Below are positions 1 to 64,000 of a stretch of DNA of 64,000 bases, one piece after another. Position 1 is the stretch's first letter. Each line of letters opens with the position of its first letter. The position numbers were made by a program, and so were the translations under genes. Under the pieces are notes generated by a model. The model searched no databases and was not told where the DNA came from. It was given only the letters and a program-made list of their open reading frames with translations. The stretch covers positions 124,001 to 188,000 of the IMG/VR virus record IMGVR_UViG_3300025869_002060. The stretch is one strand, 5' to 3'.

Positions 1-210
1 GTAGGAGAAGAACTTTTACTCTATCAAGAAAGAGATTTATTTGACTTGCTTAAATTTCTTAAGTATTTTATTGACACACTTAGATCTAACGATATAGTAT
101 GGGGTGTTGGTAGAGGAAGTAGTGTAGCAAGTTTCGTGTTATACCTAATAGGTGTACACAAAATTAACAGTATATATTACGATTTAGATATCAGTGAATT
201 TTTACGATAA
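1..210 (+). CDS. 3' end of a short DNA polymerase III alpha (DnaE)-like fragment, 5'-truncated by the window
   Basis: Frame 1 translates ...VWGVGRGSSVASFVLYLIGVHKINSIYYDLDISEFLR* (TAA 208-210), matching the DnaE G-x-GRGS-x-x-x-S-x-V-x-Y-x-x-G motif; not in the ORF track. Confidence 0.75.
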   Translation, partial: VGEELLLYQERDLFDLLKFLKYFIDTLRSNDIVWGVGRGSSVASFVLYLIGVHKINSIYYDLDISEFLR

Positions 211-241
211 ATAGTAATATACACATATAACGGAGAATAAC

Positions 242-859
242 ATGGCAGACAAATCAATGTATCGTTCAGCAATGGGAAAGAATATCGACATCGATAGTCT
301 AAGAGTTGCAAACGAAGAATTAATTGCCGTTGGTAACATGAGAGTTAATGCAAGAGGTGATGAATTAGGGCCTGGTGGTGTAGTACTACGTTCAAGAGAA
401 GAAGTACTAGCAGATACCAATCCGCCTTCTAAACCAACACCAACCCATGCAACAGCAACTAACCCTAATTTACCAGTCAATGCCCCCAGAAAAGAAACCC
501 CAAAAACACCAGTGGAGGAAGCAATGGCTCAAGCACCAGTTCCAGTTGAATTTCCAGATGATCTTGGCAACGAAGATGAAGTAGTATTAAGACCAGATCC
601 GGTCCCTGCTCCAATTCCAGATCCTCAGCCTATAGTTGCTCAACCAGTTCCACAAGTTGTTCCAGACGTAGTTCCGGCACCAACTCCACCAGTGGTTGAA
701 GAGCCAGTGGTTGAAGAATCATCAGGATTTATTGAGCCCGGAGCACCAGTTGAAAGAACTGTTAGAGGATCATTGGCGGCATCAGTAGCAGGTGGAAAAA
801 CTGTTACGCAAGAAGCTCAGCCAAATCCAAAAAAAGCAAACGGTCCAAGGAGACTATAA
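242..859 (+). CDS. Hypothetical protein with conserved-looking N-terminus and Pro/Val/Glu-rich low-complexity tail
   Basis: 205 aa ORF; GGAG SD upstream; IAVGNMRVNARGDELGPGG core followed by PVP/PVV repeats. Confidence 0.8.
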   Translation: MADKSMYRSAMGKNIDIDSLRVANEELIAVGNMRVNARGDELGPGGVVLRSREEVLADTNPPSKPTPTHATATNPNLPVNAPRKETPKTPVEEAMAQAPVPVEFPDDLGNEDEVVLRPDPVPAPIPDPQPIVAQPVPQVVPDVVPAPTPPVVEEPVVEESSGFIEPGAPVERTVRGSLAASVAGGKTVTQEAQPNPKKANGPRRL

Positions 860-862
860 TTA

Positions 863-1003
863 ATGGCTAAGAAATTAATGTCGGGTAAAGATCCAAAAGC
901 AAAAGGTAAAAAAGTATCGCATGGTAACTCACATGCCAGTGCTGATGAAGTACGGTGGGACGAAACTGCACACAAATGGGTAACAAGAAATAAAGGAAAC
1001 TAA
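863..1003 (+). CDS. Small basic hypothetical protein (46 aa)
   Basis: Read by eye: MAKKLMSGKDPKAKGKKVSHGNSHASADEVRWDETAHKWVTRNKGN*; fills the gap between neighbours exactly. Confidence 0.6.
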   Translation: MAKKLMSGKDPKAKGKKVSHGNSHASADEVRWDETAHKWVTRNKGN

Positions 1004-1004
1004 A

Positions 1005-1379
1005 ATGTCAAACTATCTACCAATACATAGTTCAAGTGGAATCAGAGCATTGCGTGATCACGTTATAGTTGAAGATATTCAATTTGGTGAACGTAAAACA
1101 TCTGGTGGTATTATTGTTCTTGATGACGATGGAAAAACTCAAGGCATCCGTGCTAGATGGGCTAAAGTACATGCAGTTGGTCCAGAACAAACAGATGTTA
1201 AAGTAGGACAATGGGTTCTAATTGAACACGGTCGTTGGACACGAGCACTTAAAATTGAAATTGAAAGTGTAGTTAAAATGATTTCTCGTGCTGATAACGA
1301 TGGTATTCTTGCTGTCAGTGATGATGCACCAGACGATAATGCTGAAACATGGGCATCGTCGAGTGTAATGCATGCCTAA
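1005..1379 (+). CDS. groES: GroES/Cpn10 co-chaperonin
   Basis: LRDHVIV...ERKTSGGIIV...AKVHAVGP...VKVGQWVL matches the Cpn10 pattern including the mobile loop. Confidence 0.85.
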   Translation: MSNYLPIHSSSGIRALRDHVIVEDIQFGERKTSGGIIVLDDDGKTQGIRARWAKVHAVGPEQTDVKVGQWVLIEHGRWTRALKIEIESVVKMISRADNDGILAVSDDAPDDNAETWASSSVMHA

Positions 1380-1533
1380 ATGGGGTGTTGAATACGAGCC
1401 GAGAATTGAAGATCCGGTTATCGTTGCAAAGTTTGATACTAAAGATGAAGCAACTGCTCATTTAGAGTATATAAAAAATGTAAGACCAAAAGCAAGTCCA
1501 TATCATACAATAGTGGAGATTGATGATGCATGA
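1372..1533 (+). CDS. Small hypothetical protein (53 aa)
   Basis: Read by eye: MPKWGVEYEPRIEDPVIVAKFDTKDEATAHLEYIKNVRPKASPYHTIVEIDDA*; overlaps both neighbours. Confidence 0.55.
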   Translation: MPKWGVEYEPRIEDPVIVAKFDTKDEATAHLEYIKNVRPKASPYHTIVEIDDA

Positions 1534-1789
1534 AGTTCGAATACAATCAGATAAAGTTACTCAACGAGGACGTTGGGTTGGTGAAGAATCCGGAACCAGT
1601 GTTGAAGGTGGTGCGTTGAATGCAAACTATCGAGATACCGAAGCACTTGCTATTGTAGCAAATCGTTTGGGACAATATAGTTTAGAATATGGTAAAGATT
1701 TCCATTTTAAGACTTGCGGATTAGACGAAATTGTGTTAGAATTTAACGATAATAAAGATGCACTTCTCGCACATTTGAAATGGATATAA
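1520..1789 (+). CDS. Hypothetical protein
   Basis: 89 aa ORF in operon context; start may be ATG 1523 or 1526. Confidence 0.65.
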   Translation: MMMHEVRIQSDKVTQRGRWVGEESGTSVEGGALNANYRDTEALAIVANRLGQYSLEYGKDFHFKTCGLDEIVLEFNDNKDALLAHLKWI

Positions 1790-1792
1790 CAC

Positions 1793-2722
1793 ATGAAAGA
1801 ACTTTGGACAGAAAAATACAGGCCTGCAACTGTATCCGACTACGTATTTACAGACCAACAACAACGCTCACAAGTTGAAAGCTGGGTAAAAGATCAAACT
1901 ATTCCACACTTGTTACTAAGTGGAAGCCCAGGAACAGGCAAAACAACTCTTGCTAAAGTTTTAATTAACGAACTAAACATTCAAGACTTTGATATTTTAC
2001 ACATCAATGCCAGTAGAGATAATGGTGTAGACTTTATTAAAAGTAGAGTTGAAACATTTGTACAAACAATGCCATTTGGTGAGTTTAAGATTGTTTTATT
2101 AGACGAAGCTGATTACCTCTCGCACAACGCACAAGCTATTATGCGTGGACTAATGGAAACATATCACGAAGCGGCAAGGTTTATTTTTACTTGTAATCTT
2201 CCACATAAAATTATGCCAGCATTGCATAGTAGATGCCAAGGCTTCCATATCAGTAAAACAGATCATGTTGAGTTTACTGCAAGAGCGGCAACTATCTTGG
2301 TTGGAGAAAGTGTTGAGTTTGAACTTGATATCCTTGACAGTTATGTAAAAGCAACATATCCAGACTTGCGTAAATGTTTGAATTTGCTACAAGCAAATAG
2401 TATTGAAGGAGTTCTTAGTAGCCCAGGTGAAAACGATTCAGCAGTACATGATTGGAAACTTGGTGCAGTTGATTTGTTTAAGAATGGTGACATTCTTAAA
2501 GGTAGAGAAACTATTTGTAAACAAGCAAGTGTTGAAGATATTGACGAAATGTTTCGCTGGATGTACGACAACCTTGAGCTATGGAGTGATACGCCAGATG
2601 GACAAGACAAAGCAATCCTTGCAATTCGTGATGGTATGGTCAATCATAGTATGGTAGCAGATCCTGAAATTAATTTAAGTGCAACTCTAGTAGAATTAAC
2701 AACTATTAACAATGAAACGTAA
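1793..2722 (+). CDS. Clamp loader AAA+ subunit (RFC small subunit / T4 gp44-like)
   Basis: WTEKYRP, Walker A GSPGTGKTT, INASRDNG, Walker B LLDEAD, SRC sensor, DLRKCLN. Confidence 0.95.
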   Translation: MKELWTEKYRPATVSDYVFTDQQQRSQVESWVKDQTIPHLLLSGSPGTGKTTLAKVLINELNIQDFDILHINASRDNGVDFIKSRVETFVQTMPFGEFKIVLLDEADYLSHNAQAIMRGLMETYHEAARFIFTCNLPHKIMPALHSRCQGFHISKTDHVEFTARAATILVGESVEFELDILDSYVKATYPDLRKCLNLLQANSIEGVLSSPGENDSAVHDWKLGAVDLFKNGDILKGRETICKQASVEDIDEMFRWMYDNLELWSDTPDGQDKAILAIRDGMVNHSMVADPEINLSATLVELTTINNET

Positions 2723-3149
2723 AGACGTATATATAACTGCCAAGTATACCCGAGTACTTCGTGACGGTGTAGATAAGACCCTTAAAGGGTGGAAAACCGA
2801 TGAAAACAACTGGTCATGGACCGAAAGAGTTGAAGTTACGAACCGTATGAAGAAGCAAAAAAAGATCGATAACCAAGTGGTAGTTAATGTAACAAAAAGA
2901 GAAGTTCTTAAGAACGATATAGGTGCAACAGGTACAGTGCCTAATTTTTGGCTTACGTGGGACTATTTCTGTCGCACAAACGGTAAGTATATACAAGAAA
3001 CCATGATTCCGTTGGATGATAGATTATTTAAAGATGTAATGGCTGAAATGGATCTTAAGAAGTTTGAAGCTGAAATGCACAAGAAGCAATTAGAAGAAGA
3101 TTTAAATGAACAAATCAATGTACAAACAGAAAAAGAAGAGAGCAGTTAA
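2712..3149 (+). CDS. Hypothetical protein
   Basis: 145 aa ORF overlapping the clamp loader stop. Confidence 0.7.
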   Translation: MKRKDVYITAKYTRVLRDGVDKTLKGWKTDENNWSWTERVEVTNRMKKQKKIDNQVVVNVTKREVLKNDIGATGTVPNFWLTWDYFCRTNGKYIQETMIPLDDRLFKDVMAEMDLKKFEAEMHKKQLEEDLNEQINVQTEKEESS

Positions 3150-3336
3150 TCCTAACATTGTTCGCCCTAATCTGTTTAGCCACGAAAAAACTATTAAAGA
3201 ACAAGCTCAAACCCTTGGTGAAATGTCTCATCGTACTGACACATTGAGTCGTACAATTGAAGCACAAAATACACGAATACACAACCTCGAAACTACAGTA
3301 TCGCAATTATTAGAAGTTTTACGTAGACGAGGTTAA
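3106..3336 (+). CDS. Small coiled-coil hypothetical protein
   Basis: 76 aa ORF with heptad-like C-terminal half. Confidence 0.6.
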   Translation: MNKSMYKQKKKRAVNPNIVRPNLFSHEKTIKEQAQTLGEMSHRTDTLSRTIEAQNTRIHNLETTVSQLLEVLRRRG

Positions 3337-4211
3337 CTTAATATTTCCTTTAAAAGAAACTTACGAACAGCAAGTCCATTAGACATTTGTTCAAAGTACC
3401 TAGCACGTGGATCGTCATCGAACCATGTAGGCAATTCGTCAACCCTTGGTAACGGATGCATAACAATACACTTTTGATTTAGATGTTCAACATCGCCTTC
3501 TTCAAACTTATATGATGCCCATGCTCCACGTTCAGCTTGAACTCGAGTGATATACAATACATCAGACTCTTGTAATACTGAATAGTTAAGTTCATTAAAT
3601 GAAGCAAACGAAGGATCACTATAATCCATTGGTAACTGTAAGTTTGGTGGGCTAACTAGATTTACTTTACAATTAAACATCTTAAGCACATTAACCAAAC
3701 TATGCACAGTTCTACCAAATTTTAAATCGCCCATTACTGTTATTGTAAGGCCATCTAGTGTTTGATATTCTTTATATATTGTATATAAGTCAAGCAGTGT
3801 TTGTGTTGGATGTTCGCCAACTCCGTCTCCAGCATTTATAATAGGTACATCACTAACTTCAGTCGCACGTAAAGCCGAACCAACTTCAGGATGTCTAAGT
3901 ACAATACAATGCGTATAACTTCCTAAAGTGCGTATTGTATCTTCTAATGTTTCACCTTTGCTAACACTAGAATACTGTACATTATTGATGCTGAGAACTT
4001 CATGTCCAAGATATTTTGCCGCCGCATAGAAACTAGAACTAGTTCGTGTACTAGGCTCATAAAATAGATTGCAAATTAATTTTTTAGTTTGAGATTCTTG
4101 GAATACTTTTAGTTTGCTAGTTTCGGACTTTTGAATTTTGTCCAATAGTAGCATTATAGATAATTTAGTATAATTGTTTAAGGTAATAAAATGTCTACCT
4201 TGTTTTATCAA
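3333..4211 (-). CDS. pyrB: Aspartate carbamoyltransferase catalytic subunit
   Basis: FYEPSTRTSSSF, SVSKGETLEDT, IVLRH, NAGDGVGEHPTQTLLD, GDLKFGRTVHS, YITRVQAER, MHPLPRVDE: the catalytic motifs are all present. Confidence 0.97.
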   Translation of the reverse strand: MIKQGRHFITLNNYTKLSIMLLLDKIQKSETSKLKVFQESQTKKLICNLFYEPSTRTSSSFYAAAKYLGHEVLSINNVQYSSVSKGETLEDTIRTLGSYTHCIVLRHPEVGSALRATEVSDVPIINAGDGVGEHPTQTLLDLYTIYKEYQTLDGLTITVMGDLKFGRTVHSLVNVLKMFNCKVNLVSPPNLQLPMDYSDPSFASFNELNYSVLQESDVLYITRVQAERGAWASYKFEEGDVEHLNQKCIVMHPLPRVDELPTWFDDDPRARYFEQMSNGLAVRKFLLKEILS

Positions 4212-4254
4212 AATCCGTCTCCACTTCCTTTGACGTTATATTACTTATGCTTAA

Positions 4255-4920
4255 TTAACGCCAATAGAATCCTAAGCGTTTGGATTCGGATTGTCCATGT
4301 GCATCATAAACAGATTCTTTAAAAGTATATCCTGCATCAGCTAATGTTAAATGACTTGACATCGCATTTTCACCGTCGTCCCAAATTGGGATTATTTCTT
4401 TTGCATTCTGTGGGAACCATTCATTGTGATGTAAATGTATTTCAATGATCTTGTCTCCAATCCATTCAATATTAAACTTGAAAAGACTGTGTAAATCTTT
4501 GACTATAAATGGTGGTATTTCAAGCTGAGGTAATTCCTTTACATCAACTCTTGTCCAACTTGAGTAATGTACATTTTGATCATTCTTGTGCCCATGAAAA
4601 CAACGTTGGGGATATATTTCACTTCTATGAGTTGAATAATCAATTGTTAAATGATCTCCATCAAATTTCTCGCACCAAAAGAGGCTAGGATCATTTATAG
4701 TTTCACCTTCTTTAAGAGTAACAATTTGTGTGTTGGCACTTAATCCTGACAAGTTATATATTGGGCGAATAATGTATTCACCATCATGAGGCACAGGGGT
4801 TCCTGCTGGACCGGCAACATATTCTAATTTTAACGAAAGATCAAGTTTGTTAAAATAAGATCTAAGATGCGGATAACTATCCCAGGCGTCTTTATCTTTT
4901 TTCGGATAAAATTTTGACAT
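4255..4920 (-). CDS. Phage ATP-grasp-fold-like protein
   Basis: FNKLDL, GPAGTPVP, YIIRPIYNLSGL, FWCEKFDGDHLTIDY, NIEWIGDKIIEIH follow the order of ATP-grasp elements; the family resembles one I recall from marine T4-like phages. Confidence 0.55.
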   Translation of the reverse strand: MSKFYPKKDKDAWDSYPHLRSYFNKLDLSLKLEYVAGPAGTPVPHDGEYIIRPIYNLSGLSANTQIVTLKEGETINDPSLFWCEKFDGDHLTIDYSTHRSEIYPQRCFHGHKNDQNVHYSSWTRVDVKELPQLEIPPFIVKDLHSLFKFNIEWIGDKIIEIHLHHNEWFPQNAKEIIPIWDDGENAMSSHLTLADAGYTFKESVYDAHGQSESKRLGFYWR

Positions 4921-4937
4921 TGTAGTACAAAGAAGAA

Positions 4938-4960
4938 ATAAGAGGGAAAACCCCTCTTAT
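4938..4960 (-). terminator. Intrinsic terminator hairpin
   Basis: ATAAGAGGG-AAAAC-CCCTCTTAT 9-bp stem followed on the minus strand by TTCTTCTTT, downstream of ORF 4987-5322. Confidence 0.7.
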
Positions 4961-4986
4961 CTCAATAATCTATAATAACCTTTGTG

Positions 4987-5322
4987 TTATGAAGTAACAG
5001 TTTTCATGCGTTCTTCCCAATCAGCAGTTGCTGGATCGGGTGCAGGAAGGTCGGAATCATCATATTCTGCAGTGTCCGGTACATCACTAGAAACACCTTT
5101 CATGCGTTCTTCCCAATCAGCTGATGCAGGATCAGGTGCTGGTAAGTTATCTTCTTCACCATCACCATCCATATCAGGTTCTACCCAACGTCCGATGATA
5201 TCATCCCAATGACCGTAATCGTCTGGCCACCAGTCTGGGCGGTTATCTTTGTCAGTGAAAGTAGATTCTTCAGCAAGTTTACTTGCCGCAATAAAATCTT
5301 CTTCAGTTACATTCTCAGCCAT
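4987..5322 (-). CDS. Acidic 111 aa peptide with two copies of LPAPDPA(S/T)ADWEERMK
   Basis: ORF track; GGAG SD; repeat visible at DNA and protein level. Confidence 0.75.
   Translation of the reverse strand: MAENVTEEDFIAASKLAEESTFTDKDNRPDWWPDDYGHWDDIIGRWVEPDMDGDGEEDNLPAPDPASADWEERMKGVSSDVPDTAEYDDSDLPAPDPATADWEERMKTVTS
5002..5148. repeat. Intragenic direct repeat, 96-nt period
   Basis: TTTCATGCGTTCTTCCCAATCAGC identical at 5002-5025 and 5098-5121; the flanking parts differ mainly at synonymous positions. Confidence 0.9.
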
Positions 5323-5606
5323 TATTTGCTCCTTTGCTCTAATTTAGCGATCCTATTTTCAAGTTCATCTATTTTACGAGAGATATTTGGATTTACCAAT
5401 CTCCATGCATCCGGCTTTTGATCAAACCATGTCCATCCATATCTGTCACGAACATAATCTAAAATTGAATCCCATTTTCCATATACCCACAAACCAATAT
5501 TAGTATCACGCATATATGCTACAAACAACGCACCAAATACACTTCCTATTATTCCGGTATATATCCAAGTACGATTTGTTGCCATTTCAGCAATCATGTC
5601 CCACAT
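5322..5606 (-). CDS. Small membrane protein
   Basis: Hydrophobic segment WIYTGIIGSVFGALFVAYM; GAGGA SD. Confidence 0.75.
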   Translation of the reverse strand: MWDMIAEMATNRTWIYTGIIGSVFGALFVAYMRDTNIGLWVYGKWDSILDYVRDRYGWTWFDQKPDAWRLVNPNISRKIDELENRIAKLEQRSK

Positions 5607-5646
5607 ATAGTATCCTCTAATTATATAACAAAACTATTTAGCCAAT

Positions 5647-5985
5647 TTATTCCCATTTCTGGGTATCTTCGTTCCAAATAGTGCCTGCTGTGGTAGTCTC
5701 GCCTAAATTTTTTGCAATTTCGATTGATTGAGCACGTTCCATAACCTCTTGGTCTGTCATTAACTTTGATGTGCTATTTTTGTAGAATTCTGTAACCAGT
5801 TGCTCAGCATCTAACCATGTTCTGTTTTCGTTGCTAACAACTTCTAATAGTCTGGCACCAACATTAAATTGATCACCTAAGGTAACTAATTCATTAGCAC
5901 CTTGTTCAATCATTTCCCAGCTGTCTTGTCCAATGCCTTCCCAAACAAGATCAATACCGCCAAGATGTTCTACTGTATCTGTCAT
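5647..5985 (-). CDS. Hypothetical protein
   Basis: 112 aa ORF in minus-strand operon. Confidence 0.7.
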   Translation of the reverse strand: MTDTVEHLGGIDLVWEGIGQDSWEMIEQGANELVTLGDQFNVGARLLEVVSNENRTWLDAEQLVTEFYKNSTSKLMTDQEVMERAQSIEIAKNLGETTTAGTIWNEDTQKWE

Positions 5986-6900
5986 TTAATTCTTCTCCAT
6001 TTTTAATAAAGTATGTTTAGTTTCTGGAATCTTAACTCTAAAGGCAATACGATACGAAGGTGTTGGAGCAAATGCCGCTGACGTTCGATGTGTTGCATAA
6101 TGTGGGTAAACTATAACCCGCCCAGGCTTATTTCCAATCATCTGATTTGGCCAGCCAATATTGTACAGTTGTTTCCAATGCTTTTCCCCACTTGGTTCAT
6201 CGCCATAAAAAAAGAACTCGTTACCCCACGATGGTTTCCACTCTTCGTTTGCAATAAAAAGTACAGTATAATATTGATCTTGTCTTGTAAAACCAGGACC
6301 TGAATCTTTGTGAATTGATCCAAGTATTCCGGACTCAGTTAAACTGCTTCTACTATGTCCGGCGATTACTCTTCCTTCTCGAGCATTTAGGTAACATGTA
6401 AATTCTCTCTTATTCCGAGGACAAGAATACTTGTCGTAAAAATCCACACCGTCTGAGTATCTATCACCTGAGTCATGAGTTACTACGTCTTTACTAAGAT
6501 GTGGAGCAACTTTACTCATTTGACGTAACACACTTCTGCTTTTTTCTCTTATACCCAAACCGCCAATGCCTTCGGGTATACCATCTAAATTAGCAAGAGA
6601 ATTAAATACTCTATCATTGATGTCAGTCCATAATTTATAAATCAGTGGATTTCGTTCCATTGTGCTTTCGGTATCCCATCCAATTGGATGTCTCCACATT
6701 GATCTAATTATAGCACTTGCATGGTTGTCTCCACGTGGATCAAAATCGTTTTGGTGATGCATTTTTAAAATACCTGCATACCATTTTACATCTAGACACC
6801 ATTCTGAAATGTCTTTGTGCTGGTCTCTGGGTATAATATCATCAAAATAAGTGGGTTGACTGTACATACTAATACTTATTGGCGAAAATAGAGGTTGCAT
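5986..6900 (-). CDS. 2OG-Fe(II) oxygenase superfamily protein
   Basis: IHKD (HxD), YTVLFIANEEWKPSWGNE, KPGRVIVYPHYATH (distal His), YRIAF (Arg). Confidence 0.75.
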   Translation of the reverse strand: MQPLFSPISISMYSQPTYFDDIIPRDQHKDISEWCLDVKWYAGILKMHHQNDFDPRGDNHASAIIRSMWRHPIGWDTESTMERNPLIYKLWTDINDRVFNSLANLDGIPEGIGGLGIREKSRSVLRQMSKVAPHLSKDVVTHDSGDRYSDGVDFYDKYSCPRNKREFTCYLNAREGRVIAGHSRSSLTESGILGSIHKDSGPGFTRQDQYYTVLFIANEEWKPSWGNEFFFYGDEPSGEKHWKQLYNIGWPNQMIGNKPGRVIVYPHYATHRTSAAFAPTPSYRIAFRVKIPETKHTLLKMEKN

Positions 6901-6951
6901 TTTTTTTCTATTGGATATATACTAATAGTACACAATGAGAGGTGTCACAAA

Positions 6952-7140
6952 TTGATAGAAGACTTTGAGCATTGGTGTTCTGAGAAATGGTACGAACATA
7001 AACAGGAAAAGAAAGACTGGGAACGATTAAGTGTTCTACCATACACACAAGAACAGTACATCGAAAAAAACTCCGTATTTTTACGTAAATTATACGAAGA
7101 TAAAGTTAATAGGGATGATTCTAAGAATACGGAATTGTGA
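6952..7140 (+). CDS. Small hypothetical protein
   Basis: In-frame TTG at 6952 after a GAGAGGTG SD within track ORF 6895-7140. Confidence 0.5.
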   Translation: MIEDFEHWCSEKWYEHKQEKKDWERLSVLPYTQEQYIEKNSVFLRKLYEDKVNRDDSKNTEL

Positions 7141-7591
7141 TCCAATAATTAAAGAAGCGGTTCGTGCTTATGTAGGTTTCGCTGGTCCGATACTCTTTGG
7201 CCGTAGGCTATCTAAAAACATTAAAGTATCAATTTGTTTCAGTAACAAAATATCTGATTGTGGCAGTGCAATGCCAAACGACGAAAAGTATTATCCTCGT
7301 TCATTTTTAATACACTTACATTCTGATTCAAAGTACACTGAAACGTTACAGACTCTTGGACACGAACTTACCCATACTAAACAGTTTGCCAGAGGCGAGT
7401 TGAGGTATCCTAGTACCGGACATACTGTATGGCACAATAAGTTGTATAAGGACGAGGAAGTTGCATATTATCGTGAGCCATGGGAAATTGAAGCATTTGG
7501 CGAAGGATACTGTTTGACTCAGCTATTTTTTGAAGAATTACCCCAATACCATCCTAAATTAAGAGCAAAAATATTAACTCATTCTAGCTAA
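7115..7591 (+). CDS. Zincin-like metallopeptidase
   Basis: LGHELTHTKQF (HExxH) and EPWEIEAF; ATG 7115 preferred over the track start. Confidence 0.75.
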   Translation: MILRIRNCDPIIKEAVRAYVGFAGPILFGRRLSKNIKVSICFSNKISDCGSAMPNDEKYYPRSFLIHLHSDSKYTETLQTLGHELTHTKQFARGELRYPSTGHTVWHNKLYKDEEVAYYREPWEIEAFGEGYCLTQLFFEELPQYHPKLRAKILTHSS

Positions 7592-7629
7592 GTCATTGAT
7601 ATACAACAAATCTTTTTTCACATTTTTGG

Positions 7630-7658
7630 TTGACATTTTGGTAAAAGTATCGTATACT
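7630..7658 (+). promoter_or_regulatory. Sigma70-type early promoter followed by a conserved AATAAGGAATTAGGAG leader (7667-7682)
   Basis: TTGACA-17 bp-TATACT. Confidence 0.8.
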
Positions 7659-7690
7659 GTATAGACAATAAGGAATTAGGAGTTACCCAT

Positions 7691-8389
7691 ATGTACTACC
7701 GTTCAAAAAAAATGATGAAGATAAAGAAGCAACCAATGCATAACATGGACAATGTCCTTGGTTTTGTTGTACGTGTTTTTAATGATCAAGGTAATATGGT
7801 TGTTAAGGCTCCAGTATGGGGCGAGCAAGTTGCTAAGGAAGACCAGGGAAAATCCAATAAAGAAAAGGTACTGGCCTTGCTTGAATCTGGTACTAAGCCT
7901 AGCAAAGAAGAAATTGATGAAGGTCGTAAAATGGCGTCACAGTTGCAGGGCAAGATTGTTCTAAACGAATTGTCCGGTGTTCGTACTAACGATTTTATGG
8001 CCAATGTTAATACAAACTCACAAGGTGATGAGATTGAACAACGTGCTATTGGTATTGTAGTGTGGTTGCCTAAGATTGCTAAAGACCTTGATACCGCAGA
8101 AAAAGAACAAGAGACAATGCAGGTAAGCGGATCTACAAGCGAGTTTATTGGCAAGGTCAAGGACAAACTTACATTAGACATCGTTCCTATTAAAGTTCGC
8201 AAGGTAGTGTCTATAGGTAAGTTTAGTGTTACTGGTACAGTTGATGGTAACTTAGTTACTTTTTGGCATAGTGACGAACCAGAAGTTGGTAAGCAAATGA
8301 CAGTGTCGGCTCGTGTCAAAGAACACAAGCAATGTCAGTACCACTTCCAAAACAATGTTACTCAGCTTCATTACGTAAAGGTTGCATAA
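7691..8389 (+). CDS. Hypothetical protein with probable C-terminal OB-fold
   Basis: SEFIGKVKDKLTLDI...TVSARVKEHKQ...VTQLHYVKV beta-rich pattern. Confidence 0.6.
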   Translation: MYYRSKKMMKIKKQPMHNMDNVLGFVVRVFNDQGNMVVKAPVWGEQVAKEDQGKSNKEKVLALLESGTKPSKEEIDEGRKMASQLQGKIVLNELSGVRTNDFMANVNTNSQGDEIEQRAIGIVVWLPKIAKDLDTAEKEQETMQVSGSTSEFIGKVKDKLTLDIVPIKVRKVVSIGKFSVTGTVDGNLVTFWHSDEPEVGKQMTVSARVKEHKQCQYHFQNNVTQLHYVKVA

Positions 8390-8574
8390 TGGAACACCCA
8401 GCAACATATGAAATTAGCCGCGATGAGTGGTTGACAATTAACAGGGCTTTGTGTGGAGCAAGGTTACAAATGAATAATATCCCGCCATATGGTGTTGACC
8501 GTAAAGCACAGGTTAACGATTCATTAGATATTATTTCAAAGATTTATCAACAAGCAAAGGAGAAGACAATATGA
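8389..8574 (+). CDS. Small hypothetical protein
   Basis: MEHPATYEIS... within track ORF 8332-8574; ATG overlaps the previous stop. Confidence 0.55.
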   Translation: MEHPATYEISRDEWLTINRALCGARLQMNNIPPYGVDRKAQVNDSLDIISKIYQQAKEKTI

Positions 8575-8729
8575 AGTTAAAAGGTGCAATGACAGTCCTT
8601 AAGAAGGACATGGAGTTCTTAGGATTAACATTTGAAGAATTGTGTATCTTTATTGAACGTAATCCGTATGCTATGAAGAATAGCACTATTGATGCATACA
8701 CAGTTTATAAAACGCAGACGCAAGGATGA
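8571..8729 (+). CDS. Small hypothetical protein (52 aa)
   Basis: Read by eye: MKLKGAMTVLKKDMEFLGLTFEELCIFIERNPYAMKNSTIDAYTVYKTQTQG*; AGGAG SD. Confidence 0.6.
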   Translation: MKLKGAMTVLKKDMEFLGLTFEELCIFIERNPYAMKNSTIDAYTVYKTQTQG

Positions 8730-8884
8730 ACTGCTATCATTGTGGGACAGAATTAATTTGGGGTGGTGACCATGATTGTGATGAACACATGGAAGACTAT
8801 CTAATTGAAACAAATCTGTCATGTCCTAAGTGTAATAGTCTTGTAATAGTTTATTACCCAAAAGAAGAAGGAGAAGATGTTTGA
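8726..8884 (+). CDS. Small zinc-ribbon protein (52 aa)
   Basis: Read by eye: MNCYHCGTELIWGGDHDC...TNLSCPKCNSLVIVYYPKEEGEDV*; two CxxC motifs; ATGA overlap. Confidence 0.75.
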   Translation: MNCYHCGTELIWGGDHDCDEHMEDYLIETNLSCPKCNSLVIVYYPKEEGEDV

Positions 8885-9291
8885 CCCCTGTGCTTTACAT
8901 ATTAATGCGAACTGATCTGGACAGTATGAATCCAGGCAAAGCAATGGCACAAGCCAGTCATGCTAGTAATGCATTTGTTAACCACGATATGAACGTCAAC
9001 ACTATTATCGGTCACATCGCCAGCAACATGAGAGAGGACTGGAAACATCAGACTGAACAAGGGTTTGGTACTGTATTGGTATTAGGTGTAACAGAAAGTC
9101 AAATGCGAACCGCGGTCACAGTTGCAACAGTATCCAACTTTGTAAGTGGTATAGTACACGATCCAACCTATCCATTACGCGATGGTGACACCACACATTT
9201 TATTCCACTGGATACATGTGGTTATGTATTTGGTGACAAAGATGATCTATTGCTACAATCGATCTTGGGCAATTTTGAATTGCACTATTGA
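8881..9291 (+). CDS. Peptidyl-tRNA hydrolase type 2 (PTH2)-like protein
   Basis: YILMRTDLDSMNPGKAMAQASHA matches the PTH2 (M/L)xxGKxxAQxxHA signature. Confidence 0.7.
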   Translation: MTPVLYILMRTDLDSMNPGKAMAQASHASNAFVNHDMNVNTIIGHIASNMREDWKHQTEQGFGTVLVLGVTESQMRTAVTVATVSNFVSGIVHDPTYPLRDGDTTHFIPLDTCGYVFGDKDDLLLQSILGNFELHY

Positions 9292-9301
9292 GGAATAAGA
9301 A

Positions 9302-9895
9302 TTGAAAATTAAAAAGAAGATAATACTTACAGATGCAGATGGTGTATTGCTTAACTGGGAATATGCTTTTAACGTCTGGATGGACCAACATGGCTTTGAA
9401 GAATTGCCTGATGCAAAGTTTAATTATGATATGGGAGAACGATACGGTATTCCTAAATCGCAGGTTGCAAAGCTAGTCAGGATATTCAATGAGAGTGCCG
9501 CAATAGGCTTCTTACCAGCATTTAGAGATGCAATGTATTATGTGAAACGTTTACACGAAGAACATGGATACGAGTTTCATTGTATTACGAGTTTGAGTTT
9601 AGATGCTAATGCTTACAAGTTACGTAAAATGAATTTAGATAAATTGTTTGGCGAAGGTGCATTTACCAAACTGATCTGTTTAGATACTGGTGCTCCAAAG
9701 GACGAAGCATTATCTAAATACAAAGACAGCGAAATGTGGTGGCTTGAAGATAAGCCCGAGAATGCAGAAGCAGGTATTGCACAAGGACTAAAGCCTGTAC
9801 TGTTTGAGCATGGCCATAATATGAATTACCGCAATGACTTGATACCAATCGTAGATAGCTGGAAACAGTTTTATAAACTTGTTACCAAGAAGTAG
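9302..9895 (+). CDS. HAD-family 5'(3')-deoxyribonucleotidase
   Basis: ILTDADGVL motif I, CITS motif II, WWLEDKPEN motif IV. Confidence 0.8.
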   Translation: MKIKKKIILTDADGVLLNWEYAFNVWMDQHGFEELPDAKFNYDMGERYGIPKSQVAKLVRIFNESAAIGFLPAFRDAMYYVKRLHEEHGYEFHCITSLSLDANAYKLRKMNLDKLFGEGAFTKLICLDTGAPKDEALSKYKDSEMWWLEDKPENAEAGIAQGLKPVLFEHGHNMNYRNDLIPIVDSWKQFYKLVTKK

Positions 9896-9916
9896 TGTTC
9901 TATAACAGAACACTAC
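9892..9916. terminator. Hairpin between convergent genes
   Basis: GTAGTGTTCT-ATAAC-AGAACACTAC perfect 10-bp stem; no clear U-tract. Confidence 0.5.
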
Positions 9917-9935
9917 CTCCTCCTATGCTACATTA

Positions 9936-10697
9936 TCACAGATCTTTATAAAGTCTAAGAATCTCTGTTACGGCTGGATCACGTTGAATATCTGTACCTG
10001 TAAATTCTACTCCTGTAATATGGTCTAGTTTTCCATAATTGTCAACTAAACGTTTAAAATCTAATAGACCGTTCTCAGGATCTTTGCGATCCGCTTGTCT
10101 GGTATCTCCAGTGACAACAATCTTACTTCTTTCGCCTAAGCGGGTCAACAACATTTTCATTTGACCTGGGGTCGCGTTTTGCATTTCGTCTGCAATAATA
10201 TAGCTATTCTTAAATGTTCGACCTCGCATAAAAGCTAGTGGGGATATTTCCAATACAGAATCTTCTAGCATTTTATTGATTTGGGCTTTCGTGTAGTATT
10301 CTTGAATATAATCAAAAATTGGTCTAGTCCATGGAGCCATTTTTTCATTTAAGTCTCCTGGTAGGAACCCATGTTTCTCATCATCAACTCCCACAGCCGG
10401 GCGAGTAACTACGATTTTATTAAATTCTCCTTCTCGTAATAATTTTAGGGCTGTAATCACGGCAAGCATTGTTTTACCAGTGCCTGCTGGTCCTGTTGCA
10501 AAAACAATCTTGTTTGTTTCCGATTCTAACATATCTATATATGTTTCTTGTTTAAGACTTTTAGGAATAAGTGTGATTTTAGTCTTCTTTTGACGGTATC
10601 TGTCAAAATCAACTACATTCTGATCGAATGCTGGATGCTGATAGTTTTGTTTGGATTCGCGTTGTTTACGAGCGAGTGCTCTCTTTTTTCTAGACAA
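9936..10697 (-). CDS. phoH: PhoH-family ATPase
   Basis: GPAGTGKT, TRPAV, GFLPGDLNEKMAPW, FMRGRTF, IADEMQN, LTRLGERSK, GDTRQAD; TTG start with AGGAGG SD. Confidence 0.97.
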   Translation of the reverse strand: MSRKKRALARKQRESKQNYQHPAFDQNVVDFDRYRQKKTKITLIPKSLKQETYIDMLESETNKIVFATGPAGTGKTMLAVITALKLLREGEFNKIVVTRPAVGVDDEKHGFLPGDLNEKMAPWTRPIFDYIQEYYTKAQINKMLEDSVLEISPLAFMRGRTFKNSYIIADEMQNATPGQMKMLLTRLGERSKIVVTGDTRQADRKDPENGLLDFKRLVDNYGKLDHITGVEFTGTDIQRDPAVTEILRLYKDL

Positions 10698-10700
10698 TTT

Positions 10701-10802
10701 GTTAGCCTCCTATGCTTGTTATGGTGTCCACAGCTAGGAATCTTACATTGGTTGCTAAACTTATACGTGGACGTTAACAACCAGTGTAAGGTCTGTGTCC
10801 AC
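10701..10802 (-). ncRNA. Putative structured cis-regulatory leader of phoH
   Basis: 13-bp stem 10742-10754/10778-10790 (one mismatch on the mRNA strand), loop GUCCAC complementary to two GUGGAC copies, and an anti-SD hairpin; see findings. Confidence 0.55.
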
Positions 10803-10929
10803 TATTAATATTTAAACCTATGACATCAATCATAAAGTGTACATTTAAGATTGACCTTATCGAAGCTAATTATATGCCACATAAGATTTGTCCAAAGGTA
10901 AATACACTAAACAACAGAAGGTGCCCAAG

Positions 10930-11490
10930 ATGTCATCAGCCGCAGTATTACACGACATTATAGATAACGTCAAAAACATATATCAAAATTCAAGTAGTAT
11001 TAGTACACTTATGGATTTTGAACGTGTACTTGATACTCTTGACTTATATAGTTTTAAAAATTGGCAATCAGGTGAAATTGTTGAAGGTCCTATCTTTGAA
11101 AAGTATTTTGTTACTGTTACATTAATGTTTCCATATAGAAAAATGCCCGACCCCGACGGAGCACAACGTTTATTAGATTATGATTGTCATGTAAGATTTC
11201 GCAGGAGTGAACTTGAATCACCAGTTCAAGTTAAAGGTCCTGAAGATTACGAAGGTGGCACAAAGTATCCTAAAATGGAACGTTATCCAATTTGGTTAGT
11301 TGAAATTGTTATGACAAAATCATTGATGTCAGAAATTTCACGTGGTAGTGTTGAAATACAAGGTGATCAAATCAATGTTGAAGAATTAGAATCTGCTTAT
11401 GAACAAGGCGCTGACGAACAAGAGGTGTCAGGTGACGTTGTAGCAGACAATGATGCAACAGGTGACGAAGTAGGGAGTGAAGTAGCATAA
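10930..11490 (+). CDS. Conserved jumbo-phage hypothetical protein
   Basis: MDFERVLDTLDLYSFKNW...MPDPDGAQRL; ATG 10930 preferred because TAAATA at 10899 lies inside the track start. Confidence 0.75.
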   Translation: MSSAAVLHDIIDNVKNIYQNSSSISTLMDFERVLDTLDLYSFKNWQSGEIVEGPIFEKYFVTVTLMFPYRKMPDPDGAQRLLDYDCHVRFRRSELESPVQVKGPEDYEGGTKYPKMERYPIWLVEIVMTKSLMSEISRGSVEIQGDQINVEELESAYEQGADEQEVSGDVVADNDATGDEVGSEVA

Positions 11491-12044
11491 TGAATTACAA
11501 TCTACGAGAAGGTTTAGAAATAAACGATCTAAACAGAGGTTTAGTTGAAAAGACTGTACAGATTGACCGCTTCAAAAGTAAAATTGGTAGAGACGAAGAT
11601 GTCTGCGTAATGAATTTTCTAGTCAATGGAAAAGAACCTGCATTAGATTTAATGGGTTTTATTGAAAGAGGCTATGATTTTGTAATTGACTCAGATACAA
11701 GCCCAGGAGAAAACAAAGACGGTTCATATGAAGTATTTGTTGAAATGGATCGTGACGAAAAACTACACGAGAATATTTTAAAGATTATTTCCCAAGTATG
11801 TAACTTAACTGAAAACAAGGAAGAAGATTGGTCCTTTACATATCGTGGAAATTTTAAAGATGTGTCTCAACTAACTGCTGAATCTCTAGAAGAAAAAGTT
11901 CCATCAGACCCAAAGATATACAATGAAAAGTATGCTGATGAAGAAATTGCTAAACTAAAAGCAATGGCCCACTTGAAAGTGGATAGCAAGGCCCCCCAAA
12001 CAGAAGAGATGAATGCAATTAGAAGAGCCGCTGGTATAATTTAA
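11490..12044 (+). CDS. Conserved jumbo-phage hypothetical protein
   Basis: 184 aa ORF coupled by a TAATG overlap. Confidence 0.8.
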   Translation: MNYNLREGLEINDLNRGLVEKTVQIDRFKSKIGRDEDVCVMNFLVNGKEPALDLMGFIERGYDFVIDSDTSPGENKDGSYEVFVEMDRDEKLHENILKIISQVCNLTENKEEDWSFTYRGNFKDVSQLTAESLEEKVPSDPKIYNEKYADEEIAKLKAMAHLKVDSKAPQTEEMNAIRRAAGII

Positions 12045-12068
12045 TTATTATCATAAGGTGAACTAATT

Positions 12069-12896
12069 TTGGATTTTATTACTGTCGTATATGCAGATGA
12101 GATAGATATGCTCGTGACACAAGGTCGCAGTATAGATCTGTATGCTCCGGATATAGCAGAAAATATATTTGTAATTGTGAATGACGAAGAAAGTGTTAAC
12201 ATTGAAATTGATAAACTTTGGTGGGGAAGCCAACGTAGTCGAGTTCACATTCTAAATAGAAAACAGATTAGTTGTACTCCATATGGAACTGGTTGGGATA
12301 GCCAACAACTATGTAAACTGGTAACAGCAGGAATGAGTAAAGAAGATTATGTATTAATCTTTGATGCTAAAACTTGGTTTGTTAAACCATTTAATACTGC
12401 TGATATCTTTCCAGAACCAAATAAAATTAATGTTGCGATGCAAGAAATACAACCAGTATTTAAAACTGGTTGGGATTGGCTTGTAAAAGAATTTAACATA
12501 AAAGATCCAGGGTGTCAACCTGGTCCAGCTGGCGTTCCAGCAATAATGAAGCCTCAGGCTGTAAGGCAACTGTTTTCTTACATTGAAAACAAATACCATC
12601 AAAGTTTTAGAACTTGGTATAGAGAATATAGCTTAACTCCTACGTTCATCACCGAGTTCTTATTGTATGCAAGTTGGATCTATATGAGCGAGGGGTATTC
12701 GCAGTACACTGGAGAGCAACCTTGGAATCCAGTGAATATTGCTAGAGATGAGGGGAAACTGTTTAACCAGAAACTCAATGAAATGAAAAACGATAATACA
12801 TTAACTGCAAGTATACATGCAGATTGTAAATTATCAGCAAAACGTAAAAAAGAATGGAAGAGCTTTTTACAGGAAAAAGGCTTAACCCAGGAATAA
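12069..12896 (+). CDS. Putative glycosyltransferase-related protein (DUF6492-like)
   Basis: GWDSQQLCKL...YVLIFDAKTWFVKP resembles the GT-A-like DUF6492 pattern. Confidence 0.5.
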   Translation: MDFITVVYADEIDMLVTQGRSIDLYAPDIAENIFVIVNDEESVNIEIDKLWWGSQRSRVHILNRKQISCTPYGTGWDSQQLCKLVTAGMSKEDYVLIFDAKTWFVKPFNTADIFPEPNKINVAMQEIQPVFKTGWDWLVKEFNIKDPGCQPGPAGVPAIMKPQAVRQLFSYIENKYHQSFRTWYREYSLTPTFITEFLLYASWIYMSEGYSQYTGEQPWNPVNIARDEGKLFNQKLNEMKNDNTLTASIHADCKLSAKRKKEWKSFLQEKGLTQE

Positions 12897-12934
12897 ATAT
12901 GTGCATAGCACTAATAATATGAGGAAGTATCAAA

Positions 12935-13552
12935 ATGAACTTTGAATTTACAGAAGACCAACTGGACCAAATGGTACCTAGGTGTAAGCATACAGAAGAG
13001 CTTTACGAAGCACTATTAGATGTATGTCCCCGTTATGAAATTAACACTGAAGACCGTTTAGCGGCATTTGTTGCTCAGTGTGGTCATGAAAGTGCAGATT
13101 TTAATACACTTAAAGAAAATCTAAACTATTCTGGAGATGCATTATGTCGTGTGTGGCCTAGACATTTTGACCAAGACAATAAAGAGTTTTATCATCGTAA
13201 CCCAGAACGTATTGCAAATCGTGCATACCGTGATAGAATGGGAAACGGCAGTGAAGAAAGTGGTGACGGTTGGCGTTATAGAGGACGTGGTGCTATCCAA
13301 CTAACTGGTTGTCATAACTATACCAAGTTTGCTGATTACAACGAAATGGATGTTGGAGATGCTGTTGAGTATCTTGAAACTCTTAAAGGAGCAGTTGAAA
13401 GTGCGGCTTGGTATTGGCTAGAGCATGGATTAAATGAAATGGCTGACGACAGAGATAACACTAAAATGACAAAGAGAATCAATGGTGGAACACATGGCAT
13501 TGAGGATCGAAAAGAAAGACTCATCAGGAACCTAGAGGTTCTGTTAGGATAA
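12935..13552 (+). CDS. Glycoside hydrolase family 19 endolysin
   Basis: AAFVAQCGHES, ENLNYS, GDGWRYRGRGAIQLTG, AAWYW, TKRINGG. Confidence 0.93.
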   Translation: MNFEFTEDQLDQMVPRCKHTEELYEALLDVCPRYEINTEDRLAAFVAQCGHESADFNTLKENLNYSGDALCRVWPRHFDQDNKEFYHRNPERIANRAYRDRMGNGSEESGDGWRYRGRGAIQLTGCHNYTKFADYNEMDVGDAVEYLETLKGAVESAAWYWLEHGLNEMADDRDNTKMTKRINGGTHGIEDRKERLIRNLEVLLG

Positions 13553-13556
13553 AAAA

Positions 13557-14063
13557 ATGTTTGCGAGTATTGGATTAAAAATTGCAATAGGAATTGGTAT
13601 CATTGGAATTGCTGGTGGTGCGTGGTTCTATGTACAAAACCTACAATCTAAATTAGATTTAGCGGCAGAACGCCAGGCTAGAACAATGGATGTAGTTAAT
13701 TCTCAAGTGGCGGCACTAAACCAATTACAAGAAGATATTAAAAAAGTGCAACAAGTAACCAATACACTCAACGAGAAAATAGCAGAAGCAAACGCATCTG
13801 TAAGTAAACTTGACGATAAATTTAACAAGAATAGCTCAGGTAAGGCAAGAGATATCGGCAAGGATGCAGAAGCAAAACCCGAAGTAGTAGAGAAAATTAT
13901 AAACAGAGCAACTAAAGATGCAATTAGATGTGGTGAACTCCTTACCGGTGCACCACTTCTTCCTAAAGAAACTAACAGTCAATGTCCCGAGCTAACTGTA
14001 ACTAACTTTAAAAAAGAAGATAAAGCAGATAACAAGGAAGACATTAGGAAGTCAGTAAAATGA
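13557..14063 (+). CDS. Rz-like inner-membrane spanin (putative)
   Basis: N-terminal TM (IAIGIGIIGIAGGAWFYV) then long coiled coil, directly after the endolysin. Confidence 0.65.
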   Translation: MFASIGLKIAIGIGIIGIAGGAWFYVQNLQSKLDLAAERQARTMDVVNSQVAALNQLQEDIKKVQQVTNTLNEKIAEANASVSKLDDKFNKNSSGKARDIGKDAEAKPEVVEKIINRATKDAIRCGELLTGAPLLPKETNSQCPELTVTNFKKEDKADNKEDIRKSVK

Positions 14064-14419
14064 AAAAAATAATTTTAATTGGAGCACTGTTATTTGTAAT
14101 GACTGGTTGTTCTAGTATCAAAGAAACACTAGCAATTAAACCTGAGATTGTAGAGAGACCACCATTGGTACTTCCAGACTTAGTACCAGCAAAAGGATAT
14201 GACTTTAACTTTATTATTATTACAAAAGATAACTTTGATAAAAAACTTAAAGAATTAAAAGAAAGCGGAGTTGATGTTGTTTATTTTGCATTGACAGATG
14301 AAGGTTATAAAGCATTAAGTTTGAGCGTTGCAGAGCTAAGACGCTACATTGCACAACAGAATGCAACAATTCGTGCTTATAAAGAGTACTATCAACCCGA
14401 CGAACCTGCTAAAAAATAA
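14060..14419 (+). CDS. Rz1-like outer-membrane lipoprotein spanin (putative)
   Basis: Signal II with lipobox MTGC, Pro-rich segment, ATGA overlap with the i-spanin. Confidence 0.65.
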   Translation: MKKIILIGALLFVMTGCSSIKETLAIKPEIVERPPLVLPDLVPAKGYDFNFIIITKDNFDKKLKELKESGVDVVYFALTDEGYKALSLSVAELRRYIAQQNATIRAYKEYYQPDEPAKK

Positions 14420-14456
14420 TAAATACTAGTGTCAAATAGTTATATGAGGTTCAACA

Positions 14457-14858
14457 ATGTCAGAAGAGCAACAAGTCAAGAAGAAACTTGACTGGTGGTG
14501 GCACGCCCCCGAATACTTTAGTAGATGGAGATTATTTCCACGTGCTTTTATTAGCATGTATATCTACTTGCTTTATACTGTGGTAACATGGTTTATGGCA
14601 CTCGAAGATCCAAACATGAATCAAGCAGGTTTAGTATCAGTTGTGGTTGGTGCTGGTGCCGCATGGTTTGGATTATATGTTAACAGTGTTGGTAGCAACA
14701 AAGAATCAGAAAGTCCTTTGATGCGAGTTAATACAACGACATCAACAACTACAAGAACAGTTGAACCAGTATTTTCAGACGCAGACAGAAAAACAAAACC
14801 AAAGCCTAAACCTAAGGCAAAGCCATCGTCAAAGTCAAATAAATTTGATATTAAGTAA
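14457..14858 (+). CDS. Putative holin (two TM segments, basic tail)
   Basis: TM1 AFISMYIYLLYTVVTWFM, TM2 LVSVVVGAGAAWFGLYV, KP-rich C-terminus; position in the lysis cassette. Confidence 0.5.
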   Translation: MSEEQQVKKKLDWWWHAPEYFSRWRLFPRAFISMYIYLLYTVVTWFMALEDPNMNQAGLVSVVVGAGAAWFGLYVNSVGSNKESESPLMRVNTTTSTTTRTVEPVFSDADRKTKPKPKPKAKPSSKSNKFDIK

Positions 14859-14879
14859 CTATGCTTAAATAGATGTGCA

Positions 14880-15821
14880 ATGACACATTACCAAACGCTT
14901 GGCGTTCCGAATACAGCCAGTCCTGATGATATTAAGAAAGCATTCCGTGTATTAGCTGGAAAGCATCATCCTGATAAGGGCGGCGACGAAGAACAGTTCA
15001 AAAAAATTAATCAAGCACATGACGTACTAAAGAATCCTCAAACACGGAACCAGTACGATGCAGAGTTACAATTTGGCCATCAGGGTGGTCCTTTTCGTGC
15101 TGGCAGTGGAGCCAGAGGTCCTTTTGGTGGTAACTATGCTGGACCCGGAGGTGTACATTTTGGTTTTTCTAACGATGGCATGAATGCCGGAGGATTTGCT
15201 GATGGATCATTTCCTGAAGATATTGCTAACTTGTTTAGACAAATGCACGAAGGTCGCGATCCTAATCCTAACATGCACACAAAGCAAAGAGATAAACGCA
15301 ACAGAGATGTGCGTATCCGAATGAGTGTATCACTAGAGTCTTTGCTTGAAGTACAAAGTAAAACTATCAATGTACAAACCCCAGAAGGCCCAGGAGAAGC
15401 ATTGTATGTTACTATTCCAGTTTCAGCACGTAACGGAACTAAAATTAAGTATCCAGGTTTGGGAGACAACATGTTTAAGAGTATTCCCAGAGGTGACTTA
15501 TATATCGAAATAGCAGTTGACAACCATCCTAATTTTGTATATAATAATGATGACTTGCACACACAAATAGAAATAGATTCCTTCACCGCTGTTACAGGTG
15601 GCGAAAAAGAAATTGTAGGATTAGATGGTAATAGGTTTATGTTAAAGATACCTCCAGGTACACAACATGGAGCAAAATCACGAATACCAACACAAGGACT
15701 TTATAGGAATAATCATAAAGATACACGAGGTGACTTGTATATTATAACTAATGTTATAACTCCAACACTAACTGAGGAGCAAATACGCTCAGTAAAAGAC
15801 CTGGCTAAAAGTTTTAAATAA
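14880..15821 (+). CDS. dnaJ: DnaJ-class co-chaperone (class II/CbpA-like, no zinc finger)
   Basis: J-domain with HPD (KHHPDKGGD), G/F-rich linker, GDLY repeats in the C-terminal domain. Confidence 0.93.
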   Translation: MTHYQTLGVPNTASPDDIKKAFRVLAGKHHPDKGGDEEQFKKINQAHDVLKNPQTRNQYDAELQFGHQGGPFRAGSGARGPFGGNYAGPGGVHFGFSNDGMNAGGFADGSFPEDIANLFRQMHEGRDPNPNMHTKQRDKRNRDVRIRMSVSLESLLEVQSKTINVQTPEGPGEALYVTIPVSARNGTKIKYPGLGDNMFKSIPRGDLYIEIAVDNHPNFVYNNDDLHTQIEIDSFTAVTGGEKEIVGLDGNRFMLKIPPGTQHGAKSRIPTQGLYRNNHKDTRGDLYIITNVITPTLTEEQIRSVKDLAKSFK

Positions 15822-15847
15822 CTATAATTAACGAAAGAGATTGATAT

Positions 15848-18154
15848 ATGATACAAACCAATCCAGAGATTGAAAACATTGTACAACTAGCCACAAACTA
15901 TGCGGCAACAAATCAACACGAATATGTAACACTAGAGCATCTACTTTATGCTATTTGCAGTTATAAACCTTTTTATGATTTGTTAGAAATACAAAACACT
16001 GACACAGATGGTTTACTTGCAGACATTGATCATTATGTAAAAGCACAAGCACATCTTGTACCCAAGGAAATGAAGAAAGAAATCATTCCACGTAAAACAC
16101 ATGCACTTGAAAGAGTATTTAATCGTAGTTTTACACAGGTACTTTTCAGTGGACGTAGTCATGTACAAGTAATAGATTTGTTTCTGAGCATTGGACAAGA
16201 AAATAATAGCCATGCTGTTTATTTTATGGTCAAGTATGGTATAAATCGTGGAGAACTAGTTGACTTGTACAATGAACGCTGGAGTGGAATTACTACAAGA
16301 CAAGTAATGGCAGAAAGTCAAGCGGATCATGTATTAGCAGAGTTTTGTGATAACTTAAACAAACAAGCAGTTGATGGCAAAATTGATCCAGTTATTGGCA
16401 GAGATTTTGAGATTGAAGAAATTACCGAAGTACTAGCAAAACGTAACAAAAGTAATATATTAATGGTGGGCGATCCTGGTGTAGGTAAGACTGCTATTGC
16501 AGAAGGACTTGCTAAAAAGATTGTCGATAAGCAAGTGCCAGATTACTTGATTGACTTTACAGTATGGAATTTAGATATTAGTACATTACTTGCTGGAAGT
16601 AAGTATCGTGGAGAATTTGAAGAAAAACTACAAACAGTTATTAAAGCATTAAAAGCCAAGAAGAAAGTTATCCTGTTTATTGATGAAGCACACCAAATGC
16701 GTGGTGCTGGAGCAGGAAGCGGAAGCAGTGTTGACTTCTCTAATATGATTAAGCCAGCTATTAGTAAAGGTGAAATTAAAGTTGTTGCAAGTACAACATG
16801 GGAAGAATACAGCGAATCATTTGAAAAAGATCGTGCATTAATGCGTAGATTTTATCGTATGACAATTGAAGAACCTACGTCAGATGTAACAAAAGACATA
16901 CTACGTGGATTAAAGCCTTATTTTGAGGAGTTCCATAACGGTGAAATACATGACGATGCATTGGTTGCCGCAGTGGATCTAAGTGTGAGGTATCAAACTG
17001 ATAAGAAGTTGCCGGACAAAGCTATTGATTTAATTGACACAGCCTCAGCAAAAGTTAAACTTAAAAGAAGTAATTTTGTATTGCAACGCAAAGATATTAT
17101 TGAAGCAGTTAGCAAGGCAACTAAAATTCCAGTCGACCAACTAGGAACCGATCAAGGCAGTGTTGGTATTAGTAAACTTGAAGATCATATTAAGAGCAAA
17201 CTATTTGGTCAAGATCAAGTGGTTGATACATTGTTAGAAACTATCTATGTTAGCAAAGCCGGACTTAAAGCAATTAACAAGCCAATTGGTAGTTTTTTGT
17301 TTATTGGTCCTACAGGCACAGGTAAAACTGAACTAGCCAAATTAATAAGCGAACACATGAATATGAAATTGCTTAGATATGATATGAGTGAATACCAAGA
17401 GAAACACTCTGCCGCAAAACTAATTGGTGCACCTCCGGGTTATGTTGGGTATGATGATGCAAATCTTGGAGGAGGGTTATTAGTATCTGATATTGAGAAG
17501 AATCCTAACTGTATTATATTGTTTGACGAAATTGAAAAAGCACATAGAGATGTTAGTAATGTATTATTAGGATTATTAGATGAAGGTTCAGTTACTAGTT
17601 CAAATGGTAAGAAAGCAGACGCTCGTAATGCTATTATTATATTAACTTCAAACCTTGGAGCAACTGCTGGAGATCAGAATGCCATTGGCCTTGGTAGAGA
17701 TTTTGAAAAAGTTGGAGAAGACGATAAGGCTGTTAAACAATTCTTCAAACCTGAATTTAGAAACAGACTTGATGGAGTATGTAAGTTTAATAAACTTGAA
17801 ACAATGGCAATTAAAAAGATTATTTGCAAGTTTATCACTGAACTAAATGAATTACTTGTTGAGAAAGATCTAAAAATCCGTTTAACAGAAGAAGCAATTA
17901 AACATATTGCTGATGTTGGCTACGATCCTAAGATGGGAGCAAGACCATTACAGCGAACAATTAACAATCTTATTAAAATTCCGCTAAGTAAAAAGTTAAT
18001 ATTTGAATCAGTAGAGCCTAATCATATAATTATAGTTGATTACGTTAATGACGAGATTATTTTTAACGTTAAGTCTACAGAAGTAGACTTTGACCAACCT
18101 AAAGTGAACAACGATGGATACATCATACTGGATCAGTTTAAACCAAAAAGTTAA
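15848..18154 (+). CDS. clpA: ClpA-like Hsp100 ATPase
   Basis: Clp N-domain, two AAA+ modules (GDPGVGKT, FIDEAH; GPTGTGKT, LFDEIEK), IGL loop (NAIGLG), GARPL; no ClpB middle domain. Confidence 0.93.
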   Translation: MIQTNPEIENIVQLATNYAATNQHEYVTLEHLLYAICSYKPFYDLLEIQNTDTDGLLADIDHYVKAQAHLVPKEMKKEIIPRKTHALERVFNRSFTQVLFSGRSHVQVIDLFLSIGQENNSHAVYFMVKYGINRGELVDLYNERWSGITTRQVMAESQADHVLAEFCDNLNKQAVDGKIDPVIGRDFEIEEITEVLAKRNKSNILMVGDPGVGKTAIAEGLAKKIVDKQVPDYLIDFTVWNLDISTLLAGSKYRGEFEEKLQTVIKALKAKKKVILFIDEAHQMRGAGAGSGSSVDFSNMIKPAISKGEIKVVASTTWEEYSESFEKDRALMRRFYRMTIEEPTSDVTKDILRGLKPYFEEFHNGEIHDDALVAAVDLSVRYQTDKKLPDKAIDLIDTASAKVKLKRSNFVLQRKDIIEAVSKATKIPVDQLGTDQGSVGISKLEDHIKSKLFGQDQVVDTLLETIYVSKAGLKAINKPIGSFLFIGPTGTGKTELAKLISEHMNMKLLRYDMSEYQEKHSAAKLIGAPPGYVGYDDANLGGGLLVSDIEKNPNCIILFDEIEKAHRDVSNVLLGLLDEGSVTSSNGKKADARNAIIILTSNLGATAGDQNAIGLGRDFEKVGEDDKAVKQFFKPEFRNRLDGVCKFNKLETMAIKKIICKFITELNELLVEKDLKIRLTEEAIKHIADVGYDPKMGARPLQRTINNLIKIPLSKKLIFESVEPNHIIIVDYVNDEIIFNVKSTEVDFDQPKVNNDGYIILDQFKPKS

Positions 18155-18836
18155 CATACTTGAAAGTACAAAGGTTTATTTCAAGGAGTTTACTTGTAAG
18201 GCAAAGTATTATTGCCCAGGAGGCATGTACCTCAGAGAACAATCCCAAACACATTGGGGAGAACCGCTTGTTTATGTTGATATGCGTAAAGAAACATATC
18301 GTCGATATAAACAGATAGGTAGTTGGGCACCTGCAGGCAGAGAATTTGAATCTATCAATAGTACGCAATTAGAAAAAACTCGCATTGCACTTGGAATGTC
18401 CGACGAAATGTCATTCAAGTTCAGAGTTGAAGAACCATATTTTGCTCTTTATACTACCAACGAACAAGACCTTAAAACACTTGTTAGTAGAATTGATTGC
18501 AACAATAGAATACACGAAGTTTCAGTACCTCATAGTACACAAGCATCAGAAGATTTAAAAAATAATATTATATATCGTAAACGAGATGTAGGATATCAAT
18601 ACAGAGTTACAGTACGTGATCGTTACAAGAGAGACACTGTTTCAATTACCTTTAAGAATTACCTTGACAATTTGGGTATTGATACAGTTAAAATATCACG
18701 CACAGTAGCAAGAACACTTTCAAAAGGAAGATTTTCGCAGGTTTGGTTTTACTCAAACGATCTAACATTTTTGCCAATGTTGGAACTGATCTACCCTTCT
18801 TCCATTTTAAAAGTTGAAACAATCGAAATTATATAA
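18114..18836 (+). CDS. Hypothetical protein
   Basis: 240 aa ORF overlapping the clpA end. Confidence 0.7.
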   Translation: MDTSYWISLNQKVNILESTKVYFKEFTCKAKYYCPGGMYLREQSQTHWGEPLVYVDMRKETYRRYKQIGSWAPAGREFESINSTQLEKTRIALGMSDEMSFKFRVEEPYFALYTTNEQDLKTLVSRIDCNNRIHEVSVPHSTQASEDLKNNIIYRKRDVGYQYRVTVRDRYKRDTVSITFKNYLDNLGIDTVKISRTVARTLSKGRFSQVWFYSNDLTFLPMLELIYPSSILKVETIEII

Positions 18837-18871
18837 GTAAATAAACATAGTATATAATCAAGGAGGCATGA

Positions 18872-19051
18872 ATGGCCAAAATTATAGAACAGGTAATAGC
18901 TATTAGATTTAGCAAACTCGCAAAAGAATCAGACGCAGGTGATTCTAGCATAATCCCAGCTGATCTCCAAAACAACCTAGAACAGGTTGCACAAGAGTTA
19001 GCAGGTGAAGGTGTAATTGTTGAGATTGAGAATCTAAATGCAGGAGCCTAA
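18872..19051 (+). CDS. Small hypothetical protein (59 aa)
   Basis: Read by eye: MAKIIEQVIAIRFSKLAKE...LEQVAQELAGEGVIVEIENLNAGA*; AGGAGG SD. Confidence 0.75.
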   Translation: MAKIIEQVIAIRFSKLAKESDAGDSSIIPADLQNNLEQVAQELAGEGVIVEIENLNAGA

Positions 19052-19889
19052 ACCCGAGCTTGAAATTGTTACTGAGCTTCCTGAAGACGCAGTTCCGGTA
19101 GATTTCTCAAAATATCATTTGCATATTGCAATGCCGTGTTTTGCTGGACAAGTAAGCGAAGCAACAATGAGCAGTATGTTCAAGTTCATATTGGCCGCTC
19201 AAGATTTAAAACTCAATTGGAGTTTTGATAGCATTTCCAATGAGTCATTGGTAACTCGTGCTAGAAACAATCTTAGTGCTAAGATGATGTACAATCAAAA
19301 TGCAACTCATTGTATGTTCATTGATGCAGACATACGTTTTGAGCCATTGAGTATATTTCAAATGATTGCCGCAGATAAAGATGTTATTGGCGGACTATAC
19401 CCTAAAAAAGGATACCCAGTCTCTTATGCAGTAAACTTAAATGAACAGACTGATATACAAGGAGACATATTTACAGTTGATAGCATTGGAACAGGATTCT
19501 TAATGTTTAAGAAAGACGTATACTTAAAGATATGTCATGCTAATCCAGAAACCAAATATGTTGATGAAGTATTTTATGGTAAAGAGTACGAACCTTTTAT
19601 GTATTCTATTTTTGATACTATGATTATTAATGGAAGGTACCTAAGCGAGGATTGGACTTTCTGTGAACGATGGAAAAGAATTGGCGGAACAATTTGGGCA
19701 CACGGTAAAGTATTATTAGATCACACTGGATATCATGAGTTCCTTGGTGATTTAAGTAAGCTACCCGACTTTGCACAACCACGCGGAGATATCAGTGATA
19801 TTGAACCCGACGGCGAAGTTCCAGATGCATTGCGTAACACATTAAAAATGTTACGTCCTGAAAAACTACCTGAAAAAGAGGAAAAATAA
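19038..19889 (+). CDS. GT-A fold glycosyltransferase-like protein
   Basis: IAMPCF, ESLVTRARN, MFIDADI (DxD), GTGFLM, LSEDWTFC, LDHTG. Confidence 0.7.
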   Translation: MQEPKPELEIVTELPEDAVPVDFSKYHLHIAMPCFAGQVSEATMSSMFKFILAAQDLKLNWSFDSISNESLVTRARNNLSAKMMYNQNATHCMFIDADIRFEPLSIFQMIAADKDVIGGLYPKKGYPVSYAVNLNEQTDIQGDIFTVDSIGTGFLMFKKDVYLKICHANPETKYVDEVFYGKEYEPFMYSIFDTMIINGRYLSEDWTFCERWKRIGGTIWAHGKVLLDHTGYHEFLGDLSKLPDFAQPRGDISDIEPDGEVPDALRNTLKMLRPEKLPEKEEK

Positions 19890-20404
19890 TGTCAAACGAC
19901 AACGAAAATATTGATTTTACTATTGAGATTAGTGGTCAGTACTGGGATAAGAAACCAATGTATAGCATTTTAGTCAATGATGTTGAAGCCGTAGGGCCAA
20001 CTGAGTTTGATGCACCTAGTAATGAAAGAAAAGAAATTGCATTCTCAGTTCCTTTGCCAGGATCAAATGAAACAGAATGCTTATTAAAAATTAACCTTTT
20101 AAATAAAGAAAGCACTGACACTAAAAAAGACAATTATAACGACCCAGACAACTATAATATCATTGACGACATGTTGTTAACTGTACATGATATTTCAATT
20201 GACGGAATTAAATTGCCTGTTGGTGCTGACTTTGGCGATAAATCAGACGATGTTGGATATTATCAAGTTGACGAACCAGTAACATATAAAGGTGAAGAAA
20301 ACGTATCAACAATTCCAGGTTGTACAACAATGGGCTGGAATGGATCATATTGTTATAAATTTAGTACTCCAGTCTACCTCTGGCTCTTAGAGCAAATATC
20401 TTAA
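19889..20404 (+). CDS. Hypothetical protein
   Basis: 171 aa acidic beta-rich ORF, TAATG-coupled. Confidence 0.75.
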   Translation: MSNDNENIDFTIEISGQYWDKKPMYSILVNDVEAVGPTEFDAPSNERKEIAFSVPLPGSNETECLLKINLLNKESTDTKKDNYNDPDNYNIIDDMLLTVHDISIDGIKLPVGADFGDKSDDVGYYQVDEPVTYKGEENVSTIPGCTTMGWNGSYCYKFSTPVYLWLLEQIS

Positions 20405-20445
20405 GTTTGTAAACTAACATAAATACTGCAACGGAGAGAATTTAG

Positions 20446-22230
20446 ATGTTTGTTGCAGATTCAATAGAAGATAAATCGGTCGTAGCAATACTTCCAGGTA
20501 GATTTCACCCTTTTCACAAAGGGCATGCCTATATGTACGAAACTCTTGTTAGCCAATTTGGCAGAGACAGAGTTTGGATTGCAACAAGCAACAAAGTAGA
20601 ACTTCCAAAATCCCCGTTTTCATACAGTGACAAGTTACAAATGATGCAACTTGCAGGTGTTCCTGCGGATCGTGTTGTTGAAACACGTAACATGTATACT
20701 GTTCCTGAATTAACAGATTCATTTAATAAAGAAAACACAGTCATTATCTTTGCTGTGAGCGATAAAGATATGGCCGAAGATCCCCGTTTTAGTTTTAAAC
20801 CTAAAAAAGATGGCAGTTCTTCATACCTACAACCACTTCCCAGAGATTTAAAAAATGCAGAAACTATGGACAAACATGGTTATATTTCTGCGATTAAAAC
20901 ATTAAACTTTACAGTACTTGGTGAGCCTATGCGTAGTGCTACTGAAGTTCGCTCATTATACGCAAAATCAAACGATGAAACACGTAAATCTTTGATCAAG
21001 GATTTATTTGGCGGGTACAATAATGAGGTTAAAGCTATCATGGATGCAAAATTACAAACCAACGAACAACAGAGTATAGAAGAAGGATACGGCTTTGCGT
21101 CAAAGACTAATCTTGAAGAAGATTGGAAAAAAACTTTGGCCGCGGCGGCAGTAGCAGTAGGAACCTCAACTGCACCAATGCCTGCTCATGCTGATGCAGA
21201 TATCCTAAGTGCAATTACCAAACTTACAAGAGCATTTGGTAGCATACAACGTATCACTCCAAATAGTGTTAAAGGTGATATCAAAGGTGAAATTGGTAAT
21301 CAAGCTCGTCGAGGAGATGCAAGTTCACAAAATCTTACAATACAAAATAGAGGCAAGACACAAGTTTCTAAATTTAATAAATGGGACGGAAAACTTGGTA
21401 ACCAAGAAAGTATTGAAACCGAAGCAGTGTTTACCCCAGACGATACTATTGTAACAGATATTATGACCAAACTTGCTTCACTTGTTAAGAGGCCAGCAGG
21501 ACAAAGTATGATTGGTCGCATGTTTAGCAAAAAGCCAGAACAGCCAACAGAAGTAGAAATTAAATTTCCAACAGGAAGAATGTCAGTTGATAAGTTTACT
21601 GCTAAAGCAGTACTTGATGCTTATGCTAAGATTAACCCTAAGAATCAAGGTAACATGGATCAACTGTTAGGCACGAAACAAGGGTTTAGTCAAATTGTTG
21701 ACAAGCTAACAAAAGATGGAAAAATTAGAGAAGGTGTAGACATAAACGTTGCATTAGGGCAAATTATATTAGAGTCTAAAATTAACGAATACGGAGTCGG
21801 AATTATTACAAAACAAAATTCTACTCCAGATGTAAAACCCGGCGAGACACAAAGACAAGCCGCAAAGTTTGGTAATAAACTAAACAAGAAAGGTTTACCG
21901 CCAATGGTAAACGAACAGATTAAAACTATTAATAAAATAGGCGAAGAACTATATCAAATTGATCGTGATGATCCTATGCTTAAGAGTCAAGTTCTTGTTC
22001 CAGGCGTAGGTAGAATGAATATAGATTCTTTACATAAAAATTTAGCTGAAAAGTTTTTAGACTTAGCTGACAAAATGAAAGCAATGAGTCCAGAACAAGC
22101 CGAACAAGCAAATTATCTCTTGCAAAAAAGTCCGTTACGTGTTATGTTAAATGCACTAAGTGATGCATATGCAGAGCTTGAAAATGTTCGACGCAAAGGT
22201 GGACGCAACAGCAGAGGTATTGGTGCATGA
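20446..22230 (+). CDS. HIGH-class nucleotidyltransferase (cytidylyltransferase/NMNAT-like) fused to modular C-terminal segments
   Basis: PGRFHPFHKGH (HxGH), PFSYSDK, MRSATEVR; followed by ~390 aa of unrelated modules. Confidence 0.7.
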   Translation: MFVADSIEDKSVVAILPGRFHPFHKGHAYMYETLVSQFGRDRVWIATSNKVELPKSPFSYSDKLQMMQLAGVPADRVVETRNMYTVPELTDSFNKENTVIIFAVSDKDMAEDPRFSFKPKKDGSSSYLQPLPRDLKNAETMDKHGYISAIKTLNFTVLGEPMRSATEVRSLYAKSNDETRKSLIKDLFGGYNNEVKAIMDAKLQTNEQQSIEEGYGFASKTNLEEDWKKTLAAAAVAVGTSTAPMPAHADADILSAITKLTRAFGSIQRITPNSVKGDIKGEIGNQARRGDASSQNLTIQNRGKTQVSKFNKWDGKLGNQESIETEAVFTPDDTIVTDIMTKLASLVKRPAGQSMIGRMFSKKPEQPTEVEIKFPTGRMSVDKFTAKAVLDAYAKINPKNQGNMDQLLGTKQGFSQIVDKLTKDGKIREGVDINVALGQIILESKINEYGVGIITKQNSTPDVKPGETQRQAAKFGNKLNKKGLPPMVNEQIKTINKIGEELYQIDRDDPMLKSQVLVPGVGRMNIDSLHKNLAEKFLDLADKMKAMSPEQAEQANYLLQKSPLRVMLNALSDAYAELENVRRKGGRNSRGIGA

Positions 22231-22547
22231 TACACGAAGTCAGTTTTAATATATTCTGCAAACATGAAACACACGAACAACCTGTATATCGGCTATGGTG
22301 CAATGGTACATTACTAACTGAACGTAAATTTATATGGGAAACACATAAAAACTATTTAAATGAATTAGTTACTGTTAACATAGACGAAAATACACGTAAT
22401 AATATCGTTGTTGAAAACATAAGTAAGTATGGGCAGTTTAAGGTAGATGACGTACAGATTGTAACGCCAAACGTAAATACAACATTTGCAGTTACAACCA
22501 AAAATCCGGAAGTTATCGAATCCGACAATATTGCTGTTACAGCATAA
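22227..22547 (+). CDS. Hypothetical protein
   Basis: 106 aa beta-rich ORF, ATGA overlap. Confidence 0.7.
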   Translation: MIHEVSFNIFCKHETHEQPVYRLWCNGTLLTERKFIWETHKNYLNELVTVNIDENTRNNIVVENISKYGQFKVDDVQIVTPNVNTTFAVTTKNPEVIESDNIAVTA

Positions 22548-22582
22548 ATAATAACAATATAATAACATAGGGTGTTAATAAT

Positions 22583-23035
22583 ATGAAATCATCACATTTT
22601 GTTGCTGAAAGATCAGATATGTCAGAAAAAGCACTGACAATGGATCTTGACCATGAAGTTCAGATGGCAAGACAGCAATGCTACAATGCGGCAAAAGACG
22701 CAATTAGAATTCATGAACTACTTAAAGAACGCAATGAAATTGAAGGATTAGAAGGTTGGATACAATCTAAGATTACACAAGCACACGAGATGCTTAGTGC
22801 CGCCGCTGATGCCCTTGAATACGAACAAATTGAAAAAAGCCAAGATGATGTAGTAGCTGTTCCAGATGTTGACCCTATGGCATTTGAAGAGAAAGCTGAA
22901 TCATTATACAACGAAGCACTAGATGAAACAACTTCTTCATCTGGTATCGCTGTTGGAGGAAGTAATGTTTTACCTATTGGAGACCCTCCGTTAAAAAGAA
23001 AAAAATCTAAAAAAACTGAAGCGGAGAAAGTATAA
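22583..23035 (+). CDS. Acidic probable virion/head-associated protein
   Basis: DHEVQMARQQCYNAAK...LEGWIQSKIT module; TAAATA upstream. Confidence 0.55.
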   Translation: MKSSHFVAERSDMSEKALTMDLDHEVQMARQQCYNAAKDAIRIHELLKERNEIEGLEGWIQSKITQAHEMLSAAADALEYEQIEKSQDDVVAVPDVDPMAFEEKAESLYNEALDETTSSSGIAVGGSNVLPIGDPPLKRKKSKKTEAEKV

Positions 23036-24021
23036 TGAGTGATTTTTATAAATTAGTCGAGCATCTACGTTCACTGGAAGACCATAATGAACAGACAACC
23101 AAAACTCTACACGAAAATAGAATGGGCTTCAAAGACTTAGATAAACTAGGCAGAGATAATGCTAGTAAAGTGGACCACGAAGCCCGTCGCCAGGGCAGTG
23201 CTGACATGGAGCCAGGTGATGCTGATCGACTACGTTATAAAGTAGCAAAAGAAATGGGATTAGCAGAAGTAGAAGAACAAGGTAGATCATTCCAAGACCT
23301 TCTAACTTTAATGGACGACGAAGTTGTTGAAGCTTTTGATAAAGTGGATAGAATTACAGATCCACAAGAGCTCAACCTTTACGATGAAGAAGACATAGAA
23401 GCCGCTAGTAACATGAGTGCAGAAGAACTTAAAGACGAGTTGTTGATGGATATCTATCATTTAATGGATATGGCCAGTGATGACTTTACTGATAATGATC
23501 ATATTGCAGATGAAATGGGCGATTACTTTGCCAACATGCATGTGAAAGGTGACGATGCATCATTAAGTTGTTATGCCGCAATGAGAGACATGATTGATGC
23601 AGATCCAGCAGACGTTTATGAAACAGGTAAGCAATGTCTTAAAATATTAGGTGCTCAGGAACATGAAGATAATGTTCGTGGCAATAAAGGACCAACTAAG
23701 TTGGCCGTCGGCAAAAGAAAAATAGAATCACGTGGGAAAGCAGGTGAACTGCAACAACGTATTAACGAACTACAAAAACAACTTGATTCTTTTAAACAGT
23801 TAGATGAAATGGATCCACCAGATCCAGAAGAGATTAAAAAGCAGAACATTATTAATACCAATATGAATTCACTAAAATCATCAGGACTTGATATTGATGT
23901 TAGTAAACCAGCAGATGACCCTAAAAATGCTGAAGAGATCGGTGCAAAAGTACAAGTAGCTATGGGCGACCCAGCTCTAGCAAATCAAGTCAAGGGTGTT
24001 CTAAGTAAAATTAAAGACTAG
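23035..24021 (+). CDS. Acidic modular probable virion protein
   Basis: 328 aa D/E-rich ORF, TAATG-coupled. Confidence 0.55.
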   Translation: MSDFYKLVEHLRSLEDHNEQTTKTLHENRMGFKDLDKLGRDNASKVDHEARRQGSADMEPGDADRLRYKVAKEMGLAEVEEQGRSFQDLLTLMDDEVVEAFDKVDRITDPQELNLYDEEDIEAASNMSAEELKDELLMDIYHLMDMASDDFTDNDHIADEMGDYFANMHVKGDDASLSCYAAMRDMIDADPADVYETGKQCLKILGAQEHEDNVRGNKGPTKLAVGKRKIESRGKAGELQQRINELQKQLDSFKQLDEMDPPDPEEIKKQNIINTNMNSLKSSGLDIDVSKPADDPKNAEEIGAKVQVAMGDPALANQVKGVLSKIKD

Positions 24022-24032
24022 GAAAAAGAAAA

Positions 24033-25796
24033 ATGCTATTATCAGAATTTAAACCAACAAAAAAAGCAACAAAGGTTGTTGAAAGTCGTATCACTGAAGA
24101 ACCAATGGAATTTGGCCCTGAGACCGGAAACGAACTATACCCAGCTGGTTATGAAAATGACGGAAGATTAATTTTACATGTTGTTACTGAATTATTACCT
24201 CGCATCAAAGATGATCAAATGTCATTGGATGTTATGAAAGCAGTTGATGCAATCGAAGCAGGAAAAGGAAACAAAGCAGACATTAAAACAGTAATGGGCG
24301 TTTACAAAGAAGCTGATAAACAAGGCATTACTAAAAAGTACAAAGATGCTATTGGTAAATTTGATCAAGACTACAAAGATGATGATGGCGAAGACGACCT
24401 TGAAGAGTCAGACATTGATCAAATTGCAGACGTTGGAAAAGTCTATTCTAAGATCAATAAAATGAAAATGGATTTAGTTGACAAAGGCATGGAGCCAGAA
24501 GATGCACAGGACGAAGCATGTGAAAAATATGATTGTGATCCATCAATGTACGACAAATATGTTGAAATGAAGAGAGATGAAAGAGAAGGTACAAAGAAAG
24601 AAAGCAAATACGGTAAGAAAAAATACGAAGCGGTTGGACAGTACGCAGATCCAATCCACGATTTAATTGAAGAATTAGGCAGTCATCAGGTAGTAATGGA
24701 TGAACTTATTCGTTATTTAGACGGAGATACTATAAAAGACTTTGTAGCAGACTTCCGTAGACATCACGAAATGGACGATCCAAGGTACATGGATGATGAA
24801 AATCTTCTAAAATCTGAAGGAAACGAATTTTCAGGCAAACGCCAGGCCGCTATTGATGCAGGCAAAGATGAGTTTGAAGTTGGCGGAAAGAAATACAAAG
24901 TTGAGGCAGAACATAAATTTACAAAAAACTCAGTTACCGAAGAAGCAGATGATGATGCCGCTCGTGAGTTGGAACTGTATGCAGAAAATGACGAATCTCT
25001 TTACAGACAGAGTTATGTTCCTATTGCAAAGAACCTAAGCAAGAAGTTTAAGAAGGGTGTTTACGACAGTGAACTAGCCAAGAAACTTTGGAAGTATCAT
25101 GCAGACAGAGCCGCACAAAAGTATGGCATGGACCACGCTGGTGGATCAAAAGAAGGACTACGTATGTTTAGTCCTGATACACGTAGAGCATTTGCACGTA
25201 GCCTTGAAGATTATTGGCACGATGAAATGAAAAGTGGTAACTTTATGGAATCAGCAGTAACAGAATACGAAGGTGCATCGCAAGAAGACGTTGCAGGAGC
25301 GATAACACACCGTTTTAAAATGAACACAGATTTATTATCTAAAGCACTAAAAAAAGAAGGTGGCATTGACGCACTGATAATGGCTATTGATGATGTAGCA
25401 GAATGGCATGCTGGTGCAGAAGAATTAGGTTCAAGTGATGTTAGCATTATGGTACGTGAAGTTATGGCTCAATTGGGAATAACAGAACGCAGTCTTTCAG
25501 GCTTAAGAAACTCTAGTGCATTTGATGGCAAAGACCGAATGATGGCACTACTAGATAAAAATAAAAAATTAAACGACAAAGAAAAAGAAGAAGAAAGAAT
25601 TAAAAAAGCAACTTTTGGTGAAGGGGCAATGATGGTATGTAAGCATTGTGGAGATGAAATGCACAAGCCTACAACAAATTGCGAATGTGATTGCAATGAT
25701 GAAAACGGAGATCATTGGATCACAAAAGAATCTTACACCGAAAACCAAGATAAAATAGTTAAAGAATACAAAGACGCAGGCTACGTCACAAAATAA
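24033..25796 (+). CDS. Acidic modular probable virion protein with C-terminal Cys cluster
   Basis: 587 aa; modules separated by x-x-E segments; CKHC...CECDC near the C-terminus. Confidence 0.55.
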   Translation: MLLSEFKPTKKATKVVESRITEEPMEFGPETGNELYPAGYENDGRLILHVVTELLPRIKDDQMSLDVMKAVDAIEAGKGNKADIKTVMGVYKEADKQGITKKYKDAIGKFDQDYKDDDGEDDLEESDIDQIADVGKVYSKINKMKMDLVDKGMEPEDAQDEACEKYDCDPSMYDKYVEMKRDEREGTKKESKYGKKKYEAVGQYADPIHDLIEELGSHQVVMDELIRYLDGDTIKDFVADFRRHHEMDDPRYMDDENLLKSEGNEFSGKRQAAIDAGKDEFEVGGKKYKVEAEHKFTKNSVTEEADDDAARELELYAENDESLYRQSYVPIAKNLSKKFKKGVYDSELAKKLWKYHADRAAQKYGMDHAGGSKEGLRMFSPDTRRAFARSLEDYWHDEMKSGNFMESAVTEYEGASQEDVAGAITHRFKMNTDLLSKALKKEGGIDALIMAIDDVAEWHAGAEELGSSDVSIMVREVMAQLGITERSLSGLRNSSAFDGKDRMMALLDKNKKLNDKEKEEERIKKATFGEGAMMVCKHCGDEMHKPTTNCECDCNDENGDHWITKESYTENQDKIVKEYKDAGYVTK

Positions 25797-25834
25797 AAAT
25801 ATGGCATTAGCATTATAGCAGTGTAAATACTGCT

Positions 25835-26569
25835 ATGAGCAACTATAATGCACAACAAGAAAAACTCGGTTTCGCATTAGTTAGTTCTAATCGGAACCGT
25901 ATTTTTTTCTACCACAAAAACTACGAAGTTACTAAACGTTTACAATTACATTTTTTACGAAATGATCTATTGTATCTAGTCCCTGTGACTTTAAAAATGT
26001 TGCACCGACAACGATTGCTTAACAGGAAGAAACAACAAAACAACAATCGTGTTGATAAAGAATTTGATTTTTATAGTTGTGTAAACTATACATTTAATAA
26101 TGCTAAAGTATTACAGGTTGAACTTGATGTTGCTCCGTTTAGGCAAAGAAAAATGCACATCATCCAAACTGCTACAGATGCCACCAACGAAGACAACAAC
26201 ATACATCAAAATTTGATATCAGCATCTAAGTATATTGAATCATTTAAAACAGCTATTGATCAACGAGAAGCAATACTAGACGAACAGTTTTCATATACTA
26301 TTAAAGGATACGAAATGTTCCAGACGTTTTGCCAAGAGCAATTTACAAATTCACAACTTGATAATATGTTTGAAATTGACATTGCAGACGAAAAACGATA
26401 TAAATCACAAATGCGTGAATTGCGTATAAAGGTAACAGATGCTATTATGGAAATGAACTTTACTGTTGATCCTGATACCTATAATGTACTGTTTAAAAAT
26501 ACAATAAAAGAAATTACCAACAAAGCAAACAAATACGAACAATCTGTGCTTGGAGCGGTAAATCAATGA
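25835..26569 (+). CDS. Cassette 1 partner protein (unknown)
   Basis: 244 aa; N-terminus resembles those of 27874 and 29779. Confidence 0.75.
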   Translation: MSNYNAQQEKLGFALVSSNRNRIFFYHKNYEVTKRLQLHFLRNDLLYLVPVTLKMLHRQRLLNRKKQQNNNRVDKEFDFYSCVNYTFNNAKVLQVELDVAPFRQRKMHIIQTATDATNEDNNIHQNLISASKYIESFKTAIDQREAILDEQFSYTIKGYEMFQTFCQEQFTNSQLDNMFEIDIADEKRYKSQMRELRIKVTDAIMEMNFTVDPDTYNVLFKNTIKEITNKANKYEQSVLGAVNQ

Positions 26570-27747
26570 TGACCGCTGAAGATTATTTTAAAGGAAATCG
26601 TTTAGTTGACAACAGTTACATTGGTATTGCACTTGACAACGAAGATATGGGAAAGTATGGGAACTATTGGCTATCAAGTTTTAAAAACATTCCTATGCTC
26701 AATGATATACGTAGTCGCAGTCTTAAATTTACCACGCCATGGTTAAACGATGAACACCCTGATTATATAAAATTACCCAAGTTATCAACTACTGCTAAAA
26801 AATTAGACGATATCTTAGACGAACGTGCAATTGAGCTACACAAAATTGCAATACGAGATAATAAAAAGATATGGATTATGTGGAGTGGTGGCATTGATTC
26901 AACAACCATGCTTACAGCATTTATTAAGAATATCCCAAGTAACGAATTAAAAGATCGATATAGTGTTATTATGAGTGCTAATAGTATTGCTGAGAACTAT
27001 TACTTTTTTAAGCACTATGTAGATGGAAAGTTTAATTTAATTAACTGGTTAAACTTAGACATCAGTTCTGAATTGTTTAAAGATACTATTGTACTACATG
27101 GAGATCCAGCGAATGCATTATTAAGTGTACCAACTGTGGCCGCATTTGCATCATTGGTTCCTAGCGGAGAACATTTACTTCCGTTTAGAGAGAACATCGG
27201 CACTTTAATTGATGGACTTGAAGCAATGGTAGTTGGCAATGGCAAAGAATCCTTACCTGGTTGGGCGGAATGGTATATTGAAAAGTTAGTTAATGCAATA
27301 CCAATTACTGACAATGCTACAAGTATTGCTTCGTTTTGGTGGTGGCATTATGTAAACTTTAAATGGCACGGAAGTATGTTACGCCCATTTTTCTTTACAA
27401 GAGAAAGCACTGATCAACCCATACACGAAGACGAGTTCAAGTACTATTATGATACAGTATTCTATGTTAATGAAGATTTCCAAAATTGGAGTTATAGTAA
27501 TATTGACGAAATAGTTAAAACACCAAGCGACTATAAACCATTAATGAGACAGTACATACATACTTTAACCAAGGACGATCTTTATTCAACCTATAAAAAG
27601 TTTATGGCCAGTAGACGCACAAACTTAAACCAAGCTATACTTGAACAAACACTTCCATTTGTATACGATTCTAATTGGATTGGACACAAGTTTGATAAGA
27701 ACTCCAAAAATATAGTACGAGAATTATTACATGCCTTTGAAGGATAG
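26566..27747 (+). CDS. Asparagine-synthetase-like PP-loop adenylating enzyme, paralog 1
   Basis: WSGGIDS PP-loop, LHGDPAN, WWWHYVNFK, QNWSYSN; no Ntn glutaminase domain. Confidence 0.75.
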   Translation: MMTAEDYFKGNRLVDNSYIGIALDNEDMGKYGNYWLSSFKNIPMLNDIRSRSLKFTTPWLNDEHPDYIKLPKLSTTAKKLDDILDERAIELHKIAIRDNKKIWIMWSGGIDSTTMLTAFIKNIPSNELKDRYSVIMSANSIAENYYFFKHYVDGKFNLINWLNLDISSELFKDTIVLHGDPANALLSVPTVAAFASLVPSGEHLLPFRENIGTLIDGLEAMVVGNGKESLPGWAEWYIEKLVNAIPITDNATSIASFWWWHYVNFKWHGSMLRPFFFTRESTDQPIHEDEFKYYYDTVFYVNEDFQNWSYSNIDEIVKTPSDYKPLMRQYIHTLTKDDLYSTYKKFMASRRTNLNQAILEQTLPFVYDSNWIGHKFDKNSKNIVRELLHAFEG

Positions 27748-27772
27748 AATTATAAGATCAGCAATTTTATTG

Positions 27773-27801
27773 TTGACAATCATAGCACTCACTGCTATAA
27801 T
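27773..27801 (+). promoter_or_regulatory. Consensus sigma70 promoter for cassettes 2-3
   Basis: TTGACA-17 bp-TATAAT, exact consensus. Confidence 0.85.
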
Positions 27802-27873
27802 GATAAATGTAATACCACCAGGTGATCCTGATTATCCACCGGGGCATACACTAGGAAGGCATATGTTACATTA

Positions 27874-28602
27874 ATGTTTGGTTTATTAAGTGTACATCAA
27901 AACTATTTTTTAACTGTTGGTGAATACAATTCACTTAAACGGACACAGCATATAATTGGCTCACAGTTGCCTTGTTTGTTTGTTGACTTTGATTTAATTC
28001 AAACACGTGATGCTGACAAAATATCTAAACTTAATTTTAAAGATTATGCTGGAAGTTTTAGACTTAAAAAGTTCCTTGAGTTAGATACAGTTGGTACTAA
28101 GATAGTTCCAAAGTTTGATGATGCTTTTATTAGTACACGTGAACACTTTGGTCTTAAACCTATTACTGACACACAAGAGATGATGGTTACTCACATATCT
28201 CTGTTGCATGAATTTATTAATATACATTGGAAAGAGCTTGATGTATATAAGAAGCATCGAGACAAAGGCAACGATCAAAAAATTAACGGTATAAATGCTT
28301 TTTCAGATTTTGTTATTGAACAGACCGGAGCCGACGGTTTTATTAACGAATTAGTTGAATACGAAACACAACAGATTCAAGCAAACACAGGTGTATTGGG
28401 AAATCATACAAAACACTTGCAACAGAGTTTAATGAATATAAACTATAGCAATGTTAACTTACACGATTTGATAGCAAGATTAAACCAAGAGATTCAAGCT
28501 ATTCCTCCAATCTTTGCATTTGGGCAAAAAAGGATAAGCGAAATGCTACAACGCCAAGCACAAAAAGCTCTGCTTATGGCAAGGAAATCAATGAATGCCT
28601 AG
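27874..28602 (+). CDS. Cassette 2 partner protein (unknown)
   Basis: 242 aa; overlaps the start of the following enzyme. Confidence 0.75.
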   Translation: MFGLLSVHQNYFLTVGEYNSLKRTQHIIGSQLPCLFVDFDLIQTRDADKISKLNFKDYAGSFRLKKFLELDTVGTKIVPKFDDAFISTREHFGLKPITDTQEMMVTHISLLHEFINIHWKELDVYKKHRDKGNDQKINGINAFSDFVIEQTGADGFINELVEYETQQIQANTGVLGNHTKHLQQSLMNINYSNVNLHDLIARLNQEIQAIPPIFAFGQKRISEMLQRQAQKALLMARKSMNA

Positions 28603-29782
28603 TGCTGAAGAATACTTTTACAAGAAAATTACTGACAGTATGGCCGACAGTCGGATGGTACAATCTATTGCTATGTATCCAACTGAGTTTAAAAACAAAA
28701 ATGCTACATATTGGCAGAGTTTAAATCGTTGTATTATTGGAGTAGCTGACTGGAGATCACGTGTAGGTAAATTTGAAAACCCATGGAATGCAAGTACTAG
28801 CCCAGAGTTTGCTCCGCCGGCACTTGCATATACTCCAGATACGTTTGAAGACATTGCAAACCACAGAGCATTAGAATTAATTGATGAAGCTAAAAATTCT
28901 AATCGTAGACTTCTTTTATTATGGAGTGGTGGCATTGATAGTACATTTGTACTTACAAGTTTTATTAAAAACATAGAACCTGCTGATAGAGAACTGATTA
29001 TTATATGTTGCAACTTTACTAGCATATTTGAAAACACACAGTTTTATGTTAACTACATTAGTAATCAATTTAGATGTATGCCGTACCAATACTTTGATTT
29101 AACTCCTGAATTGCTAGACAACTATATTGTAATACACGGAGACCCAGGTGACTGTTTACAAGGTCCTAGTATTCCTGCGTATGCAACATTTATTGAGCAA
29201 GGTGTACATAAAGAACCATGGAAAAACTATGTTGATCAAATAGCGGAAAGCATACAACCAGACCCAAGCCATCCATATTATGCAGAAGGATTTGGCAATT
29301 GGTTTACTCAAAGAGTTTGCGAAAACTTGGAAGAGATTCAACCCGAGAATGTTACAAGTATTGCAGACTGGTGGTGGTGGACCTACTATAACTTTAAGTG
29401 GGAATTTTCATGCCAACGTGCTTTCTTCTTTAGTCGTAGAGATCCAACAACAGAGTTTACTCCTGCACATATTGCAGACTTTGCTCGTAACACTTACTTT
29501 AACACGGCCGATTGGCAACATTGGAGTTATAGTAATCTTGACAATTTAATTGGCCTGGATAGAAGTAACCATAAACATTTTGCTCGTAATTATATACTCG
29601 AACTTGATGGCAATGATGTTTATTACTCAACTAAAATTAAAACAGCAGGAGCTCCAGCAGACATAATTACTAGGAGAGACAATGACATTCCTTTCTATTT
29701 TGACAAGAACTGGAAAGGGCATTATTGGTCAGAAACGGCTGTTGAAGAAGTGAGTATGTCATTATTAGGTAGATTTCAATGA
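28595..29782 (+). CDS. Asparagine-synthetase-like PP-loop adenylating enzyme, paralog 2
   Basis: WSGGIDS, IHGDPGDCLQG, WWWWTYYNFK, QHWSYSN. Confidence 0.75.
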   Translation: MPSAEEYFYKKITDSMADSRMVQSIAMYPTEFKNKNATYWQSLNRCIIGVADWRSRVGKFENPWNASTSPEFAPPALAYTPDTFEDIANHRALELIDEAKNSNRRLLLLWSGGIDSTFVLTSFIKNIEPADRELIIICCNFTSIFENTQFYVNYISNQFRCMPYQYFDLTPELLDNYIVIHGDPGDCLQGPSIPAYATFIEQGVHKEPWKNYVDQIAESIQPDPSHPYYAEGFGNWFTQRVCENLEEIQPENVTSIADWWWWTYYNFKWEFSCQRAFFFSRRDPTTEFTPAHIADFARNTYFNTADWQHWSYSNLDNLIGLDRSNHKHFARNYILELDGNDVYYSTKIKTAGAPADIITRRDNDIPFYFDKNWKGHYWSETAVEEVSMSLLGRFQ

Positions 29783-30465
29783 GCGAACTTTATGCATTGT
29801 ATAATGTTAAGGCAAATAAGTTTTTGGTAACTGATCGCAGTTATGAAATGCTAAAAACAATTCAGTTTATCTTTTCACATCGAATACTATTCTATTGTGT
29901 CAGATTGAATGATGTACACGGATATCGTGATGGTTTACTTGCTAAAGGAAGACATACCAAAATTGGATTTGCAGATCCACAATTGATTAATATTAGCACC
30001 GACATTCATGCAAAAAGTGATGGTAAAATTAAATTTGTATCCAGTCCAAATCACAGTGATGTAAACGAAAAATTTAGCAAACAAGCAGAATTCTATAGAG
30101 ACTTCTTACGTGTGTTTAACAAAGAATATGGATATTTTCAAGATATAGTACGTACACGTAGTCGTACACAAAAGAACGGCCTAACTCAATTGACAGAGTA
30201 TACTAAATTTTTAATGCCAGACGACGAAGCACTTCGTAACTTAATAGCTCAAGAGACTGACTATAACTTTAGTGTTATGAAATACTTGAGACAATTCAAA
30301 GGAGAGGTCATTGATAAACTACAGAGTCTTGATTTAGAACTAGAAGTAGGTGACATGGTTAAACAGTTAACACAAGAATTAAATAGTATTCCTGTTAAAT
30401 GTCACACTCAACGTTATGTAACACCTAAAGTATTGGAGTGGCTTGATGAAAACTATAATATGTGA
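29779..30465 (+). CDS. Cassette 3 partner protein (unknown)
   Basis: 228 aa; ATGA overlap; N-terminus like 25835 and 27874. Confidence 0.75.
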   Translation: MSELYALYNVKANKFLVTDRSYEMLKTIQFIFSHRILFYCVRLNDVHGYRDGLLAKGRHTKIGFADPQLINISTDIHAKSDGKIKFVSSPNHSDVNEKFSKQAEFYRDFLRVFNKEYGYFQDIVRTRSRTQKNGLTQLTEYTKFLMPDDEALRNLIAQETDYNFSVMKYLRQFKGEVIDKLQSLDLELEVGDMVKQLTQELNSIPVKCHTQRYVTPKVLEWLDENYNM

Positions 30466-30497
30466 ATGGAACAATATGATTGGAAGGAAGTAGGATT

Positions 30498-30755
30498 ATG
30501 AGTGACAACGAAGACATGAAAATTGACGATGTTCAAAAACAAATATGGAATCTAATAGATAGACAATTTGCCGAAGAAACATCACAAGAGCAACTGTATG
30601 TAACAGGTGCGGTGTTACTACAAACTGCTATTGAATTATACAGTGTAATATTAGAAGATGACGATATTCAAAGATTGTTTGATAGTGCTACTGACAGCAT
30701 TCCAGACCTCCGCCAACGAATGCAAGATCGTCTTGGAACACGAGTTATTCATTAA
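30498..30755 (+). CDS. Small acidic helical protein inserted in cassette 3
   Basis: ATG 30498 after AGGA; 85 aa. Confidence 0.7.
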   Translation: MSDNEDMKIDDVQKQIWNLIDRQFAEETSQEQLYVTGAVLLQTAIELYSVILEDDDIQRLFDSATDSIPDLRQRMQDRLGTRVIH

Positions 30756-31940
30756 ATGAAAGCCGTTGATCAACATATTGATGAAATTACTAACAATGCA
30801 TGTATGGTAGACAATATGCTTATTGAACACCTTGATGTTAAAAACCCATACGGAAATCATTGGCAACGATATAGCAGACTCAATATCGGAGTTAAAGATG
30901 TTAGGCCTCGTGTTGGTACGTTTACAACTCCATGGAACACACCTAATAGAGATCTTTGGAGAATGCCAGAATTATATTATATTGATGATAAACTATCAGA
31001 TGTACTTGATGAACGTGCAATCGAACTATTCAATTTGGCTAAAAACACCAATAGAGACATACACATTATGTGGTCAGGAGGAATTGACAGCTCAGGTGTA
31101 CTTGTGTCATTTCTTAAAACATTAGATCCAGCAGATAGAGATATTCTCACAGTAGTAATGAACACTGATAGTTACTTGGAGAATCCTGACTTTTACAGGA
31201 ACCATATCAGTAATAAACTAAAAATTAAATACCTCAATACTATTGATGTTAACAACGAATTCCTTAGTAAGAGCATGTTGTTACATGGTGATCCGGGTGA
31301 TTGTTTATACGGGCCAAGCATTGGCGCCTTTGCACACTTAATACCTGATGGGAAACACCTATTACCAGCAAACGAGAATAGACATTTAATTAAAACCTTT
31401 TATGACCGTCAGGTAAGCAGATGGGCACACCCAGACTTTGGTGAATGGTATGTTAACAAAGTTGCAGACAACTTTGCTGAAGCTGGTTTAGAAAATGCAA
31501 GTACTATTGCTGATTATTGGTGGTGGCATTATTTTAATCTCAAGTATCAATTCTCAATGCAGAGACCGTTACAGCATCTTAAAGGAAATTATAAAGATGC
31601 ACTTGAACCATCATTGTACGATCGTTTTATACGTGAAGTATTTTTTCACACAGATCGTATGCAACGTTGGAGTTATAGCAACTTACATACCTTCTATGAA
31701 AAGATACATCTTGGCGACCCTGGTACTAAATGGCAAGCAAGAGACTATCTATACGATTTTGATAAAAACGATCGATATTACTACCATAAGGTTAAGATAT
31801 CGAGTCAAGCGAGCGATAAAGAACGCAGAATGTTAGATATCAGTCCGTTTTATTACGATCGTTATAACATGGGACACTATCCATGGGAAGAAGGTGTTAC
31901 AGAAGCAATCACACACTTTTTGGAAGAATATCAGGGTTGA
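30756..31940 (+). CDS. Asparagine-synthetase-like PP-loop adenylating enzyme, paralog 3
   Basis: WSGGIDS, LHGDPGDCLYG, WWWHYFNLK, QRWSYSN. Confidence 0.75.
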   Translation: MKAVDQHIDEITNNACMVDNMLIEHLDVKNPYGNHWQRYSRLNIGVKDVRPRVGTFTTPWNTPNRDLWRMPELYYIDDKLSDVLDERAIELFNLAKNTNRDIHIMWSGGIDSSGVLVSFLKTLDPADRDILTVVMNTDSYLENPDFYRNHISNKLKIKYLNTIDVNNEFLSKSMLLHGDPGDCLYGPSIGAFAHLIPDGKHLLPANENRHLIKTFYDRQVSRWAHPDFGEWYVNKVADNFAEAGLENASTIADYWWWHYFNLKYQFSMQRPLQHLKGNYKDALEPSLYDRFIREVFFHTDRMQRWSYSNLHTFYEKIHLGDPGTKWQARDYLYDFDKNDRYYYHKVKISSQASDKERRMLDISPFYYDRYNMGHYPWEEGVTEAITHFLEEYQG

Positions 31941-31965
31941 CAAACAACAATTACTGTTATATAAT
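31937..31965 (+). promoter_or_regulatory. Consensus sigma70 promoter for the replication operon
   Basis: TTGACA-17 bp-TATAAT. Confidence 0.85.
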
Positions 31966-31990
31966 ATGTACAAATTAAGGAGAACTATCT

Positions 31991-32245
31991 ATGACTATGT
32001 TTAGCTCAGAACAAAAAGCAAAACTTACACAAGTAATCAATGAAGGGATTCAGGTCAAGCAAGAAGTAGAAGATCTGAATGCTGGACTTAGTGATACAGT
32101 TAAAGCTATTGCTGAGGAAATGGAAATTAAACCTTCTACTTTAAAAAAAGCAATTAATATTGCACACAAAAGTGGACTAGGTGATGCAAACGCAGAACAC
32201 GAGGTACTAAACGACATTCTTGAGACTGTCGGAAAGACCTTGTAA
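31991..32245 (+). CDS. Small dsDNA-binding protein (T4 DsbA/GapR-like)
   Basis: 84 aa helical, DTVKAIAEEMEIKPSTLKKAINIAHK; lies before the polymerase. Confidence 0.55.
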   Translation: MTMFSSEQKAKLTQVINEGIQVKQEVEDLNAGLSDTVKAIAEEMEIKPSTLKKAINIAHKSGLGDANAEHEVLNDILETVGKTL

Positions 32246-32479
32246 ATGGAAGTCAAGCCATACCAAAAATTGGCTTGGAGTGCTACAGCGGGATTGATTC
32301 TTGCAAGTTTATTTGCAAGTTTCGTCCCGCATCTCTTGATCCATCATGTGCTCTTTATTGTTAGCAATGCACTGTGGACAGCCGTAGGAATATTATGGAA
32401 AGAAAAGAGCTTGATTGTTCTGAACTTTTCGCTTACTATAGTGTACATATTAGGATTGGTGTATAATGAGTTATATTGA
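32246..32479 (+). CDS. Small membrane protein
   Basis: Three hydrophobic segments in 77 aa. Confidence 0.65.
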   Translation: MEVKPYQKLAWSATAGLILASLFASFVPHLLIHHVLFIVSNALWTAVGILWKEKSLIVLNFSLTIVYILGLVYNELY

Positions 32480-35129
32480 CGCAAGGCTGGATAGAGAACG
32501 TGATATGATTCACGTGGTAGAACGTATTGACGGAAAAAGAAACTTTACGGAATACCCTGCTGAATATGTGTTTTATTATGATGATGCAAGAGGCAAGCAT
32601 AAAACTATATACGGTAATCCTGTAAGTCGTTTCAGTACACGCAATAGCAAAGAGTTTCAAAAAGAATTACGTATTAATTCTAATAAAAGTGTACACGAAA
32701 GCGACATCAATCCAGTATTGCGTTGTTTAGAGAACAATTATCTCAACAAAGACGCACCTAAACTACAAACATGTTTCTTTGATATTGAAGTAGATTTTGA
32801 TCCAGAACGTGGATACAGTAGTCCAAGTGATCCATTCAATATGATTACATCAATTACATTGTATTTGGATTGGGCAGATAAACTTATTACACTAGCAGTA
32901 CCACCTAAGAGTATGAGTTGGGAAACGGCCACTGAAATTTGTGCTAAATTTGATGACACTTATATATTCAAACGTGAAGAAGAATTATGCGAAACCTTTC
33001 TTGATCTGATTGATGATGCAGATGTCCTTAGTGGATGGAATAGCGAAGGCTATGATATTCCATATACTGTTTTACGTATCAATCGTATACTGAGCAAAGA
33101 TGATACAAGACGTTTTTGCTTGTGGGGACAATATCCTAAAAAACGTATGTTTGAACGTTTTGGCGCAGAGAACATTACGTTTGATTTGATTGGTCGTGTA
33201 CATTTAGATTATATGCAACTATACCGCAAATACACATACGAAGAGCGTCATAGTTATGCACTTGATGCAATTGGTGAGTATGAACTTGATGAAAAGAAAG
33301 TTGCATACGACGGCACACTTGATCAACTGTACAACGGCGACTTTGAAAAGTTTTTAGACTATAATAGACAAGACGTTATGTTGCTTGTTAAACTAGATAG
33401 GAAGTTACAGTTTCTTGATTTAGCAAATGTTATTGCACATGATAATACTGTTCTACTTCCAACTACAATGGGTGCGGTTGCAGTTACCGAACAAGCAATT
33501 ATCAACGAAGCACATTCATTAGGACTTGTAGTTCCTAGTAGAACTAAAAAAGAAGAACATACAGAAACACAAGCGGCAGGTGCTTATGTTGCATATCCTA
33601 AAAGAGGTATGCACGAATACATTGGTGCCATCGACTTGAACAGTCTATACCCTAGTGTTATTAGAGCTTTGAATATGGGTCCTGAAACAGTTGTAGGACA
33701 ACTACGACCCACAATGACAGAATTTTATATTAAAGAAAAGCAGGCAGAAGGAAAGAGTTTTGCTGATGCTTGGGAAAATATGTTTGGTAGTAAAGAATAC
33801 CAAGCAGTTATGGAAATGGATCCCACTGTAGAAATTACCATTGATTGGCAAGACGGAACCGAAGATTCGTGTAGTGCCGCAGATGTATGGAGATTGGTAT
33901 TTGATAGTAAGCAACCGTGGATGCTCAGTGCTAACGGAACTATCTTTACATACGAAAAGAAAGGTATTGTACCTGGATTGCTAGAACGTTGGTATGCTGA
34001 ACGTAAAGAGCTACAGGCTAAGATGCGAGATAGCGAAGGCGAAGAACGTGCCTTTTGGGACAAGCGACAACTTGTTAAAAAGATTAACTTGAATAGTTTG
34101 TATGGTGCTATTCTAAATCCATACTGTAGATTCTTTGATCATCGTATAGGACAATCAACTACACTCACTGGCAGAATTATTGCAAAACACATGGATGCAT
34201 TCACAAATGAATGTATAACAGGCGAGTACGATCATGTTGGCGAGGCAGTAATTTATGGTGATACTGACTCTGTATATTTCAGTGCTTGGCCAATGCTTAA
34301 AAGTGAAGTCGAAGCAGGTAATATGGAATGGAACAAAGAAATTTGTGTACAACTGTATGACCAAATTGCAGAAAACTTAAACGATAGTTTTCCGGCATTT
34401 ATGGAAAAGTCTTGTCATTGTCCACGCGAAATGGGTGAAATTATTAAAGCAGGGCGTGAGTTGGTTGCTAGTAAAGGTCTTTACATTAAGAAAAAACGTT
34501 ATGCAGTTTTGATCTACGAACTTGAAGGTACAAGGTTGGATGTTGGCGGCAAGCCAGGTAAAGTTAAAGCAATGGGTCTTGATCTAAAAAGATCTGATAC
34601 TCCCAAAGTAGTACAAGACTTCCTTAGCGAAATTTTACTTACTACTTTAACTACCAACGCACCACGAGACGACGTTATTAAAGCAGTACGTGATTTTAAA
34701 ATAATGTTTGCTGATAGACCAGCATGGGAAAAAGGTACACCTAAACGTGTTAACAACTTAACCAAGTATACTGCTGAAGAAAAACGATTGGGCAAAGCCA
34801 ACATGCCCGGACATGTTAGAGCCGCAATGAACTGGAATAAACTAAAGCAGATGCATGGCGACAAGTATAGTTCAGAAATCATGGACGGTATGAAAACTAT
34901 TGTATGTAAACTTAAAGACAATCCAATGGGTTATACTAGTGTGGGTTACCCAACTGATGAATTACATATCCCAAATTGGTTTAAGGACCTACCATTTGAC
35001 AATGGTGCAATGGAAGCAGGAATTGTAGATCAAAAAGTTGAGAATCTATTAGGCGTATTGAAGTGGGACATTGCTGGTGAAACCAACATCAAAACAACTT
35101 TCACGAGCTTGTTCGAATGGGACGACTAA
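32466..35129 (+). CDS. polB: Family B DNA polymerase (T4 gp43-like)
   Basis: ExoI FDIEV, ExoII GWNSEGYD, ExoIII YNRQD, motif A DLNSLYPS, motif B KINLNSLYG, motif C YGDTDS. Confidence 0.98.
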   Translation: MSYIDARLDRERDMIHVVERIDGKRNFTEYPAEYVFYYDDARGKHKTIYGNPVSRFSTRNSKEFQKELRINSNKSVHESDINPVLRCLENNYLNKDAPKLQTCFFDIEVDFDPERGYSSPSDPFNMITSITLYLDWADKLITLAVPPKSMSWETATEICAKFDDTYIFKREEELCETFLDLIDDADVLSGWNSEGYDIPYTVLRINRILSKDDTRRFCLWGQYPKKRMFERFGAENITFDLIGRVHLDYMQLYRKYTYEERHSYALDAIGEYELDEKKVAYDGTLDQLYNGDFEKFLDYNRQDVMLLVKLDRKLQFLDLANVIAHDNTVLLPTTMGAVAVTEQAIINEAHSLGLVVPSRTKKEEHTETQAAGAYVAYPKRGMHEYIGAIDLNSLYPSVIRALNMGPETVVGQLRPTMTEFYIKEKQAEGKSFADAWENMFGSKEYQAVMEMDPTVEITIDWQDGTEDSCSAADVWRLVFDSKQPWMLSANGTIFTYEKKGIVPGLLERWYAERKELQAKMRDSEGEERAFWDKRQLVKKINLNSLYGAILNPYCRFFDHRIGQSTTLTGRIIAKHMDAFTNECITGEYDHVGEAVIYGDTDSVYFSAWPMLKSEVEAGNMEWNKEICVQLYDQIAENLNDSFPAFMEKSCHCPREMGEIIKAGRELVASKGLYIKKKRYAVLIYELEGTRLDVGGKPGKVKAMGLDLKRSDTPKVVQDFLSEILLTTLTTNAPRDDVIKAVRDFKIMFADRPAWEKGTPKRVNNLTKYTAEEKRLGKANMPGHVRAAMNWNKLKQMHGDKYSSEIMDGMKTIVCKLKDNPMGYTSVGYPTDELHIPNWFKDLPFDNGAMEAGIVDQKVENLLGVLKWDIAGETNIKTTFTSLFEWDD

Positions 35130-35157
35130 GTAGTTATGTAGGTACTTTATCAGCGAG

Positions 35158-36153
35158 GTGTGTGTTATGAATACCGACGAAAAACTCAGTTTAAGCGAAC
35201 TGGTTGGCTTTCGGAATAGACTAAACAACATCGTAACAGTTGACGGTGTTAAGAATTCTATAGATGACATTTGTACATTAATTGAAAATACAAATGTGAA
35301 TAGTAACACCCATAAAGAACAACTCTCTCTGTATAACGAAAAGTTCCAAAGCATCAAACAACAACTTGATTCTGTTTCTGAAGACGTAGCAAACCATAAT
35401 AAACTAATCAGTGAAGAGCTTGAAAGAGTAAGTAAGAAATTCTATGCTTCAAATTATGATTTAGAACTTGCATATGATTCAGCACAAAGTATTAGAGATG
35501 GTCGTCAACTTACCATGAGCGACAAAGCAGACGAAATATTTCGTCAACGTATTAAGATGTATGTTGACTGGCGATTTCCTATTCTTGAACTTGGTTGCCG
35601 AGATGGAGATATGACCAATGAGTTAGTTGCTGGTGATCCGTTATACATTGTTGATAACTACCAAGAATTTATTGATAACACACTTAGCAAATTCAATGAT
35701 CAATATAAAAATAGAGTGCGACCATATTTGATACAAGAAGAATCTGGACAACCAAATATATTAGACATACAAAAGTTACCAATTGGTCAATTTGGTTTTA
35801 TATTCAGTTTTAACTATTTTAATTATAGAAGTATACAAGGTCTCAAAGACTATCTTGGTCAAGCAAAAGAACTATTGCGTCCAGGTGGAACAATGATGTT
35901 CACTTACAATAACTCAGATATAGAACAACAGGCGGCGTTTGCTGAAAGTTATTTTATGAGCTACATGCCTAAATCTCTTTTAATACCGTTGTGTCAAAGT
36001 GTTGGATTTGATTATGTTACAAGTTTTGATATCGGAAACCTAAGTTGGATTGAGATTCGTATACCTGGAGAACTTGAAAGTATTAAAGCTCATCAAGCAA
36101 TGGCTAAGATTGTGCATATAGAAAAGTATCCAAAAGAATTGACTTTTGAATAA
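35158..36153 (+). CDS. Class I SAM-dependent methyltransferase with N-terminal coiled coil
   Basis: ILELGCRDG, YIVD, FIFSFNYF, LLRPGG. Confidence 0.75.
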   Translation: MCVMNTDEKLSLSELVGFRNRLNNIVTVDGVKNSIDDICTLIENTNVNSNTHKEQLSLYNEKFQSIKQQLDSVSEDVANHNKLISEELERVSKKFYASNYDLELAYDSAQSIRDGRQLTMSDKADEIFRQRIKMYVDWRFPILELGCRDGDMTNELVAGDPLYIVDNYQEFIDNTLSKFNDQYKNRVRPYLIQEESGQPNILDIQKLPIGQFGFIFSFNYFNYRSIQGLKDYLGQAKELLRPGGTMMFTYNNSDIEQQAAFAESYFMSYMPKSLLIPLCQSVGFDYVTSFDIGNLSWIEIRIPGELESIKAHQAMAKIVHIEKYPKELTFE

Positions 36154-36191
36154 GTGTATGCTACATTATAATATAATCTAATGAAAGAGGA

Positions 36192-36920
36192 TTGAAAATG
36201 AAAGACTATCTACTAGATATTGTTCAACACACTTACGGCCTTGGCGGAATTGAGTTGGCCAAGATTACAGGTGATGAAAACGGAACTAAACTAAATTCAA
36301 TCAGTGAAGATCGTACAAGTGTGGTTATCGAAGCTGACTTTAAAAATGCTATTCCAGACTTTATTGGAACATTTGGGCTTCCTAACTTGGGTAGATTGCA
36401 TACTTTACTTGGACTTCCTGTTTACAAAGAAGAAGCAAAACTTAGTGTAAATCGTAACAATGATGAACCAAGCAACTTGCACTTTGAAAACAAAGAAGGT
36501 GATTTCCAGAACGACTATCGCTTTATGGGCGAAAGTGTAGTTAACAGTATCTTGAAGAACTTCAAGTTTAAAGATGTAACATGGAATATTGATATTGTTC
36601 CAACTGTTACTAGTATTCAACGATTGAAGTTTATGTCACAAGCACACCCAGACGAAACAACCTTTAGTGCTAAAACTGAAGATAGTAAACTAAAGTTTTA
36701 CTTTGGTGATCCAAGCAGTCATTCAGGTGAGTTTGTGTTCGAACAAGGTGTAAGTGGTACACTAAAAACTAACTGGAGTTGGCCAGTAGCTTATGTTAAT
36801 GCTATCCTAAGTTTGCCTGGTGATAAGACTTTTAAGATCAGCGACGAAGGTGCATCAATGATTACAGTTGACAGCGGACTAATTGCTTATAACTATATTC
36901 TACCTGCACAAACCAAATAG
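36192..36920 (+). CDS. DNA polymerase sliding clamp (T4 gp45-like)
   Basis: 242 aa two-domain beta-rich protein near polB; C-terminal YNYILPA; clamp loader present in the window. Confidence 0.7.
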   Translation: MKMKDYLLDIVQHTYGLGGIELAKITGDENGTKLNSISEDRTSVVIEADFKNAIPDFIGTFGLPNLGRLHTLLGLPVYKEEAKLSVNRNNDEPSNLHFENKEGDFQNDYRFMGESVVNSILKNFKFKDVTWNIDIVPTVTSIQRLKFMSQAHPDETTFSAKTEDSKLKFYFGDPSSHSGEFVFEQGVSGTLKTNWSWPVAYVNAILSLPGDKTFKISDEGASMITVDSGLIAYNYILPAQTK

Positions 36921-36928
36921 GAGGTTAC

Positions 36929-37042
36929 ATGAAGCTAAGTGAATTTAAAAAGAAGTTTGGCGAAGGTACAGATTTTGATCTTGATTACGGGAAGGTAGTT
37001 ATACTTGTTCTTTGCATTTATATTGCCATACAAGTATCGTAA
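36929..37042 (+). CDS. Small membrane peptide (37 aa)
   Basis: Read by eye: MKLSEFKKKFGEGTDFDLDYGKVVILVLCIYIAIQVS*; AGGAGG SD. Confidence 0.7.
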   Translation: MKLSEFKKKFGEGTDFDLDYGKVVILVLCIYIAIQVS

Positions 37043-38512
37043 ATGGATAACTTAACTGCAAAGCAGAATGACTATGCTGTCTTTCTTCCAGCTATTAGCG
37101 GATTTTATGCTACATTTATAGGTAAACAACGTAACGAACATTACGTTGAACCAGATCGTTTGTCCAAAGCAGGACTTGGTGATATGGAAGAACTTAATTG
37201 GCTAAACAGTCAAAAAGGTTTGTTTCCCTATCGTTGGAGTTTGTACTCCGGCGGACATGCTAACTTGGATTTGAACAAGCAAGACTGGTCCGAAGACATG
37301 GTTCGCAACAGAGAAGAAGGTACGTTGATACTTGGTGATAGTGGAGGTTTCCAAATTGCTAAAGGTCTCTGGGAAGGCGACTGGAAAGCAAACAGCGGTT
37401 GTGCTAAAGCTCAAAAGAAACGTGCGGCTATACTGACATGGCTAGATAATATCAGTGACTACGCAATGGCATTAGATATTCCGACTTGGGTTATTCATGA
37501 CGAGAAAGCATCTAAAGCATGTCAGATTAGTACATTGCAAGAAGCAGTTGATGCCACAAAGTATAACAATGAATACTTTATGAAACACCGTAAAGGTGTT
37601 AACAACGGTGGTGCAAAGTTTCTAAACGTATTGCAAGGTGCAAATCATGCTGATGCAGAACGTTGGTATGAAACAATGAAAGACTATTGTGATCCGGTTA
37701 AGTATCCTGATACACACTTTAATGGTTGGTCCATGGGTGGACAAAACATGTGTGATATACACTTGGTTCTTAAAAGGTTGGTTACATTGCGTTATGATAA
37801 CTTGTTGCAAGAAGGCATACATGATTGGATGCATTTTTTAGGTACAAGTAAACTGGAATGGGCAGTACTATTAACAGTACTACAACGAGCAGTTAGAAAA
37901 CATGTAAATCCTTCCTTTACAATCAGTTTTGATTGTGCAAGTCCTTTCTTAGCAACGGCAAATGGTCAGGTATATAGAGAAAATAAATTTACTCATAATG
38001 GCAAATGGAGTTATCTAATGAGTCCAACTGCTGATGATAAAAAATATGCAACAGACTCACGTAAATTAAGCGATGCGTTACTTGCAGATGGGTTTCATAC
38101 AGTATTTGAAGATTCGCCAATATCAGACCAATTAAAGATTTCTGATATATGCTATTACAAACCAGGTGATTTAAACAAAAACGGCAAAGAAGGTAAAACT
38201 AGTTGGGATAGTTTCAGTTATTGTTTATTAATGGGTCATAATGTTTACATGCACTTGACCGCAGTACAAGAAGCCAATAGAAGATTTGATGCAGGAGACC
38301 ATCCAGCGATGATGTGGAATCAAAAAGGTGATTATACATATTTTAAAGATATTGTTGATGCAGTATTTGAAGCACCCGACAAAGAAACTGCTATGGCAGT
38401 AATTGATATGTATGATAATTACTGGATGGATATTATTGGTACCCGTGGCTTTAAAGGTAAAAAGACAAAGAATGCAAACACAATGTTTGGAGAATTGTTT
38501 TCAGTTTCATAA
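37043..38512 (+). CDS. dpdA: tRNA-guanine transglycosylase-like DNA deazaguanine transglycosylase (DpdA family)
   Basis: LGDSGGFQ catalytic motif, ALDIP, NVLQG, GWSMGG, HFLG, SFDCAS; folE, queD and queE downstream. Confidence 0.8.
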   Translation: MDNLTAKQNDYAVFLPAISGFYATFIGKQRNEHYVEPDRLSKAGLGDMEELNWLNSQKGLFPYRWSLYSGGHANLDLNKQDWSEDMVRNREEGTLILGDSGGFQIAKGLWEGDWKANSGCAKAQKKRAAILTWLDNISDYAMALDIPTWVIHDEKASKACQISTLQEAVDATKYNNEYFMKHRKGVNNGGAKFLNVLQGANHADAERWYETMKDYCDPVKYPDTHFNGWSMGGQNMCDIHLVLKRLVTLRYDNLLQEGIHDWMHFLGTSKLEWAVLLTVLQRAVRKHVNPSFTISFDCASPFLATANGQVYRENKFTHNGKWSYLMSPTADDKKYATDSRKLSDALLADGFHTVFEDSPISDQLKISDICYYKPGDLNKNGKEGKTSWDSFSYCLLMGHNVYMHLTAVQEANRRFDAGDHPAMMWNQKGDYTYFKDIVDAVFEAPDKETAMAVIDMYDNYWMDIIGTRGFKGKKTKNANTMFGELFSVS

Positions 38513-38524
38513 AAGGAGAATAAC

Positions 38525-38719
38525 ATGAAAAAGAGTAAACTCGAACGACATTTAAAAAGTTTAAAAGAAACTCATAATTTGTTAAATACACAAGTAGATG
38601 AGATTATGTCAAAACCGTGTTATACTGACAATGGACGAGTTGGTGCATTGAAACTAAAGAAGTTACATGTTAAAGATCAAATCTCAACAATCGAACGTGA
38701 GCTCGAAAACCTCATATGA
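38525..38719 (+). CDS. DUF465/YdcH-like small coiled-coil protein
   Basis: LKETHNLLNTQVDEI...LKLKKLHVKDQI pattern. Confidence 0.6.
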   Translation: MKKSKLERHLKSLKETHNLLNTQVDEIMSKPCYTDNGRVGALKLKKLHVKDQISTIERELENLI

Positions 38720-38745
38720 TACTTTAGGTAGATGAAGGAAATAAG

Positions 38746-39207
38746 GTGAAAAGACAGTTGCTATACTGGTGGTTGCTAAACGTTATAACCATTGCAGTTA
38801 TATATATTATACACGATTTTGGAGTATTAACTCAGTTATACACCAACGATAAAACGTTTATTACATATTTAATAACAACATTATTAATTATGTCTACTAT
38901 ATCTGTTGGAGCCAAGTACTGGCGAAGCAGTATAACTGGATTTGAAGCAGACTATAGAAAGGAAGAGTATGTAAGTAGCATTGCTATTACTCTTGGTATG
39001 ATTGGAACTATTATTGGTTTTATGATTATGTTATCGGGGTCTCTAGGAAACATTGAGATCAACGATGTACAATCAGTTAAAAGATTGTTAAGCGGACTTA
39101 CCCAAGGTCTCTTTACAGCTCTTAATACCACATTGCTTGGTTTAATCACTAGTCTGCATTTAAGAACTCAGTTTGTTATCTTGGGTGCAGATGATCATGA
39201 AGACTAA
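38746..39207 (+). CDS. MotA/TolQ/ExbB proton-channel family protein
   Basis: LGMIGTIIG...GLFTALNTTLLGL TM motifs. Confidence 0.75.
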   Translation: MKRQLLYWWLLNVITIAVIYIIHDFGVLTQLYTNDKTFITYLITTLLIMSTISVGAKYWRSSITGFEADYRKEEYVSSIAITLGMIGTIIGFMIMLSGSLGNIEINDVQSVKRLLSGLTQGLFTALNTTLLGLITSLHLRTQFVILGADDHED

Positions 39208-39823
39208 ATCAAATCCATTAGAATTTGTTGACTTTCTATTCATTCTACTGCTAACCTTTATTAGTCTGTATATACTAACACTTATACTAATCAATCCAGT
39301 AGCAAAACAAAGCGAAGTTAAACAGAAAGCTGAATTTTTAATTATACTTGATTGGGCGGCAAATGCCAATACGGATATTGATCTCTGGGTACAGGATCCA
39401 GCTGGTAATATAGTGAGCTTTCGTGCAAAGCAAGCCGGAACCATGCACTTGGATAAAGATGACATGGGAAAAGTAACTGATGTATATACCAAAGCTGATG
39501 GTCAAGTGCAAGTGGTTAACATCAACCAAGAAATAGTAACAATACGCGGAGTGCCGGCCGGAGAGTTTCTTGTTAATTTACACTTGTATAGACTTGAAGG
39601 TGAACCTGAAAAGATGTATCCAATCAATGTACAAGTTATTAAATTAAATCCTTTTAAAAAAGCATTTGAAGGTAGGCTGATGCTAACTAAGCAAGGCGAA
39701 GAAGTAACTGTAACACGTTTTACAGTTAGTGTTGAAGGCGACATTGTTGAATTAGATGACACTCCGGCTAGATTTATTAATACATCAATTTATGATGTTC
39801 CACAACCTGGAGATTATAAATGA
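39191..39823 (+). CDS. ExbD/MotB-like single-pass protein with atypical extracytoplasmic domain
   Basis: FVDFLFILLLTF (TM Asp), then DIDLWVQDP...HLDKDD...NQEIV. Confidence 0.6.
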   Translation: MIMKTKSNPLEFVDFLFILLLTFISLYILTLILINPVAKQSEVKQKAEFLIILDWAANANTDIDLWVQDPAGNIVSFRAKQAGTMHLDKDDMGKVTDVYTKADGQVQVVNINQEIVTIRGVPAGEFLVNLHLYRLEGEPEKMYPINVQVIKLNPFKKAFEGRLMLTKQGEEVTVTRFTVSVEGDIVELDDTPARFINTSIYDVPQPGDYK

Positions 39824-40371
39824 TAGATGTACTGTTTGAAAATATTAATATATGGATGTTATACGGACTTGTAATTGTATTCTTTATTATTTCGTTGGTG
39901 ATGTTAATAAAGTTAAAGGTGCGTGGATTGTTTTTTGTGATTCCTGTTGTTGTTTTCTTTGTAACAAGTGGAGTATACACATACCAAAGCATACTTGGTC
40001 AACCAACAACAAGAGTGTTACCAGAAGAGTTTAATGTAATTTCGTATATTGCTGACGAAGGCAATAAGAAAATTTATCTATGGATTCGTGAAAACGATAA
40101 ACCATTTCCAATGAACTATGTTATACCTTATGAACGCCCATTGCATAAAAAATTACACAAGAAGTCTGAAGAGGTTGGAAAATCTAAAGGGGCCAAGGGT
40201 TTAAAAGGAAAAAGAAAGATTATGCCAGATAACAAATTTGGCATAGATATCCAAGTATACAAATTTGTTGATCAAAAAAGAATCACCAAAGAAGGTAATA
40301 CTTTGGAACCAAACAGTGGTGGAGAAATCAAAGAATCCAAGAAAGCAGATCCACCAACAACATACAAGTAG
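39820..40371 (+). CDS. Membrane protein, third gene of the ExbB/ExbD-like triad
   Basis: Two N-terminal TM segments, basic soluble domain; ATGA overlap. Confidence 0.65.
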   Translation: MIDVLFENINIWMLYGLVIVFFIISLVMLIKLKVRGLFFVIPVVVFFVTSGVYTYQSILGQPTTRVLPEEFNVISYIADEGNKKIYLWIRENDKPFPMNYVIPYERPLHKKLHKKSEEVGKSKGAKGLKGKRKIMPDNKFGIDIQVYKFVDQKRITKEGNTLEPNSGGEIKESKKADPPTTYK

Positions 40372-40380
40372 GAGGCTACT

Positions 40381-40716
40381 ATGAAGAAAACACTTGCCAC
40401 AGTTGCATTAGTTGGCACCTTGATGATATCAAGTACTGCTCAAGCTGGAGATAGAAACAACTGGATTGCTCCATTTGTAATTGGAACTATTATTGGCAAC
40501 ATACTGCACAATAATCAAGGACATACTACAACTTATGTTCAACCACATGTTACATATGTACAGCCGCCAGTGATACACGAAGTTAGGCCAGTTAGAAGAC
40601 ATGTACGTTGTGAGCGACACTGGGAAACTAGATATGATAGTTACGGTCATCCTTACCAAAGTTGGTATAAGGTTTGCACTCGTAACCACCGCAGACACAG
40701 TCATAGATACGATTAA
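40381..40716 (+). CDS. Secreted protein with glycine-zipper-like segment
   Basis: Signal peptide ending AQA, VIGTIIGNIL, Tyr/His/Arg-rich tail. Confidence 0.65.
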   Translation: MKKTLATVALVGTLMISSTAQAGDRNNWIAPFVIGTIIGNILHNNQGHTTTYVQPHVTYVQPPVIHEVRPVRRHVRCERHWETRYDSYGHPYQSWYKVCTRNHRRHSHRYD

Positions 40717-40730
40717 AAGGACTGCAATAA

Positions 40731-41048
40731 ATGTATCGACCATTGCCAGACGGACTAACTATCCGTGATTCAAATGTACAAGGTCTTGGACTCTTTGCTA
40801 CACAAGACTTTGTTGAAGATACGGTTTTTGGTATTGTACATATCAAAAACAAAAACTTTCCTCATGGTTATATAAGGACCGCATTAGGTGCTTTCTATAA
40901 CCATTCCGAGGAACCTAATTGCAAAACTGTAAAAGGATTCTGGCATCAAGTTCCTGTTGTATACCTTATGAGTACTAGCCCTATTCATGCCAATGACGAA
41001 CTTACTGCAAAATATACTTTATACAACGATTTTAACGACATACCGTAA
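40731..41048 (+). CDS. Minimal SET-domain protein (putative lysine methyltransferase)
   Basis: GLGLFA, FYNHSEEPNC, DELTAKY. Confidence 0.8.
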   Translation: MYRPLPDGLTIRDSNVQGLGLFATQDFVEDTVFGIVHIKNKNFPHGYIRTALGAFYNHSEEPNCKTVKGFWHQVPVVYLMSTSPIHANDELTAKYTLYNDFNDIP

Positions 41049-41135
41049 AAAATATTATTTTGGTTATCTAAATTGTAGACCTAAATAGGTTTATATGCTA
41101 TAGTATATAAACAATCAACTTAAAGGTTTAGATGC

Positions 41136-41765
41136 ATGGACGACGAAGCACTTATTAAATCTGTCAGGGTTACTGATAGGTCTGACAGCGATTTTATGGT
41201 GGGTAGAGAGATTGAACATACTCCAGCCTACAATATGCAAACTTTGTTTTTGCCTAAAATATATCCAGTTAAATTTATTATGTCGGTTAAACCAAAACAT
41301 TGTACACACCTTTACTTTGGTGCAAACAAAGGTTTTCCAGAAACTGTTGACTCTAAAGAGTTCAAGATATGGGAACTGACTGTACTTGCTTTTCTTAAGA
41401 AAGGCTTCTGGTGTACACTAGATTTTCAACCACACCATTGGAACTTGGTTATGAATTCCAAACTTATCAACGAACCGCGTTTTATTCCGTTGGTGTCTTT
41501 GGAAGTACCCGGAATTGAACGTGCAAATTATAATACTTGTATCAAACTTGACGACACAGGTATTGAAGCAACCAATGGTGGTGTATGGGTGCATGAACTT
41601 CACAACTTACGTACACGTGAAACATTTACACGTTGGGACGAATACCGAGGTGATAAGCATCATAAATTTTTAACTCAAGGTGTTAATGATCGTAAACGTG
41701 TTTATGGATTATGCATGGAAGACGATGTAATTAAAAACAAATCTACAAAGGAAGATGAACAATGA
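41136..41765 (+). CDS. Conserved phage hypothetical protein, upstream of the QueD-like gene
   Basis: GREIEHTPAY, HLYFGAN, IKLDD...TNGGVWVH; ATGA-coupled to 41762. Confidence 0.75.
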   Translation: MDDEALIKSVRVTDRSDSDFMVGREIEHTPAYNMQTLFLPKIYPVKFIMSVKPKHCTHLYFGANKGFPETVDSKEFKIWELTVLAFLKKGFWCTLDFQPHHWNLVMNSKLINEPRFIPLVSLEVPGIERANYNTCIKLDDTGIEATNGGVWVHELHNLRTRETFTRWDEYRGDKHHKFLTQGVNDRKRVYGLCMEDDVIKNKSTKEDEQ

Positions 41766-42196
41766 GCGCCAATGATAACATAGTCAGCTTAACTGGAAAA
41801 GGTATGGATAAGTCCAGCGAAGTTATTGGATTAGCAAAAAGAATGATTTGGGTTACTTTTACCAAAGAAGGTATGCATTGTTATCCTGCCGCGGCAACTG
41901 ATCCTAACCTTGCCACTGGTGATGAATATGATGTAAGTTTTCTTGCTCACCCACACAGACATATCTTTCATTTTCGTGTAGCTATTGAAGTATTTCATGA
42001 CGATAGAGATATTGAATTCATTCAGTTTAAACGTTGGTTAATGAAACTGTTTGAAGGCGAACTAAACGTAGACTATAAGTCATGTGAGATGATTGCAGAT
42101 GACTTATACAGAGAAATTGCAACCATTTATCCAGGACGTGATGTTACTATTCATGTGTCTGAAGATGGTGAAAATGGTTGCGAAATTCAGTATTAG
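41762..42196 (+). CDS. QueD-like T-fold protein (candidate DpdL-type CDG decarboxylase)
   Basis: EGMHCYP, FLAHPHRHIFHF (LxxxHRHxF), DRDIEFI, KSCEMIA, VSEDGENG. Confidence 0.6.
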   Translation: MSANDNIVSLTGKGMDKSSEVIGLAKRMIWVTFTKEGMHCYPAAATDPNLATGDEYDVSFLAHPHRHIFHFRVAIEVFHDDRDIEFIQFKRWLMKLFEGELNVDYKSCEMIADDLYREIATIYPGRDVTIHVSEDGENGCEIQY

Positions 42197-42200
42197 ACAC

Positions 42201-42229
42201 TTGACAAACTTGCTAGAACATATTACAAT
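42201..42229 (+). promoter_or_regulatory. Sigma70-type promoter for the glycosyltransferase-galE-degT operon
   Basis: TTGACA-17 bp-TACAAT. Confidence 0.75.
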
Positions 42230-42273
42230 AATGAACTTCAACTTACTTACACTCCAAAAGAAGGAACAAAACA

Positions 42274-42513
42274 ATGAAGTCCGAAGTCACAGCAATATTC
42301 GACGATCTCGATCAATACCGTCAGTTTTGTGTGCAGTTTGGGAGGCCCTATAATGAACGGGATCTCTACAATAAGTCCAACAATCACTATGTTGATTTTT
42401 TGGCATTCAAGGAAGGCAAACGAATTCGTAACCACTGGAATAGCCAGTCCAAGAAGAAGCGACCGTTTGTGAAAAAGAGCAATTATAAAATGGCCAAGAG
42501 GAAACATGCGTAA
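42274..42513 (+). CDS. Small hypothetical protein
   Basis: 79 aa; AAGGA SD. Confidence 0.7.
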   Translation: MKSEVTAIFDDLDQYRQFCVQFGRPYNERDLYNKSNNHYVDFLAFKEGKRIRNHWNSQSKKKRPFVKKSNYKMAKRKHA

Positions 42514-43687
42514 ATTATTCTATATGGGTTTAGAACCCTACGAAGGTCGATACACTTTACAACTTCAAGATTGGAGCACTGAAGTGTTCGACCGCCGGGG
42601 GATTGACTATGTTGTCGTTCCCGGAACTACAATAGATGACACTAAAGCAATTAGTGTTGGGCAAGTACTAGATGCACATGGTCGTTCATACTTTGGTATG
42701 AGTCAGTTGATGAACCTGGTACAGATGATGCGAAATGGAGAATGTACTGGTGAAGATGTTGTATTCTTTGAAGACATGTTTCAGCCTGGTATGGAATCAT
42801 TACCTTATATCATGTGTCAGATACCAGAAGAGCAACGACCTAAGATTTTTCTACGTTGTTTAGCCCAGGCAATTGACCCAGATGACTTTGTTCATGTATG
42901 GGGTATGAGCAAGTGGATGTCATTGTACGAACAGATGTGCAACGAAATTCCTAATGTTCATATTCTAGCAACCAATGAAGAGATGGTTGCACACATGAAG
43001 ATTGCAAACTGGACTGCTCCAATTTATAACATCTCAGGTTTGAGTTTTGGTAAAGCAGAAGTTCAAAGACGTATTGATAACAAAATTAAACCGTGGACAG
43101 AACGTAGCGACAGAGTAGTATTTGCGGCTCGCTTTGACCAAGAGAAGCAACCAGACTTCTTTATGGATGTTATTGAAATGGTCAAAGAGAAAAGGCCTGA
43201 TGTTGAGTTTGCAGTACTAAGTGGTGGTCCATTGCGTAGTAATAATGAAAAGTATTTGGATCGAGCACTTGCAATGCAGGCTGAAGGTAAACTTACAATA
43301 CTGAAATACTTGCAAAAGAATGATTACTACTATACAGTAAATGATAGCAAAGTATTGTTTAATTGTGCATTGCAAGACTGGGTAAGCAATACTGTAAGTG
43401 AAGCAGATGCATTGGGTTGTAACGTGGTGTATCCTGCTTACAGAAGTTTTCCTGAAACGTTTGCAAATGATTATACACGTCTGTATACTCCGTGGAGCAA
43501 AGAAGATGCAGTAAGTAAAATCATGCAAGGTCTTTTGGAACCAAGTCCTAATATGGGTAAAATCAGTAACTGGACTGATGGTACTATTGATCGTATGATT
43601 GATATTATGGAAGGCAGTTACAAACACAATACTTGGTTACGAAGTGGTAACAGGTATCGTGATCATGTAGCGGAAGGGAAATACTAA
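42506..43687 (+). CDS. GT-B glycosyltransferase (GT4-like)
   Basis: VVFAARFDQEKQPDFF, FNCALQDWVSNTVSEADALGC, YRSFPE. Confidence 0.8.
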   Translation: MRKLFYMGLEPYEGRYTLQLQDWSTEVFDRRGIDYVVVPGTTIDDTKAISVGQVLDAHGRSYFGMSQLMNLVQMMRNGECTGEDVVFFEDMFQPGMESLPYIMCQIPEEQRPKIFLRCLAQAIDPDDFVHVWGMSKWMSLYEQMCNEIPNVHILATNEEMVAHMKIANWTAPIYNISGLSFGKAEVQRRIDNKIKPWTERSDRVVFAARFDQEKQPDFFMDVIEMVKEKRPDVEFAVLSGGPLRSNNEKYLDRALAMQAEGKLTILKYLQKNDYYYTVNDSKVLFNCALQDWVSNTVSEADALGCNVVYPAYRSFPETFANDYTRLYTPWSKEDAVSKIMQGLLEPSPNMGKISNWTDGTIDRMIDIMEGSYKHNTWLRSGNRYRDHVAEGKY

Positions 43688-43688
43688 G

Positions 43689-44687
43689 ATGCCTGAAAAC
43701 ACCGTATTAATTACCGGCAGTGATGGCTACGTTGGTAGCCATGTTGCTAAAGCATTTAAAGATATCAGTTGGTATGTGTGCGGTTTAGATCGCACTGGTG
43801 CAAATGAAAATGCACGTTCATACTGTAACGAGTTTTTACGTGCTGATTACGGTGAGAGTAAGGTCGTTGGAAAGTATATTGAAACTATCAAACCAGATGT
43901 TATTGTACATTGTGCTGGTACTAGTCTAGTAGGTCCAAGTGTTACAGATCCGCATGCCTACTATCAGAACAATGTACTTGGTACAATCAATTTATTAGAC
44001 AATATAATTAACGTACAAAAAGATAATTTACCTGTTGTGCTTTTTAGTAGTTCAGCAAGTGTTTATGGCAATCCCGAACAACTTCCAATCACAGAAGATA
44101 GCAAGATCAATCCTGTAAACCCATATGGTAATACAAAGTCAATAATTGAAACCATGCTCAAAGACTATGCTAGTGCATACGGATTGAACAGTGTATCATT
44201 TCGTTTCTTTAATGCCGCTGGTGCCAGTGAAGATCTTGGTCAAGTGTTTGGTGCTACTCATATTATTGCTCGCATACTTGAAGCCAAGTTACGCCAACGA
44301 CAGTTTACTTTGTATGGTACAGATTATAAAACTGAAGATGGTACTTGTGTTAGAGATTATGTACACGTAAAAGATATTGCTCAGGCACACCTAAACGCCG
44401 TTACAAAATACACAGCCGTTGGTGCCAATGCATTTAATCTTGGCACTAGCAAAGGATTCAGTAACCAAGAGATTATTGATGCGGTGGTAGAACAAATTGG
44501 CGAATTCGAAGTAGAAAAAGGACCACGCAGAGAAGGTGATCCAGATATGCTAATAGCCAGCAGTGATAAAGCAAAAACACAACTAGGTTGGGATCCAGTA
44601 AATAGTAACTTAGACACAATTATCAATGACGTATGGGCTTGGTATAACGTACTACTAGAGAAACAAAAAGAGCAAGAACAGGCATGA
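43689..44687 (+). CDS. galE: UDP-glucose 4-epimerase
   Basis: GSDGYVGS, FSSSASVYG, YGNTK (YxxxK), FRFFNAAGA, DGTCVRDYVHV, RREGDP. Confidence 0.9.
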   Translation: MPENTVLITGSDGYVGSHVAKAFKDISWYVCGLDRTGANENARSYCNEFLRADYGESKVVGKYIETIKPDVIVHCAGTSLVGPSVTDPHAYYQNNVLGTINLLDNIINVQKDNLPVVLFSSSASVYGNPEQLPITEDSKINPVNPYGNTKSIIETMLKDYASAYGLNSVSFRFFNAAGASEDLGQVFGATHIIARILEAKLRQRQFTLYGTDYKTEDGTCVRDYVHVKDIAQAHLNAVTKYTAVGANAFNLGTSKGFSNQEIIDAVVEQIGEFEVEKGPRREGDPDMLIASSDKAKTQLGWDPVNSNLDTIINDVWAWYNVLLEKQKEQEQA

Positions 44688-45277
44688 GTTTTAGTCATAT
44701 ACAGGAGTTTGAGGAGCAATTAGCACTATATACTGGTGCCAAGTGGGCCGTAATGACAGACACCTGTACCAATGCATTAGAACTATGTTTTAGGTACGAT
44801 GAAGTTAAAGAATGCCAGTTTAGTGCATATACCTACCTAAGCATTTATCAGTTATTACATAGATTGGATATCTCTTATACACTTACAGAAGAAGTATGGA
44901 GAGGCCAATATCATTTTGAAAATACCCGTATTTGGGATAGTGCAAGATTACTTAAAAAGAATATGTATCAACCAGGACAATTACAATGTTTAAGTTTTGG
45001 TTATGACAAACCCTTATATCTCGGTTGGGGTGGTGCGATCCTAACCGACGACCCGGCGTTCTACAAACATACGATTCAGCAACGTTATGACGGGCGGAAC
45101 CTCTCAGTTACTCCATGGGAAACAGAAATACTTCCACGTATTGCATTCCATATGAGACCTACCCCTGAGATTGCACTAGATGGACTAGAACGATTAAGGA
45201 CCGGAGATATAAGTAAACTTCCACCAAAGGCCGCTGACGAATTATATCCAAATGGAAAAGATATAAAATGGAAATAA
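44684..45277 (+). CDS. Short DegT/DnrJ/EryC1/StrS-family PLP protein
   Basis: EFEEQLALYTGAKWAVMTDTCTNALEL, WDSA, CLSFGYDKPLYLGWGGAILTDD; only 197 aa. Confidence 0.75.
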   Translation: MSFSHIQEFEEQLALYTGAKWAVMTDTCTNALELCFRYDEVKECQFSAYTYLSIYQLLHRLDISYTLTEEVWRGQYHFENTRIWDSARLLKKNMYQPGQLQCLSFGYDKPLYLGWGGAILTDDPAFYKHTIQQRYDGRNLSVTPWETEILPRIAFHMRPTPEIALDGLERLRTGDISKLPPKAADELYPNGKDIKWK

Positions 45278-45293
45278 AACCTAATATTACTAC

Positions 45294-45322
45294 TTGACAA
45301 TAACTCTAAATAAAGGTATAAT
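45294..45322 (+). promoter_or_regulatory. Consensus sigma70 promoter upstream of the folE operon
   Basis: TTGACA-17 bp-TATAAT. Confidence 0.85.
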
Positions 45323-45328
45323 AAGAAG

Positions 45329-45535
45329 ATGATAGACATTTATGCATTAATTATAGTATGTTCAATTGGACAACCATGTTACGAAGTAAGAGATAGAGTA
45401 GAAGAGTATACTACCATATCCGAATGTAAAAGTTCTATCGGACGATTAAAAAGGTTATATAATAGTACGATGGTTACCTGTCATAGAGGTAACATCTTAA
45501 GAGACAATCACGGACAACTACCAAAGTCCGCATAA
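45329..45535 (+). CDS. Small hypothetical protein
   Basis: 68 aa ORF right after the promoter. Confidence 0.5.
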   Translation: MIDIYALIIVCSIGQPCYEVRDRVEEYTTISECKSSIGRLKRLYNSTMVTCHRGNILRDNHGQLPKSA

Positions 45536-45573
45536 TAAATGGCAATCCTCTGCCTTAACATCGGAGATTTTAA

Positions 45574-46272
45574 ATGAGTGAACTAATATCTAAAATTATC
45601 ACAGATCGTGTAAAAGAATCAGGCGACCGCTACTGGGCTGGTGATAATATTTCTAAACATATCCATAACGAATACGAAAAACAAGATTTAATTAATGAAA
45701 TTGCAGTAGCATTTGAAGATGTTCTTGATGCATTGGTTATTGATAGATTCAATGACCCTAACAGTATGGATACTGCAAGACGTCTTGCTAAAATGTATAT
45801 TAATGAAGTTATGAGTGGCAGGTACGACCCAATGCCTAAGGCAACAGCCTTTCCTAATCATGTAGATGATGGATACAAAGGTATGTTGGTTGTACGTTCA
45901 GAACTTAAAAGTATGTGTTCGCATCATCATCAACCAGTAAGCGGTGTTGCATACATTGGTATTATTGCCGCAGAAACACTAATTGGTCTTAGCAAGTATA
46001 CACGTATTGCTCAATGGTGTGCAAGGCGAGGTACACTACAAGAAGAACTTAATAATGTTATTGCTAACGAGATTCAAAAAGCAACAGGTAGTCCTAACAT
46101 AGGTGTTTACGTTCAGGCCACTCATGGTTGTTGCGAAAACAGAGGCATTATGGCACATAGTAGTTTAACACAAACAACTGTACTTAGAGGTGCATTTAGT
46201 GATGATCCAGGCACTAAGAAAGAGTTTATGGATAACATTAAACTGCAACAAGAGTTTGCTTGTGGAAAATAA
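45574..46272 (+). CDS. folE: GTP cyclohydrolase I
   Basis: SMCSHHHQP, IGLSKYTRI, ARRGTLQE, HGCCENRG. Confidence 0.95.
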   Translation: MSELISKIITDRVKESGDRYWAGDNISKHIHNEYEKQDLINEIAVAFEDVLDALVIDRFNDPNSMDTARRLAKMYINEVMSGRYDPMPKATAFPNHVDDGYKGMLVVRSELKSMCSHHHQPVSGVAYIGIIAAETLIGLSKYTRIAQWCARRGTLQEELNNVIANEIQKATGSPNIGVYVQATHGCCENRGIMAHSSLTQTTVLRGAFSDDPGTKKEFMDNIKLQQEFACGK

Positions 46273-46304
46273 AGAGCACAGTTTTTGGTGCTAGAAAGGA
46301 AGTT

Positions 46305-46733
46305 ATGTTTTTAAAGTTACTTGATCGATTAGGTCGAAAAAGAATTGTTTACGATAGGTTGGATGACGAGCCTTATCTTGAACGTTACTATGTGTTTATT
46401 AAAGAAAGAAAACACTTTCCTTTCAATATTTTCCTACACAAATTTCTTAAAAGCGATCCAGATGATTTACACGATCATCCTTGGGGATATGCTACACTTA
46501 TTCTTAAAGGTGGATATTGGGAGCATACCCCCGACGGAAAGTTTTGGAGAGGTCCCGGACATTTTAGAATGTGCAAGTCCAACAATACACACAGAATTGA
46601 ACTAGACCCTGATGTTCAAGCCTGGACATTGTTTATGCCCGGACCACAAAGGAAAGACTGGGGATTTATCAAAGACGGTAAATGGATTCAACACGAAAAA
46701 TATCTTTCATCTAGAAAAATGTTAAAGGAATGA
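46305..46733 (+). CDS. Cupin-fold protein
   Basis: FLHKFLKSDPDDLHDHPW...GGYWE...HRIEL; ATG 46305 after AAGGA. Confidence 0.7.
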   Translation: MFLKLLDRLGRKRIVYDRLDDEPYLERYYVFIKERKHFPFNIFLHKFLKSDPDDLHDHPWGYATLILKGGYWEHTPDGKFWRGPGHFRMCKSNNTHRIELDPDVQAWTLFMPGPQRKDWGFIKDGKWIQHEKYLSSRKMLKE

Positions 46734-47254
46734 CAATGAATAAACTCTATATTGACGATACTCAGATTAAAAATGCATGTCATTCCATTGTAACAAAAAT
46801 GTATAGAGATAACTTTAAACCTAAATACATTGTAGGAATTACACGCGGCGGGCTAGTTCCAGCTTTATACCTAAGTCATATGACTGGTATTACAATGCAT
46901 ACACTAGATGTTCGTTTACGTGATGGTGATGAACAAGAATCAAATCTATGGATGGCCGAAGATGCATTTGGTTATCCTAATCAAGACAGTGGCGGACAAG
47001 GAAAAAATATTTTAATTGTAGATGATATAAATGACACTGGTGCAACGTTCAACTGGATTAAACAAGATTGGCCCTCAGGGTGCTTACCTAACGATCTTCG
47101 TTGGAATGAAGTATGGCATAACAATGTACGTTTTGCAAGTATTATTGACAATATGGGTAGCAACTTCAAGGTTGACTATTCAGAAATTGAGATTAATAAA
47201 TCCGAGGAGGATGTGTGGGTAGTATTTCCGTGGGAAGAACCTTTAAGGGTCTAG
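46730..47254 (+). CDS. Type I phosphoribosyltransferase (Gpt/xanthine-guanine PRT-like)
   Basis: IVGITRGGLVPA, ILIVDDINDTGAT, WVVFPWE. Confidence 0.9.
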   Translation: MTMNKLYIDDTQIKNACHSIVTKMYRDNFKPKYIVGITRGGLVPALYLSHMTGITMHTLDVRLRDGDEQESNLWMAEDAFGYPNQDSGGQGKNILIVDDINDTGATFNWIKQDWPSGCLPNDLRWNEVWHNNVRFASIIDNMGSNFKVDYSEIEINKSEEDVWVVFPWEEPLRV

Positions 47255-47457
47255 AAGGAAAATACAATGTGCATTATAACTTTGATGTGCGAGCAACTAC
47301 CGATGGTGGAATTCCAGGTACGACAATTAACTGGTGTAAAGAAAATATAACTAACGAATGGGGTTGGTACTTTGATCAAGACAATAAAGATATCGGGTAC
47401 TGTACTTTTATTGATGAAAAAGACGCAATTTATTTTGCATTAAGGTACTCAAAATAA
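47215..47457 (+). CDS. Small hypothetical protein
   Basis: 80 aa ORF; true start uncertain. Confidence 0.5.
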   Translation: MGSISVGRTFKGLEGKYNVHYNFDVRATTDGGIPGTTINWCKENITNEWGWYFDQDNKDIGYCTFIDEKDAIYFALRYSK

Positions 47458-48026
47458 TGCTTGGATTTTATCCAAATTTTAAAATCACATGCAATGTAGA
47501 TTGGACTGAACTGTCATTACGTGTCACTGACACGGCTATAAATTATGTTCACACAAACAAATACAAAGAAAATATATTATACGAAAGTGTAAACAGTATC
47601 GTAGCAAGTCTACCTACAGGTGGTTGGATAAGCAAGAGTGGTCCAAGTTTTGATTTCTTTGTAATGGGCGGAATACCCGAAACCGAAATATTAGATAATT
47701 GGTTTAAAAAACAATTTCCAAATTTAACATTTACCCCAGCAACAATTTGTTGGAGTAGTAAAAATGTTCCGTTGCACAGAGACAACATAAAGAACGGACA
47801 ATCAAGTTTAGTATATCCTATATCAAATAATAGTGGATACGGAACTGTATATAGCAACGATGCCAAGTTCACTTATGGTACCGAAAAACATAAACCTGTT
47901 GTAATCAATATAACTGTTGATCACGAGGTAGTAATTACTGAACCAAGAGTCTGGTTCAGTATTCATATGCAAGAACCAATTAAAATGGTTAAAGAAGTAC
48001 TTGACAATTATGCAAATAACGTATAG
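47457..48026 (+). CDS. Putative 2OG-Fe(II)/cupin-like dioxygenase
   Basis: PLHRD (HxD)...VDHEV...RVWFSI. Confidence 0.5.
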   Translation: MLGFYPNFKITCNVDWTELSLRVTDTAINYVHTNKYKENILYESVNSIVASLPTGGWISKSGPSFDFFVMGGIPETEILDNWFKKQFPNLTFTPATICWSSKNVPLHRDNIKNGQSSLVYPISNNSGYGTVYSNDAKFTYGTEKHKPVVINITVDHEVVITEPRVWFSIHMQEPIKMVKEVLDNYANNV

Positions 48027-48029
48027 TAT
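48001..48029 (+). promoter_or_regulatory. Sigma70-type promoter for queD-queE
   Basis: TTGACA-17 bp-TAGTAT. Confidence 0.6.
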
Positions 48030-48054
48030 TAAATATTATAAAGGTGATTTCTAA

Positions 48055-48546
48055 ATGACATACTACAGTACAAAAACATACGGACACAACATAGGACTAA
48101 GTGCAGTGTTCCGTCAACCAAATGCAGATCACTCACATTGCCATTTGTTACATGGTTATAGTTTGCAGTTTAAATTTACATTTGGTTGTTCTGAATTAGA
48201 TAAAAAAAACTGGGCCGTTGACTTTGGTGGATTAAAACCACTCAAAGCATGGCTTGAAGATAGCTTTGATCATAAGACAGCAATTGATATTGCTGATCCT
48301 CATAAACAAGAATTTTATGATTTGCAGGACAAAGACTTATGTGAAGTAAGAGAATTTGACGGGGTTGGTGCAGAGAAGTTTGCAGAACATGCATGGCGCT
48401 TTGCAGACAAACTCGTCAAAGAAATGACAAATGGACGTTGTTGGTGTGAGAGTTGTGAGTGTGCAGAACACGGGGCAAATTCTGCTATTTATTCTCCGTA
48501 TGTCGTACAAAAAACCTCGTTCAAGGAGAACCATAATGAACAATAA
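48055..48546 (+). CDS. queD: 6-carboxytetrahydropterin synthase
   Basis: HCHLLHGYS, VDFGGLK, FDHK, AEKFAE, EHGANSA. Confidence 0.92.
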   Translation: MTYYSTKTYGHNIGLSAVFRQPNADHSHCHLLHGYSLQFKFTFGCSELDKKNWAVDFGGLKPLKAWLEDSFDHKTAIDIADPHKQEFYDLQDKDLCEVREFDGVGAEKFAEHAWRFADKLVKEMTNGRCWCESCECAEHGANSAIYSPYVVQKTSFKENHNEQ

Positions 48547-48742
48547 ACTACTATTGGCATTGCAGGCAAGGTATCAAGCACAAAAGGCAGAAGGCCTTGC
48601 TAATATCGATGTCTACATGCAAAATCCAGCAGGTATTGGCGAGCATCCAGACATCACTGGTGCTATTGCTGAACAAATTGCTAAGATTGCAGAAGCAGAC
48701 GATGGTTTGCTTGTGTTAGAAGAAAACTTCAGTGACAAGTAA
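48536..48742 (+). CDS. Small hypothetical protein
   Basis: MNNKLLLAL...NPAGIGEHPDI; ATG 48536 after AAGGAG. Confidence 0.75.
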   Translation: MNNKLLLALQARYQAQKAEGLANIDVYMQNPAGIGEHPDITGAIAEQIAKIAEADDGLLVLEENFSDK

Positions 48743-48860
48743 TACTGACAAACAGTGGATATGCCCGGTTTGTGGGCATATCCATTATGGCGAAACTCAC
48801 CCTGAGGTTGATTGCCCTATCTGTGCATTGCCTGGTGAAGAATACATTGAACAAGAATAG
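48732..48860 (+). CDS. Rubredoxin-like protein (42 aa), missing from the ORF track
   Basis: Read by eye from GTG 48732: MTSNTDKQWICPVCGHIHYGETHPEVDCPICALPGEEYIEQE*; W-x-CxxCG...CPxC. Confidence 0.75.
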   Translation: MTSNTDKQWICPVCGHIHYGETHPEVDCPICALPGEEYIEQE

Positions 48861-48871
48861 AAAGGCACACT

Positions 48872-49744
48872 ATGAACTGGCGTTATAGCGAAGAATTTTA
48901 TAGTATACAAGGTGAAGGCAAATTTGTAGGAGTACCTAGTGTATTTTTACGTATGTTTGGTTGCAACTTTCGTTGTAAGAACTTTGGTAGATCCAAAGAC
49001 GAAACCTTTGCTAAAAACGAACCAAATCCTGAAGTGCAAGAAGTTATTGATAATATTGATCAATACGAGAATTTTGGAGATTTACCAATTGTGCATACTG
49101 GTTGCGATACGTATGCAAGTATCTATCCGCAGTTTAAACGTTTTATGAAAAATCTTAACACTGACGAGGTAGCTGAACGTTTACTAGCATTAACACCAAA
49201 TGGTTCATGGACCATGCCCAATGGGCAAGATATTCATCTAATTATAACTGGCGGAGAGCCATTGCTTGGTTGGCAAAAAAATTATGTTGAATTATTTAAT
49301 CATCCGAAAATGAAAGATTTAAAAAATGTTACAATCGAAACAAATGGTACTCAAGCTCTTAGACCGGAGTTTGTTGACTTTATCACACATCAAGAAAGAA
49401 TATGTATTACTTTCTCGTGTAGCCCAAAGTTATCCGTTTCGGGAGAGTCTTGGAGTGATGCTATTAACCCTGACATTGTTAGCACTTACTATAATCTTCC
49501 TAATAGTGATTTGTATCTTAAGTTTGTGGTTAACGATGATGTGGATGTGGACGAAGTTAGCAGAGCTACTGAAGAGTATCGTGCGGCCGGGGTTGAGTGT
49601 CCAGTATATACTATGCCGCTTGGCGGACGGTATGACGAGTATAAAGCAACGACTAAAAGGGTCGCAGAACTCGCAATGCAAAAAGGGTGGAGATATACAC
49701 CCAGACTACACGTTGATATCTTCGGAAATGCATGGGGCACGTAA
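48872..49744 (+). CDS. queE: 7-carboxy-7-deazaguanine synthase (radical SAM)
   Basis: EFYSIQGEG, FLRMFGCNFRC...GCDT, ITGGEP, IETNGT, CSPKL, PRLHVDIFG. Confidence 0.92.
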   Translation: MNWRYSEEFYSIQGEGKFVGVPSVFLRMFGCNFRCKNFGRSKDETFAKNEPNPEVQEVIDNIDQYENFGDLPIVHTGCDTYASIYPQFKRFMKNLNTDEVAERLLALTPNGSWTMPNGQDIHLIITGGEPLLGWQKNYVELFNHPKMKDLKNVTIETNGTQALRPEFVDFITHQERICITFSCSPKLSVSGESWSDAINPDIVSTYYNLPNSDLYLKFVVNDDVDVDEVSRATEEYRAAGVECPVYTMPLGGRYDEYKATTKRVAELAMQKGWRYTPRLHVDIFGNAWGT

Positions 49745-49813
49745 GAAAGAAACGCCATTAGAAAAGGCTATGAAAGCACCCATTGACATTGACAAACTGA
49801 GGAACCGAGGATT

Positions 49814-50485
49814 TTGACCAAAGTAGTACACACCCAAATAGTATGTGGAATGCCACACCTACTATCAAATTTTGATTTGAACCTAAATCATCTTAGCAAA
49901 GAACTTGGAGACATACACTGGCATTTTATGTATGATCGTCCCGGTGATGCAACAGTAAAAGGTGAGCGTGTTTATCAAAGTTTTCTACGTCTTGATTTTG
50001 ACATTGTAGATACATTTAAAGAAGATGATGTACTTCATATTGTTACAACAGGAGAACAAGTTGACGATGCTATCTTTAAGACTGTACATACATTTGGTAA
50101 AAATAAAATTACCTTGTACAGTATTGGGATAATTATTGATAAGGGTTCACTTGTTAAAGCTATAACTGCAAAAAATAGAGACTTAGAGTTTTGGGCCAAT
50201 CACAGAAATTTTAAACGTGTTACACGTTCAAAAGAAATATTAGCCTCATTTAATACGTATCCTAGTATTGATTTTAATTGTGCTGGAATACTATATTGTG
50301 CAAACTATGTTAGGTACATATACCAGTTTGCAGATATACTAAAGAAACAAGTTACTGTTAAAAATATGTACTTCTTTGGTAACATTAAACCATATCAAGT
50401 ACTTGATATTGTTCAGGACGAACACGGCATACATATTATTAGTGAAGACCGATTAATAGCAACTTGTATATGCGAACTAGAATAG
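49814..50485 (+). CDS. Double-hotdog thioesterase-like protein (Pnap_2097/LnmK-like)
   Basis: GMPHL...SKELGDIHW and YPSIDFNCAGILYCANY resemble the family motifs as I recall them. Confidence 0.55.
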   Translation: MTKVVHTQIVCGMPHLLSNFDLNLNHLSKELGDIHWHFMYDRPGDATVKGERVYQSFLRLDFDIVDTFKEDDVLHIVTTGEQVDDAIFKTVHTFGKNKITLYSIGIIIDKGSLVKAITAKNRDLEFWANHRNFKRVTRSKEILASFNTYPSIDFNCAGILYCANYVRYIYQFADILKKQVTVKNMYFFGNIKPYQVLDIVQDEHGIHIISEDRLIATCICELE

Positions 50486-50495
50486 GAGTAGAAAT

Positions 50496-50837
50496 ATGAA
50501 TTCATTTTTTGATAAGTTTAAGAAGAAACCTGCTACAGCCACTCCTCCAAAGCAGAAGCCTAAGAAGACTCCAAAGGAAATTGCTACCGAAGCAGGTGAA
50601 CCATGGGTTGAAGTTATCTCAATGGATATTGATCCGGATGATGTTGGCAACGGGGCATTTGAATTAGACTGGAATGATAAATTTATTGTTAATTTAGTCA
50701 GAGCAGGATACCAGGTCAAACCAGGCGAAGCCGAAGAATTAATTGTAGATCGTTGGTTTCAATCTGTTTGTCGCAATGTTGTTATGGAAAACTATGAACA
50801 AGAACAAGCAGATCCTGATATTCGAAATCAGAAGTAA
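50496..50837 (+). CDS. Conserved jumbo-phage hypothetical protein
   Basis: EPWVEVI...GAFELDWNDKF...DRWF; AGGAG SD. Confidence 0.8.
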   Translation: MNSFFDKFKKKPATATPPKQKPKKTPKEIATEAGEPWVEVISMDIDPDDVGNGAFELDWNDKFIVNLVRAGYQVKPGEAEELIVDRWFQSVCRNVVMENYEQEQADPDIRNQK

Positions 50838-51565
50838 TGTCAAAGATACTATACATTAACGGCGACAGTCATGCGGCCGGCGCTGAAGCAGTGGTTTCAT
50901 TTGCATTTGCAGAAGATGATCCACATAACTATCCTCCGCCTAATCGTAAACCACACCCAGAAAACGAAATAGCAAGTTTTGGCAACGTATTAGCAGATCA
51001 ATTGGGCATGACTCCTTACAATGATAGCGAGAGTGCTAGTAGCAATGATCGTATTGTACGTACTACCCGGAAATGGCTTGAAGAAACATCAGAAAAACCT
51101 GGACTAGTATTAATTGGATGGAGTACTTGGGAAAGAGAAGAATGGTTCCATGATAATGAATATTTTCAGGTAAATTGTAGTGGAGTTGACCTGGTCCCAC
51201 GAGATTTGCGAGATAAATACAAGCAGTGGATTATAACACAATCAAAAAAAGAACGTGAACTAGAATATAAATGGCATGATGAAATACATCAGTTCCATTT
51301 AGAATTATCAAGAAAGAACATAAATCACCTATTCTTTAATACATATCAGTATTTCTTTAACACTGTGTCGTTTAGTCGTGAAAAACTAAATTGGGACAAC
51401 TGTTATATCAACCCATACGAACAAGACGGAACATATTACTATTACCTAAAGAAACAGGGTTATAGTACAGTAAACAAAAATAGTTATCATTACCCAAAAT
51501 TAGCACATCGTGCTTGGGCAGACTATTTAAGACAATATCTCCAAAGAGGCGGAAATCACATTTAA
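50837..51565 (+). CDS. SGNH/GDSL-like hydrolase or acyltransferase
   Basis: YINGDSH (GDS), SSNDRI, IGWS, C-terminal HYPKLAH. Confidence 0.6.
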   Translation: MSKILYINGDSHAAGAEAVVSFAFAEDDPHNYPPPNRKPHPENEIASFGNVLADQLGMTPYNDSESASSNDRIVRTTRKWLEETSEKPGLVLIGWSTWEREEWFHDNEYFQVNCSGVDLVPRDLRDKYKQWIITQSKKERELEYKWHDEIHQFHLELSRKNINHLFFNTYQYFFNTVSFSREKLNWDNCYINPYEQDGTYYYYLKKQGYSTVNKNSYHYPKLAHRAWADYLRQYLQRGGNHI

Positions 51566-51570
51566 ATTGG

Positions 51571-51599
51571 TTGACTTAATCAAAAATATGTATTATACT
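51571..51599 (+). promoter_or_regulatory. Sigma70-type promoter
   Basis: TTGACT-17 bp-TATACT. Confidence 0.75.
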
Positions 51600-51633
51600 A
51601 TATAAAATTTGAATATTATAATAGGATATACAC

Positions 51634-52623
51634 ATGAAGTATCTGTTAGTTGACACCGCAAATACGTTCTTTCGTGCCCGGCATGCGGCATTTAGAGGAT
51701 CTGATACTTGGACTCGATTAGGTTTTGCAATGCATGTTACCTTAGCCGGACTCAACAAAGTTTGGCGTGATCAACAAGGTGAACATATTGTATTCTGTCT
51801 TGAAGGACGCAGTTGGCGTAAAGACTTTTATGATCCGTATAAGAAAAATAGGGCAGTGGCTCGTGCCGCCCTTACAGAAGCAGAGCTAGAAGAAGATAAA
51901 GTATTCTGGGAGGCATTTGACGACTTTAAAGACTTTGTGTCAGAAAAAACCAATTGTACTGTTATGCAACACCCCCAACTAGAGGCAGACGATCTTATTG
52001 CAGGTTGGATACAAAGTCACCCAGACGATGAACATATTATTGTTAGTAGCGACAGTGATTTTTACCAGCTACTATCAAGTAACGTAAAACAGTACAATGG
52101 CATAACCGACGAGTTGCATACACTCGAAGGTATCTTTGATAAGAAAGGTAACAGAGTATTGGATAAAAAGACTAAAGAACCTAAAGTAATTCCAGACCCT
52201 GAATGGTTATTGTTTGAAAAATGTATGCGAGGTGACTCTAGTGATAATGTATTCAGTGCATATCCTGGGGTACGTAAGAAAGGTACTAAGAACAAAGTTG
52301 GTCTACTAGAAGCATATGCTGATAGAAAGACTAAAGGATATAATTGGAATAACCTAATGTTACAACGTTGGGTTGACCATAACGAAATTGAGCACCGTGT
52401 GCTTGATGACTACGAACGTAATGTAACATTGGTTGATCTTTCTGCTCAACCAGATGACGTTAAACAAATTATTGCTACTACTATTGCAGAAAATAGTGTA
52501 ACAAAAAACATCTCACAAATAGGAACTAAGTTTCTTAAATTTTGCGGCAAGTATGAACTTAACCGCATGAGTGAAAATGCTCAGCAGTTTGCTGAGATAC
52601 TATCATCGGAGTATAAAGAATGA
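51634..52623 (+). CDS. T4 RNase H-like 5'-3' exonuclease
   Basis: LLVDTAN, SWRKDFYDPYKKNR, LEADDLIA, SSDSDF, MRGDSSDNV. Confidence 0.9.
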   Translation: MKYLLVDTANTFFRARHAAFRGSDTWTRLGFAMHVTLAGLNKVWRDQQGEHIVFCLEGRSWRKDFYDPYKKNRAVARAALTEAELEEDKVFWEAFDDFKDFVSEKTNCTVMQHPQLEADDLIAGWIQSHPDDEHIIVSSDSDFYQLLSSNVKQYNGITDELHTLEGIFDKKGNRVLDKKTKEPKVIPDPEWLLFEKCMRGDSSDNVFSAYPGVRKKGTKNKVGLLEAYADRKTKGYNWNNLMLQRWVDHNEIEHRVLDDYERNVTLVDLSAQPDDVKQIIATTIAENSVTKNISQIGTKFLKFCGKYELNRMSENAQQFAEILSSEYKE

Positions 52624-53108
52624 CACAAAAAACAGCCACTCCAGTTCTAAAAAATAAATTTTGGATTGTAGAAGATAACGGTAAAAAGATTGCCACTATT
52701 CAAGCCGTTGAAGGCGGCGGGTTTACGTATGTTAAAGGAGCAACATACAGAGAACGATTCCCGGCACTCAAAGATATTGAAGTGAAATATAACGTTAGTA
52801 TCAGCGACGAAAACAATGAATCAGCTAAAACTAAAGACAATTCATTGTACGGATATCCAGTTGGAGATACAAAAACTTTTAACGAAAGTTACAATGCTCA
52901 AACTAAAATGCCGGTATTTACTAAAACTCCAGCAAGTAAAAGTCAATATTGTGCAGGGTTTTATTGTATTGAACTTGACAACGATCAATGGATCAGTCAC
53001 TTCTGTCCCAAGCTAATTACGGTCAGAAGGTATGCATATATGGGTCCATTTAAAAACGAAAATGAAATGTTGGAAGCATGGAAAACAGCCTACCCACACC
53101 TAAGTTAA
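52620..53108 (+). CDS. Hypothetical protein
   Basis: 162 aa; ATGA overlap. Confidence 0.75.
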   Translation: MTQKTATPVLKNKFWIVEDNGKKIATIQAVEGGGFTYVKGATYRERFPALKDIEVKYNVSISDENNESAKTKDNSLYGYPVGDTKTFNESYNAQTKMPVFTKTPASKSQYCAGFYCIELDNDQWISHFCPKLITVRRYAYMGPFKNENEMLEAWKTAYPHLS

Positions 53109-53335
53109 CTCGTAACTTACAAACTTTAAGTGACCGTGTGCAAGTTGCACAACAGACAGGTAAACGAGAAGTTGTATTGGATATAAAACTTGCTAGTGGT
53201 GTGGTAAGTGAAATTGTTAAACTATTATCGCTTAATATTGAATTACACCAGCAGTATTTAGAAAACCAACTTATTCAAGTTGAGCTTGATGCCGGAAATT
53301 ACATTTTAGATCCTAACGAAAAAATAGATAAATAA
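53078..53335 (+). CDS. Hypothetical protein
   Basis: 85 aa ORF. Confidence 0.6.
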   Translation: MENSLPTPKLTRNLQTLSDRVQVAQQTGKREVVLDIKLASGVVSEIVKLLSLNIELHQQYLENQLIQVELDAGNYILDPNEKIDK

Positions 53336-53387
53336 AAGTAGCATATAATAGAGGTATGCGGTTAACTCAATAAAAGCGATTTAAACT

Positions 53388-53675
53388 ATGTCAAGACCTA
53401 AGCCAAATATCATCATAGAGCATGTAAATAAACAATCATTTAAAAGTGATCAGGTACTCGCCAGTGAAGGAATTTGGGCAGTGTATTATGAAGGCAAACC
53501 GATCAATCTTAAAACTCATAATATTCTTATTAGTTATCCTGGACCAAAATACAAAAAGGTTTCATTTAGCAATCCAGGACATGCAATTAATTTAGCAAAG
53601 AAACTAAACGAGTTATTTAACAATGACGGTTTTACAGTAGTACTGTTGAAAAAAGGTGAAACAATTTACCCCTAA
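53388..53675 (+). CDS. Conserved jumbo-phage hypothetical protein
   Basis: MSRPKP...YPGPKYKKVSFSNPGHAINLAKKLN. Confidence 0.8.
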   Translation: MSRPKPNIIIEHVNKQSFKSDQVLASEGIWAVYYEGKPINLKTHNILISYPGPKYKKVSFSNPGHAINLAKKLNELFNNDGFTVVLLKKGETIYP

Positions 53676-54042
53676 ACGTTACAGTCAATCACAAGTGGCT
53701 AAGATTATATTAACTTTGCCAGATTTGCCTCCTGAATTAAATTCCCTACCAAAACTAAATTTAACAATTTGGAAGAATCCTCTCAATAAAGAGAGTTTAC
53801 ACCTTAGTCATCAAGGTTGGTTGCTTGCCAACAAACTAAAAATGACCATGTACAAATTTGAGCTTCCCAGTGCCTTTACTCCCAAACAACTACTAGAGCT
53901 AGAGAGATATCTCGCTGGACCTTACCATGTATATCATAAAGGATTGCGTCTAGCAGTTCTCGATGAGTCAGATTCTGTGATGTTAAATCTTCAAAAAGAC
54001 AATATTCCAGGATATTTAGACAATTTATCTAAATATTCGTAA
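53656..54042 (+). CDS. Hypothetical protein
   Basis: 128 aa ORF. Confidence 0.65.
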   Translation: MKQFTPKRYSQSQVAKIILTLPDLPPELNSLPKLNLTIWKNPLNKESLHLSHQGWLLANKLKMTMYKFELPSAFTPKQLLELERYLAGPYHVYHKGLRLAVLDESDSVMLNLQKDNIPGYLDNLSKYS

Positions 54043-54050
54043 TTTTTTGG

Positions 54051-54079
54051 TTGACTTTTTGGGTATCTTATAGTACTAT
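54051..54079 (+). promoter_or_regulatory. Sigma70-type promoter
   Basis: TTGACT-17 bp-TACTAT. Confidence 0.65.
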
Positions 54080-54179
54080 AAACTTATAACAGTAGAGAAC
54101 TAGGACGACTACTGGTATTAAATAATAGTTAGAGACACACACTACGAAAGTTTACAATAAAAATACAGGAGGTTGTAAC

Positions 54180-54974
54180 TTGAAAAAACTAACATTTATT
54201 GCCTTGGTAGGTATTCTTGGATTTGTTTCTATTAACATCTCTGGGATTAATGTGAAATCTGATCAAGCTGGACTTAATCTCAATGAAGCAAAAGCACAAC
54301 AACATAATATTGGCACAGACGAACTTGTTTCTGATCAAGAAATTGCATCAGAACATAATTGCACAGACGATGGATGTGCAGAGTTTGATGCCCAATCCAA
54401 AATTGTTGACGCAACCATATCAACAAAGAATCAGATCGAAAATGAACTACCGGCAATCATTTATTTAACTGGTACTTCCGAACATCAATCAATGGAAGAT
54501 TTAAGTGATGCAATTAATGATGAAATTAAATGCATGGCAGAAAATATTTATTGGGAAGCCCGGAATCAATCCAAACTAGGAATGATTGCAGTTGGTCGTG
54601 TTGTAGTAAATCGTGTACGTAGCAAAAACTACCCTGACACAGTATGCGGAGTAATACTGCAAGGACCAACAAGAGAGAGCTGGAAAACTCGTCAACACAA
54701 ACATCTTAAAGACAGTGAAAGACGTTATTACCCAGTACGTAATAGGTGCCAATTTAGTTGGTATTGTGATGGAAAAAATGACGAAGTTCGTCGCAATGAA
54801 GGGGACATATTTACTCAAGCATGGCATATTGCCAGTGCTATTGTCCTAGACAACAGATGGGATGGTTTTATTGGTGGTGCAACTCACTATCATGCAGACT
54901 ATGTAACACCATCTTGGAGACATGAACTTGTAGTTGTTAGCAAGATTGACAACCACATTTTTTATAGACCGTAG
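54180..54974 (+). CDS. Cell wall hydrolase, SleB/CwlJ (Hydrolase_2) family
   Basis: CMAENIYWEARNQ, AVGRVVVNRV, CQFSWYCDG, GATHYHA, IDNHIFY; N-terminal signal/TM segment. Confidence 0.9.
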   Translation: MKKLTFIALVGILGFVSINISGINVKSDQAGLNLNEAKAQQHNIGTDELVSDQEIASEHNCTDDGCAEFDAQSKIVDATISTKNQIENELPAIIYLTGTSEHQSMEDLSDAINDEIKCMAENIYWEARNQSKLGMIAVGRVVVNRVRSKNYPDTVCGVILQGPTRESWKTRQHKHLKDSERRYYPVRNRCQFSWYCDGKNDEVRRNEGDIFTQAWHIASAIVLDNRWDGFIGGATHYHADYVTPSWRHELVVVSKIDNHIFYRP

Positions 54975-55003
54975 TTGACAAAAGAATAAAAGTTTGCTAT
55001 AGT
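54975..55003 (+). promoter_or_regulatory. Sigma70-type promoter overlapped by a 13-bp inverted repeat
   Basis: TTGACA-17 bp-TATAGT; AAAGTTTGCTATA (54989-55001) / TATAGCAAACTTT (55012-55024). Confidence 0.75.
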
Positions 55004-55080
55004 GTAAAAATTATAGCAAACTTTATCCTTGCTAAAGGCATTGTGCTGATAGCAGTTTTATTGTAAAATGGAGAAACACT

Positions 55081-56106
55081 ATGAGACTTACTCGTAAACT
55101 TACCGATGTCATTGAAGAAGTTCGTATTATATTACAAACAGACTTTGACATAACCACAGAAAAACTTAAAGCCTTAAGAGAACGTGTAGAAAAGAATGGT
55201 CACGATTATCCTATAGGAACAAACTTTATTCCGTTTAGTGAACAATGGCTTGACTATGAAGTTCAACGTGCCGCTATTCCTCAACATATTCTTAACATCA
55301 TGCGAAACTACGATCCACGACTTTGTGGGCCGGCTAGTGCATGTCAAATTGAAGGTCAAGATATAACAACCATATATGATGGACAACAAAGAAGTATTGC
55401 AACTGCCTTACTAGGATATCAAGCAGGACCTTGTAATGTTGTACGTACCGATGATGTTGCATTTCCAAGTTATGCATTTGAGATGTTAAACGAAACTGGA
55501 GTTAAACGATTAACACCAGGAGATCTTCATCGTAATGCTTTGACTCGTTACCGGTTAGGATCACGAGAAGAAAAGAATGTTCGTGCAAGGAGTTTACAAG
55601 ATCAATTTGATGATTGTGAAATTGACTTAGAAGATAAGAATACCCGAAAAGGAAATAATCGAGGTGAACACGATTACTTCTTTAGTCATTTCAATTATGC
55701 ATACAAGGCAATTGATCTTGACTCAACAGGCAATGTACTCTTTAATATATTAAACAGTATTAAAGATGTATTTCCGTTACAAGAAGAAATTGATCAAGGT
55801 GTTTTTATTGGACTATATGAGATTGCACGTCTTGATAAAAGACAAGAGCTACCTGAAGATTGGATGAATACAGTTCTTAGGTCTGCTAAAAAACTATTTC
55901 CTTCAAGTGCAATAGTTCACAGTAAAGGTAGAATGCAATGGGGACATATTAACCCTGGTGCTTCATGGAGTGCTCCAAGTGCAATGGCTAACTTTCTAAG
56001 AGAGATTTATTTGCTCAATGAAAGCGATTTAAACTTGCCTTATCACGGAGAAGGTGCTATAATGCAGGTTGCTACTAACCCTGAGCCTTCTTTAATTAGG
56101 AATTGA
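55081..56106 (+). CDS. ParB/Srx-fold protein (DGQQR; DUF262/DndB-like)
   Basis: DYEVQR...YDPRL...IYDGQQR. Confidence 0.6.
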   Translation: MRLTRKLTDVIEEVRIILQTDFDITTEKLKALRERVEKNGHDYPIGTNFIPFSEQWLDYEVQRAAIPQHILNIMRNYDPRLCGPASACQIEGQDITTIYDGQQRSIATALLGYQAGPCNVVRTDDVAFPSYAFEMLNETGVKRLTPGDLHRNALTRYRLGSREEKNVRARSLQDQFDDCEIDLEDKNTRKGNNRGEHDYFFSHFNYAYKAIDLDSTGNVLFNILNSIKDVFPLQEEIDQGVFIGLYEIARLDKRQELPEDWMNTVLRSAKKLFPSSAIVHSKGRMQWGHINPGASWSAPSAMANFLREIYLLNESDLNLPYHGEGAIMQVATNPEPSLIRN

Positions 56107-56107
56107 A

Positions 56108-56392
56108 ATGGAACCTAACCTTTACAAATTTACTAAGGTATTACCAAAAGCATACGATAAAGTATTGCGAGAGGCTGTATGGAGCGAAGACGAATCTGAG
56201 TTATACGATTTGTGTTATCATTATCATAACAAAGATTCAGAACGCGATGTACAAATGGCGGCTGAACGTTTATATGATCTAATGATGGATGTTGCTAGTG
56301 TACGTCAACTTGATATGAGTCTTAATGTAGTAGAAATACTTGAAGAAGTTCGTGAAGATCTAAGGAAGGAATATCCTCAAGATGGATCTTAA
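56108..56392 (+). CDS. Small acidic hypothetical protein
   Basis: 94 aa between the ParB-like and EHxVP genes. Confidence 0.7.
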   Translation: MEPNLYKFTKVLPKAYDKVLREAVWSEDESELYDLCYHYHNKDSERDVQMAAERLYDLMMDVASVRQLDMSLNVVEILEEVREDLRKEYPQDGS

Positions 56393-56939
56393 AGAAAGAA
56401 TAAGCAAGTTTAGGCAACCCAAGTTTGCTAATCGTAAACGTAATAAAGAGTCCTACGTAAACATTGCCAAGTATGCATATGCCAATTTAGATAGGTTGTG
56501 CAAGGAATATAATAGTACTGTAAACAATGAAGATACTGTTAAACTAATACGAACAGATGTCGATCAAGTACTACGAAGGTTTCACAAGTACTGTATTAAA
56601 GAACGTATTGGATCTCATTATATTGAAATAGGAGTAGACATCGATGATGCCGAATTTGAACATATGGTTCCTAATACCGTTACTTTGGATTTGCTTTTAC
56701 ACAATGTTATAACTGTGACAGATGCATGTAACATGCCAACTTGTACATTAAGCAAAGAACGACATAATTCTCTTAGAGAAAAAGGTTGGGGTAGCAAGAC
56801 ACCAGACATATACGAGTTTTGGAAACGTTACGAATATTGTTTTGAAGTTGATGGACAGTTTACAACGTGGGACGGAATTCCAGTTGATGTTAATCAGACT
56901 TTGCTAAAGCATCTTCAAACAGAGTCTTCATGGATTTAG
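56382..56939 (+). CDS. Hypothetical protein, possible His-Me (HNH-like) nuclease
   Basis: AEFEHMVP...PTCTLSKERH. Confidence 0.4.
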   Translation: MDLKERISKFRQPKFANRKRNKESYVNIAKYAYANLDRLCKEYNSTVNNEDTVKLIRTDVDQVLRRFHKYCIKERIGSHYIEIGVDIDDAEFEHMVPNTVTLDLLLHNVITVTDACNMPTCTLSKERHNSLREKGWGSKTPDIYEFWKRYEYCFEVDGQFTTWDGIPVDVNQTLLKHLQTESSWI

Positions 56940-57900
56940 TATCCTGCCAGTCAGTGTTCATCATAACGTCATAATTGTGATCTAATATCTGTTGAGGCAC
57001 TTCCGGGTCATGTGTCAGATTGTCTATTAGAGATGCTATACGATCTACCCGAGAATACAAATTGGTAATTTTATCATATCCTTCGTCAATGATTCCATCG
57101 AATGTTTTAAATCCAAGATAATGTAATACTTGTAAACTAAAAGGATTGCCAACAATAATAAATGGCATCTTGGCCATTATAGGTTTAGCAATTTTTTCAG
57201 TGAAAAATACAAACTCGCTTTGATAATTTGTTTCTGCAACAATACACCAATTGGTTTTCTTATAAACATCAATTGGAACCACCTGACTTAAACTAACCTG
57301 TTCGCCATCATATTCGATATTGTCAATTGTATAACTAACTGGCTGTGGTTTTCCTTCCCATATAAATTGCGAGTTATCAAGAACTGCTTCATCAATTGTA
57401 TGTTCTGATTGTATATATGTACTGAGTACCTGTTTATTCTTGTATATACATTTGTATATCAAGTCACGGTGCTGTTTTTTACGACCCAACAGGGCATTAA
57501 AGTGTACAAGATTATCACCTATAGGAGTTTTATTGTGCAGTTCTTCTAGTATATGGAGGCGTTTCTTGTAGAAGTGTGTCGTTGTAGCAAACCAATCCAT
57601 ATACGGGTATTGATTTGCTTTTATATTGTGTATGCGACCACTAAGATACACATGAGCCTTCTTGGGTAACGTGGATAACCAATCAACTGTAGGAGGATGT
57701 AGTTCAGTGCTGAACACTATAACATCTTTTGCTTTTTTAATTAACTTGTTGGCAGTTTCTACCCATGTAACGTCCCAAGGATAAGGTGTATGTAATAATA
57801 ACACCGCACCCTTAGGATCGTTAGTTTGTGTAAATGGAATGTTTGCTTTAGACAGAATATGATTAAAAAAGTAAAAATCTCGATCTAAGCAATATATCAT
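56890..57900 (-). CDS. Putative glycosyltransferase-like phage protein
   Basis: C-terminal IVAETNY...FFTEKIAKPI...PFIIVG...LGFKTFDGIIDEGYD, reminiscent of GT10-like TEK motifs. Confidence 0.5.
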   Translation of the reverse strand: MIYCLDRDFYFFNHILSKANIPFTQTNDPKGAVLLLHTPYPWDVTWVETANKLIKKAKDVIVFSTELHPPTVDWLSTLPKKAHVYLSGRIHNIKANQYPYMDWFATTTHFYKKRLHILEELHNKTPIGDNLVHFNALLGRKKQHRDLIYKCIYKNKQVLSTYIQSEHTIDEAVLDNSQFIWEGKPQPVSYTIDNIEYDGEQVSLSQVVPIDVYKKTNWCIVAETNYQSEFVFFTEKIAKPIMAKMPFIIVGNPFSLQVLHYLGFKTFDGIIDEGYDKITNLYSRVDRIASLIDNLTHDPEVPQQILDHNYDVMMNTDWQDTKSMKTLFEDALAKSD

Positions 57901-58163
57901 TTTTTAGTAAGTTTAAGAACTTGATCTACTAGGTCAGATTTCTTAAGTCTTCTGTCTAGTTCATGATCCCATTCTTTACGAGCTAGGTCTTCAAGTTGAA
58001 CTTTTGTAAGTTTGGTCAACGAAGCCTTTGTATGTTTAACTGCCTTCGAAGCTTTCTTTTCCATTAACGAAAATGAGCCTTCTGCACCAACTACTGTGGC
58101 AACTTCTTCGGCCTGCTTCTTTATCTTTGAAGGGCTAAACCAACTCATAATTGATTTAAACAT
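57897..58163 (-). CDS. Small basic protein with Rho-N/HeH-like C-terminus
   Basis: LTKLTKVQLEDLARKE...LDRRLKKSDLVDQV; TATAAATA at 58191-58198 (minus strand) upstream. Confidence 0.6.
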   Translation of the reverse strand: MFKSIMSWFSPSKIKKQAEEVATVVGAEGSFSLMEKKASKAVKHTKASLTKLTKVQLEDLARKEWDHELDRRLKKSDLVDQVLKLTKK

Positions 58164-58219
58164 GTTTAGTCTCCTTTAAGGTTACGATTGTATTTATAAG
58201 GTAGTTAGAGCTAATCGTA

Positions 58220-58247
58220 GAAAAAGGTGCCCTGGAGCACCTTTTTC
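58220..58247. terminator. Bidirectional-type intrinsic terminator
   Basis: GAAAAAGGTGC-CCTGGA-GCACCTTTTTC perfect 11-bp inverted repeat with A/T tracts, downstream of dctP. Confidence 0.85.
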
Positions 58248-58271
58248 AATTTTAAGATATTGAAACTTAAA

Positions 58272-59240
58272 TTAAGCTTCTTTAATCTTGTTAACTAGTC
58301 CGTCTGCGAACATATGATCTAGTGTGTCGTATACACTTTCAGTTTTTGCACGGAAGTCTTCCATGTCAGCTTGTGAAAGATAAACAACGTCAACATTGTC
58401 TGACTCAAGGCGTGCCTTGTTCTTTTCAATGTCTAGTAGAGCTTCGCGACGCTCTTCTAAAGCGGCTTCTTGTGCGGCTTCTAGGAAAGCTTCTTTTAGC
58501 TCTGCATCAAATGATGCCCAAAGATCCTTATTAATTAACACTGTGGTTAAGAATAAGCTATGCTCTGTATTAATAACAGCCTTTGCAGTTTTGCTTGGCT
58601 GAATTGTTTGCTCAGAACCATATAAACGTGGGTATGTGCTTTCGCCAGCTACGATACGACCATCTCCGATAGCCGCTCCGATTTCTTCAATTAGAAGATC
58701 GCCAACAACGTCACAACCTAAGACTTTGAAAGTTTCTTTGGAAACTTCAGAGCCGGTACGTACTTTTTCTCCAGCTAGTTCAGAAAGGTTTTCAATTTTC
58801 TTACTAGAAGGTAGTACGCGGAAACCACCGGAGTAGGTAAAGCATAATGGCTGAGCATTGGTTTTGGATGCAAAGCCGTCACGTAGATTGTCACCAATCT
58901 CGCCATCTAGTACGCGAGCAACATGATCGTGATCATTAAACAAGAAAGGCATGTCTAATGCTAGTAGATCTTTGTGGTACTGGCTACCTAGTGTAGTGGT
59001 ATAAAGCTGAGTCATTTCTAGCTGACCTTCTTCAAGGTGCTTCATTAACTCATAGCGATATTGTGTGTTAACTTGGTCAATATTATGATATTTCTTGGCA
59101 TACTCGTCGCATGATAGAATTTCAATATTAATTGCGCCATCTGTCTTTTCACTGATTACTCTAGCGAAACGATTAGCGGCACGAATGAATATCTCAATTG
59201 GTTCATGTGCTAGTACCCAACGAAGTGTTCTTTTTTCCAT
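58272..59240 (-). CDS. dctP: TRAP transporter solute-binding protein DctP-like, no signal peptide
   Basis: ALDMPFLFNDHDH, YSGGFR, LAGEKVR, GESTY, TEHSLF; GGGAG SD before ATG 59240. Confidence 0.8.
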   Translation of the reverse strand: MEKRTLRWVLAHEPIEIFIRAANRFARVISEKTDGAINIEILSCDEYAKKYHNIDQVNTQYRYELMKHLEEGQLEMTQLYTTTLGSQYHKDLLALDMPFLFNDHDHVARVLDGEIGDNLRDGFASKTNAQPLCFTYSGGFRVLPSSKKIENLSELAGEKVRTGSEVSKETFKVLGCDVVGDLLIEEIGAAIGDGRIVAGESTYPRLYGSEQTIQPSKTAKAVINTEHSLFLTTVLINKDLWASFDAELKEAFLEAAQEAALEERREALLDIEKNKARLESDNVDVVYLSQADMEDFRAKTESVYDTLDHMFADGLVNKIKEA

Positions 59241-59492
59241 TTTAAATATTCTCCCGGGAATGTTAAAGATAAGCAATGTAATAACTCGATTTGGTACCAT
59301 TGCTATTACTGTGCTTAGTAATATTATTTATGCTAGAAGCAGATTTAGATACTTTTTAACTAGTATATTAAAAGGCCTTGTAATGATGGGGATCTGCTCT
59401 TTCAACTACATTTATTTATGGATAAAATATCAAAAAAATGTAATTTTTTTAGGTTTTCAATGATTTCAATAGGTTAGCACCCCATAAAAAGG

Positions 59493-59521
59493 TTGACCTT
59501 TTGGGAAAGATGCCGTATACT
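59493..59521 (+). promoter_or_regulatory. Sigma70-type early promoter with AATAAGGAATTAGGAG leader (59530-59545)
   Basis: TTGACC-17 bp-TATACT. Confidence 0.8.
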
Positions 59522-59551
59522 GTATACATAATAAGGAATTAGGAGCAAGAC

Positions 59552-59896
59552 ATGAAATACCAAATTCACCAAGTGCAACTTACAGACGCTGAAGTAGATA
59601 AGATCAACGCCGAAGGGCACGATGCGGTAGAGCGTCATGCAATGAAGTTGAAGATGTCCTTTAGCGAAGATGCTGGTGGAATTGCTAGCCGCATGTATGG
59701 TCAGGGCTTTTATGATCACGTTGCTAACATTACTGCTGATAGCCTCGAGGGTGTGTTCCATACAGGTAACATGGGTCCTGAGGAGAACATCGAGCGTTTG
59801 GCGCAGATGAGCAGTGTTAGCGTTGGTGACTTAGTTATTGCTGAGAACGGTGATAAGCATGTAGTTGCTAGTTTTGGTTTTAAGGAGGTATTCTAA
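59552..59896 (+). CDS. YodL-like domain protein
   Basis: LEGVFHTGN...MSSVSVGDLVI...VVASFGF. Confidence 0.55.
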   Translation: MKYQIHQVQLTDAEVDKINAEGHDAVERHAMKLKMSFSEDAGGIASRMYGQGFYDHVANITADSLEGVFHTGNMGPEENIERLAQMSSVSVGDLVIAENGDKHVVASFGFKEVF

Positions 59897-59897
59897 A

Positions 59898-60071
59898 ATG
59901 ACTGTATACGAGCTGATTGATTTTCTTCAGGGTGCCAATCCCTTGGCCGAAGTATTCATTGAGACGTACTCATGCGGTGAAACGTTTCGTGAACCTCTAA
60001 CTGGCGAATGGTTGGAATTTCACGATATTGATGACAAACGAGCTGTTGTAATTGACGCGGCCATCAACTAA
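59898..60071 (+). CDS. Small hypothetical protein
   Basis: MTVYELIDFLQ...; AAGGAGG SD. Confidence 0.7.
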   Translation: MTVYELIDFLQGANPLAEVFIETYSCGETFREPLTGEWLEFHDIDDKRAVVIDAAIN

Positions 60072-60100
60072 CATCAACGAACACAAATAGAGGATTTGAC

Positions 60101-60256
60101 ATGTATTATTATAATGTTTATGCTGGCACCAAACATATTAATTTAGTTCGTGCAATTAGCGAACAAGATGCTATTAATCAGGTGTACATGAAGTTTGGTG
60201 GTGCTAGTAGATACACAGGATATAGTGCCGATAATTTTGTTGCAATCCGAGCATAA
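60101..60256 (+). CDS. Small hypothetical protein (51 aa)
   Basis: Read by eye: MYYYNVYAGTKHINLVRAISEQDAINQVYMKFGGASRYTGYSADNFVAIRA*; GAGGA SD. Confidence 0.65.
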   Translation: MYYYNVYAGTKHINLVRAISEQDAINQVYMKFGGASRYTGYSADNFVAIRA

Positions 60257-60261
60257 AAAGG

Positions 60262-60290
60262 TTGACCCTAAGGACCTTTTAGTGTTATAA
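60262..60290 (+). promoter_or_regulatory. Sigma70-type promoter
   Basis: TTGACC-17 bp-TATAAT. Confidence 0.8.
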
Positions 60291-60326
60291 TAAGTTATAG
60301 TTAAACAACTTGAGGTAATTATTAAA

Positions 60327-60575
60327 ATGTCTACATACACCACACAACAACAACTTTTTCTGTTCCTAGGCGAGATTACCATTAACCCTAACGTTCCTGC
60401 AAGTGTGCAAGAGGACGCCCTAGCGTTACAAGCAAAAATGGGAGATTATGCTAGTATGCAACTGCCTTACCACCCCAGCGAGGAGGAATTTGTAGCAGTT
60501 TATACTAACACAGCAAAAAAGCACCCCTGTGCTACTCTTAATCCCAAGCAATACATGTACACACACAAGGATTAA
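60327..60575 (+). CDS. Small hypothetical protein
   Basis: 82 aa; GAGG SD. Confidence 0.65.
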   Translation: MSTYTTQQQLFLFLGEITINPNVPASVQEDALALQAKMGDYASMQLPYHPSEEEFVAVYTNTAKKHPCATLNPKQYMYTHKD

Positions 60576-60622
60576 AATCCACTTGTTGACTAAATTAATT
60601 TGATATTTTGGCAAGAAAATGG

Positions 60623-60651
60623 TTGACATATTACATTTTATCGTGTACTAT
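60623..60651 (+). promoter_or_regulatory. Sigma70-type promoter
   Basis: TTGACA-17 bp-TACTAT. Confidence 0.75.
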
Positions 60652-60704
60652 GTATATATAAGCTAAAAAATTAGCTATTAACAGATAGAAAGGCCCGTGA
60701 CGCT

Positions 60705-61814
60705 ATGACTACTATTACTACTGAAAGAACTGTTACTGTACGAGACGCAAAGACTCGTTTACTTCGTTGCTTTAAAAAACAACGTCCTGTATTTTTATGG
60801 GGACCTCCGGGTGTTGGCAAATCTGAGGTTGTTAATGACCTTACTACCGAACTTGGTGGGTTTATGATTGATCTTCGTTTAGGTCAAATGGATCCTACAG
60901 ATATTCGAGGTATTCCATACTTCAACAAAGAACTTGGTGTAATGGATTGGGCACCGCCAATTGATCTTCCTACTGAAGAGATGGCCGCTGAGTACCCAAT
61001 GGTTACTTTGTTCTTAGACGAAATGAACAGTGCCGCACCGGCTGTACAAGCCGCTGGTTATCAGCTAATTCTTAACAGACGAATTGGCAAGTACAAATTG
61101 CCCGACAACGTTGTGATTGTTGCCGCAGGTAACCGTGAAAGTGATAAAGGTGTTACTTACAGAATGCCTAGCCCACTTGCTAATCGTTTTGTACACCTTG
61201 AAGTCCGTCCAGAATTTGAAAGCTGGTTGGAGTGGGCAGTAAACAAGAAGATCCACAAAGATGTGGTTGGTTACTTGTCTTTTGCTAAATCAGACTTGTT
61301 TGATTTTGATCCTAAGAGCCCAAGCAGAGCTTTTGCTACACCACGTACCTGGACTTTTATGTCAGATCTTCTTGAAGACGAAGATATTGGTGTTGACGAA
61401 CTTGCTGACTTAGCATCTGGTACTATTGGTGAAGGGCTCGCTATTAGGTTCATGGCTCACCGTAAGGTTGCTAAAGATATGCCTAACCCAGAAGATATTC
61501 TTTCTGGCAAGGTTAAAACAATGAAGGTTACTGAAGTTTCAGCAATGTATGCTTTGGTTACTGGAATGTGCTACGAACTGCAAGAGCAGTTTAAGAAGCC
61601 TGAGACCAAAACAGATATGACTGAGTGGCACAAAATGGCTGATAACTTCCTTCGCTTTATGATGGACAACTTCACTACTGAGTTGGTTGTTATGGGTGCA
61701 AAGGTTTCGTTGGCTACTTACAACCTTCCGTTAATTCCTGGAAAGCTCAAGAACTTTAACGAGTTCCACGAAAGTTATGGCAAGTACATAACGAATGCGA
61801 GTGCCAAAAACTAA
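60705..61814 (+). CDS. MoxR-like AAA+ ATPase
   Basis: GPPGVGKS, FLDEMNSA, AAGNRESD, PLANRF, TPRTW. Confidence 0.9.
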   Translation: MTTITTERTVTVRDAKTRLLRCFKKQRPVFLWGPPGVGKSEVVNDLTTELGGFMIDLRLGQMDPTDIRGIPYFNKELGVMDWAPPIDLPTEEMAAEYPMVTLFLDEMNSAAPAVQAAGYQLILNRRIGKYKLPDNVVIVAAGNRESDKGVTYRMPSPLANRFVHLEVRPEFESWLEWAVNKKIHKDVVGYLSFAKSDLFDFDPKSPSRAFATPRTWTFMSDLLEDEDIGVDELADLASGTIGEGLAIRFMAHRKVAKDMPNPEDILSGKVKTMKVTEVSAMYALVTGMCYELQEQFKKPETKTDMTEWHKMADNFLRFMMDNFTTELVVMGAKVSLATYNLPLIPGKLKNFNEFHESYGKYITNASAKN

Positions 61815-61832
61815 CTGAATCGCTGTCACGGG

Positions 61833-61878
61833 CGGTATGGGGGCAGGTTTTATCCGTAAGACCCCCACTTTATTACCG
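61833..61878 (+). terminator. GC-rich hairpin, probable terminator
   Basis: GGGGG-CA-GGTTTTA-TCCG-TAAGACC-CCC stem with UCCG tetraloop, followed by CTTTATT. Confidence 0.6.
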
Positions 61879-61898
61879 TTGATATCGACACTTTTTGG

Positions 61899-61927
61899 TT
61901 GACATTTGGTAAAAGATGTTATATAAT
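61899..61927 (+). promoter_or_regulatory. Consensus sigma70 promoter with AATTAGGAATTAGGAG leader (61937-61952)
   Basis: TTGACA-17 bp-TATAAT. Confidence 0.85.
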
Positions 61928-61958
61928 GTATATAACAATTAGGAATTAGGAGTTTTTT

Positions 61959-63230
61959 ATGTCTCAGGCAAGTTCAACATTAGCAGAAAAATCTAAAGAA
62001 AAAACTGTTACAGATCCTGTTGCAGATAATAAAGCCAGAGAGATGCTGATTACTGCTCGTGTTGGTTTGTTGCTTAAGGCACCATTCTTTGGTAACATTG
62101 CTACTAGAATGGATTTGATTAATGCAGACGATTGGTGCCCGACAGCGGCAACAGATGGCCGTCGTTTTTATTATAATTCCGCTTTTGTTAATTCACTTCC
62201 GTTGCGTCAGCTAGAGTTCTTAGTAGGACACGAAGTATTACATGCGGTATATGATCACTGTGGTAGACGTATTGACCGTGATCCTAAGATATGGAATATT
62301 GCCGCTGACTATTGTGTGAACTCAGATCTATTAGAACAAAAAGTTGGTGAACGTATTACTGTGGTGCCAATTTTGTTTGCTCACAAATACGTTGGTTGGG
62401 CATGTGAAGGTGTATATGATGACCTTATTGAAAACTCATCTGAAGAGCAACTAAGCGAATTACTTCAGCAGGTACTTGACGAACACCTTGATGGTGATGA
62501 TGGTATGGGTTCTGAAACTGATTCAAAGGATGGCAAAGGTCGTCCTACAATGTCAGATGCTGAACGTAGACAGATACGTGATGACATTAAAGAGGCTGTT
62601 CTTAATGCGGCTGAAACTGTAGATGCTGGTGATTTGCCTAGTGGTGTTAAACGACTTATTCAAAATATGACTAAGCCAGTTATCCGTTGGCAGGATCTCA
62701 TTGAGCAACAGATACAGAGTGTTATCCGCAATGATTTTTCATTCTCGAGAATCAGCCGTAAGGGTTGGCACAACGATGCAATTATGCCAGGTATGATTCC
62801 TGGAGAGCAGATTGATGTTTGTATTGCTTTTGATATGAGTGGGTCAATTGGAGTAGAAGATGCGAGTGCCTTCCTAAGTGAGGTACAAGGTATTATGGAA
62901 CAGTACACAGAATACAATATTCGTATTTGGAGTTTTGATACTGCCGTATACAATGAGCAGATGTTTACAAGCGACAATATGAGAGATATTACTGAATATG
63001 AGCCACAAGGTGGTGGTGGTACCGACTTTATGTGTAACTGGGAATATATGAAAGAACAAGGGATTGAACCCAAAAAATTCATTATGTTTACAGATGGTAT
63101 GCCATGGGATAGTTGGGGTGATGAACACTATTGTGATACAGTATTCATTATCAAAGGCAACGAAGATGTACAACCACCATTTGGTATTTGGGCTAGTTAC
63201 GAAAAAGAAGTTAGTAAACAAGCGGCATAA
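61959..63230 (+). CDS. DUF2201-like metallopeptidase plus vWA domain protein
   Basis: TAATDG, GHEVLH (HExxH), WNIAADY, AFDMSGS (MIDAS), GGGGTDF, MFTDG. Confidence 0.88.
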   Translation: MSQASSTLAEKSKEKTVTDPVADNKAREMLITARVGLLLKAPFFGNIATRMDLINADDWCPTAATDGRRFYYNSAFVNSLPLRQLEFLVGHEVLHAVYDHCGRRIDRDPKIWNIAADYCVNSDLLEQKVGERITVVPILFAHKYVGWACEGVYDDLIENSSEEQLSELLQQVLDEHLDGDDGMGSETDSKDGKGRPTMSDAERRQIRDDIKEAVLNAAETVDAGDLPSGVKRLIQNMTKPVIRWQDLIEQQIQSVIRNDFSFSRISRKGWHNDAIMPGMIPGEQIDVCIAFDMSGSIGVEDASAFLSEVQGIMEQYTEYNIRIWSFDTAVYNEQMFTSDNMRDITEYEPQGGGGTDFMCNWEYMKEQGIEPKKFIMFTDGMPWDSWGDEHYCDTVFIIKGNEDVQPPFGIWASYEKEVSKQAA

Positions 63231-63235
63231 AACGG

Positions 63236-63264
63236 TTGACTTTTCTTAAGAACTATCGTATACT
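63236..63264 (+). promoter_or_regulatory. Sigma70-type early promoter with AATAAGGAATTGGAG leader (63273-63287)
   Basis: TTGACT-17 bp-TATACT. Confidence 0.8.
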
Positions 63265-63293
63265 ACAAGTATAATAAGGAATTGGAGAAGCTC

Positions 63294-64000
63294 GTGATTA
63301 CGAAAACCTTAAAATTAATTGCAGTAGCTGGTTTACTAGCTGGAACTTCAGCATGTAATTCAGCTACACTTAGTACCGTTTATGAAGGTACTCACAAGGA
63401 CCTTAGTTATAAGAGTTCACAGGCATATGGAATTGGAAACAGGATTTTCAAGCCTGCTAATTTTAACGGTGGAGCAGTATTGTTTCTTCCTAGTTGTACT
63501 GGTGTACAACATTTTAATTCAACAGACATTAAACGTAACTGGATTGATCCGTTATTGGAGCAAGGTTACGTAGTTGCCGTTACTGATTACAACGAAGGTC
63601 GTAGTGCAAGCCGTCCTTGGAACTGTGGTAAGAATAAACATCTATCACATGATCGTTTAGTACGTGATGTATACAACGGTGTGCAGGCTCTTGCTGAAGT
63701 GCCAGGTGTAAACAAAAATCAAATCTTTACCATTGGAACCAGCCTAGGTGGACAGATTGGTGCCGCGGCAATTGATGGTCATGTTATTGACAAAGCCGAA
63801 AAGCAGGGTCTTGCTACTCCAAGAGCTCATGTAAGTTTGTATGCAGGTTGTGCTTACCCAAGCCAAACTTATCTTGATAGCAGTATTAAACGTCCGGTAC
63901 TTTGGATGTCTGGAAGTGATGACGTTGAAGTTGGCGAAGGATGTAGCAGTTGGTTATATAGTAGTATCACAAAGAAGTTGCCTGAGAGCAAGTTTATTGA
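63294..64000 (+). CDS. Lipoprotein alpha/beta hydrolase (dienelactone-hydrolase-like), 3'-truncated by the window
   Basis: Read by eye from GTG 63294: lipobox TSAC, LFLPSCTG, QGYVVAVTD, nucleophile elbow GTSLGG, SLYAGC, SGSDD; frame open to the window end. Confidence 0.75.
   Translation, partial: MITKTLKLIAVAGLLAGTSACNSATLSTVYEGTHKDLSYKSSQAYGIGNRIFKPANFNGGAVLFLPSCTGVQHFNSTDIKRNWIDPLLEQGYVVAVTDYNEGRSASRPWNCGKNKHLSHDRLVRDVYNGVQALAEVPGVNKNQIFTIGTSLGGQIGAAAIDGHVIDKAEKQGLATPRAHVSLYAGCAYPSQTYLDSSIKRPVLWMSGSDDVEVGEGCSSWLYSSITKKLPESKFI

What the first reader, a model, noticed from the sequence alone, without database searches (positions are those of the whole stretch)
10701..10814. Switch-like structured RNA leader on phoH with two competing GUGGAC partners and an anti-SD hairpin
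Seen on the minus strand, between a TAAATA motif (10814-10809) and the TTG start (10697). A 5' GUGGAC (10802-10797) precedes a 13-bp stem (10790-10778 with 10754-10742; one A-C mismatch on the mRNA strand, which is a G-U pair on the plus strand). The loop of that stem carries GUCCAC (10772-10767). A second GUGGAC (10731-10726) lies inside a hairpin in which UCCUAGCU (10739-10732) pairs with AGC(A)UAGGA and so covers the AGGAGG Shine-Dalgarno. Inference: the loop GUCCAC can pair upstream (SD stays sequestered, OFF) or downstream (anti-SD hairpin destabilised, ON). This would be a pseudoknot-based translational switch. Established: some PhoH-family proteins are RNA-binding ATPases, so autoregulation is a plausible trigger.
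Basis: partly seen in the sequence, partly recalled or inferred. Interest (0 to 1): 0.65.

Follow-up and report, generated by a model that had tools for sequence, protein, structure and literature searches.

The report
Conserved structured leader on phage phoH
The stretch is the late promoter and 5' untranslated leader of a marine jumbo phage's phoH gene, and it folds into a phoH-specific RNA structure, kept across related phages, in which the very first bases of the mRNA can pair with a hairpin loop or with a strand next to the ribosome-binding site.

Summary
The window lies in a 228-kb marine jumbo phage of the T4 superfamily (Atu_ph07/Rak2-like). TAAATA is its late-promoter core: 81 sense versus 21 antisense copies upstream of genes, 153 of 160 phoH relatives carry it, and gp55-type sigma occurs in 5 of 5 large relatives. 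GUGGAC therefore starts at about +1.

Three features are conserved:
- The long hairpin P2.
- GUCCAC displayed in the P2 loop. Several lineages keep this layout with unrelated stem sequences (7 of 20 leader clusters; 1.8 expected).
- A distal strand complementary to the 5' end, forming helix P1 (p 0.002-0.04 per lineage).

It is the window's version of the P1 strand (CUGUGUC in relatives). The anti-SD hairpin is weakly conserved, and the ribosome-site opening energy is only the genome median.

Models suggest that when the 5' end pairs with the loop the ribosome site is closed (about 8 kcal/mol), and when it pairs in P1 the site is open (about 3 kcal/mol). So a switch is plausible but with different partners, no known trigger and no mapped transcript start. 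There is no Rfam match, and the genome holds a single copy.

The parts
10809..10814 (-). TAAATA, core of a T4-type (gp55-class) late promoter for phoH
   Evidence: Within 160 nt upstream of gene starts in the genome there are 81 sense versus 21 antisense copies. An exact TAAATA lies 32-117 nt upstream of phoH in 153 of 160 related loci. A gp55-type sigma factor is present in 5 of 5 large relatives. ATAAATA/NATAAATA late promoters have been described in Rak2-like phages and cyanomyoviruses (PMC5259590, PMC2984593).
10793..10802 (-). 5'-terminal segment GUGGACACAG. GUGGAC (10802-10797) begins at the predicted +1 (A10803 or G10802).
   Evidence: The block GTGGACACA is invariant in the clade alignment. 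The +1 position is inferred from T4 late-promoter geometry and was not mapped.
10776..10790 (-). 5' arm of the long hairpin P2
   Evidence: Present in the minimum-energy fold and in the RNAalifold consensus. Relatives keep a hairpin at this place with unrelated sequences.
10767..10772 (-). GUCCAC in the P2 loop, complementary to the 5' GUGGAC (pseudoknot-type or alternative pairing)
   Evidence: GTCCAC is invariant. The same loop display occurs in L156, L209, L003/L218, L223, L219 and L090. Co-varying versions occur in L027, L014 and L088.
10742..10756 (-). 3' arm of P2
   Evidence: The mismatch sits at the same stem position in relatives: C.A in the window, C.U in L156, U.U in L209.
10724..10733 (-). 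Distal strand CUGUGGACAC, the 3' strand of helix P1 with the 5' end.
   Evidence: Duplex with the 5' end is -13.4 kcal/mol against -5.5 +/- 2.0 for shuffles, p 0.004. The CUGUG core is invariant. P1 appears in the RNAalifold consensus.
10732..10739 (-). UCCUAGCU, 5' arm of the anti-SD hairpin. It overlaps the P1 strand by 2 nt.
   Evidence: Present in the minimum-energy fold. It is loosely kept in L156 (UCCAGUGCU) and L209 (CCCAGCU) but is not significant against shuffles.
10706..10716 (-). AGCAUAGGAGG: 3' arm of the anti-SD hairpin plus the Shine-Dalgarno AGGAGG (10711-10706)
   Evidence: Invariant in the three nearest lineages.
10691..10697 (-). Start codon UUG and the following UCU A. UGUCUA (10696-10691) is complementary to the 5' UGGACA.
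   Evidence: The window's minimum-energy fold pairs these two segments. All 6 GTGGACA-type leaders have UCY-A here, against 24 of 116 other leaders.
9936..10697 (-). phoH coding sequence (253 aa, PhoH-like ATPase without a PIN domain)
   Evidence: PHROG 170, E 3.8e-75. Relatives carry Pfam PF02562.
9887..9921 (-). 16-bp hairpin just after the phoH stop codon, between convergent genes. It is a likely transcript end.
   Evidence: Fold of -29.3 kcal/mol, z -4.2. A 987-nt contig from an RNA library ends at 9911.

Best explanation
The region is the late promoter plus the roughly 105-nt 5' leader of a monocistronic phoH mRNA of a T4-superfamily jumbo phage. The leader is a phoH-specific cis-acting RNA element. 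Its mobile part is the mRNA's own 5' end (GUGGACACAG, starting at about +1), which has conserved complementary partners.

Partners of the 5' end:
- GUCCAC, held in the loop of a long hairpin (P2).
- A distal strand just 3' of P2 (CUGUG...), forming helix P1. This strand overlaps the arm that can cover the Shine-Dalgarno.
- In this clade, also the start-codon region (UGUCUA).

Most likely working:
- When the 5' end is taken by the P2 loop (or by the start-codon region), the distal strand is free to close the ribosome-binding site, giving low translation.
- When the 5' end pairs with the distal strand (P1 stacked under P2), the ribosome-binding site is open.
- In all states the 5' end is base-paired, which should also shield the mRNA from 5'-end-dependent decay.

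Shown here: the sequence elements, their conservation and co-variation, their specificity to phoH, and the model energies. Inferred: the transcript start, that the pairings form in vivo, that they alternate rather than coexist, and the effect on translation or stability. The trigger is unknown.
For: Promoter:
- TAAATA is orientation-biased upstream of genes, 81 versus 21.
- It is present upstream of phoH in 153 of 160 relatives.
- gp55-type sigma is found in 5 of 5 large relatives.

Specificity to phoH:
- In this genome only 18% of other TAAATA leaders start with a hairpin, against 32% of control sites. Among 133 distinct phoH leaders the figure is 68% (76% of those at least 45 nt long; 58 of 89 clusters).
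- The covariance model finds one copy in the 228-kb genome.

P2 and loop display:
- The same layout (5' hexamer, then a stem, then the complement of the hexamer in the stem's loop) recurs with unrelated stems. The window has CUUACACUGGUUG, L003 has UUCAGGUUAU, L223 has AAUUCUUAGUAA, L219 has UUGGUUUUAU, L090 has UGUAGUAUU and L004 has UUUUACUG.
- It is found in 7 of 20 conservative leader clusters, against 1.8 +/- 1.1 with shuffled 5' ends and a maximum of 5 in 200 shuffles.
- Hexamer pairs co-vary: GUGAGC/GUUCAC, GGAUUG/CAGUCC, GACCGU/AUGGUC.
- G.U pairs in P1, P2 and the hexamer helix fit the sense RNA and not the opposite strand or DNA.

P1:
- The duplex between the 5' end and the distal strand beats shuffles in the window (p 0.004), L156 (0.008), L209 (0.010), L003/L218 (0.002-0.006), L219/L220 (0.006-0.012) and L223 (0.038).
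- It is in the RNAalifold consensus.
- A natural variant in an RNA-library contig, A7>G (10796), keeps its pair as G.U.

Coupling to the ribosome site:
- Opening energy of -15..+3 is 2.7-6.4 kcal/mol with P1 forced. It is 5.7-9.0 kcal/mol with the 5' and loop hexamers withheld. This holds in all five leaders tested. The genome mean is 5.3 +/- 2.7.

Recurrent theme:
- More distant phoH leaders show a four-segment layout: a 5' SD-mimic, its local partner, an anti-SD and the true SD.
Against: - No transcript start was mapped. A 987-nt contig from an RNA library runs 83 nt upstream of TAAATA (to 10897), so some RNA may start further upstream. In that case GUGGAC would not be 5'-terminal. The contigs are unstranded and DNA carry-over is not excluded.
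- Within the close clade the key blocks are invariant, so there are no compensatory double changes (0 of 26 pairs). The support comes from analogous structures in other lineages and from shuffle tests of my own design, made after looking at the data.
- The anti-SD pairing is not significant. In the unconstrained ensemble the ribosome site is no more closed than the median gene.
- L004 lacks a significant P1, and for L090 it is not significant (p 0.10). In L003 and L223 the distal strand is not adjacent to the SD arm.
- The loop pairing may be sterically strained. In the window only 6 nt connect the 5' hexamer to a 13-15-bp stem. L090 and L004 have linkers or loops too short for a true pseudoknot.
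- The energy models used cannot score pseudoknots.
Confidence: 0.45

Rival explanations
1. Static protective fold, not a switch. The leader adopts one compact structure (P1 plus P2, possibly with the loop contact). Its role is to keep the 5' end base-paired and so stabilise a monocistronic late mRNA against 5'-end-dependent decay. Translation is not regulated.
For: - The most widespread feature in phoH leaders is simply a hairpin starting at about +1.
- The RNAalifold consensus is P1+P2 with the SD free.
- The ribosome-site opening energy is ordinary, and the anti-SD pairing is not significant.
- In the window clade, nt 1-6 could pair with the loop while nt 6-10 pair with the invariant CUGUG. 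That would make one continuous helix rather than two alternatives.
Against: - It does not explain why a complement of the 5' hexamer is kept in the loop of a much stronger hairpin in lineages where both cannot form together (L004, L090, L088).
- It does not explain why other late leaders of the same genome lack 5' hairpins.
- It does not explain the switch-like four-segment leaders of distant phoH genes.
Confidence: 0.3
2. Protein operator. The invariant GUGGAC/GUCCAC pair, or the P2 loop, is a binding site for a phage RNA-binding protein that sets phoH translation. The protein could be PhoH itself (autoregulation by an RNA-dependent ATPase) or a RegA-like repressor.
For: - The two hexamers are invariant while the P2 stem changes freely, as expected if their sequence is read by a protein.
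- PhoH-family proteins act on RNA. PIN-PhoH (PhoH2) proteins couple helicase and RNase activity, and a 2026 preprint reports lineage-specific structured RNAs encoded next to phoH2 genes (bioRxiv 10.64898/2026.10.21.760802).
- T4 gene 32 mRNA is a precedent for a leader pseudoknot used in autoregulation (own knowledge).
Against: - No binding test was possible.
- In the wider family the hexamers co-vary as a helix (GUAGAU/AUCUAC, GUACAC/GUGUAC and others). This points to pairing rather than sequence readout.
- The 5' hexamer may be constrained by the promoter's start region.
Confidence: 0.12
3. The loop GUCCAC toggles between the 5' GUGGAC (OFF) and the second GUGGAC inside the anti-SD hairpin (ON).
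For: In the window both pairings are perfect 6-mers. The duplex between the loop and the second copy is -11.1 kcal/mol, against -8.1 for the loop with the 5' end.
Against: - The second GUGGAC is absent from all relatives beyond 98% identity. The homologous strand pairs with the 5' end, not with the loop.
- Forcing this pairing in a nested fold costs 6.4 kcal/mol relative to the minimum-energy structure.
Confidence: 0.06
4. DNA-level element or chance. The inverted repeats act as an operator or cruciform in a divergent promoter region, or are fortuitous.
For: The region lies between two divergent late promoters. The P2 repeat also scores on the opposite strand (25 bits).
Against: - Spacing between the complementary hexamers varies from 5 to over 30 nt among relatives, which does not suit a dimeric DNA binder.
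- G.U pairs work only in the sense RNA.
- The fold beats shuffles, and the layout is enriched across lineages.
Confidence: 0.04

Closest known systems
Inhibitory hairpins at T4 translation initiation regions (genes e, soc, 49, I-TevI; review PMC3014915)
   Same: It occurs in a T4-type phage next to a late promoter. An intramolecular helix can cover the Shine-Dalgarno or start codon, and the 5' part of the RNA decides whether it forms.
   Different: In T4 the late promoter lies inside the 5' strand of the inhibitory helix, so late transcripts simply lack it. Here TAAATA lies upstream of every arm, so the late transcript carries all segments and would have to choose between pairings.
T4 gene 32 mRNA leader pseudoknot (autoregulation by gp32; own knowledge)
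   Same: It is a 5'-proximal pseudoknot-type arrangement in the leader of a T4-family gene whose product binds nucleic acid.
   Different: There is no sequence or size similarity. The gene 32 system relies on cooperative binding to an unstructured A/U-rich tract, which is not evident here. No binding of PhoH has been shown.
5'-terminal stem-loop mRNA stabilisers (for example the E. coli ompA 5' UTR; own knowledge)
   Same: The helix starts within a nucleotide or two of the predicted 5' end, and this is conserved across many phoH leaders.
   Different: The leader has extra conserved partners (the loop complement and the distal strand) that a simple stabiliser does not need. No half-life data exist.
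Structured ncRNAs encoded next to PhoH2 (PIN-PhoH) genes in bacteria (bioRxiv 10.64898/2026.10.21.760802)
   Same: It is a lineage-specific structured RNA lying directly beside a PhoH-family ATPase gene.
   Different: Those RNAs are long (for example 357 nt) and multi-stemmed, occur in bacteria, and sit beside PIN-PhoH fusions. This one is a roughly 105-nt phage mRNA leader beside a 253-aa PhoH without a PIN domain. Homology could not be tested.

Membership tests
Any Rfam 15 family | Match reaching the family's gathering score | tested here: not met
   cmscan of 10300-11300 on both strands at E up to 10 gave only chance hits of 23 bits or less, none overlapping the leader on the minus strand.
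T4-type (gp55) late promoter | TATAAATA-like box about 10 bp upstream of the start | tested here: met
   TTTAAATA at 10816-10809. The TAAATA core is exact in 153 of 160 phoH relatives.
T4-type (gp55) late promoter | Box recurs upstream of many genes in the sense orientation | tested here: met
   81 sense versus 21 antisense copies within 160 nt of gene starts.
T4-type (gp55) late promoter | Phage encodes a gp55-family sigma factor | tested here: inconclusive
   Not found in this 65%-complete record. Found in 5 of 5 large relatives (phrog_12791, E 1e-76 to 1e-83).
T4-type (gp55) late promoter | Mapped 5' end a few bases downstream of the box | tested here: inconclusive
   Only assembled contigs of RNA libraries were available. 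One runs from 9911 to 10897, past the box.
5'-terminal stem-loop mRNA stabiliser | Helix begins within about 2 nt of the 5' end | tested here: met
   In every predicted state the pairing starts at nt 1-2 of the predicted transcript. This depends on the inferred start.
5'-terminal stem-loop mRNA stabiliser | Lengthens mRNA half-life | not testable with these tools
   Needs decay measurements.
T4 e/soc/49/I-TevI type RBS-sequestering hairpin | SD or start codon lies in a helix | tested here: inconclusive
   Present in the minimum-energy fold. However, the opening energy of 4.75 kcal/mol is the genome median, and the arm is not better than shuffles.
T4 e/soc/49/I-TevI type RBS-sequestering hairpin | Late promoter lies within the 5' strand of the inhibitory helix | tested here: not met
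   TAAATA (10814-10809) lies upstream of all helix arms.
H-type pseudoknot leader | Two helices in the order A-B-A'-B' | tested here: met
   The order is GUGGAC, P2 5' arm, GUCCAC, P2 3' arm. The same order recurs in other lineages.
H-type pseudoknot leader | Both helices form at the same time | not testable with these tools
   The folding tools are nested-only. Linker lengths make it plausible in L223 and doubtful in L090 and L004.
PhoH2-associated structured ncRNA | Neighbouring gene encodes a PIN plus PhoH fusion | tested here: not met
   P0001 is 253 aa with PhoH/AAA domains only.
PhoH2-associated structured ncRNA | Sequence or structure homology to the described clusters | not testable with these tools
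Metabolite riboswitch | Conserved unpaired nucleotides forming a ligand pocket | tested here: not met
   The only invariant blocks are helix-forming strands, the SD and the start. Loops and junctions vary freely.

The most novel reading that the evidence does not exclude
phoH genes of marine T4-superfamily phages carry a family of leader riboregulators in which the mRNA's own 5' end is the moving part. It toggles between a hairpin loop and a strand next to the ribosome site. The PhoH ATPase itself remodels this RNA, giving a helicase-RNA feedback pair parallel to the structured RNAs recently seen beside bacterial phoH2 genes. That would give the first functional handle on phage PhoH, one of the most common viral 'auxiliary' genes of unknown role.
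Probability: 0.12. Interest if true: 0.8.

Novelty: new variant of a known kind. Interest (0 to 1): 0.55.

Why it matters
phoH is among the most widespread phage-borne genes in the ocean and is used as a viral marker, yet neither its function nor its control is known. This phage occurs in marine samples from at least 14 studies. A gene-specific leader RNA kept across many phage lineages says that phoH dosage or timing is under post-transcriptional control. It also offers a small, testable RNA of about 105 nt, with obvious compensatory mutants, for learning what the signal is. If the protein acts on its own leader, the leader would also be the first candidate natural substrate of a phage PhoH.

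Tried and rejected
- **Rfam at permissive threshold:** nothing.
- **blastn of the region against GenBank phages:** no match.
- **Pattern scan of viral contigs** for TAAATA-GTGGAC-GTTGTT: only copies of the same phage plus chance hits inside genes.
- **5' hairpin as a general property of late transcripts:** rejected. Other TAAATA leaders of this genome are not enriched.
- **Second TAAATA+GTGGAC site** (genome 62702, minus strand): no ORF follows, so it is chance.
- **T4 gp55 and gp45** as single-protein and family queries on this record: no hit. The record is only 65% complete.
- **Covariance model of the clade:** recovers only its own members and L003 weakly (E 0.05), so it cannot reach the analogous leaders.
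- **RNA-library contigs for the transcript start:** uninformative, because they are unstranded assemblies. X14 covers the whole region evenly.
- **Anti-SD hairpin as a conserved, unusually strong occlusion:** not supported.
- **First clustering of leaders by single linkage:** collapsed to 3 clusters and was discarded. It was redone against cluster representatives.
- **Sigma-70-type reading of TAAATA:** the scan found no sigma-70 promoter there. The best sigma-70-like site on the minus strand lies at 10986-10957, inside the neighbouring gene.

Full report
**1. What is in the sequence**

- TAAATA at 10814-10809.
- GUGGAC at 10802-10797.
- A 13-bp stem, 10790-10778 with 10754-10742, with one C.A mismatch. 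It can extend by U.G and U-A.
- GUCCAC at 10772-10767, in the loop of that stem.
- A second GUGGAC at 10731-10726.
- UCCUAGCU at 10739-10732, able to pair with AGC(A)UAGGA across the AGGAGG Shine-Dalgarno.
- A TTG start at 10697.

The ORF is a 253-aa PhoH-like ATPase (PHROG 170, E 4e-75). The 125-nt RNA folds to -32.3 kcal/mol against -22.5 +/- 3.6 for shuffles (z -2.72, 0 of 200 as good). The minimum-energy structure contains both the long stem and the anti-SD hairpin. No Rfam family matches.

**2. Setting**

- The window is part of a 228-kb viral record that is 65% complete.
- Its DNA polymerase is 50% identical to that of Sinorhizobium phage Phosso and 46% to Agrobacterium phage Atu_ph07. 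It is therefore a jumbo phage of the T4 superfamily.
- It is a marine phage, seen in runs from 14 studies.
- phoH is a lone minus-strand gene. Its upstream neighbour is a divergent virion-protein gene (ATG 10930).
- A 16-bp hairpin follows the phoH stop codon (9887-9921, z -4.2). The gene therefore looks monocistronic.

**3. TAAATA is the late promoter, so GUGGAC is the 5' end**

- Within 160 nt upstream of gene starts, TAAATA occurs 81 times in the sense orientation and 21 times in antisense. The divergent neighbour has its own copy at 10899-10904.
- Of 160 loci encoding phoH relatives from viral and metagenome contigs, 153 have an exact TAAATA 32-117 nt before the start. The rest have TAAGTA-like variants.
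- All five large relatives tested encode a gp55-type late sigma factor (E 1e-76 to 1e-83). None was found in this incomplete record.
- ATAAATA and NATAAATA late promoters are described for Rak2-like phages and cyanomyoviruses (PMC5259590, PMC2984593).
- In T4 the box is centred near -10 (own knowledge). That puts +1 at A10803 or G10802, so the RNA begins (A)GUGGAC.
- The start was not mapped. The only RNA data are assembled, unstranded contigs. One 987-nt contig covers 9911-10897, which is phoH plus the leader plus 83 nt upstream of the box. It may reflect an upstream start, overlapping transcripts or DNA carry-over.

**4. The structure is specific to phoH**

- In this genome, leaders behind other TAAATA boxes are not enriched for a 5' hairpin: 18% have one, against 32% at control TAAATA sites. 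The phoH leader ranks second of 68.
- Among 133 distinct phoH leaders from relatives, 68% start with a hairpin of -5 kcal/mol or better (76% of those at least 45 nt long). This holds for 58 of 89 sequence clusters.
- The helix co-varies freely: GUGGAC/GUCCAC, GUAGAU/AUCUAC, GUACACC/GGUGUAC, GUGAAC/GUUCAC and others.
- A covariance model of the clade finds a single copy in the 228-kb genome.

**5. What the nearest relatives keep**

Closer relatives were fetched through the protein word search and contig look-ups.

| Relative (protein identity) | What the leader shows |
|---|---|
| 98% variant | Differs only by one loop base |
| 83% (L156, L209) | Keeps GUGGACACAG, the long stem with its mismatch at the same position (C.A, C.U, U.U), and GUCCAC in the loop |
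| 74% (L003/L218) | Same layout, unrelated 10-bp stem |
| L223 | 12-bp unrelated stem with loop UGUCCACC |
| L219-L222 | 14-bp stem with loop AGUCCACC or AGUCCGCC |
| L090 | 9-bp stem with loop AGUCCACGGAG |
| L004/L005 | 8-bp stem with loop AUCCA |

In other lineages the 5' hexamer and the loop hexamer change together: GUGAGC/GUUCAC in L027, GGAUUG/CAGUCC in L014 and GACCGU/AUGGUC in L088.

I tested how often a 6-nt complement of a leader's own 5' end lies in the loop of a hairpin of at least 7 bp. It does so in 14 of 79 leaders, falling in 7 of 20 conservative clusters. With shuffled 5' ends the expectation is 1.8 +/- 1.1 clusters, and the maximum in 200 shuffles was 5. The test was designed after seeing the pattern, so the figure shows enrichment and is not a formal probability.

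**6. The second GUGGAC is a derived form of another helix**

- In the clade alignment the invariant blocks are TAAATATT, GTGGACACA, GGTT.TT, GTCCAC, CTGTG, AGGAGGCT and TTGTCT.
- At the place of the window's CUGUGGACAC, the relatives have CUGUGUUUGC, CUGUGUCUUC or CUGUGUCUGC.
- These strands pair with the 5' end (helix P1), with up to three G.U pairs. G.U pairs fit only the sense RNA.
- In the window, P1 reads GUG-GA-CACAG with CUGUG-GA-CAC, which is 8 pairs around a tandem G.A.

The duplex between the 5' end and the distal strand beats shuffles of the distal region in most lineages:

| Lineage | p versus shuffles |
|---|---|
| Window | 0.004 |
| L156 | 0.008 |
| L209 | 0.010 |
| L003/L218 | 0.002-0.006 |
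| L219/L220 | 0.006-0.012 |
| L223 | 0.038 |
| L090 | 0.10 |
| L004 | 0.47 |

RNAalifold on the clade returns P1 plus P2 as the consensus. Because the sequences are so close, it finds no compensatory double changes. A natural variant at 10796 (A7 to G) keeps its pair as G.U.

**7. The anti-SD hairpin is the weakest part**

- Its 5' arm is loosely kept: UCCUAGCU, UCCAGUGCU, CCCAGCU.
- It is not better than shuffles (p 0.09 in the window, 0.06-0.96 elsewhere).
- The opening energy of -15..+3 in the free ensemble is 4.75 kcal/mol. That ranks 75th of 152 genes in this genome.

**8. Energetics and coupling**

For the window:

| State | Energy (kcal/mol) |
|---|---|
| Minimum-energy fold: 5' UGGACA on the start-codon region UGUCUA, plus P2, plus the anti-SD hairpin | -32.3 |
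| P1 plus P2 | -30.6 |
| 5' and loop hexamers left free | -29.7, plus up to -8.1 for their duplex |

The ribosome-site opening energy depends on the partner of the 5' end:

| Leader | With P1 forced (kcal/mol) | With 5' and loop hexamers withheld (kcal/mol) |
|---|---|---|
| Window | 2.7 | 8.1 |
| L156 | 3.1 | 8.0 |
| L209 | 2.7 | 5.7 |
| L218 | 6.4 | 8.7 |
| L003 | 6.4 | 9.0 |

In the models, then, the partner of the 5' end moves the ribosome site from the open to the closed end of the genome's range (mean 5.3 +/- 2.7). All six GTGGACA-type leaders also keep UCY-A after the start codon, against 24 of 116 other leaders. This preserves complementarity of the 5' end to the start region, although shared ancestry may explain it.

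**9. A recurring theme**

More distant phoH leaders (ATG starts) show four segments:
- A 5' SD-like GGAGGGC followed by an AUG.
- A local partner for that segment.
- An internal GUCCUC.
- The true SD, GAGGAC.

Their minimum-energy folds split between '1:2 plus 3:4' and '1:3'. This is the same logic as proposed here and suggests that control of phoH translation by the leader's 5' segment evolved repeatedly.

**10. Reading and limits**

- I read the element as a phoH-specific cis-regulatory leader whose 5' end changes partners. I put the chance of that specific mechanism at about 0.45. That it is a conserved functional RNA structure of some kind I hold at about 0.75.
- A static protective fold is the main rival. 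Protein recognition, by PhoH or another factor, may be added to either model.
- The trigger is unknown. Because loops and junctions vary freely, a metabolite-binding pocket is unlikely.
- The nearest known systems are the T4 initiation-region hairpins (PMC3014915), the T4 gene 32 leader pseudoknot, 5' stem-loop stabilisers, and the structured RNAs recently reported beside bacterial phoH2 genes. It is a member of none of them.

Noticed in passing
window 10899-10904 (+), gene start 10930: The divergent virion-protein gene (PHROG 12928) has its own TAAATA box 31 nt before its ATG. The 230-bp spacer therefore holds two back-to-back late promoters. The block GTTTAGTGTATTTA is also kept in relatives.
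   Followed up: partly
window 10986-10957 (-): A sigma-70-like promoter (TTGATA, 18 nt, TATAAT; 11 of 12 matches) points toward phoH from inside the neighbour's first codons. Together with the RNA-library contig reaching 10897, it raises the possibility of an earlier, longer phoH transcript.
   Followed up: partly
L004, L005, L007-L014, L018, L228, L231-L234, about 70-80 nt upstream of their TAAATA; window 10877-10862 (CATATAATTAGCTTCG) may be the counterpart: A second conserved motif, GCTTAATACTTA, lies upstream of phoH in many relatives, whatever the orientation of the upstream gene. Its role is unknown. It could be an early or middle promoter, or a late box (TAAGTATTA) read on the other strand.
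   Followed up: no
L024, L028, L033, L034, L039, L135, L137, L140, L145 and others, leaders of phoH: Distant phoH leaders begin with GAAAGGAGGGC followed by an AUG a few bases on. This looks like a possible upstream mini-ORF that runs into phoH out of frame. They also hold an internal GUCCUC that can pair either with this SD-like segment or with the true SD.
   Followed up: partly
window 9887-9921: A perfect 16-bp hairpin lies between the convergent ends of phoH and the + strand gene 9302-9895 (z -4.2). It has no clean U-run on either strand. An RNA-library contig ends inside it (9911).
   Followed up: partly
window 10893-10888 (-): A third copy of UGGACA lies upstream of the late promoter. 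In a longer transcript it would pair with the start-codon region. It is not conserved in L156 or L209.
   Followed up: partly
P2 stem, window 10784 with 10748: The single mismatch in the long stem stays a mismatch at the same position in relatives, but with different bases: C.A, C.U, U.U. This suggests a kept weak point or recognition site rather than drift.
   Followed up: no
window 15848-18154 (+): A 768-aa Lon-like ATP-dependent protease (PHROG 4871, E 7e-237) is encoded a few kb downstream of phoH.
   Followed up: no

What the first reader, a model, noticed from the sequence alone, without database searches (positions are those of the whole stretch)
25835..31940. Triplicated two-gene cassette: unknown partner plus glutaminase-less asparagine-synthetase-like PP-loop enzyme
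Seen in sequence: three consecutive ~393 aa paralogs share WSGGIDS, HGDPxx, (W)WWxYxNxK and WSYSN motifs and lack any Ntn glutaminase domain. Each is preceded by a 228-244 aa protein, and these share a faint N-terminal pattern (FALVSSNRNRIFF...YEVTKRLQLHF / FGLLSVHQNYFL...YNSLKRTQHII / YALYNVKANKFL...YEMLKTIQFIF). Partners 1 and 2 overlap their enzyme start codons. The pair, not the enzyme alone, was duplicated twice and then diverged. Cassette 1 follows a TAAATA late-type motif; cassettes 2-3 follow a perfect sigma70 promoter. Established: this fold (AsnB synthetase domain, lasso cyclase, beta-lactam synthetase, QueC relatives) adenylates a carboxylate and forms an amide. Inference: these are dedicated enzyme-partner pairs that make amide or isopeptide bonds. 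The partner could be the substrate, an adaptor or the amine donor. Possible substrates are the acidic virion proteins just upstream, or CDG from the FolE-QueD-QueE pathway, which has no QueC in this window. I know of no described phage system with this architecture.
Basis: partly seen in the sequence, partly recalled or inferred. Interest (0 to 1): 0.85.

Follow-up and report, generated by a model that had tools for sequence, protein, structure and literature searches.

The report
Triplicated phage PP-loop enzyme–partner gene pair
An uncultured marine jumbo phage carries three diverged copies of an old, widespread and completely uncharacterised two-gene unit, a fast-evolving helper protein of unknown fold followed by an ATP-using enzyme related to asparagine synthetase but without its glutamine-splitting half, whose chemistry can be guessed but whose target is unknown.

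Summary
Window 25835-31940 encodes three paralogous PP-loop enzymes (393, 395 and 394 aa; 33-39% identical; invariant WSGGIDS, HGDP, WWW.Y.N.K and WSYSN). Each is preceded by a 228-244 aa partner.

The partners are barely alike pairwise. They do join one family through intermediates from related viral contigs.

The pair is an ancient unit. In 80 informative viral enzyme copies, 65 have a partner-family ORF directly upstream, usually overlapping by 4-14 nt. Partner orthology tracks enzyme orthology. Partners evolve about twice as fast as the enzymes. Duplication has recurred independently in other lineages.

The enzyme model (pLDDT 93.7) is nearest to AsnB-type synthetase domains, but only distantly. 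The window enzymes have no Pfam hit, and no GenBank phage holds a relative. The partner model (pLDDT 92.9) has no PDB match.

A signal-peptide-less DctP-like carboxylate-binding protein travels with the pair in many lineages and is also present in this window.

Best guess: heteromeric ATP-dependent carboxylate-activating ligases whose partner sets specificity. The substrate is unknown. This is a new variant of a known enzyme kind.

The parts
25824..25829 (+). TAAATA motif 5 nt before the P1 start codon; a candidate phage (late-type) promoter element
   Evidence: Present. In the window, 10 of 29 + strand copies lie within 60 nt upstream of ORF starts against 1.8 expected. Function is untested, and this copy is unusually close to the ATG.
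25835..26569 (+). Partner 1 (244 aa), the fastest-diverging cassette
   Evidence: ORF. Member of the partner family. Stop overlaps the E1 start by 4 nt. 38-42% identical to its L014/L015 orthologues, where E1 is 64-66%.
26566..27747 (+). Enzyme 1 (393 aa), PP-loop ATP pyrophosphatase of the E1 orthologous group
   Evidence: SGGIDS and the other invariant motifs. The E1 group sits on a long branch in the tree.
27773..27801 (+). Perfect sigma70-type promoter (TTGACA-17-TATAAT, TG-extended -10) ahead of P2-E2-P3-ORFX-E3
   Evidence: 12/12 match. 5 such sites in the window against 0.05 expected.
27874..28602 (+). Partner 2 (242 aa)
   Evidence: ORF. AF2 model pLDDT 92.9: N-terminal small alpha/beta domain plus a long helical bundle. 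No PDB fold match, best E 0.94. Overlaps the E2 start by 8 nt.
28595..29782 (+). Enzyme 2 (395 aa), the most typical family member
   Evidence: AF2 pLDDT 93.7. Foldseek best PDB match is ASNS/AsnB, E 6e-4. BFVD TM 0.75-0.84 to uncultured-phage proteins. 194 homologues; the profile of E1-E3 (A1) finds 1420 representatives.
29779..30465 (+). Partner 3 (228 aa); its start overlaps the E2 stop by 4 nt
   Evidence: ORF. Partner family member. 51-60% identical to its L001/L014/L017 orthologues.
30480..30755 (+). ORF X (91 aa), inserted between P3 and E3; not part of the ancestral cassette
   Evidence: Found only in copies of this same phage (L007-L012); absent where P3 overlaps E3 in relatives. No family hit.
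30756..31940 (+). Enzyme 3 (394 aa), E3 orthologous group
   Evidence: Motifs. Tree.
58272..59300 (-). DctP-like (TRAP solute-binding fold) protein without a signal peptide; a candidate third component encoded about 26 kb away
   Evidence: PF03480. Best PDB relatives are TRAP DctP subunits, with Arg kept in GGFRVL. 38-44% identical homologues lie within 0.1-3 kb of the pair in 17 other loci, and every full-length one starts at M..IRWVIAHEP with no leader.

Best explanation
Each cassette encodes a two-subunit enzyme.

The 393-395 aa protein is a PP-loop ATP pyrophosphatase. It binds ATP through SGGIDS, adenylates a carboxyl (or carbonyl) group of its substrate, and lets an amine displace AMP to give an amide. 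The amine would be ammonia or another amine, since no glutaminase is present. This chemistry is inferred from the nearest folds.

The 228-244 aa partner is a non-catalytic subunit made in 1:1 amounts by translational coupling. It has a conserved N-terminal alpha/beta module and a rapidly diverging helical bundle. It most likely docks on the enzyme and sets which substrate or target is accepted. The three old, co-diverged pairs would therefore be three specificities of one chemistry.

The substrate is most likely a small carboxylate metabolite rather than Asp, handed over or sequestered by the cytoplasmic DctP-like binding protein that accompanies the pair in many lineages.

Shown: the pair is the evolutionary unit; the enzyme has a PP-loop fold and no glutaminase; the partner has no catalytic signature; the DctP-like linkage exists. 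Inferred: complex formation, amide chemistry, the partner's specificity role, and the nature of the substrate.
For: - Pairing: 65 of 80 informative viral enzyme copies have a partner-family ORF directly upstream. All 68 unique partner-family ORFs are adjacent to an enzyme. Overlaps of 4-14 nt are the rule.
- Co-diversification: 286 of 393 cognate agreements against 168 by chance. E1, E2 and E3 form old orthologous groups, and there are independent expansions elsewhere.
- One in-frame partner-enzyme fusion, L069.
- Partner: mean column identity 18%, no invariant residue, confident model, no PDB match. It keeps about half the identity of its enzyme between orthologues.
- Enzyme: confident model. 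The nearest solved folds all adenylate a carboxylate: ASNS/AsnB, TsnB9, beta-lactam synthetase, LarE, NadE. There are weak PF00733 and PF01171 hits in distant members.
- Small-molecule hint: DctP-like proteins lacking signal peptides and keeping the carboxylate-binding Arg region lie next to the pair in 17 loci and occur in this window. Cupin, 2OG-oxygenase, Rieske, desaturase and PP-binding neighbours appear in other lineages.
Against: - No direct evidence of complex formation or of any activity.
- The fold match to AsnB is distant (TM 0.35), and sequence similarity to solved PP-loop enzymes is confined to the P-loop.
- The DctP-like gene is 26 kb away in this phage and is linked in only 8 of 37 viral lineages.
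- In most viral lineages the pair's constant neighbours are DNA polymerase B and a DsbA-like regulator. That may be mere synteny, but it could point to a nucleic-acid role.
- Bacterial relatives have an upstream small ORF that is not detectably homologous to the phage partner.
- A specificity subunit with no conserved binding residues is an argument from absence.
Confidence: 0.4

Rival explanations
1. The partner is the protein substrate. The enzyme adenylates a carboxylate (a metabolite, or a carboxyl of the partner) and ligates it to an amine of its cognate partner. This would be analogous to Cap9 modifying the CD-NTase and to the proposed QatC-QatB reaction. The three cassettes would then make three modified effector proteins.
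For: There is precedent for a PP-loop enzyme bound to a co-encoded, motif-less helical partner that is its substrate (PMC13279940, PMC13376578, bioRxiv 10.1101/2025.04.06.647259). The strict 1:1 genetic coupling and co-diversification fit. A mostly conserved Lys in the N-terminal YxxLKxxQ motif could be an acceptor.
Against: The partner has no invariant residue and no Gly-2 or other terminal motif. Its N-terminus is modelled as a structured strand, not a flexible tail. The enzyme is not of the QueC family, and PADLOC finds no QatB or QatC relation. The conserved Lys is replaced in several members.
Confidence: 0.2
2. A conflict module. The enzyme modifies a host or phage macromolecule (tRNA, protein or DNA base) during takeover or counter-defence. 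The hypervariable partner is either the target-recognition adaptor or a regulator or inhibitor of a potentially toxic enzyme. Arms-race pressure would drive the duplication and fast evolution.
For: - Recurrent independent duplication and fast partner evolution.
- Sporadic distribution in unrelated bacteria, including predators and epibionts.
- Location just after the tail-fibre gene of prophage-like or tailocin-like regions in Undibacterium, Xanthomonas and Comamonas. From general knowledge, this is a typical position for cargo genes.
- An antitoxin-like arrangement, with a small overlapping upstream gene.
- Cassettes 2-3 follow a consensus host-type promoter, like the ClpB, DNA polymerase and FolE operons.
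- Many PP-loop enzymes act on tRNA (established knowledge).
Against: No hit to any PADLOC defence model. No nucleic-acid-binding domain was recognised in the enzyme or the partner. The small-molecule-type neighbours (DctP-like, cupin, oxygenases) fit metabolite chemistry better.
Confidence: 0.15
3. The enzymes replace the missing QueC. They amidate 7-carboxy-7-deazaguanine (CDG, as base, nucleotide or in DNA) made by the FolE-QueD-QueE block at 45574-49744, giving 7-amido-type deazaguanines. The three pairs would make three derivatives.
For: The window has FolE, a cupin, a phosphoribosyltransferase, QueD-like and QueE-like genes but no QueC or TGT hit. QueC chemistry is PP-loop adenylation of the CDG carboxylate (established; PMC13279940). 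That block and cassettes 2-3 both follow perfect sigma70-type promoters. FolE lies 7 kb from the pair in L081.
Against: No QueD, QueE or PRTase homologue lies within 10 kb of the pair in any of the other fetched pair-bearing loci (L001-L163). No contig other than the window's own genome appears in both the enzyme and the QueE or FolE hit lists, although those lists are truncated. The bacterial loci surveyed show no recurrent deazaguanine genes among their neighbour families. The QueC-like PHROG match covers only the P-loop. The rest of the 228 kb genome was not searched for QueC or DpdA.
Confidence: 0.12
4. Ordinary metabolism. These are ammonia-dependent asparagine or NAD synthetases that boost host pools, and the upstream ORFs are unrelated neighbours.
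For: One relative was auto-named NH3-dependent NAD+ synthetase by JGI. A cytidylyltransferase-fold protein lies five genes upstream.
Against: No hit to the Asn_synthase, NAD_synthase or NCBIfam equivalog models. Three diverged paralogs, each co-evolving with a dedicated partner, are not expected for a housekeeping step.
Confidence: 0.03

Closest known systems
Synthetase domain of class II amidotransferases (AsnB/ASNS, beta-lactam synthetase, carbapenam synthetase, TsnB9)
   Same: PP-loop SGGxDS. Best Foldseek matches in PDB (8sue_B E 6e-4, 1ct9, 7ylz, 1mc1). A few distant family members weakly hit PF00733. The presumed chemistry is carboxylate adenylation followed by amide formation.
   Different: There is no N-terminal Ntn glutaminase domain, active or degenerate. 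The window proteins miss PF00733 entirely, and TM is only about 0.35. The family has its own aromatic-rich motifs (WWW.Y.N.K, WSYSN) and an obligate separate partner of unrelated fold.
QatB-QatC and Cap9-CD-NTase (QueC-family enzymes that bind and modify a partner protein)
   Same: A PP-loop enzyme genetically and, in those systems, physically paired with a motif-less, largely helical partner that has no structural relatives (PMC13279940).
   Different: Those enzymes are QueC-family with a Zn site. [quoted passage not shown] They are bacterial defence systems. Here the enzyme is nearest to AsnB by fold, the partner N-terminus is structured and lacks Gly-2, and PADLOC shows no relation.
LarE, NadE and QueC (stand-alone carboxylate-adenylating PP-loop enzymes)
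   Same: The P-loop region is the only significant sequence match to solved structures. Like them, there is no amidotransferase domain.
   Different: Those are 220-290 aa homo-oligomers without a dedicated partner. The family here is about 390 aa, with an extra N-terminal extended segment and a C-terminal helical region.
Lasso-peptide cyclase with its B protein
   Same: An AsnB-related ATP-dependent amide-forming enzyme encoded next to a protein of about 200 aa.
   Different: The partner has no conserved Cys/His/Asp protease triad. There is no short precursor gene. The cyclases keep a degenerate N-terminal domain (established knowledge), which is absent here.

Membership tests
Asparagine synthetase B / class II glutamine amidotransferase family | N-terminal Ntn glutaminase domain with catalytic Cys at position 2 | tested here: not met
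   The enzymes start MMTAE, MPSAE and MKAVD and are 393-395 aa. The partners start MSNY, MFGL and MSEL and are modelled as a small alpha/beta domain plus a helical bundle, not an Ntn sandwich.
Asparagine synthetase B / class II glutamine amidotransferase family | Match to Pfam Asn_synthase (PF00733) at the curated threshold | tested here: not met
   No Pfam hit at E<=1 for E1-E3. Only 5 of 58 distant relatives hit, with best E 4e-5.
Asparagine synthetase B / class II glutamine amidotransferase family | Fold of the C-terminal synthetase domain | tested here: inconclusive
   ASNS and AsnB are the top PDB hits, but with E 6e-4 to 4e-3, TM 0.28-0.35 and rmsd about 10 A.
PP-loop ATP pyrophosphatase (adenine nucleotide alpha hydrolase) superfamily | SGGxDS pyrophosphate-binding loop at the end of the first strand of a Rossmann-like sheet | tested here: met
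   WSGGIDS is invariant in 74 sequences. It follows strand 105-109 in the model. The P-loop matches LarE, NadE, GuaA, QueC and AsnB.
QueC / QatC / Cap9 family (PF06508) | QueC-family sequence membership | tested here: not met
   No Pfam or NCBIfam QueC hit. The PHROG QueC-like match is E 1e-3 to 3e-2; in E1 and E2 it spans only about 20 residues around the P-loop. QueC 3bl5 scores E 0.065 on the P-loop only.
QatBC / type IV CBASS protein deazaguanylation | Partner with a disordered N-terminal tail ending in an essential Gly motif | tested here: not met
   Partner N-termini lack Gly-2. Residues 2-6 are modelled as a strand at pLDDT about 96.
QatBC / type IV CBASS protein deazaguanylation | Stable enzyme-partner complex | not testable with these tools
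   No multimer prediction or experiment was available. The only evidence is genetic coupling and one fusion.
Lasso peptide biosynthesis (B protease plus C cyclase) | Partner with a transglutaminase-type Cys-His-Asp triad and a short precursor peptide gene | tested here: not met
   No invariant or near-invariant Cys, His or Asp in 49 partners. No conserved short ORF: ORF X is phage-specific.
NH3-dependent NAD+ synthetase (NadE) | Sequence membership in the NAD_synthase models | tested here: not met
   No Pfam or NCBIfam NadE hit. Only P-loop level similarity.

The most novel reading that the evidence does not exclude
The pair is a programmable ligation system used in virus-host conflict. A hypervariable partner of a previously unseen fold directs a new branch of PP-loop ligases to attach a carboxylate metabolite, held by a cytoplasmic DctP-like protein, onto different macromolecular or small-molecule targets. 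Phages and predatory or epibiotic bacteria would multiply and diversify the pairs to change targets.
Probability: 0.15. Interest if true: 0.85.

Novelty: new variant of a known kind. Interest (0 to 1): 0.62.

Why it matters
The enzyme family is large: 1420 representatives at 50% identity, 880 of them at E<=1e-10. It has no Pfam model, no characterised member and no relative in about 50,000 GenBank phage genomes. Even so, it is conserved next to the DNA polymerase in a whole clade of uncultured jumbo phages, and it recurs in many bacterial phyla.

Its obligate partner has a confidently predicted fold with no solved relative. Working out the substrate would do three things. It would assign function to a widespread pair of dark-matter genes. 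It would add a new subunit architecture to the PP-loop ligases, whose repurposing for protein modification in immunity was only recently discovered. It might also explain why a transporter-type binding protein has been moved into the cytoplasm by phages.

Cultured bacteria carrying distant versions, such as Neolewinella persica, Aquimarina, Tenacibaculum and Bernardetia, make it experimentally approachable.

Tried and rejected
- megablast and tblastn of the region and of E2, plus two distant relatives, against GenBank phages: no match.
- Pfam, NCBIfam, PHROGs and PADLOC on all seven ORFs: only P-loop-level hits.
- Profile search of PDB sequences with A1 and A5: P-loop only.
- Partner fold search in PDB: nothing. 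Partner profile search of 5.8 billion proteins: 7 unannotated hits.
- Homology between the phage partner and the small upstream ORFs of bacterial loci: rejected by hhalign, with probabilities of 3% or less.
- Homology between the window's cupin (46260-46733) and the cupin that accompanies the bacterial enzymes: rejected.
- Linkage to FolE, QueD and QueE: not found. Contig-level co-occurrence could not be decided, because hit lists are cut at 80.
- Fusion evidence. P0141 (553 aa) could not be confirmed as a fusion, because the partner profile does not hit it. L069 is a real in-frame junction, but it is a single case at a contig edge.
- 'Virion protein' status of the upstream acidic proteins: no support.
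- A genome scan with the distant alignment A5 failed for lack of a conserved stretch, so A3 was used instead.
- The Ntn-glutaminase-remnant idea for the partner: rejected on the predicted fold and the absence of Cys-2.
- Literature searches found no description of this family.

Full report
**What is there.** Window 25835-31940 holds, all on the + strand: P1 (244 aa), E1 (393 aa), a 126-nt spacer, P2 (242 aa), E2 (395 aa), P3 (228 aa), a 91 aa ORF X, and E3 (394 aa).
- P1/E1 overlap by 4 nt, P2/E2 by 8 nt and E2/P3 by 4 nt.
It occurs only in copies of this same phage. In relatives P3 overlaps E3 directly.
- The three enzymes are 33-39% identical and share invariant WSGGIDS, HGDP, WWW.Y.N.K and QxWSYSN.
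- None of the six proteins has Cys-2 or room for an Ntn glutaminase domain.

**Origin of the window.** The window is part of a 228 kb metagenomic contig (JGI 3300025869, IMG/VR UViG_3300025869_002060). Its family B DNA polymerase is 42-50% identical to those of Sinorhizobium phage Phosso, Agrobacterium phage Atu_ph07 and Rak2-like jumbo phages.

**Are the partners related?** Pairwise the signal is marginal: E=0.002, E=0.01 and none. I fetched 72 distinct viral loci encoding enzyme relatives and collected the ORF immediately upstream of each enzyme.
- 62 of 71 unique upstream ORFs, including P1, P2 and P3, link into one family by phmmer.
- An iterated profile recovers 68 unique members.
- The family is very divergent: mean column identity 18%, with no invariant residue. 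It has a recognisable N-terminal motif (aromatic-G/A-L, N.F, Y..LK..Q) and a variable helical remainder.

**Is the pair the unit?** Yes.
- 8 of the 88 unique viral enzyme copies sit at a contig edge. Of the other 80, 65 have a partner-family ORF directly upstream, 5 follow another enzyme (E-E), and 10 follow some other ORF.
- 29 of 37 lineages show the pairing. Every partner-family ORF found is adjacent to an enzyme, two of them downstream in a P-E-E-P arrangement.
- Stop/start overlaps of 4-14 nt are typical, even for enzymes only 25-30% identical to E2.
- Between genomes with several pairs, the best-matching partner sits in front of the best-matching enzyme in 286 of 393 comparisons, against 168 expected by chance. 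The genomes are related, so this is not an independent-sample statistic.
- The enzyme tree resolves E1-, E2- and E3-type orthologous groups that predate the divergence of this jumbo-phage subclade. It also shows independent expansions in L041/43/44/46 and in L025/50.
- Orthologous partners keep about half the identity of their enzymes, for example 37-42% against 64-67%.
- One ORF (L069) joins the C-terminal half of a partner, a Gly-X-Y-like linker and the enzyme in one frame. It is a single case at a contig edge. A second suspected fusion (P0141) was not confirmed.

**What is the enzyme?**
- By sequence it hits no Pfam or NCBIfam model. PHROG matches (PAPS reductase, QueC-like) are weak and cover little more than the P-loop region.
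- A profile of E1-E3 finds 1420 representatives of 50% clusters (880 at E<=1e-10) among 1.8 billion proteins.
- The 120 best relatives of E2 listed come from metagenome assemblies, lack any precomputed Pfam domain, and are mostly unnamed or 'hypothetical protein'.
- GenBank phages hold no relative of E2 or of two distant members used as queries.
- The AF2 model of E2 is confident (pLDDT 93.7, pTM 0.92).
- Its best PDB matches are human ASNS and E. coli AsnB, then TsnB9, beta-lactam synthetase, LarE and NadE. They are distant: E 6e-4 at best and TM about 0.35.
- In BFVD it matches uncultured-phage proteins at TM 0.75-0.84. Some are auto-named 'Asparagine synthase'.
- Five of 58 distant relatives weakly hit PF00733 and three hit PF01171.
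- Profile searches of PDB sequences match only the P-loop.
- The safe statement is this: a new family of the PP-loop ATP pyrophosphatase superfamily, nearest in fold to AsnB-type synthetase domains, without any glutaminase.
- All the nearest folds adenylate a carboxylate and then substitute AMP by N or S. That chemistry is inferred, not shown.

**What is the partner?** The AF2 model of P2 is confident (pLDDT 92.9). It has a strand-strand-helix-strand N-terminal domain and long helices from residue 99 to 241. Foldseek finds no PDB relative (best E 0.94). A profile search of 5.8 billion proteins finds 7 unannotated hits. It has no conserved catalytic-type residues, no Gly-2 and no conserved terminus.

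**Context in phages.** In the subclade the order is conserved: ClpB-like, then a cytidylyltransferase-fold protein, then unannotated proteins, then two or three partner-enzyme pairs, then a DsbA-like 84 aa ORF, DNA polymerase B and a methyltransferase. Across 37 viral lineages the commonest neighbours are DNA polymerase B (20), the DsbA-like ORF (19), a 144 aa protein that carries a ferritin domain in L003 and L005 (17), and a methyltransferase-type protein (17). This may be inherited synteny.

**Regulatory signals.** Cassettes 2-3 follow a perfect, TG-extended sigma70-type promoter. The other four perfect copies in the window precede ClpB, the DsbA-like/polymerase genes, the FolE block and a DUF2201 gene. 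There are 5 sites against 0.05 expected. Cassette 1 follows a TAAATA element, a motif enriched upstream of ORF starts.

- The FolE, cupin, PRTase, QueD-like and QueE-like block is real (45574-49744), and no QueC or TGT was seen in the window.
- However, no homologue of those genes lies within 10 kb of the pair in any other fetched locus, except FolE in L081.
- Contig-level co-occurrence could not be decided from truncated lists.
- The acidic proteins upstream have no structural-protein hit.

**An unexpected companion.**
- Homologues (38-44% identical; a few more distant paralogues 27-30%) of the window's DctP-like protein (58272-59300, minus strand) lie within 0.1-3 kb of the pair in 17 loci. 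These come from 8 viral lineages, from Bdellovibrio-like MAG contigs, and from L081-L083. They are often immediately adjacent.
- Every full-length copy starts directly at M..IRWVIAHEP, the first strand of the TRAP binding-protein fold, without a signal peptide.
- The window protein keeps Arg in the GGFR segment. In the alignment this matches GGSR of a TRAP binding protein. From general knowledge, that region carries the ligand-carboxylate-binding arginine.
- A cytoplasmic carboxylate binder next to a carboxylate-activating enzyme points to a small-molecule substrate.

**Context in bacteria.**
- A scan of GTDB species genomes finds 97 relatives at 22-29% identity. Carriers include Saprospiraceae, Flavobacteriaceae, Cytophagales, Bdellovibrionota, Saccharibacteria, Planctomycetota, Acidobacteriota, Chloroflexota, and alpha-, beta- and gammaproteobacteria. 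Most are single copy.
- The commonest neighbour is a Cupin_2 protein, in 43 of 76 loci. There is also a small unannotated ORF directly upstream of the enzyme. That ORF is not detectably homologous to the phage partner.
- In Undibacterium, Xanthomonas and Comamonas the module follows baseplate genes of a prophage-like or tailocin-like region. In Undibacterium and Xanthomonas a short tail-fibre-type gene comes directly before it. In Undibacterium a cupin and a 2OG-oxygenase-like protein lie just downstream.
- Other distant loci add PP-binding carrier proteins, Rieske and desaturase-like proteins.

**Comparison with known systems.** The nearest conceptual parallel is QatB-QatC and Cap9-CdnD. In those systems a QueC-family PP-loop enzyme binds a motif-less partner and (Cap9 shown, QatC proposed) conjugates CDG to its N-terminal glycine. 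Here the enzyme is not QueC-family, the partner lacks the tail and the Gly motif, and PADLOC shows no relation. It may work in a similar manner, but it is not a member of that family.

**Verdict.**
- I commit at 0.4 to heteromeric ATP-dependent carboxylate-activating ligases. The fast-evolving partner sets specificity, and the substrate is a small carboxylate metabolite.
- Rivals: partner as protein substrate (0.2), a conflict module acting on a macromolecule (0.15), CDG amidation (0.12), and housekeeping Asn or NAD synthesis (0.03).
- It is a new variant of a known enzyme kind. It is widespread and wholly uncharacterised.

**Limits.**
- ORFs in fetched loci were called mechanically.
- Locus sets are the best 80 per scan.
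- Lineages were defined at 70% enzyme identity.
- No multimer prediction, model coordinates or experiments were available.

Noticed in passing
window 58272-59300 (-): A DctP-like TRAP solute-binding-fold protein with no signal peptide. Homologues sit next to the enzyme-partner pair in 17 other loci, and every full-length one lacks a leader. A cytoplasmic, phage-borne version of a periplasmic binding protein is unusual in itself.
   Followed up: partly
L025, L041, L043, L044, L046, L050 (for example L041:14626-15588): In these loci the pair-linked DctP-like gene appears as two consecutive ORFs of about 156 and 162 aa (N-half and C-half). This could be an in-frame stop, recoding or a true split. 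It was not examined.
   Followed up: no
window 45574-49744: The block reads FolE, a 157 aa cupin (phrog_4786, cysteine-dioxygenase-like), a phosphoribosyltransferase, a 189 aa unknown, QueD-like and QueE-like. No QueC or TGT/DpdA hit was seen in the window. The PRTase suggests a 7-deazapurine may be handled at the nucleotide level rather than by base exchange in DNA.
   Followed up: partly
window 15517, 27773, 31937, 45294, 61899 (+): Five perfect TTGACA-17-TATAAT promoters, against 0.05 expected by chance. They precede ClpB, cassettes 2-3, the DsbA-like/DNA polymerase genes, the FolE block and a DUF2201 gene. This looks like a set of host-RNA-polymerase-read operons.
   Followed up: partly
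window, for example 12894, 14420, 15815, 20420, 22545, 25824, 48030 (+): TAAATA is half as frequent as expected overall (52 against 98). Yet 10 of 29 + strand copies lie within 60 nt upstream of ORF starts (1.8 expected). That fits a T4-late-like promoter element.
   Followed up: partly
window 30480-30755 (+): ORF X (91 aa, acidic) is inserted between P3 and E3 in this phage only. It has no homologue in any fetched locus of another phage and no family hit.
   Followed up: yes
window 14880-18154 (+): The phage encodes its own DnaJ (313 aa) and a ClpB-like double-AAA chaperone (768 aa). The ClpB-like gene is conserved at this position in related jumbo-phage contigs.
   Followed up: no
window 42506-45277 (+): A glycosyltransferase family 1 gene, an NAD-dependent epimerase/dehydratase and a short DegT-like aminotransferase fragment form a nucleotide-sugar gene set directly upstream of the FolE block.
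   Followed up: no
window 31991-32245 (+): An 84 aa ORF with weak similarity to T4 DsbA-type transcriptional regulators (phrog_639, PF11126). It is conserved between the last cassette and DNA polymerase B in 19 of 37 viral lineages.
   Followed up: partly
L069:18-1814: A single ORF joins the C-terminal half of a partner, a short Gly-X-Y-like linker and a full enzyme domain. It lies at a contig edge, so the partner N-terminus is missing.
   Followed up: partly
L146, L153, L157, L136 (for example L153:5913-12686): In Xanthomonas, Undibacterium and Comamonas genomes the enzyme follows baseplate genes of a prophage-like or tailocin-like region. In Xanthomonas and Undibacterium a 197-199 aa upstream ORF and a short tail-fibre-type gene come directly before it. 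In Undibacterium (L153) a cupin and a 2OG-Fe(II)-oxygenase-like protein lie just downstream.
   Followed up: partly
L092, L106, L117, L150, L154 (for example L154:4488-5942): In several alphaproteobacterial-type and other bacterial loci a longer enzyme (415-481 aa) is preceded by a 473-510 aa ORF. Only the L154 ORF was annotated; it is a full-length GIDA/TrmFO-like flavoprotein. This may be a hint of a nucleic-acid link or only local synteny.
   Followed up: no
window 3333-4211 (-), 8881-9291 (+), 9936-10697 (-): Ornithine/aspartate carbamoyltransferase-like, peptidyl-tRNA hydrolase PTH2-like and PhoH-like genes lie in the left part of the window.
   Followed up: no
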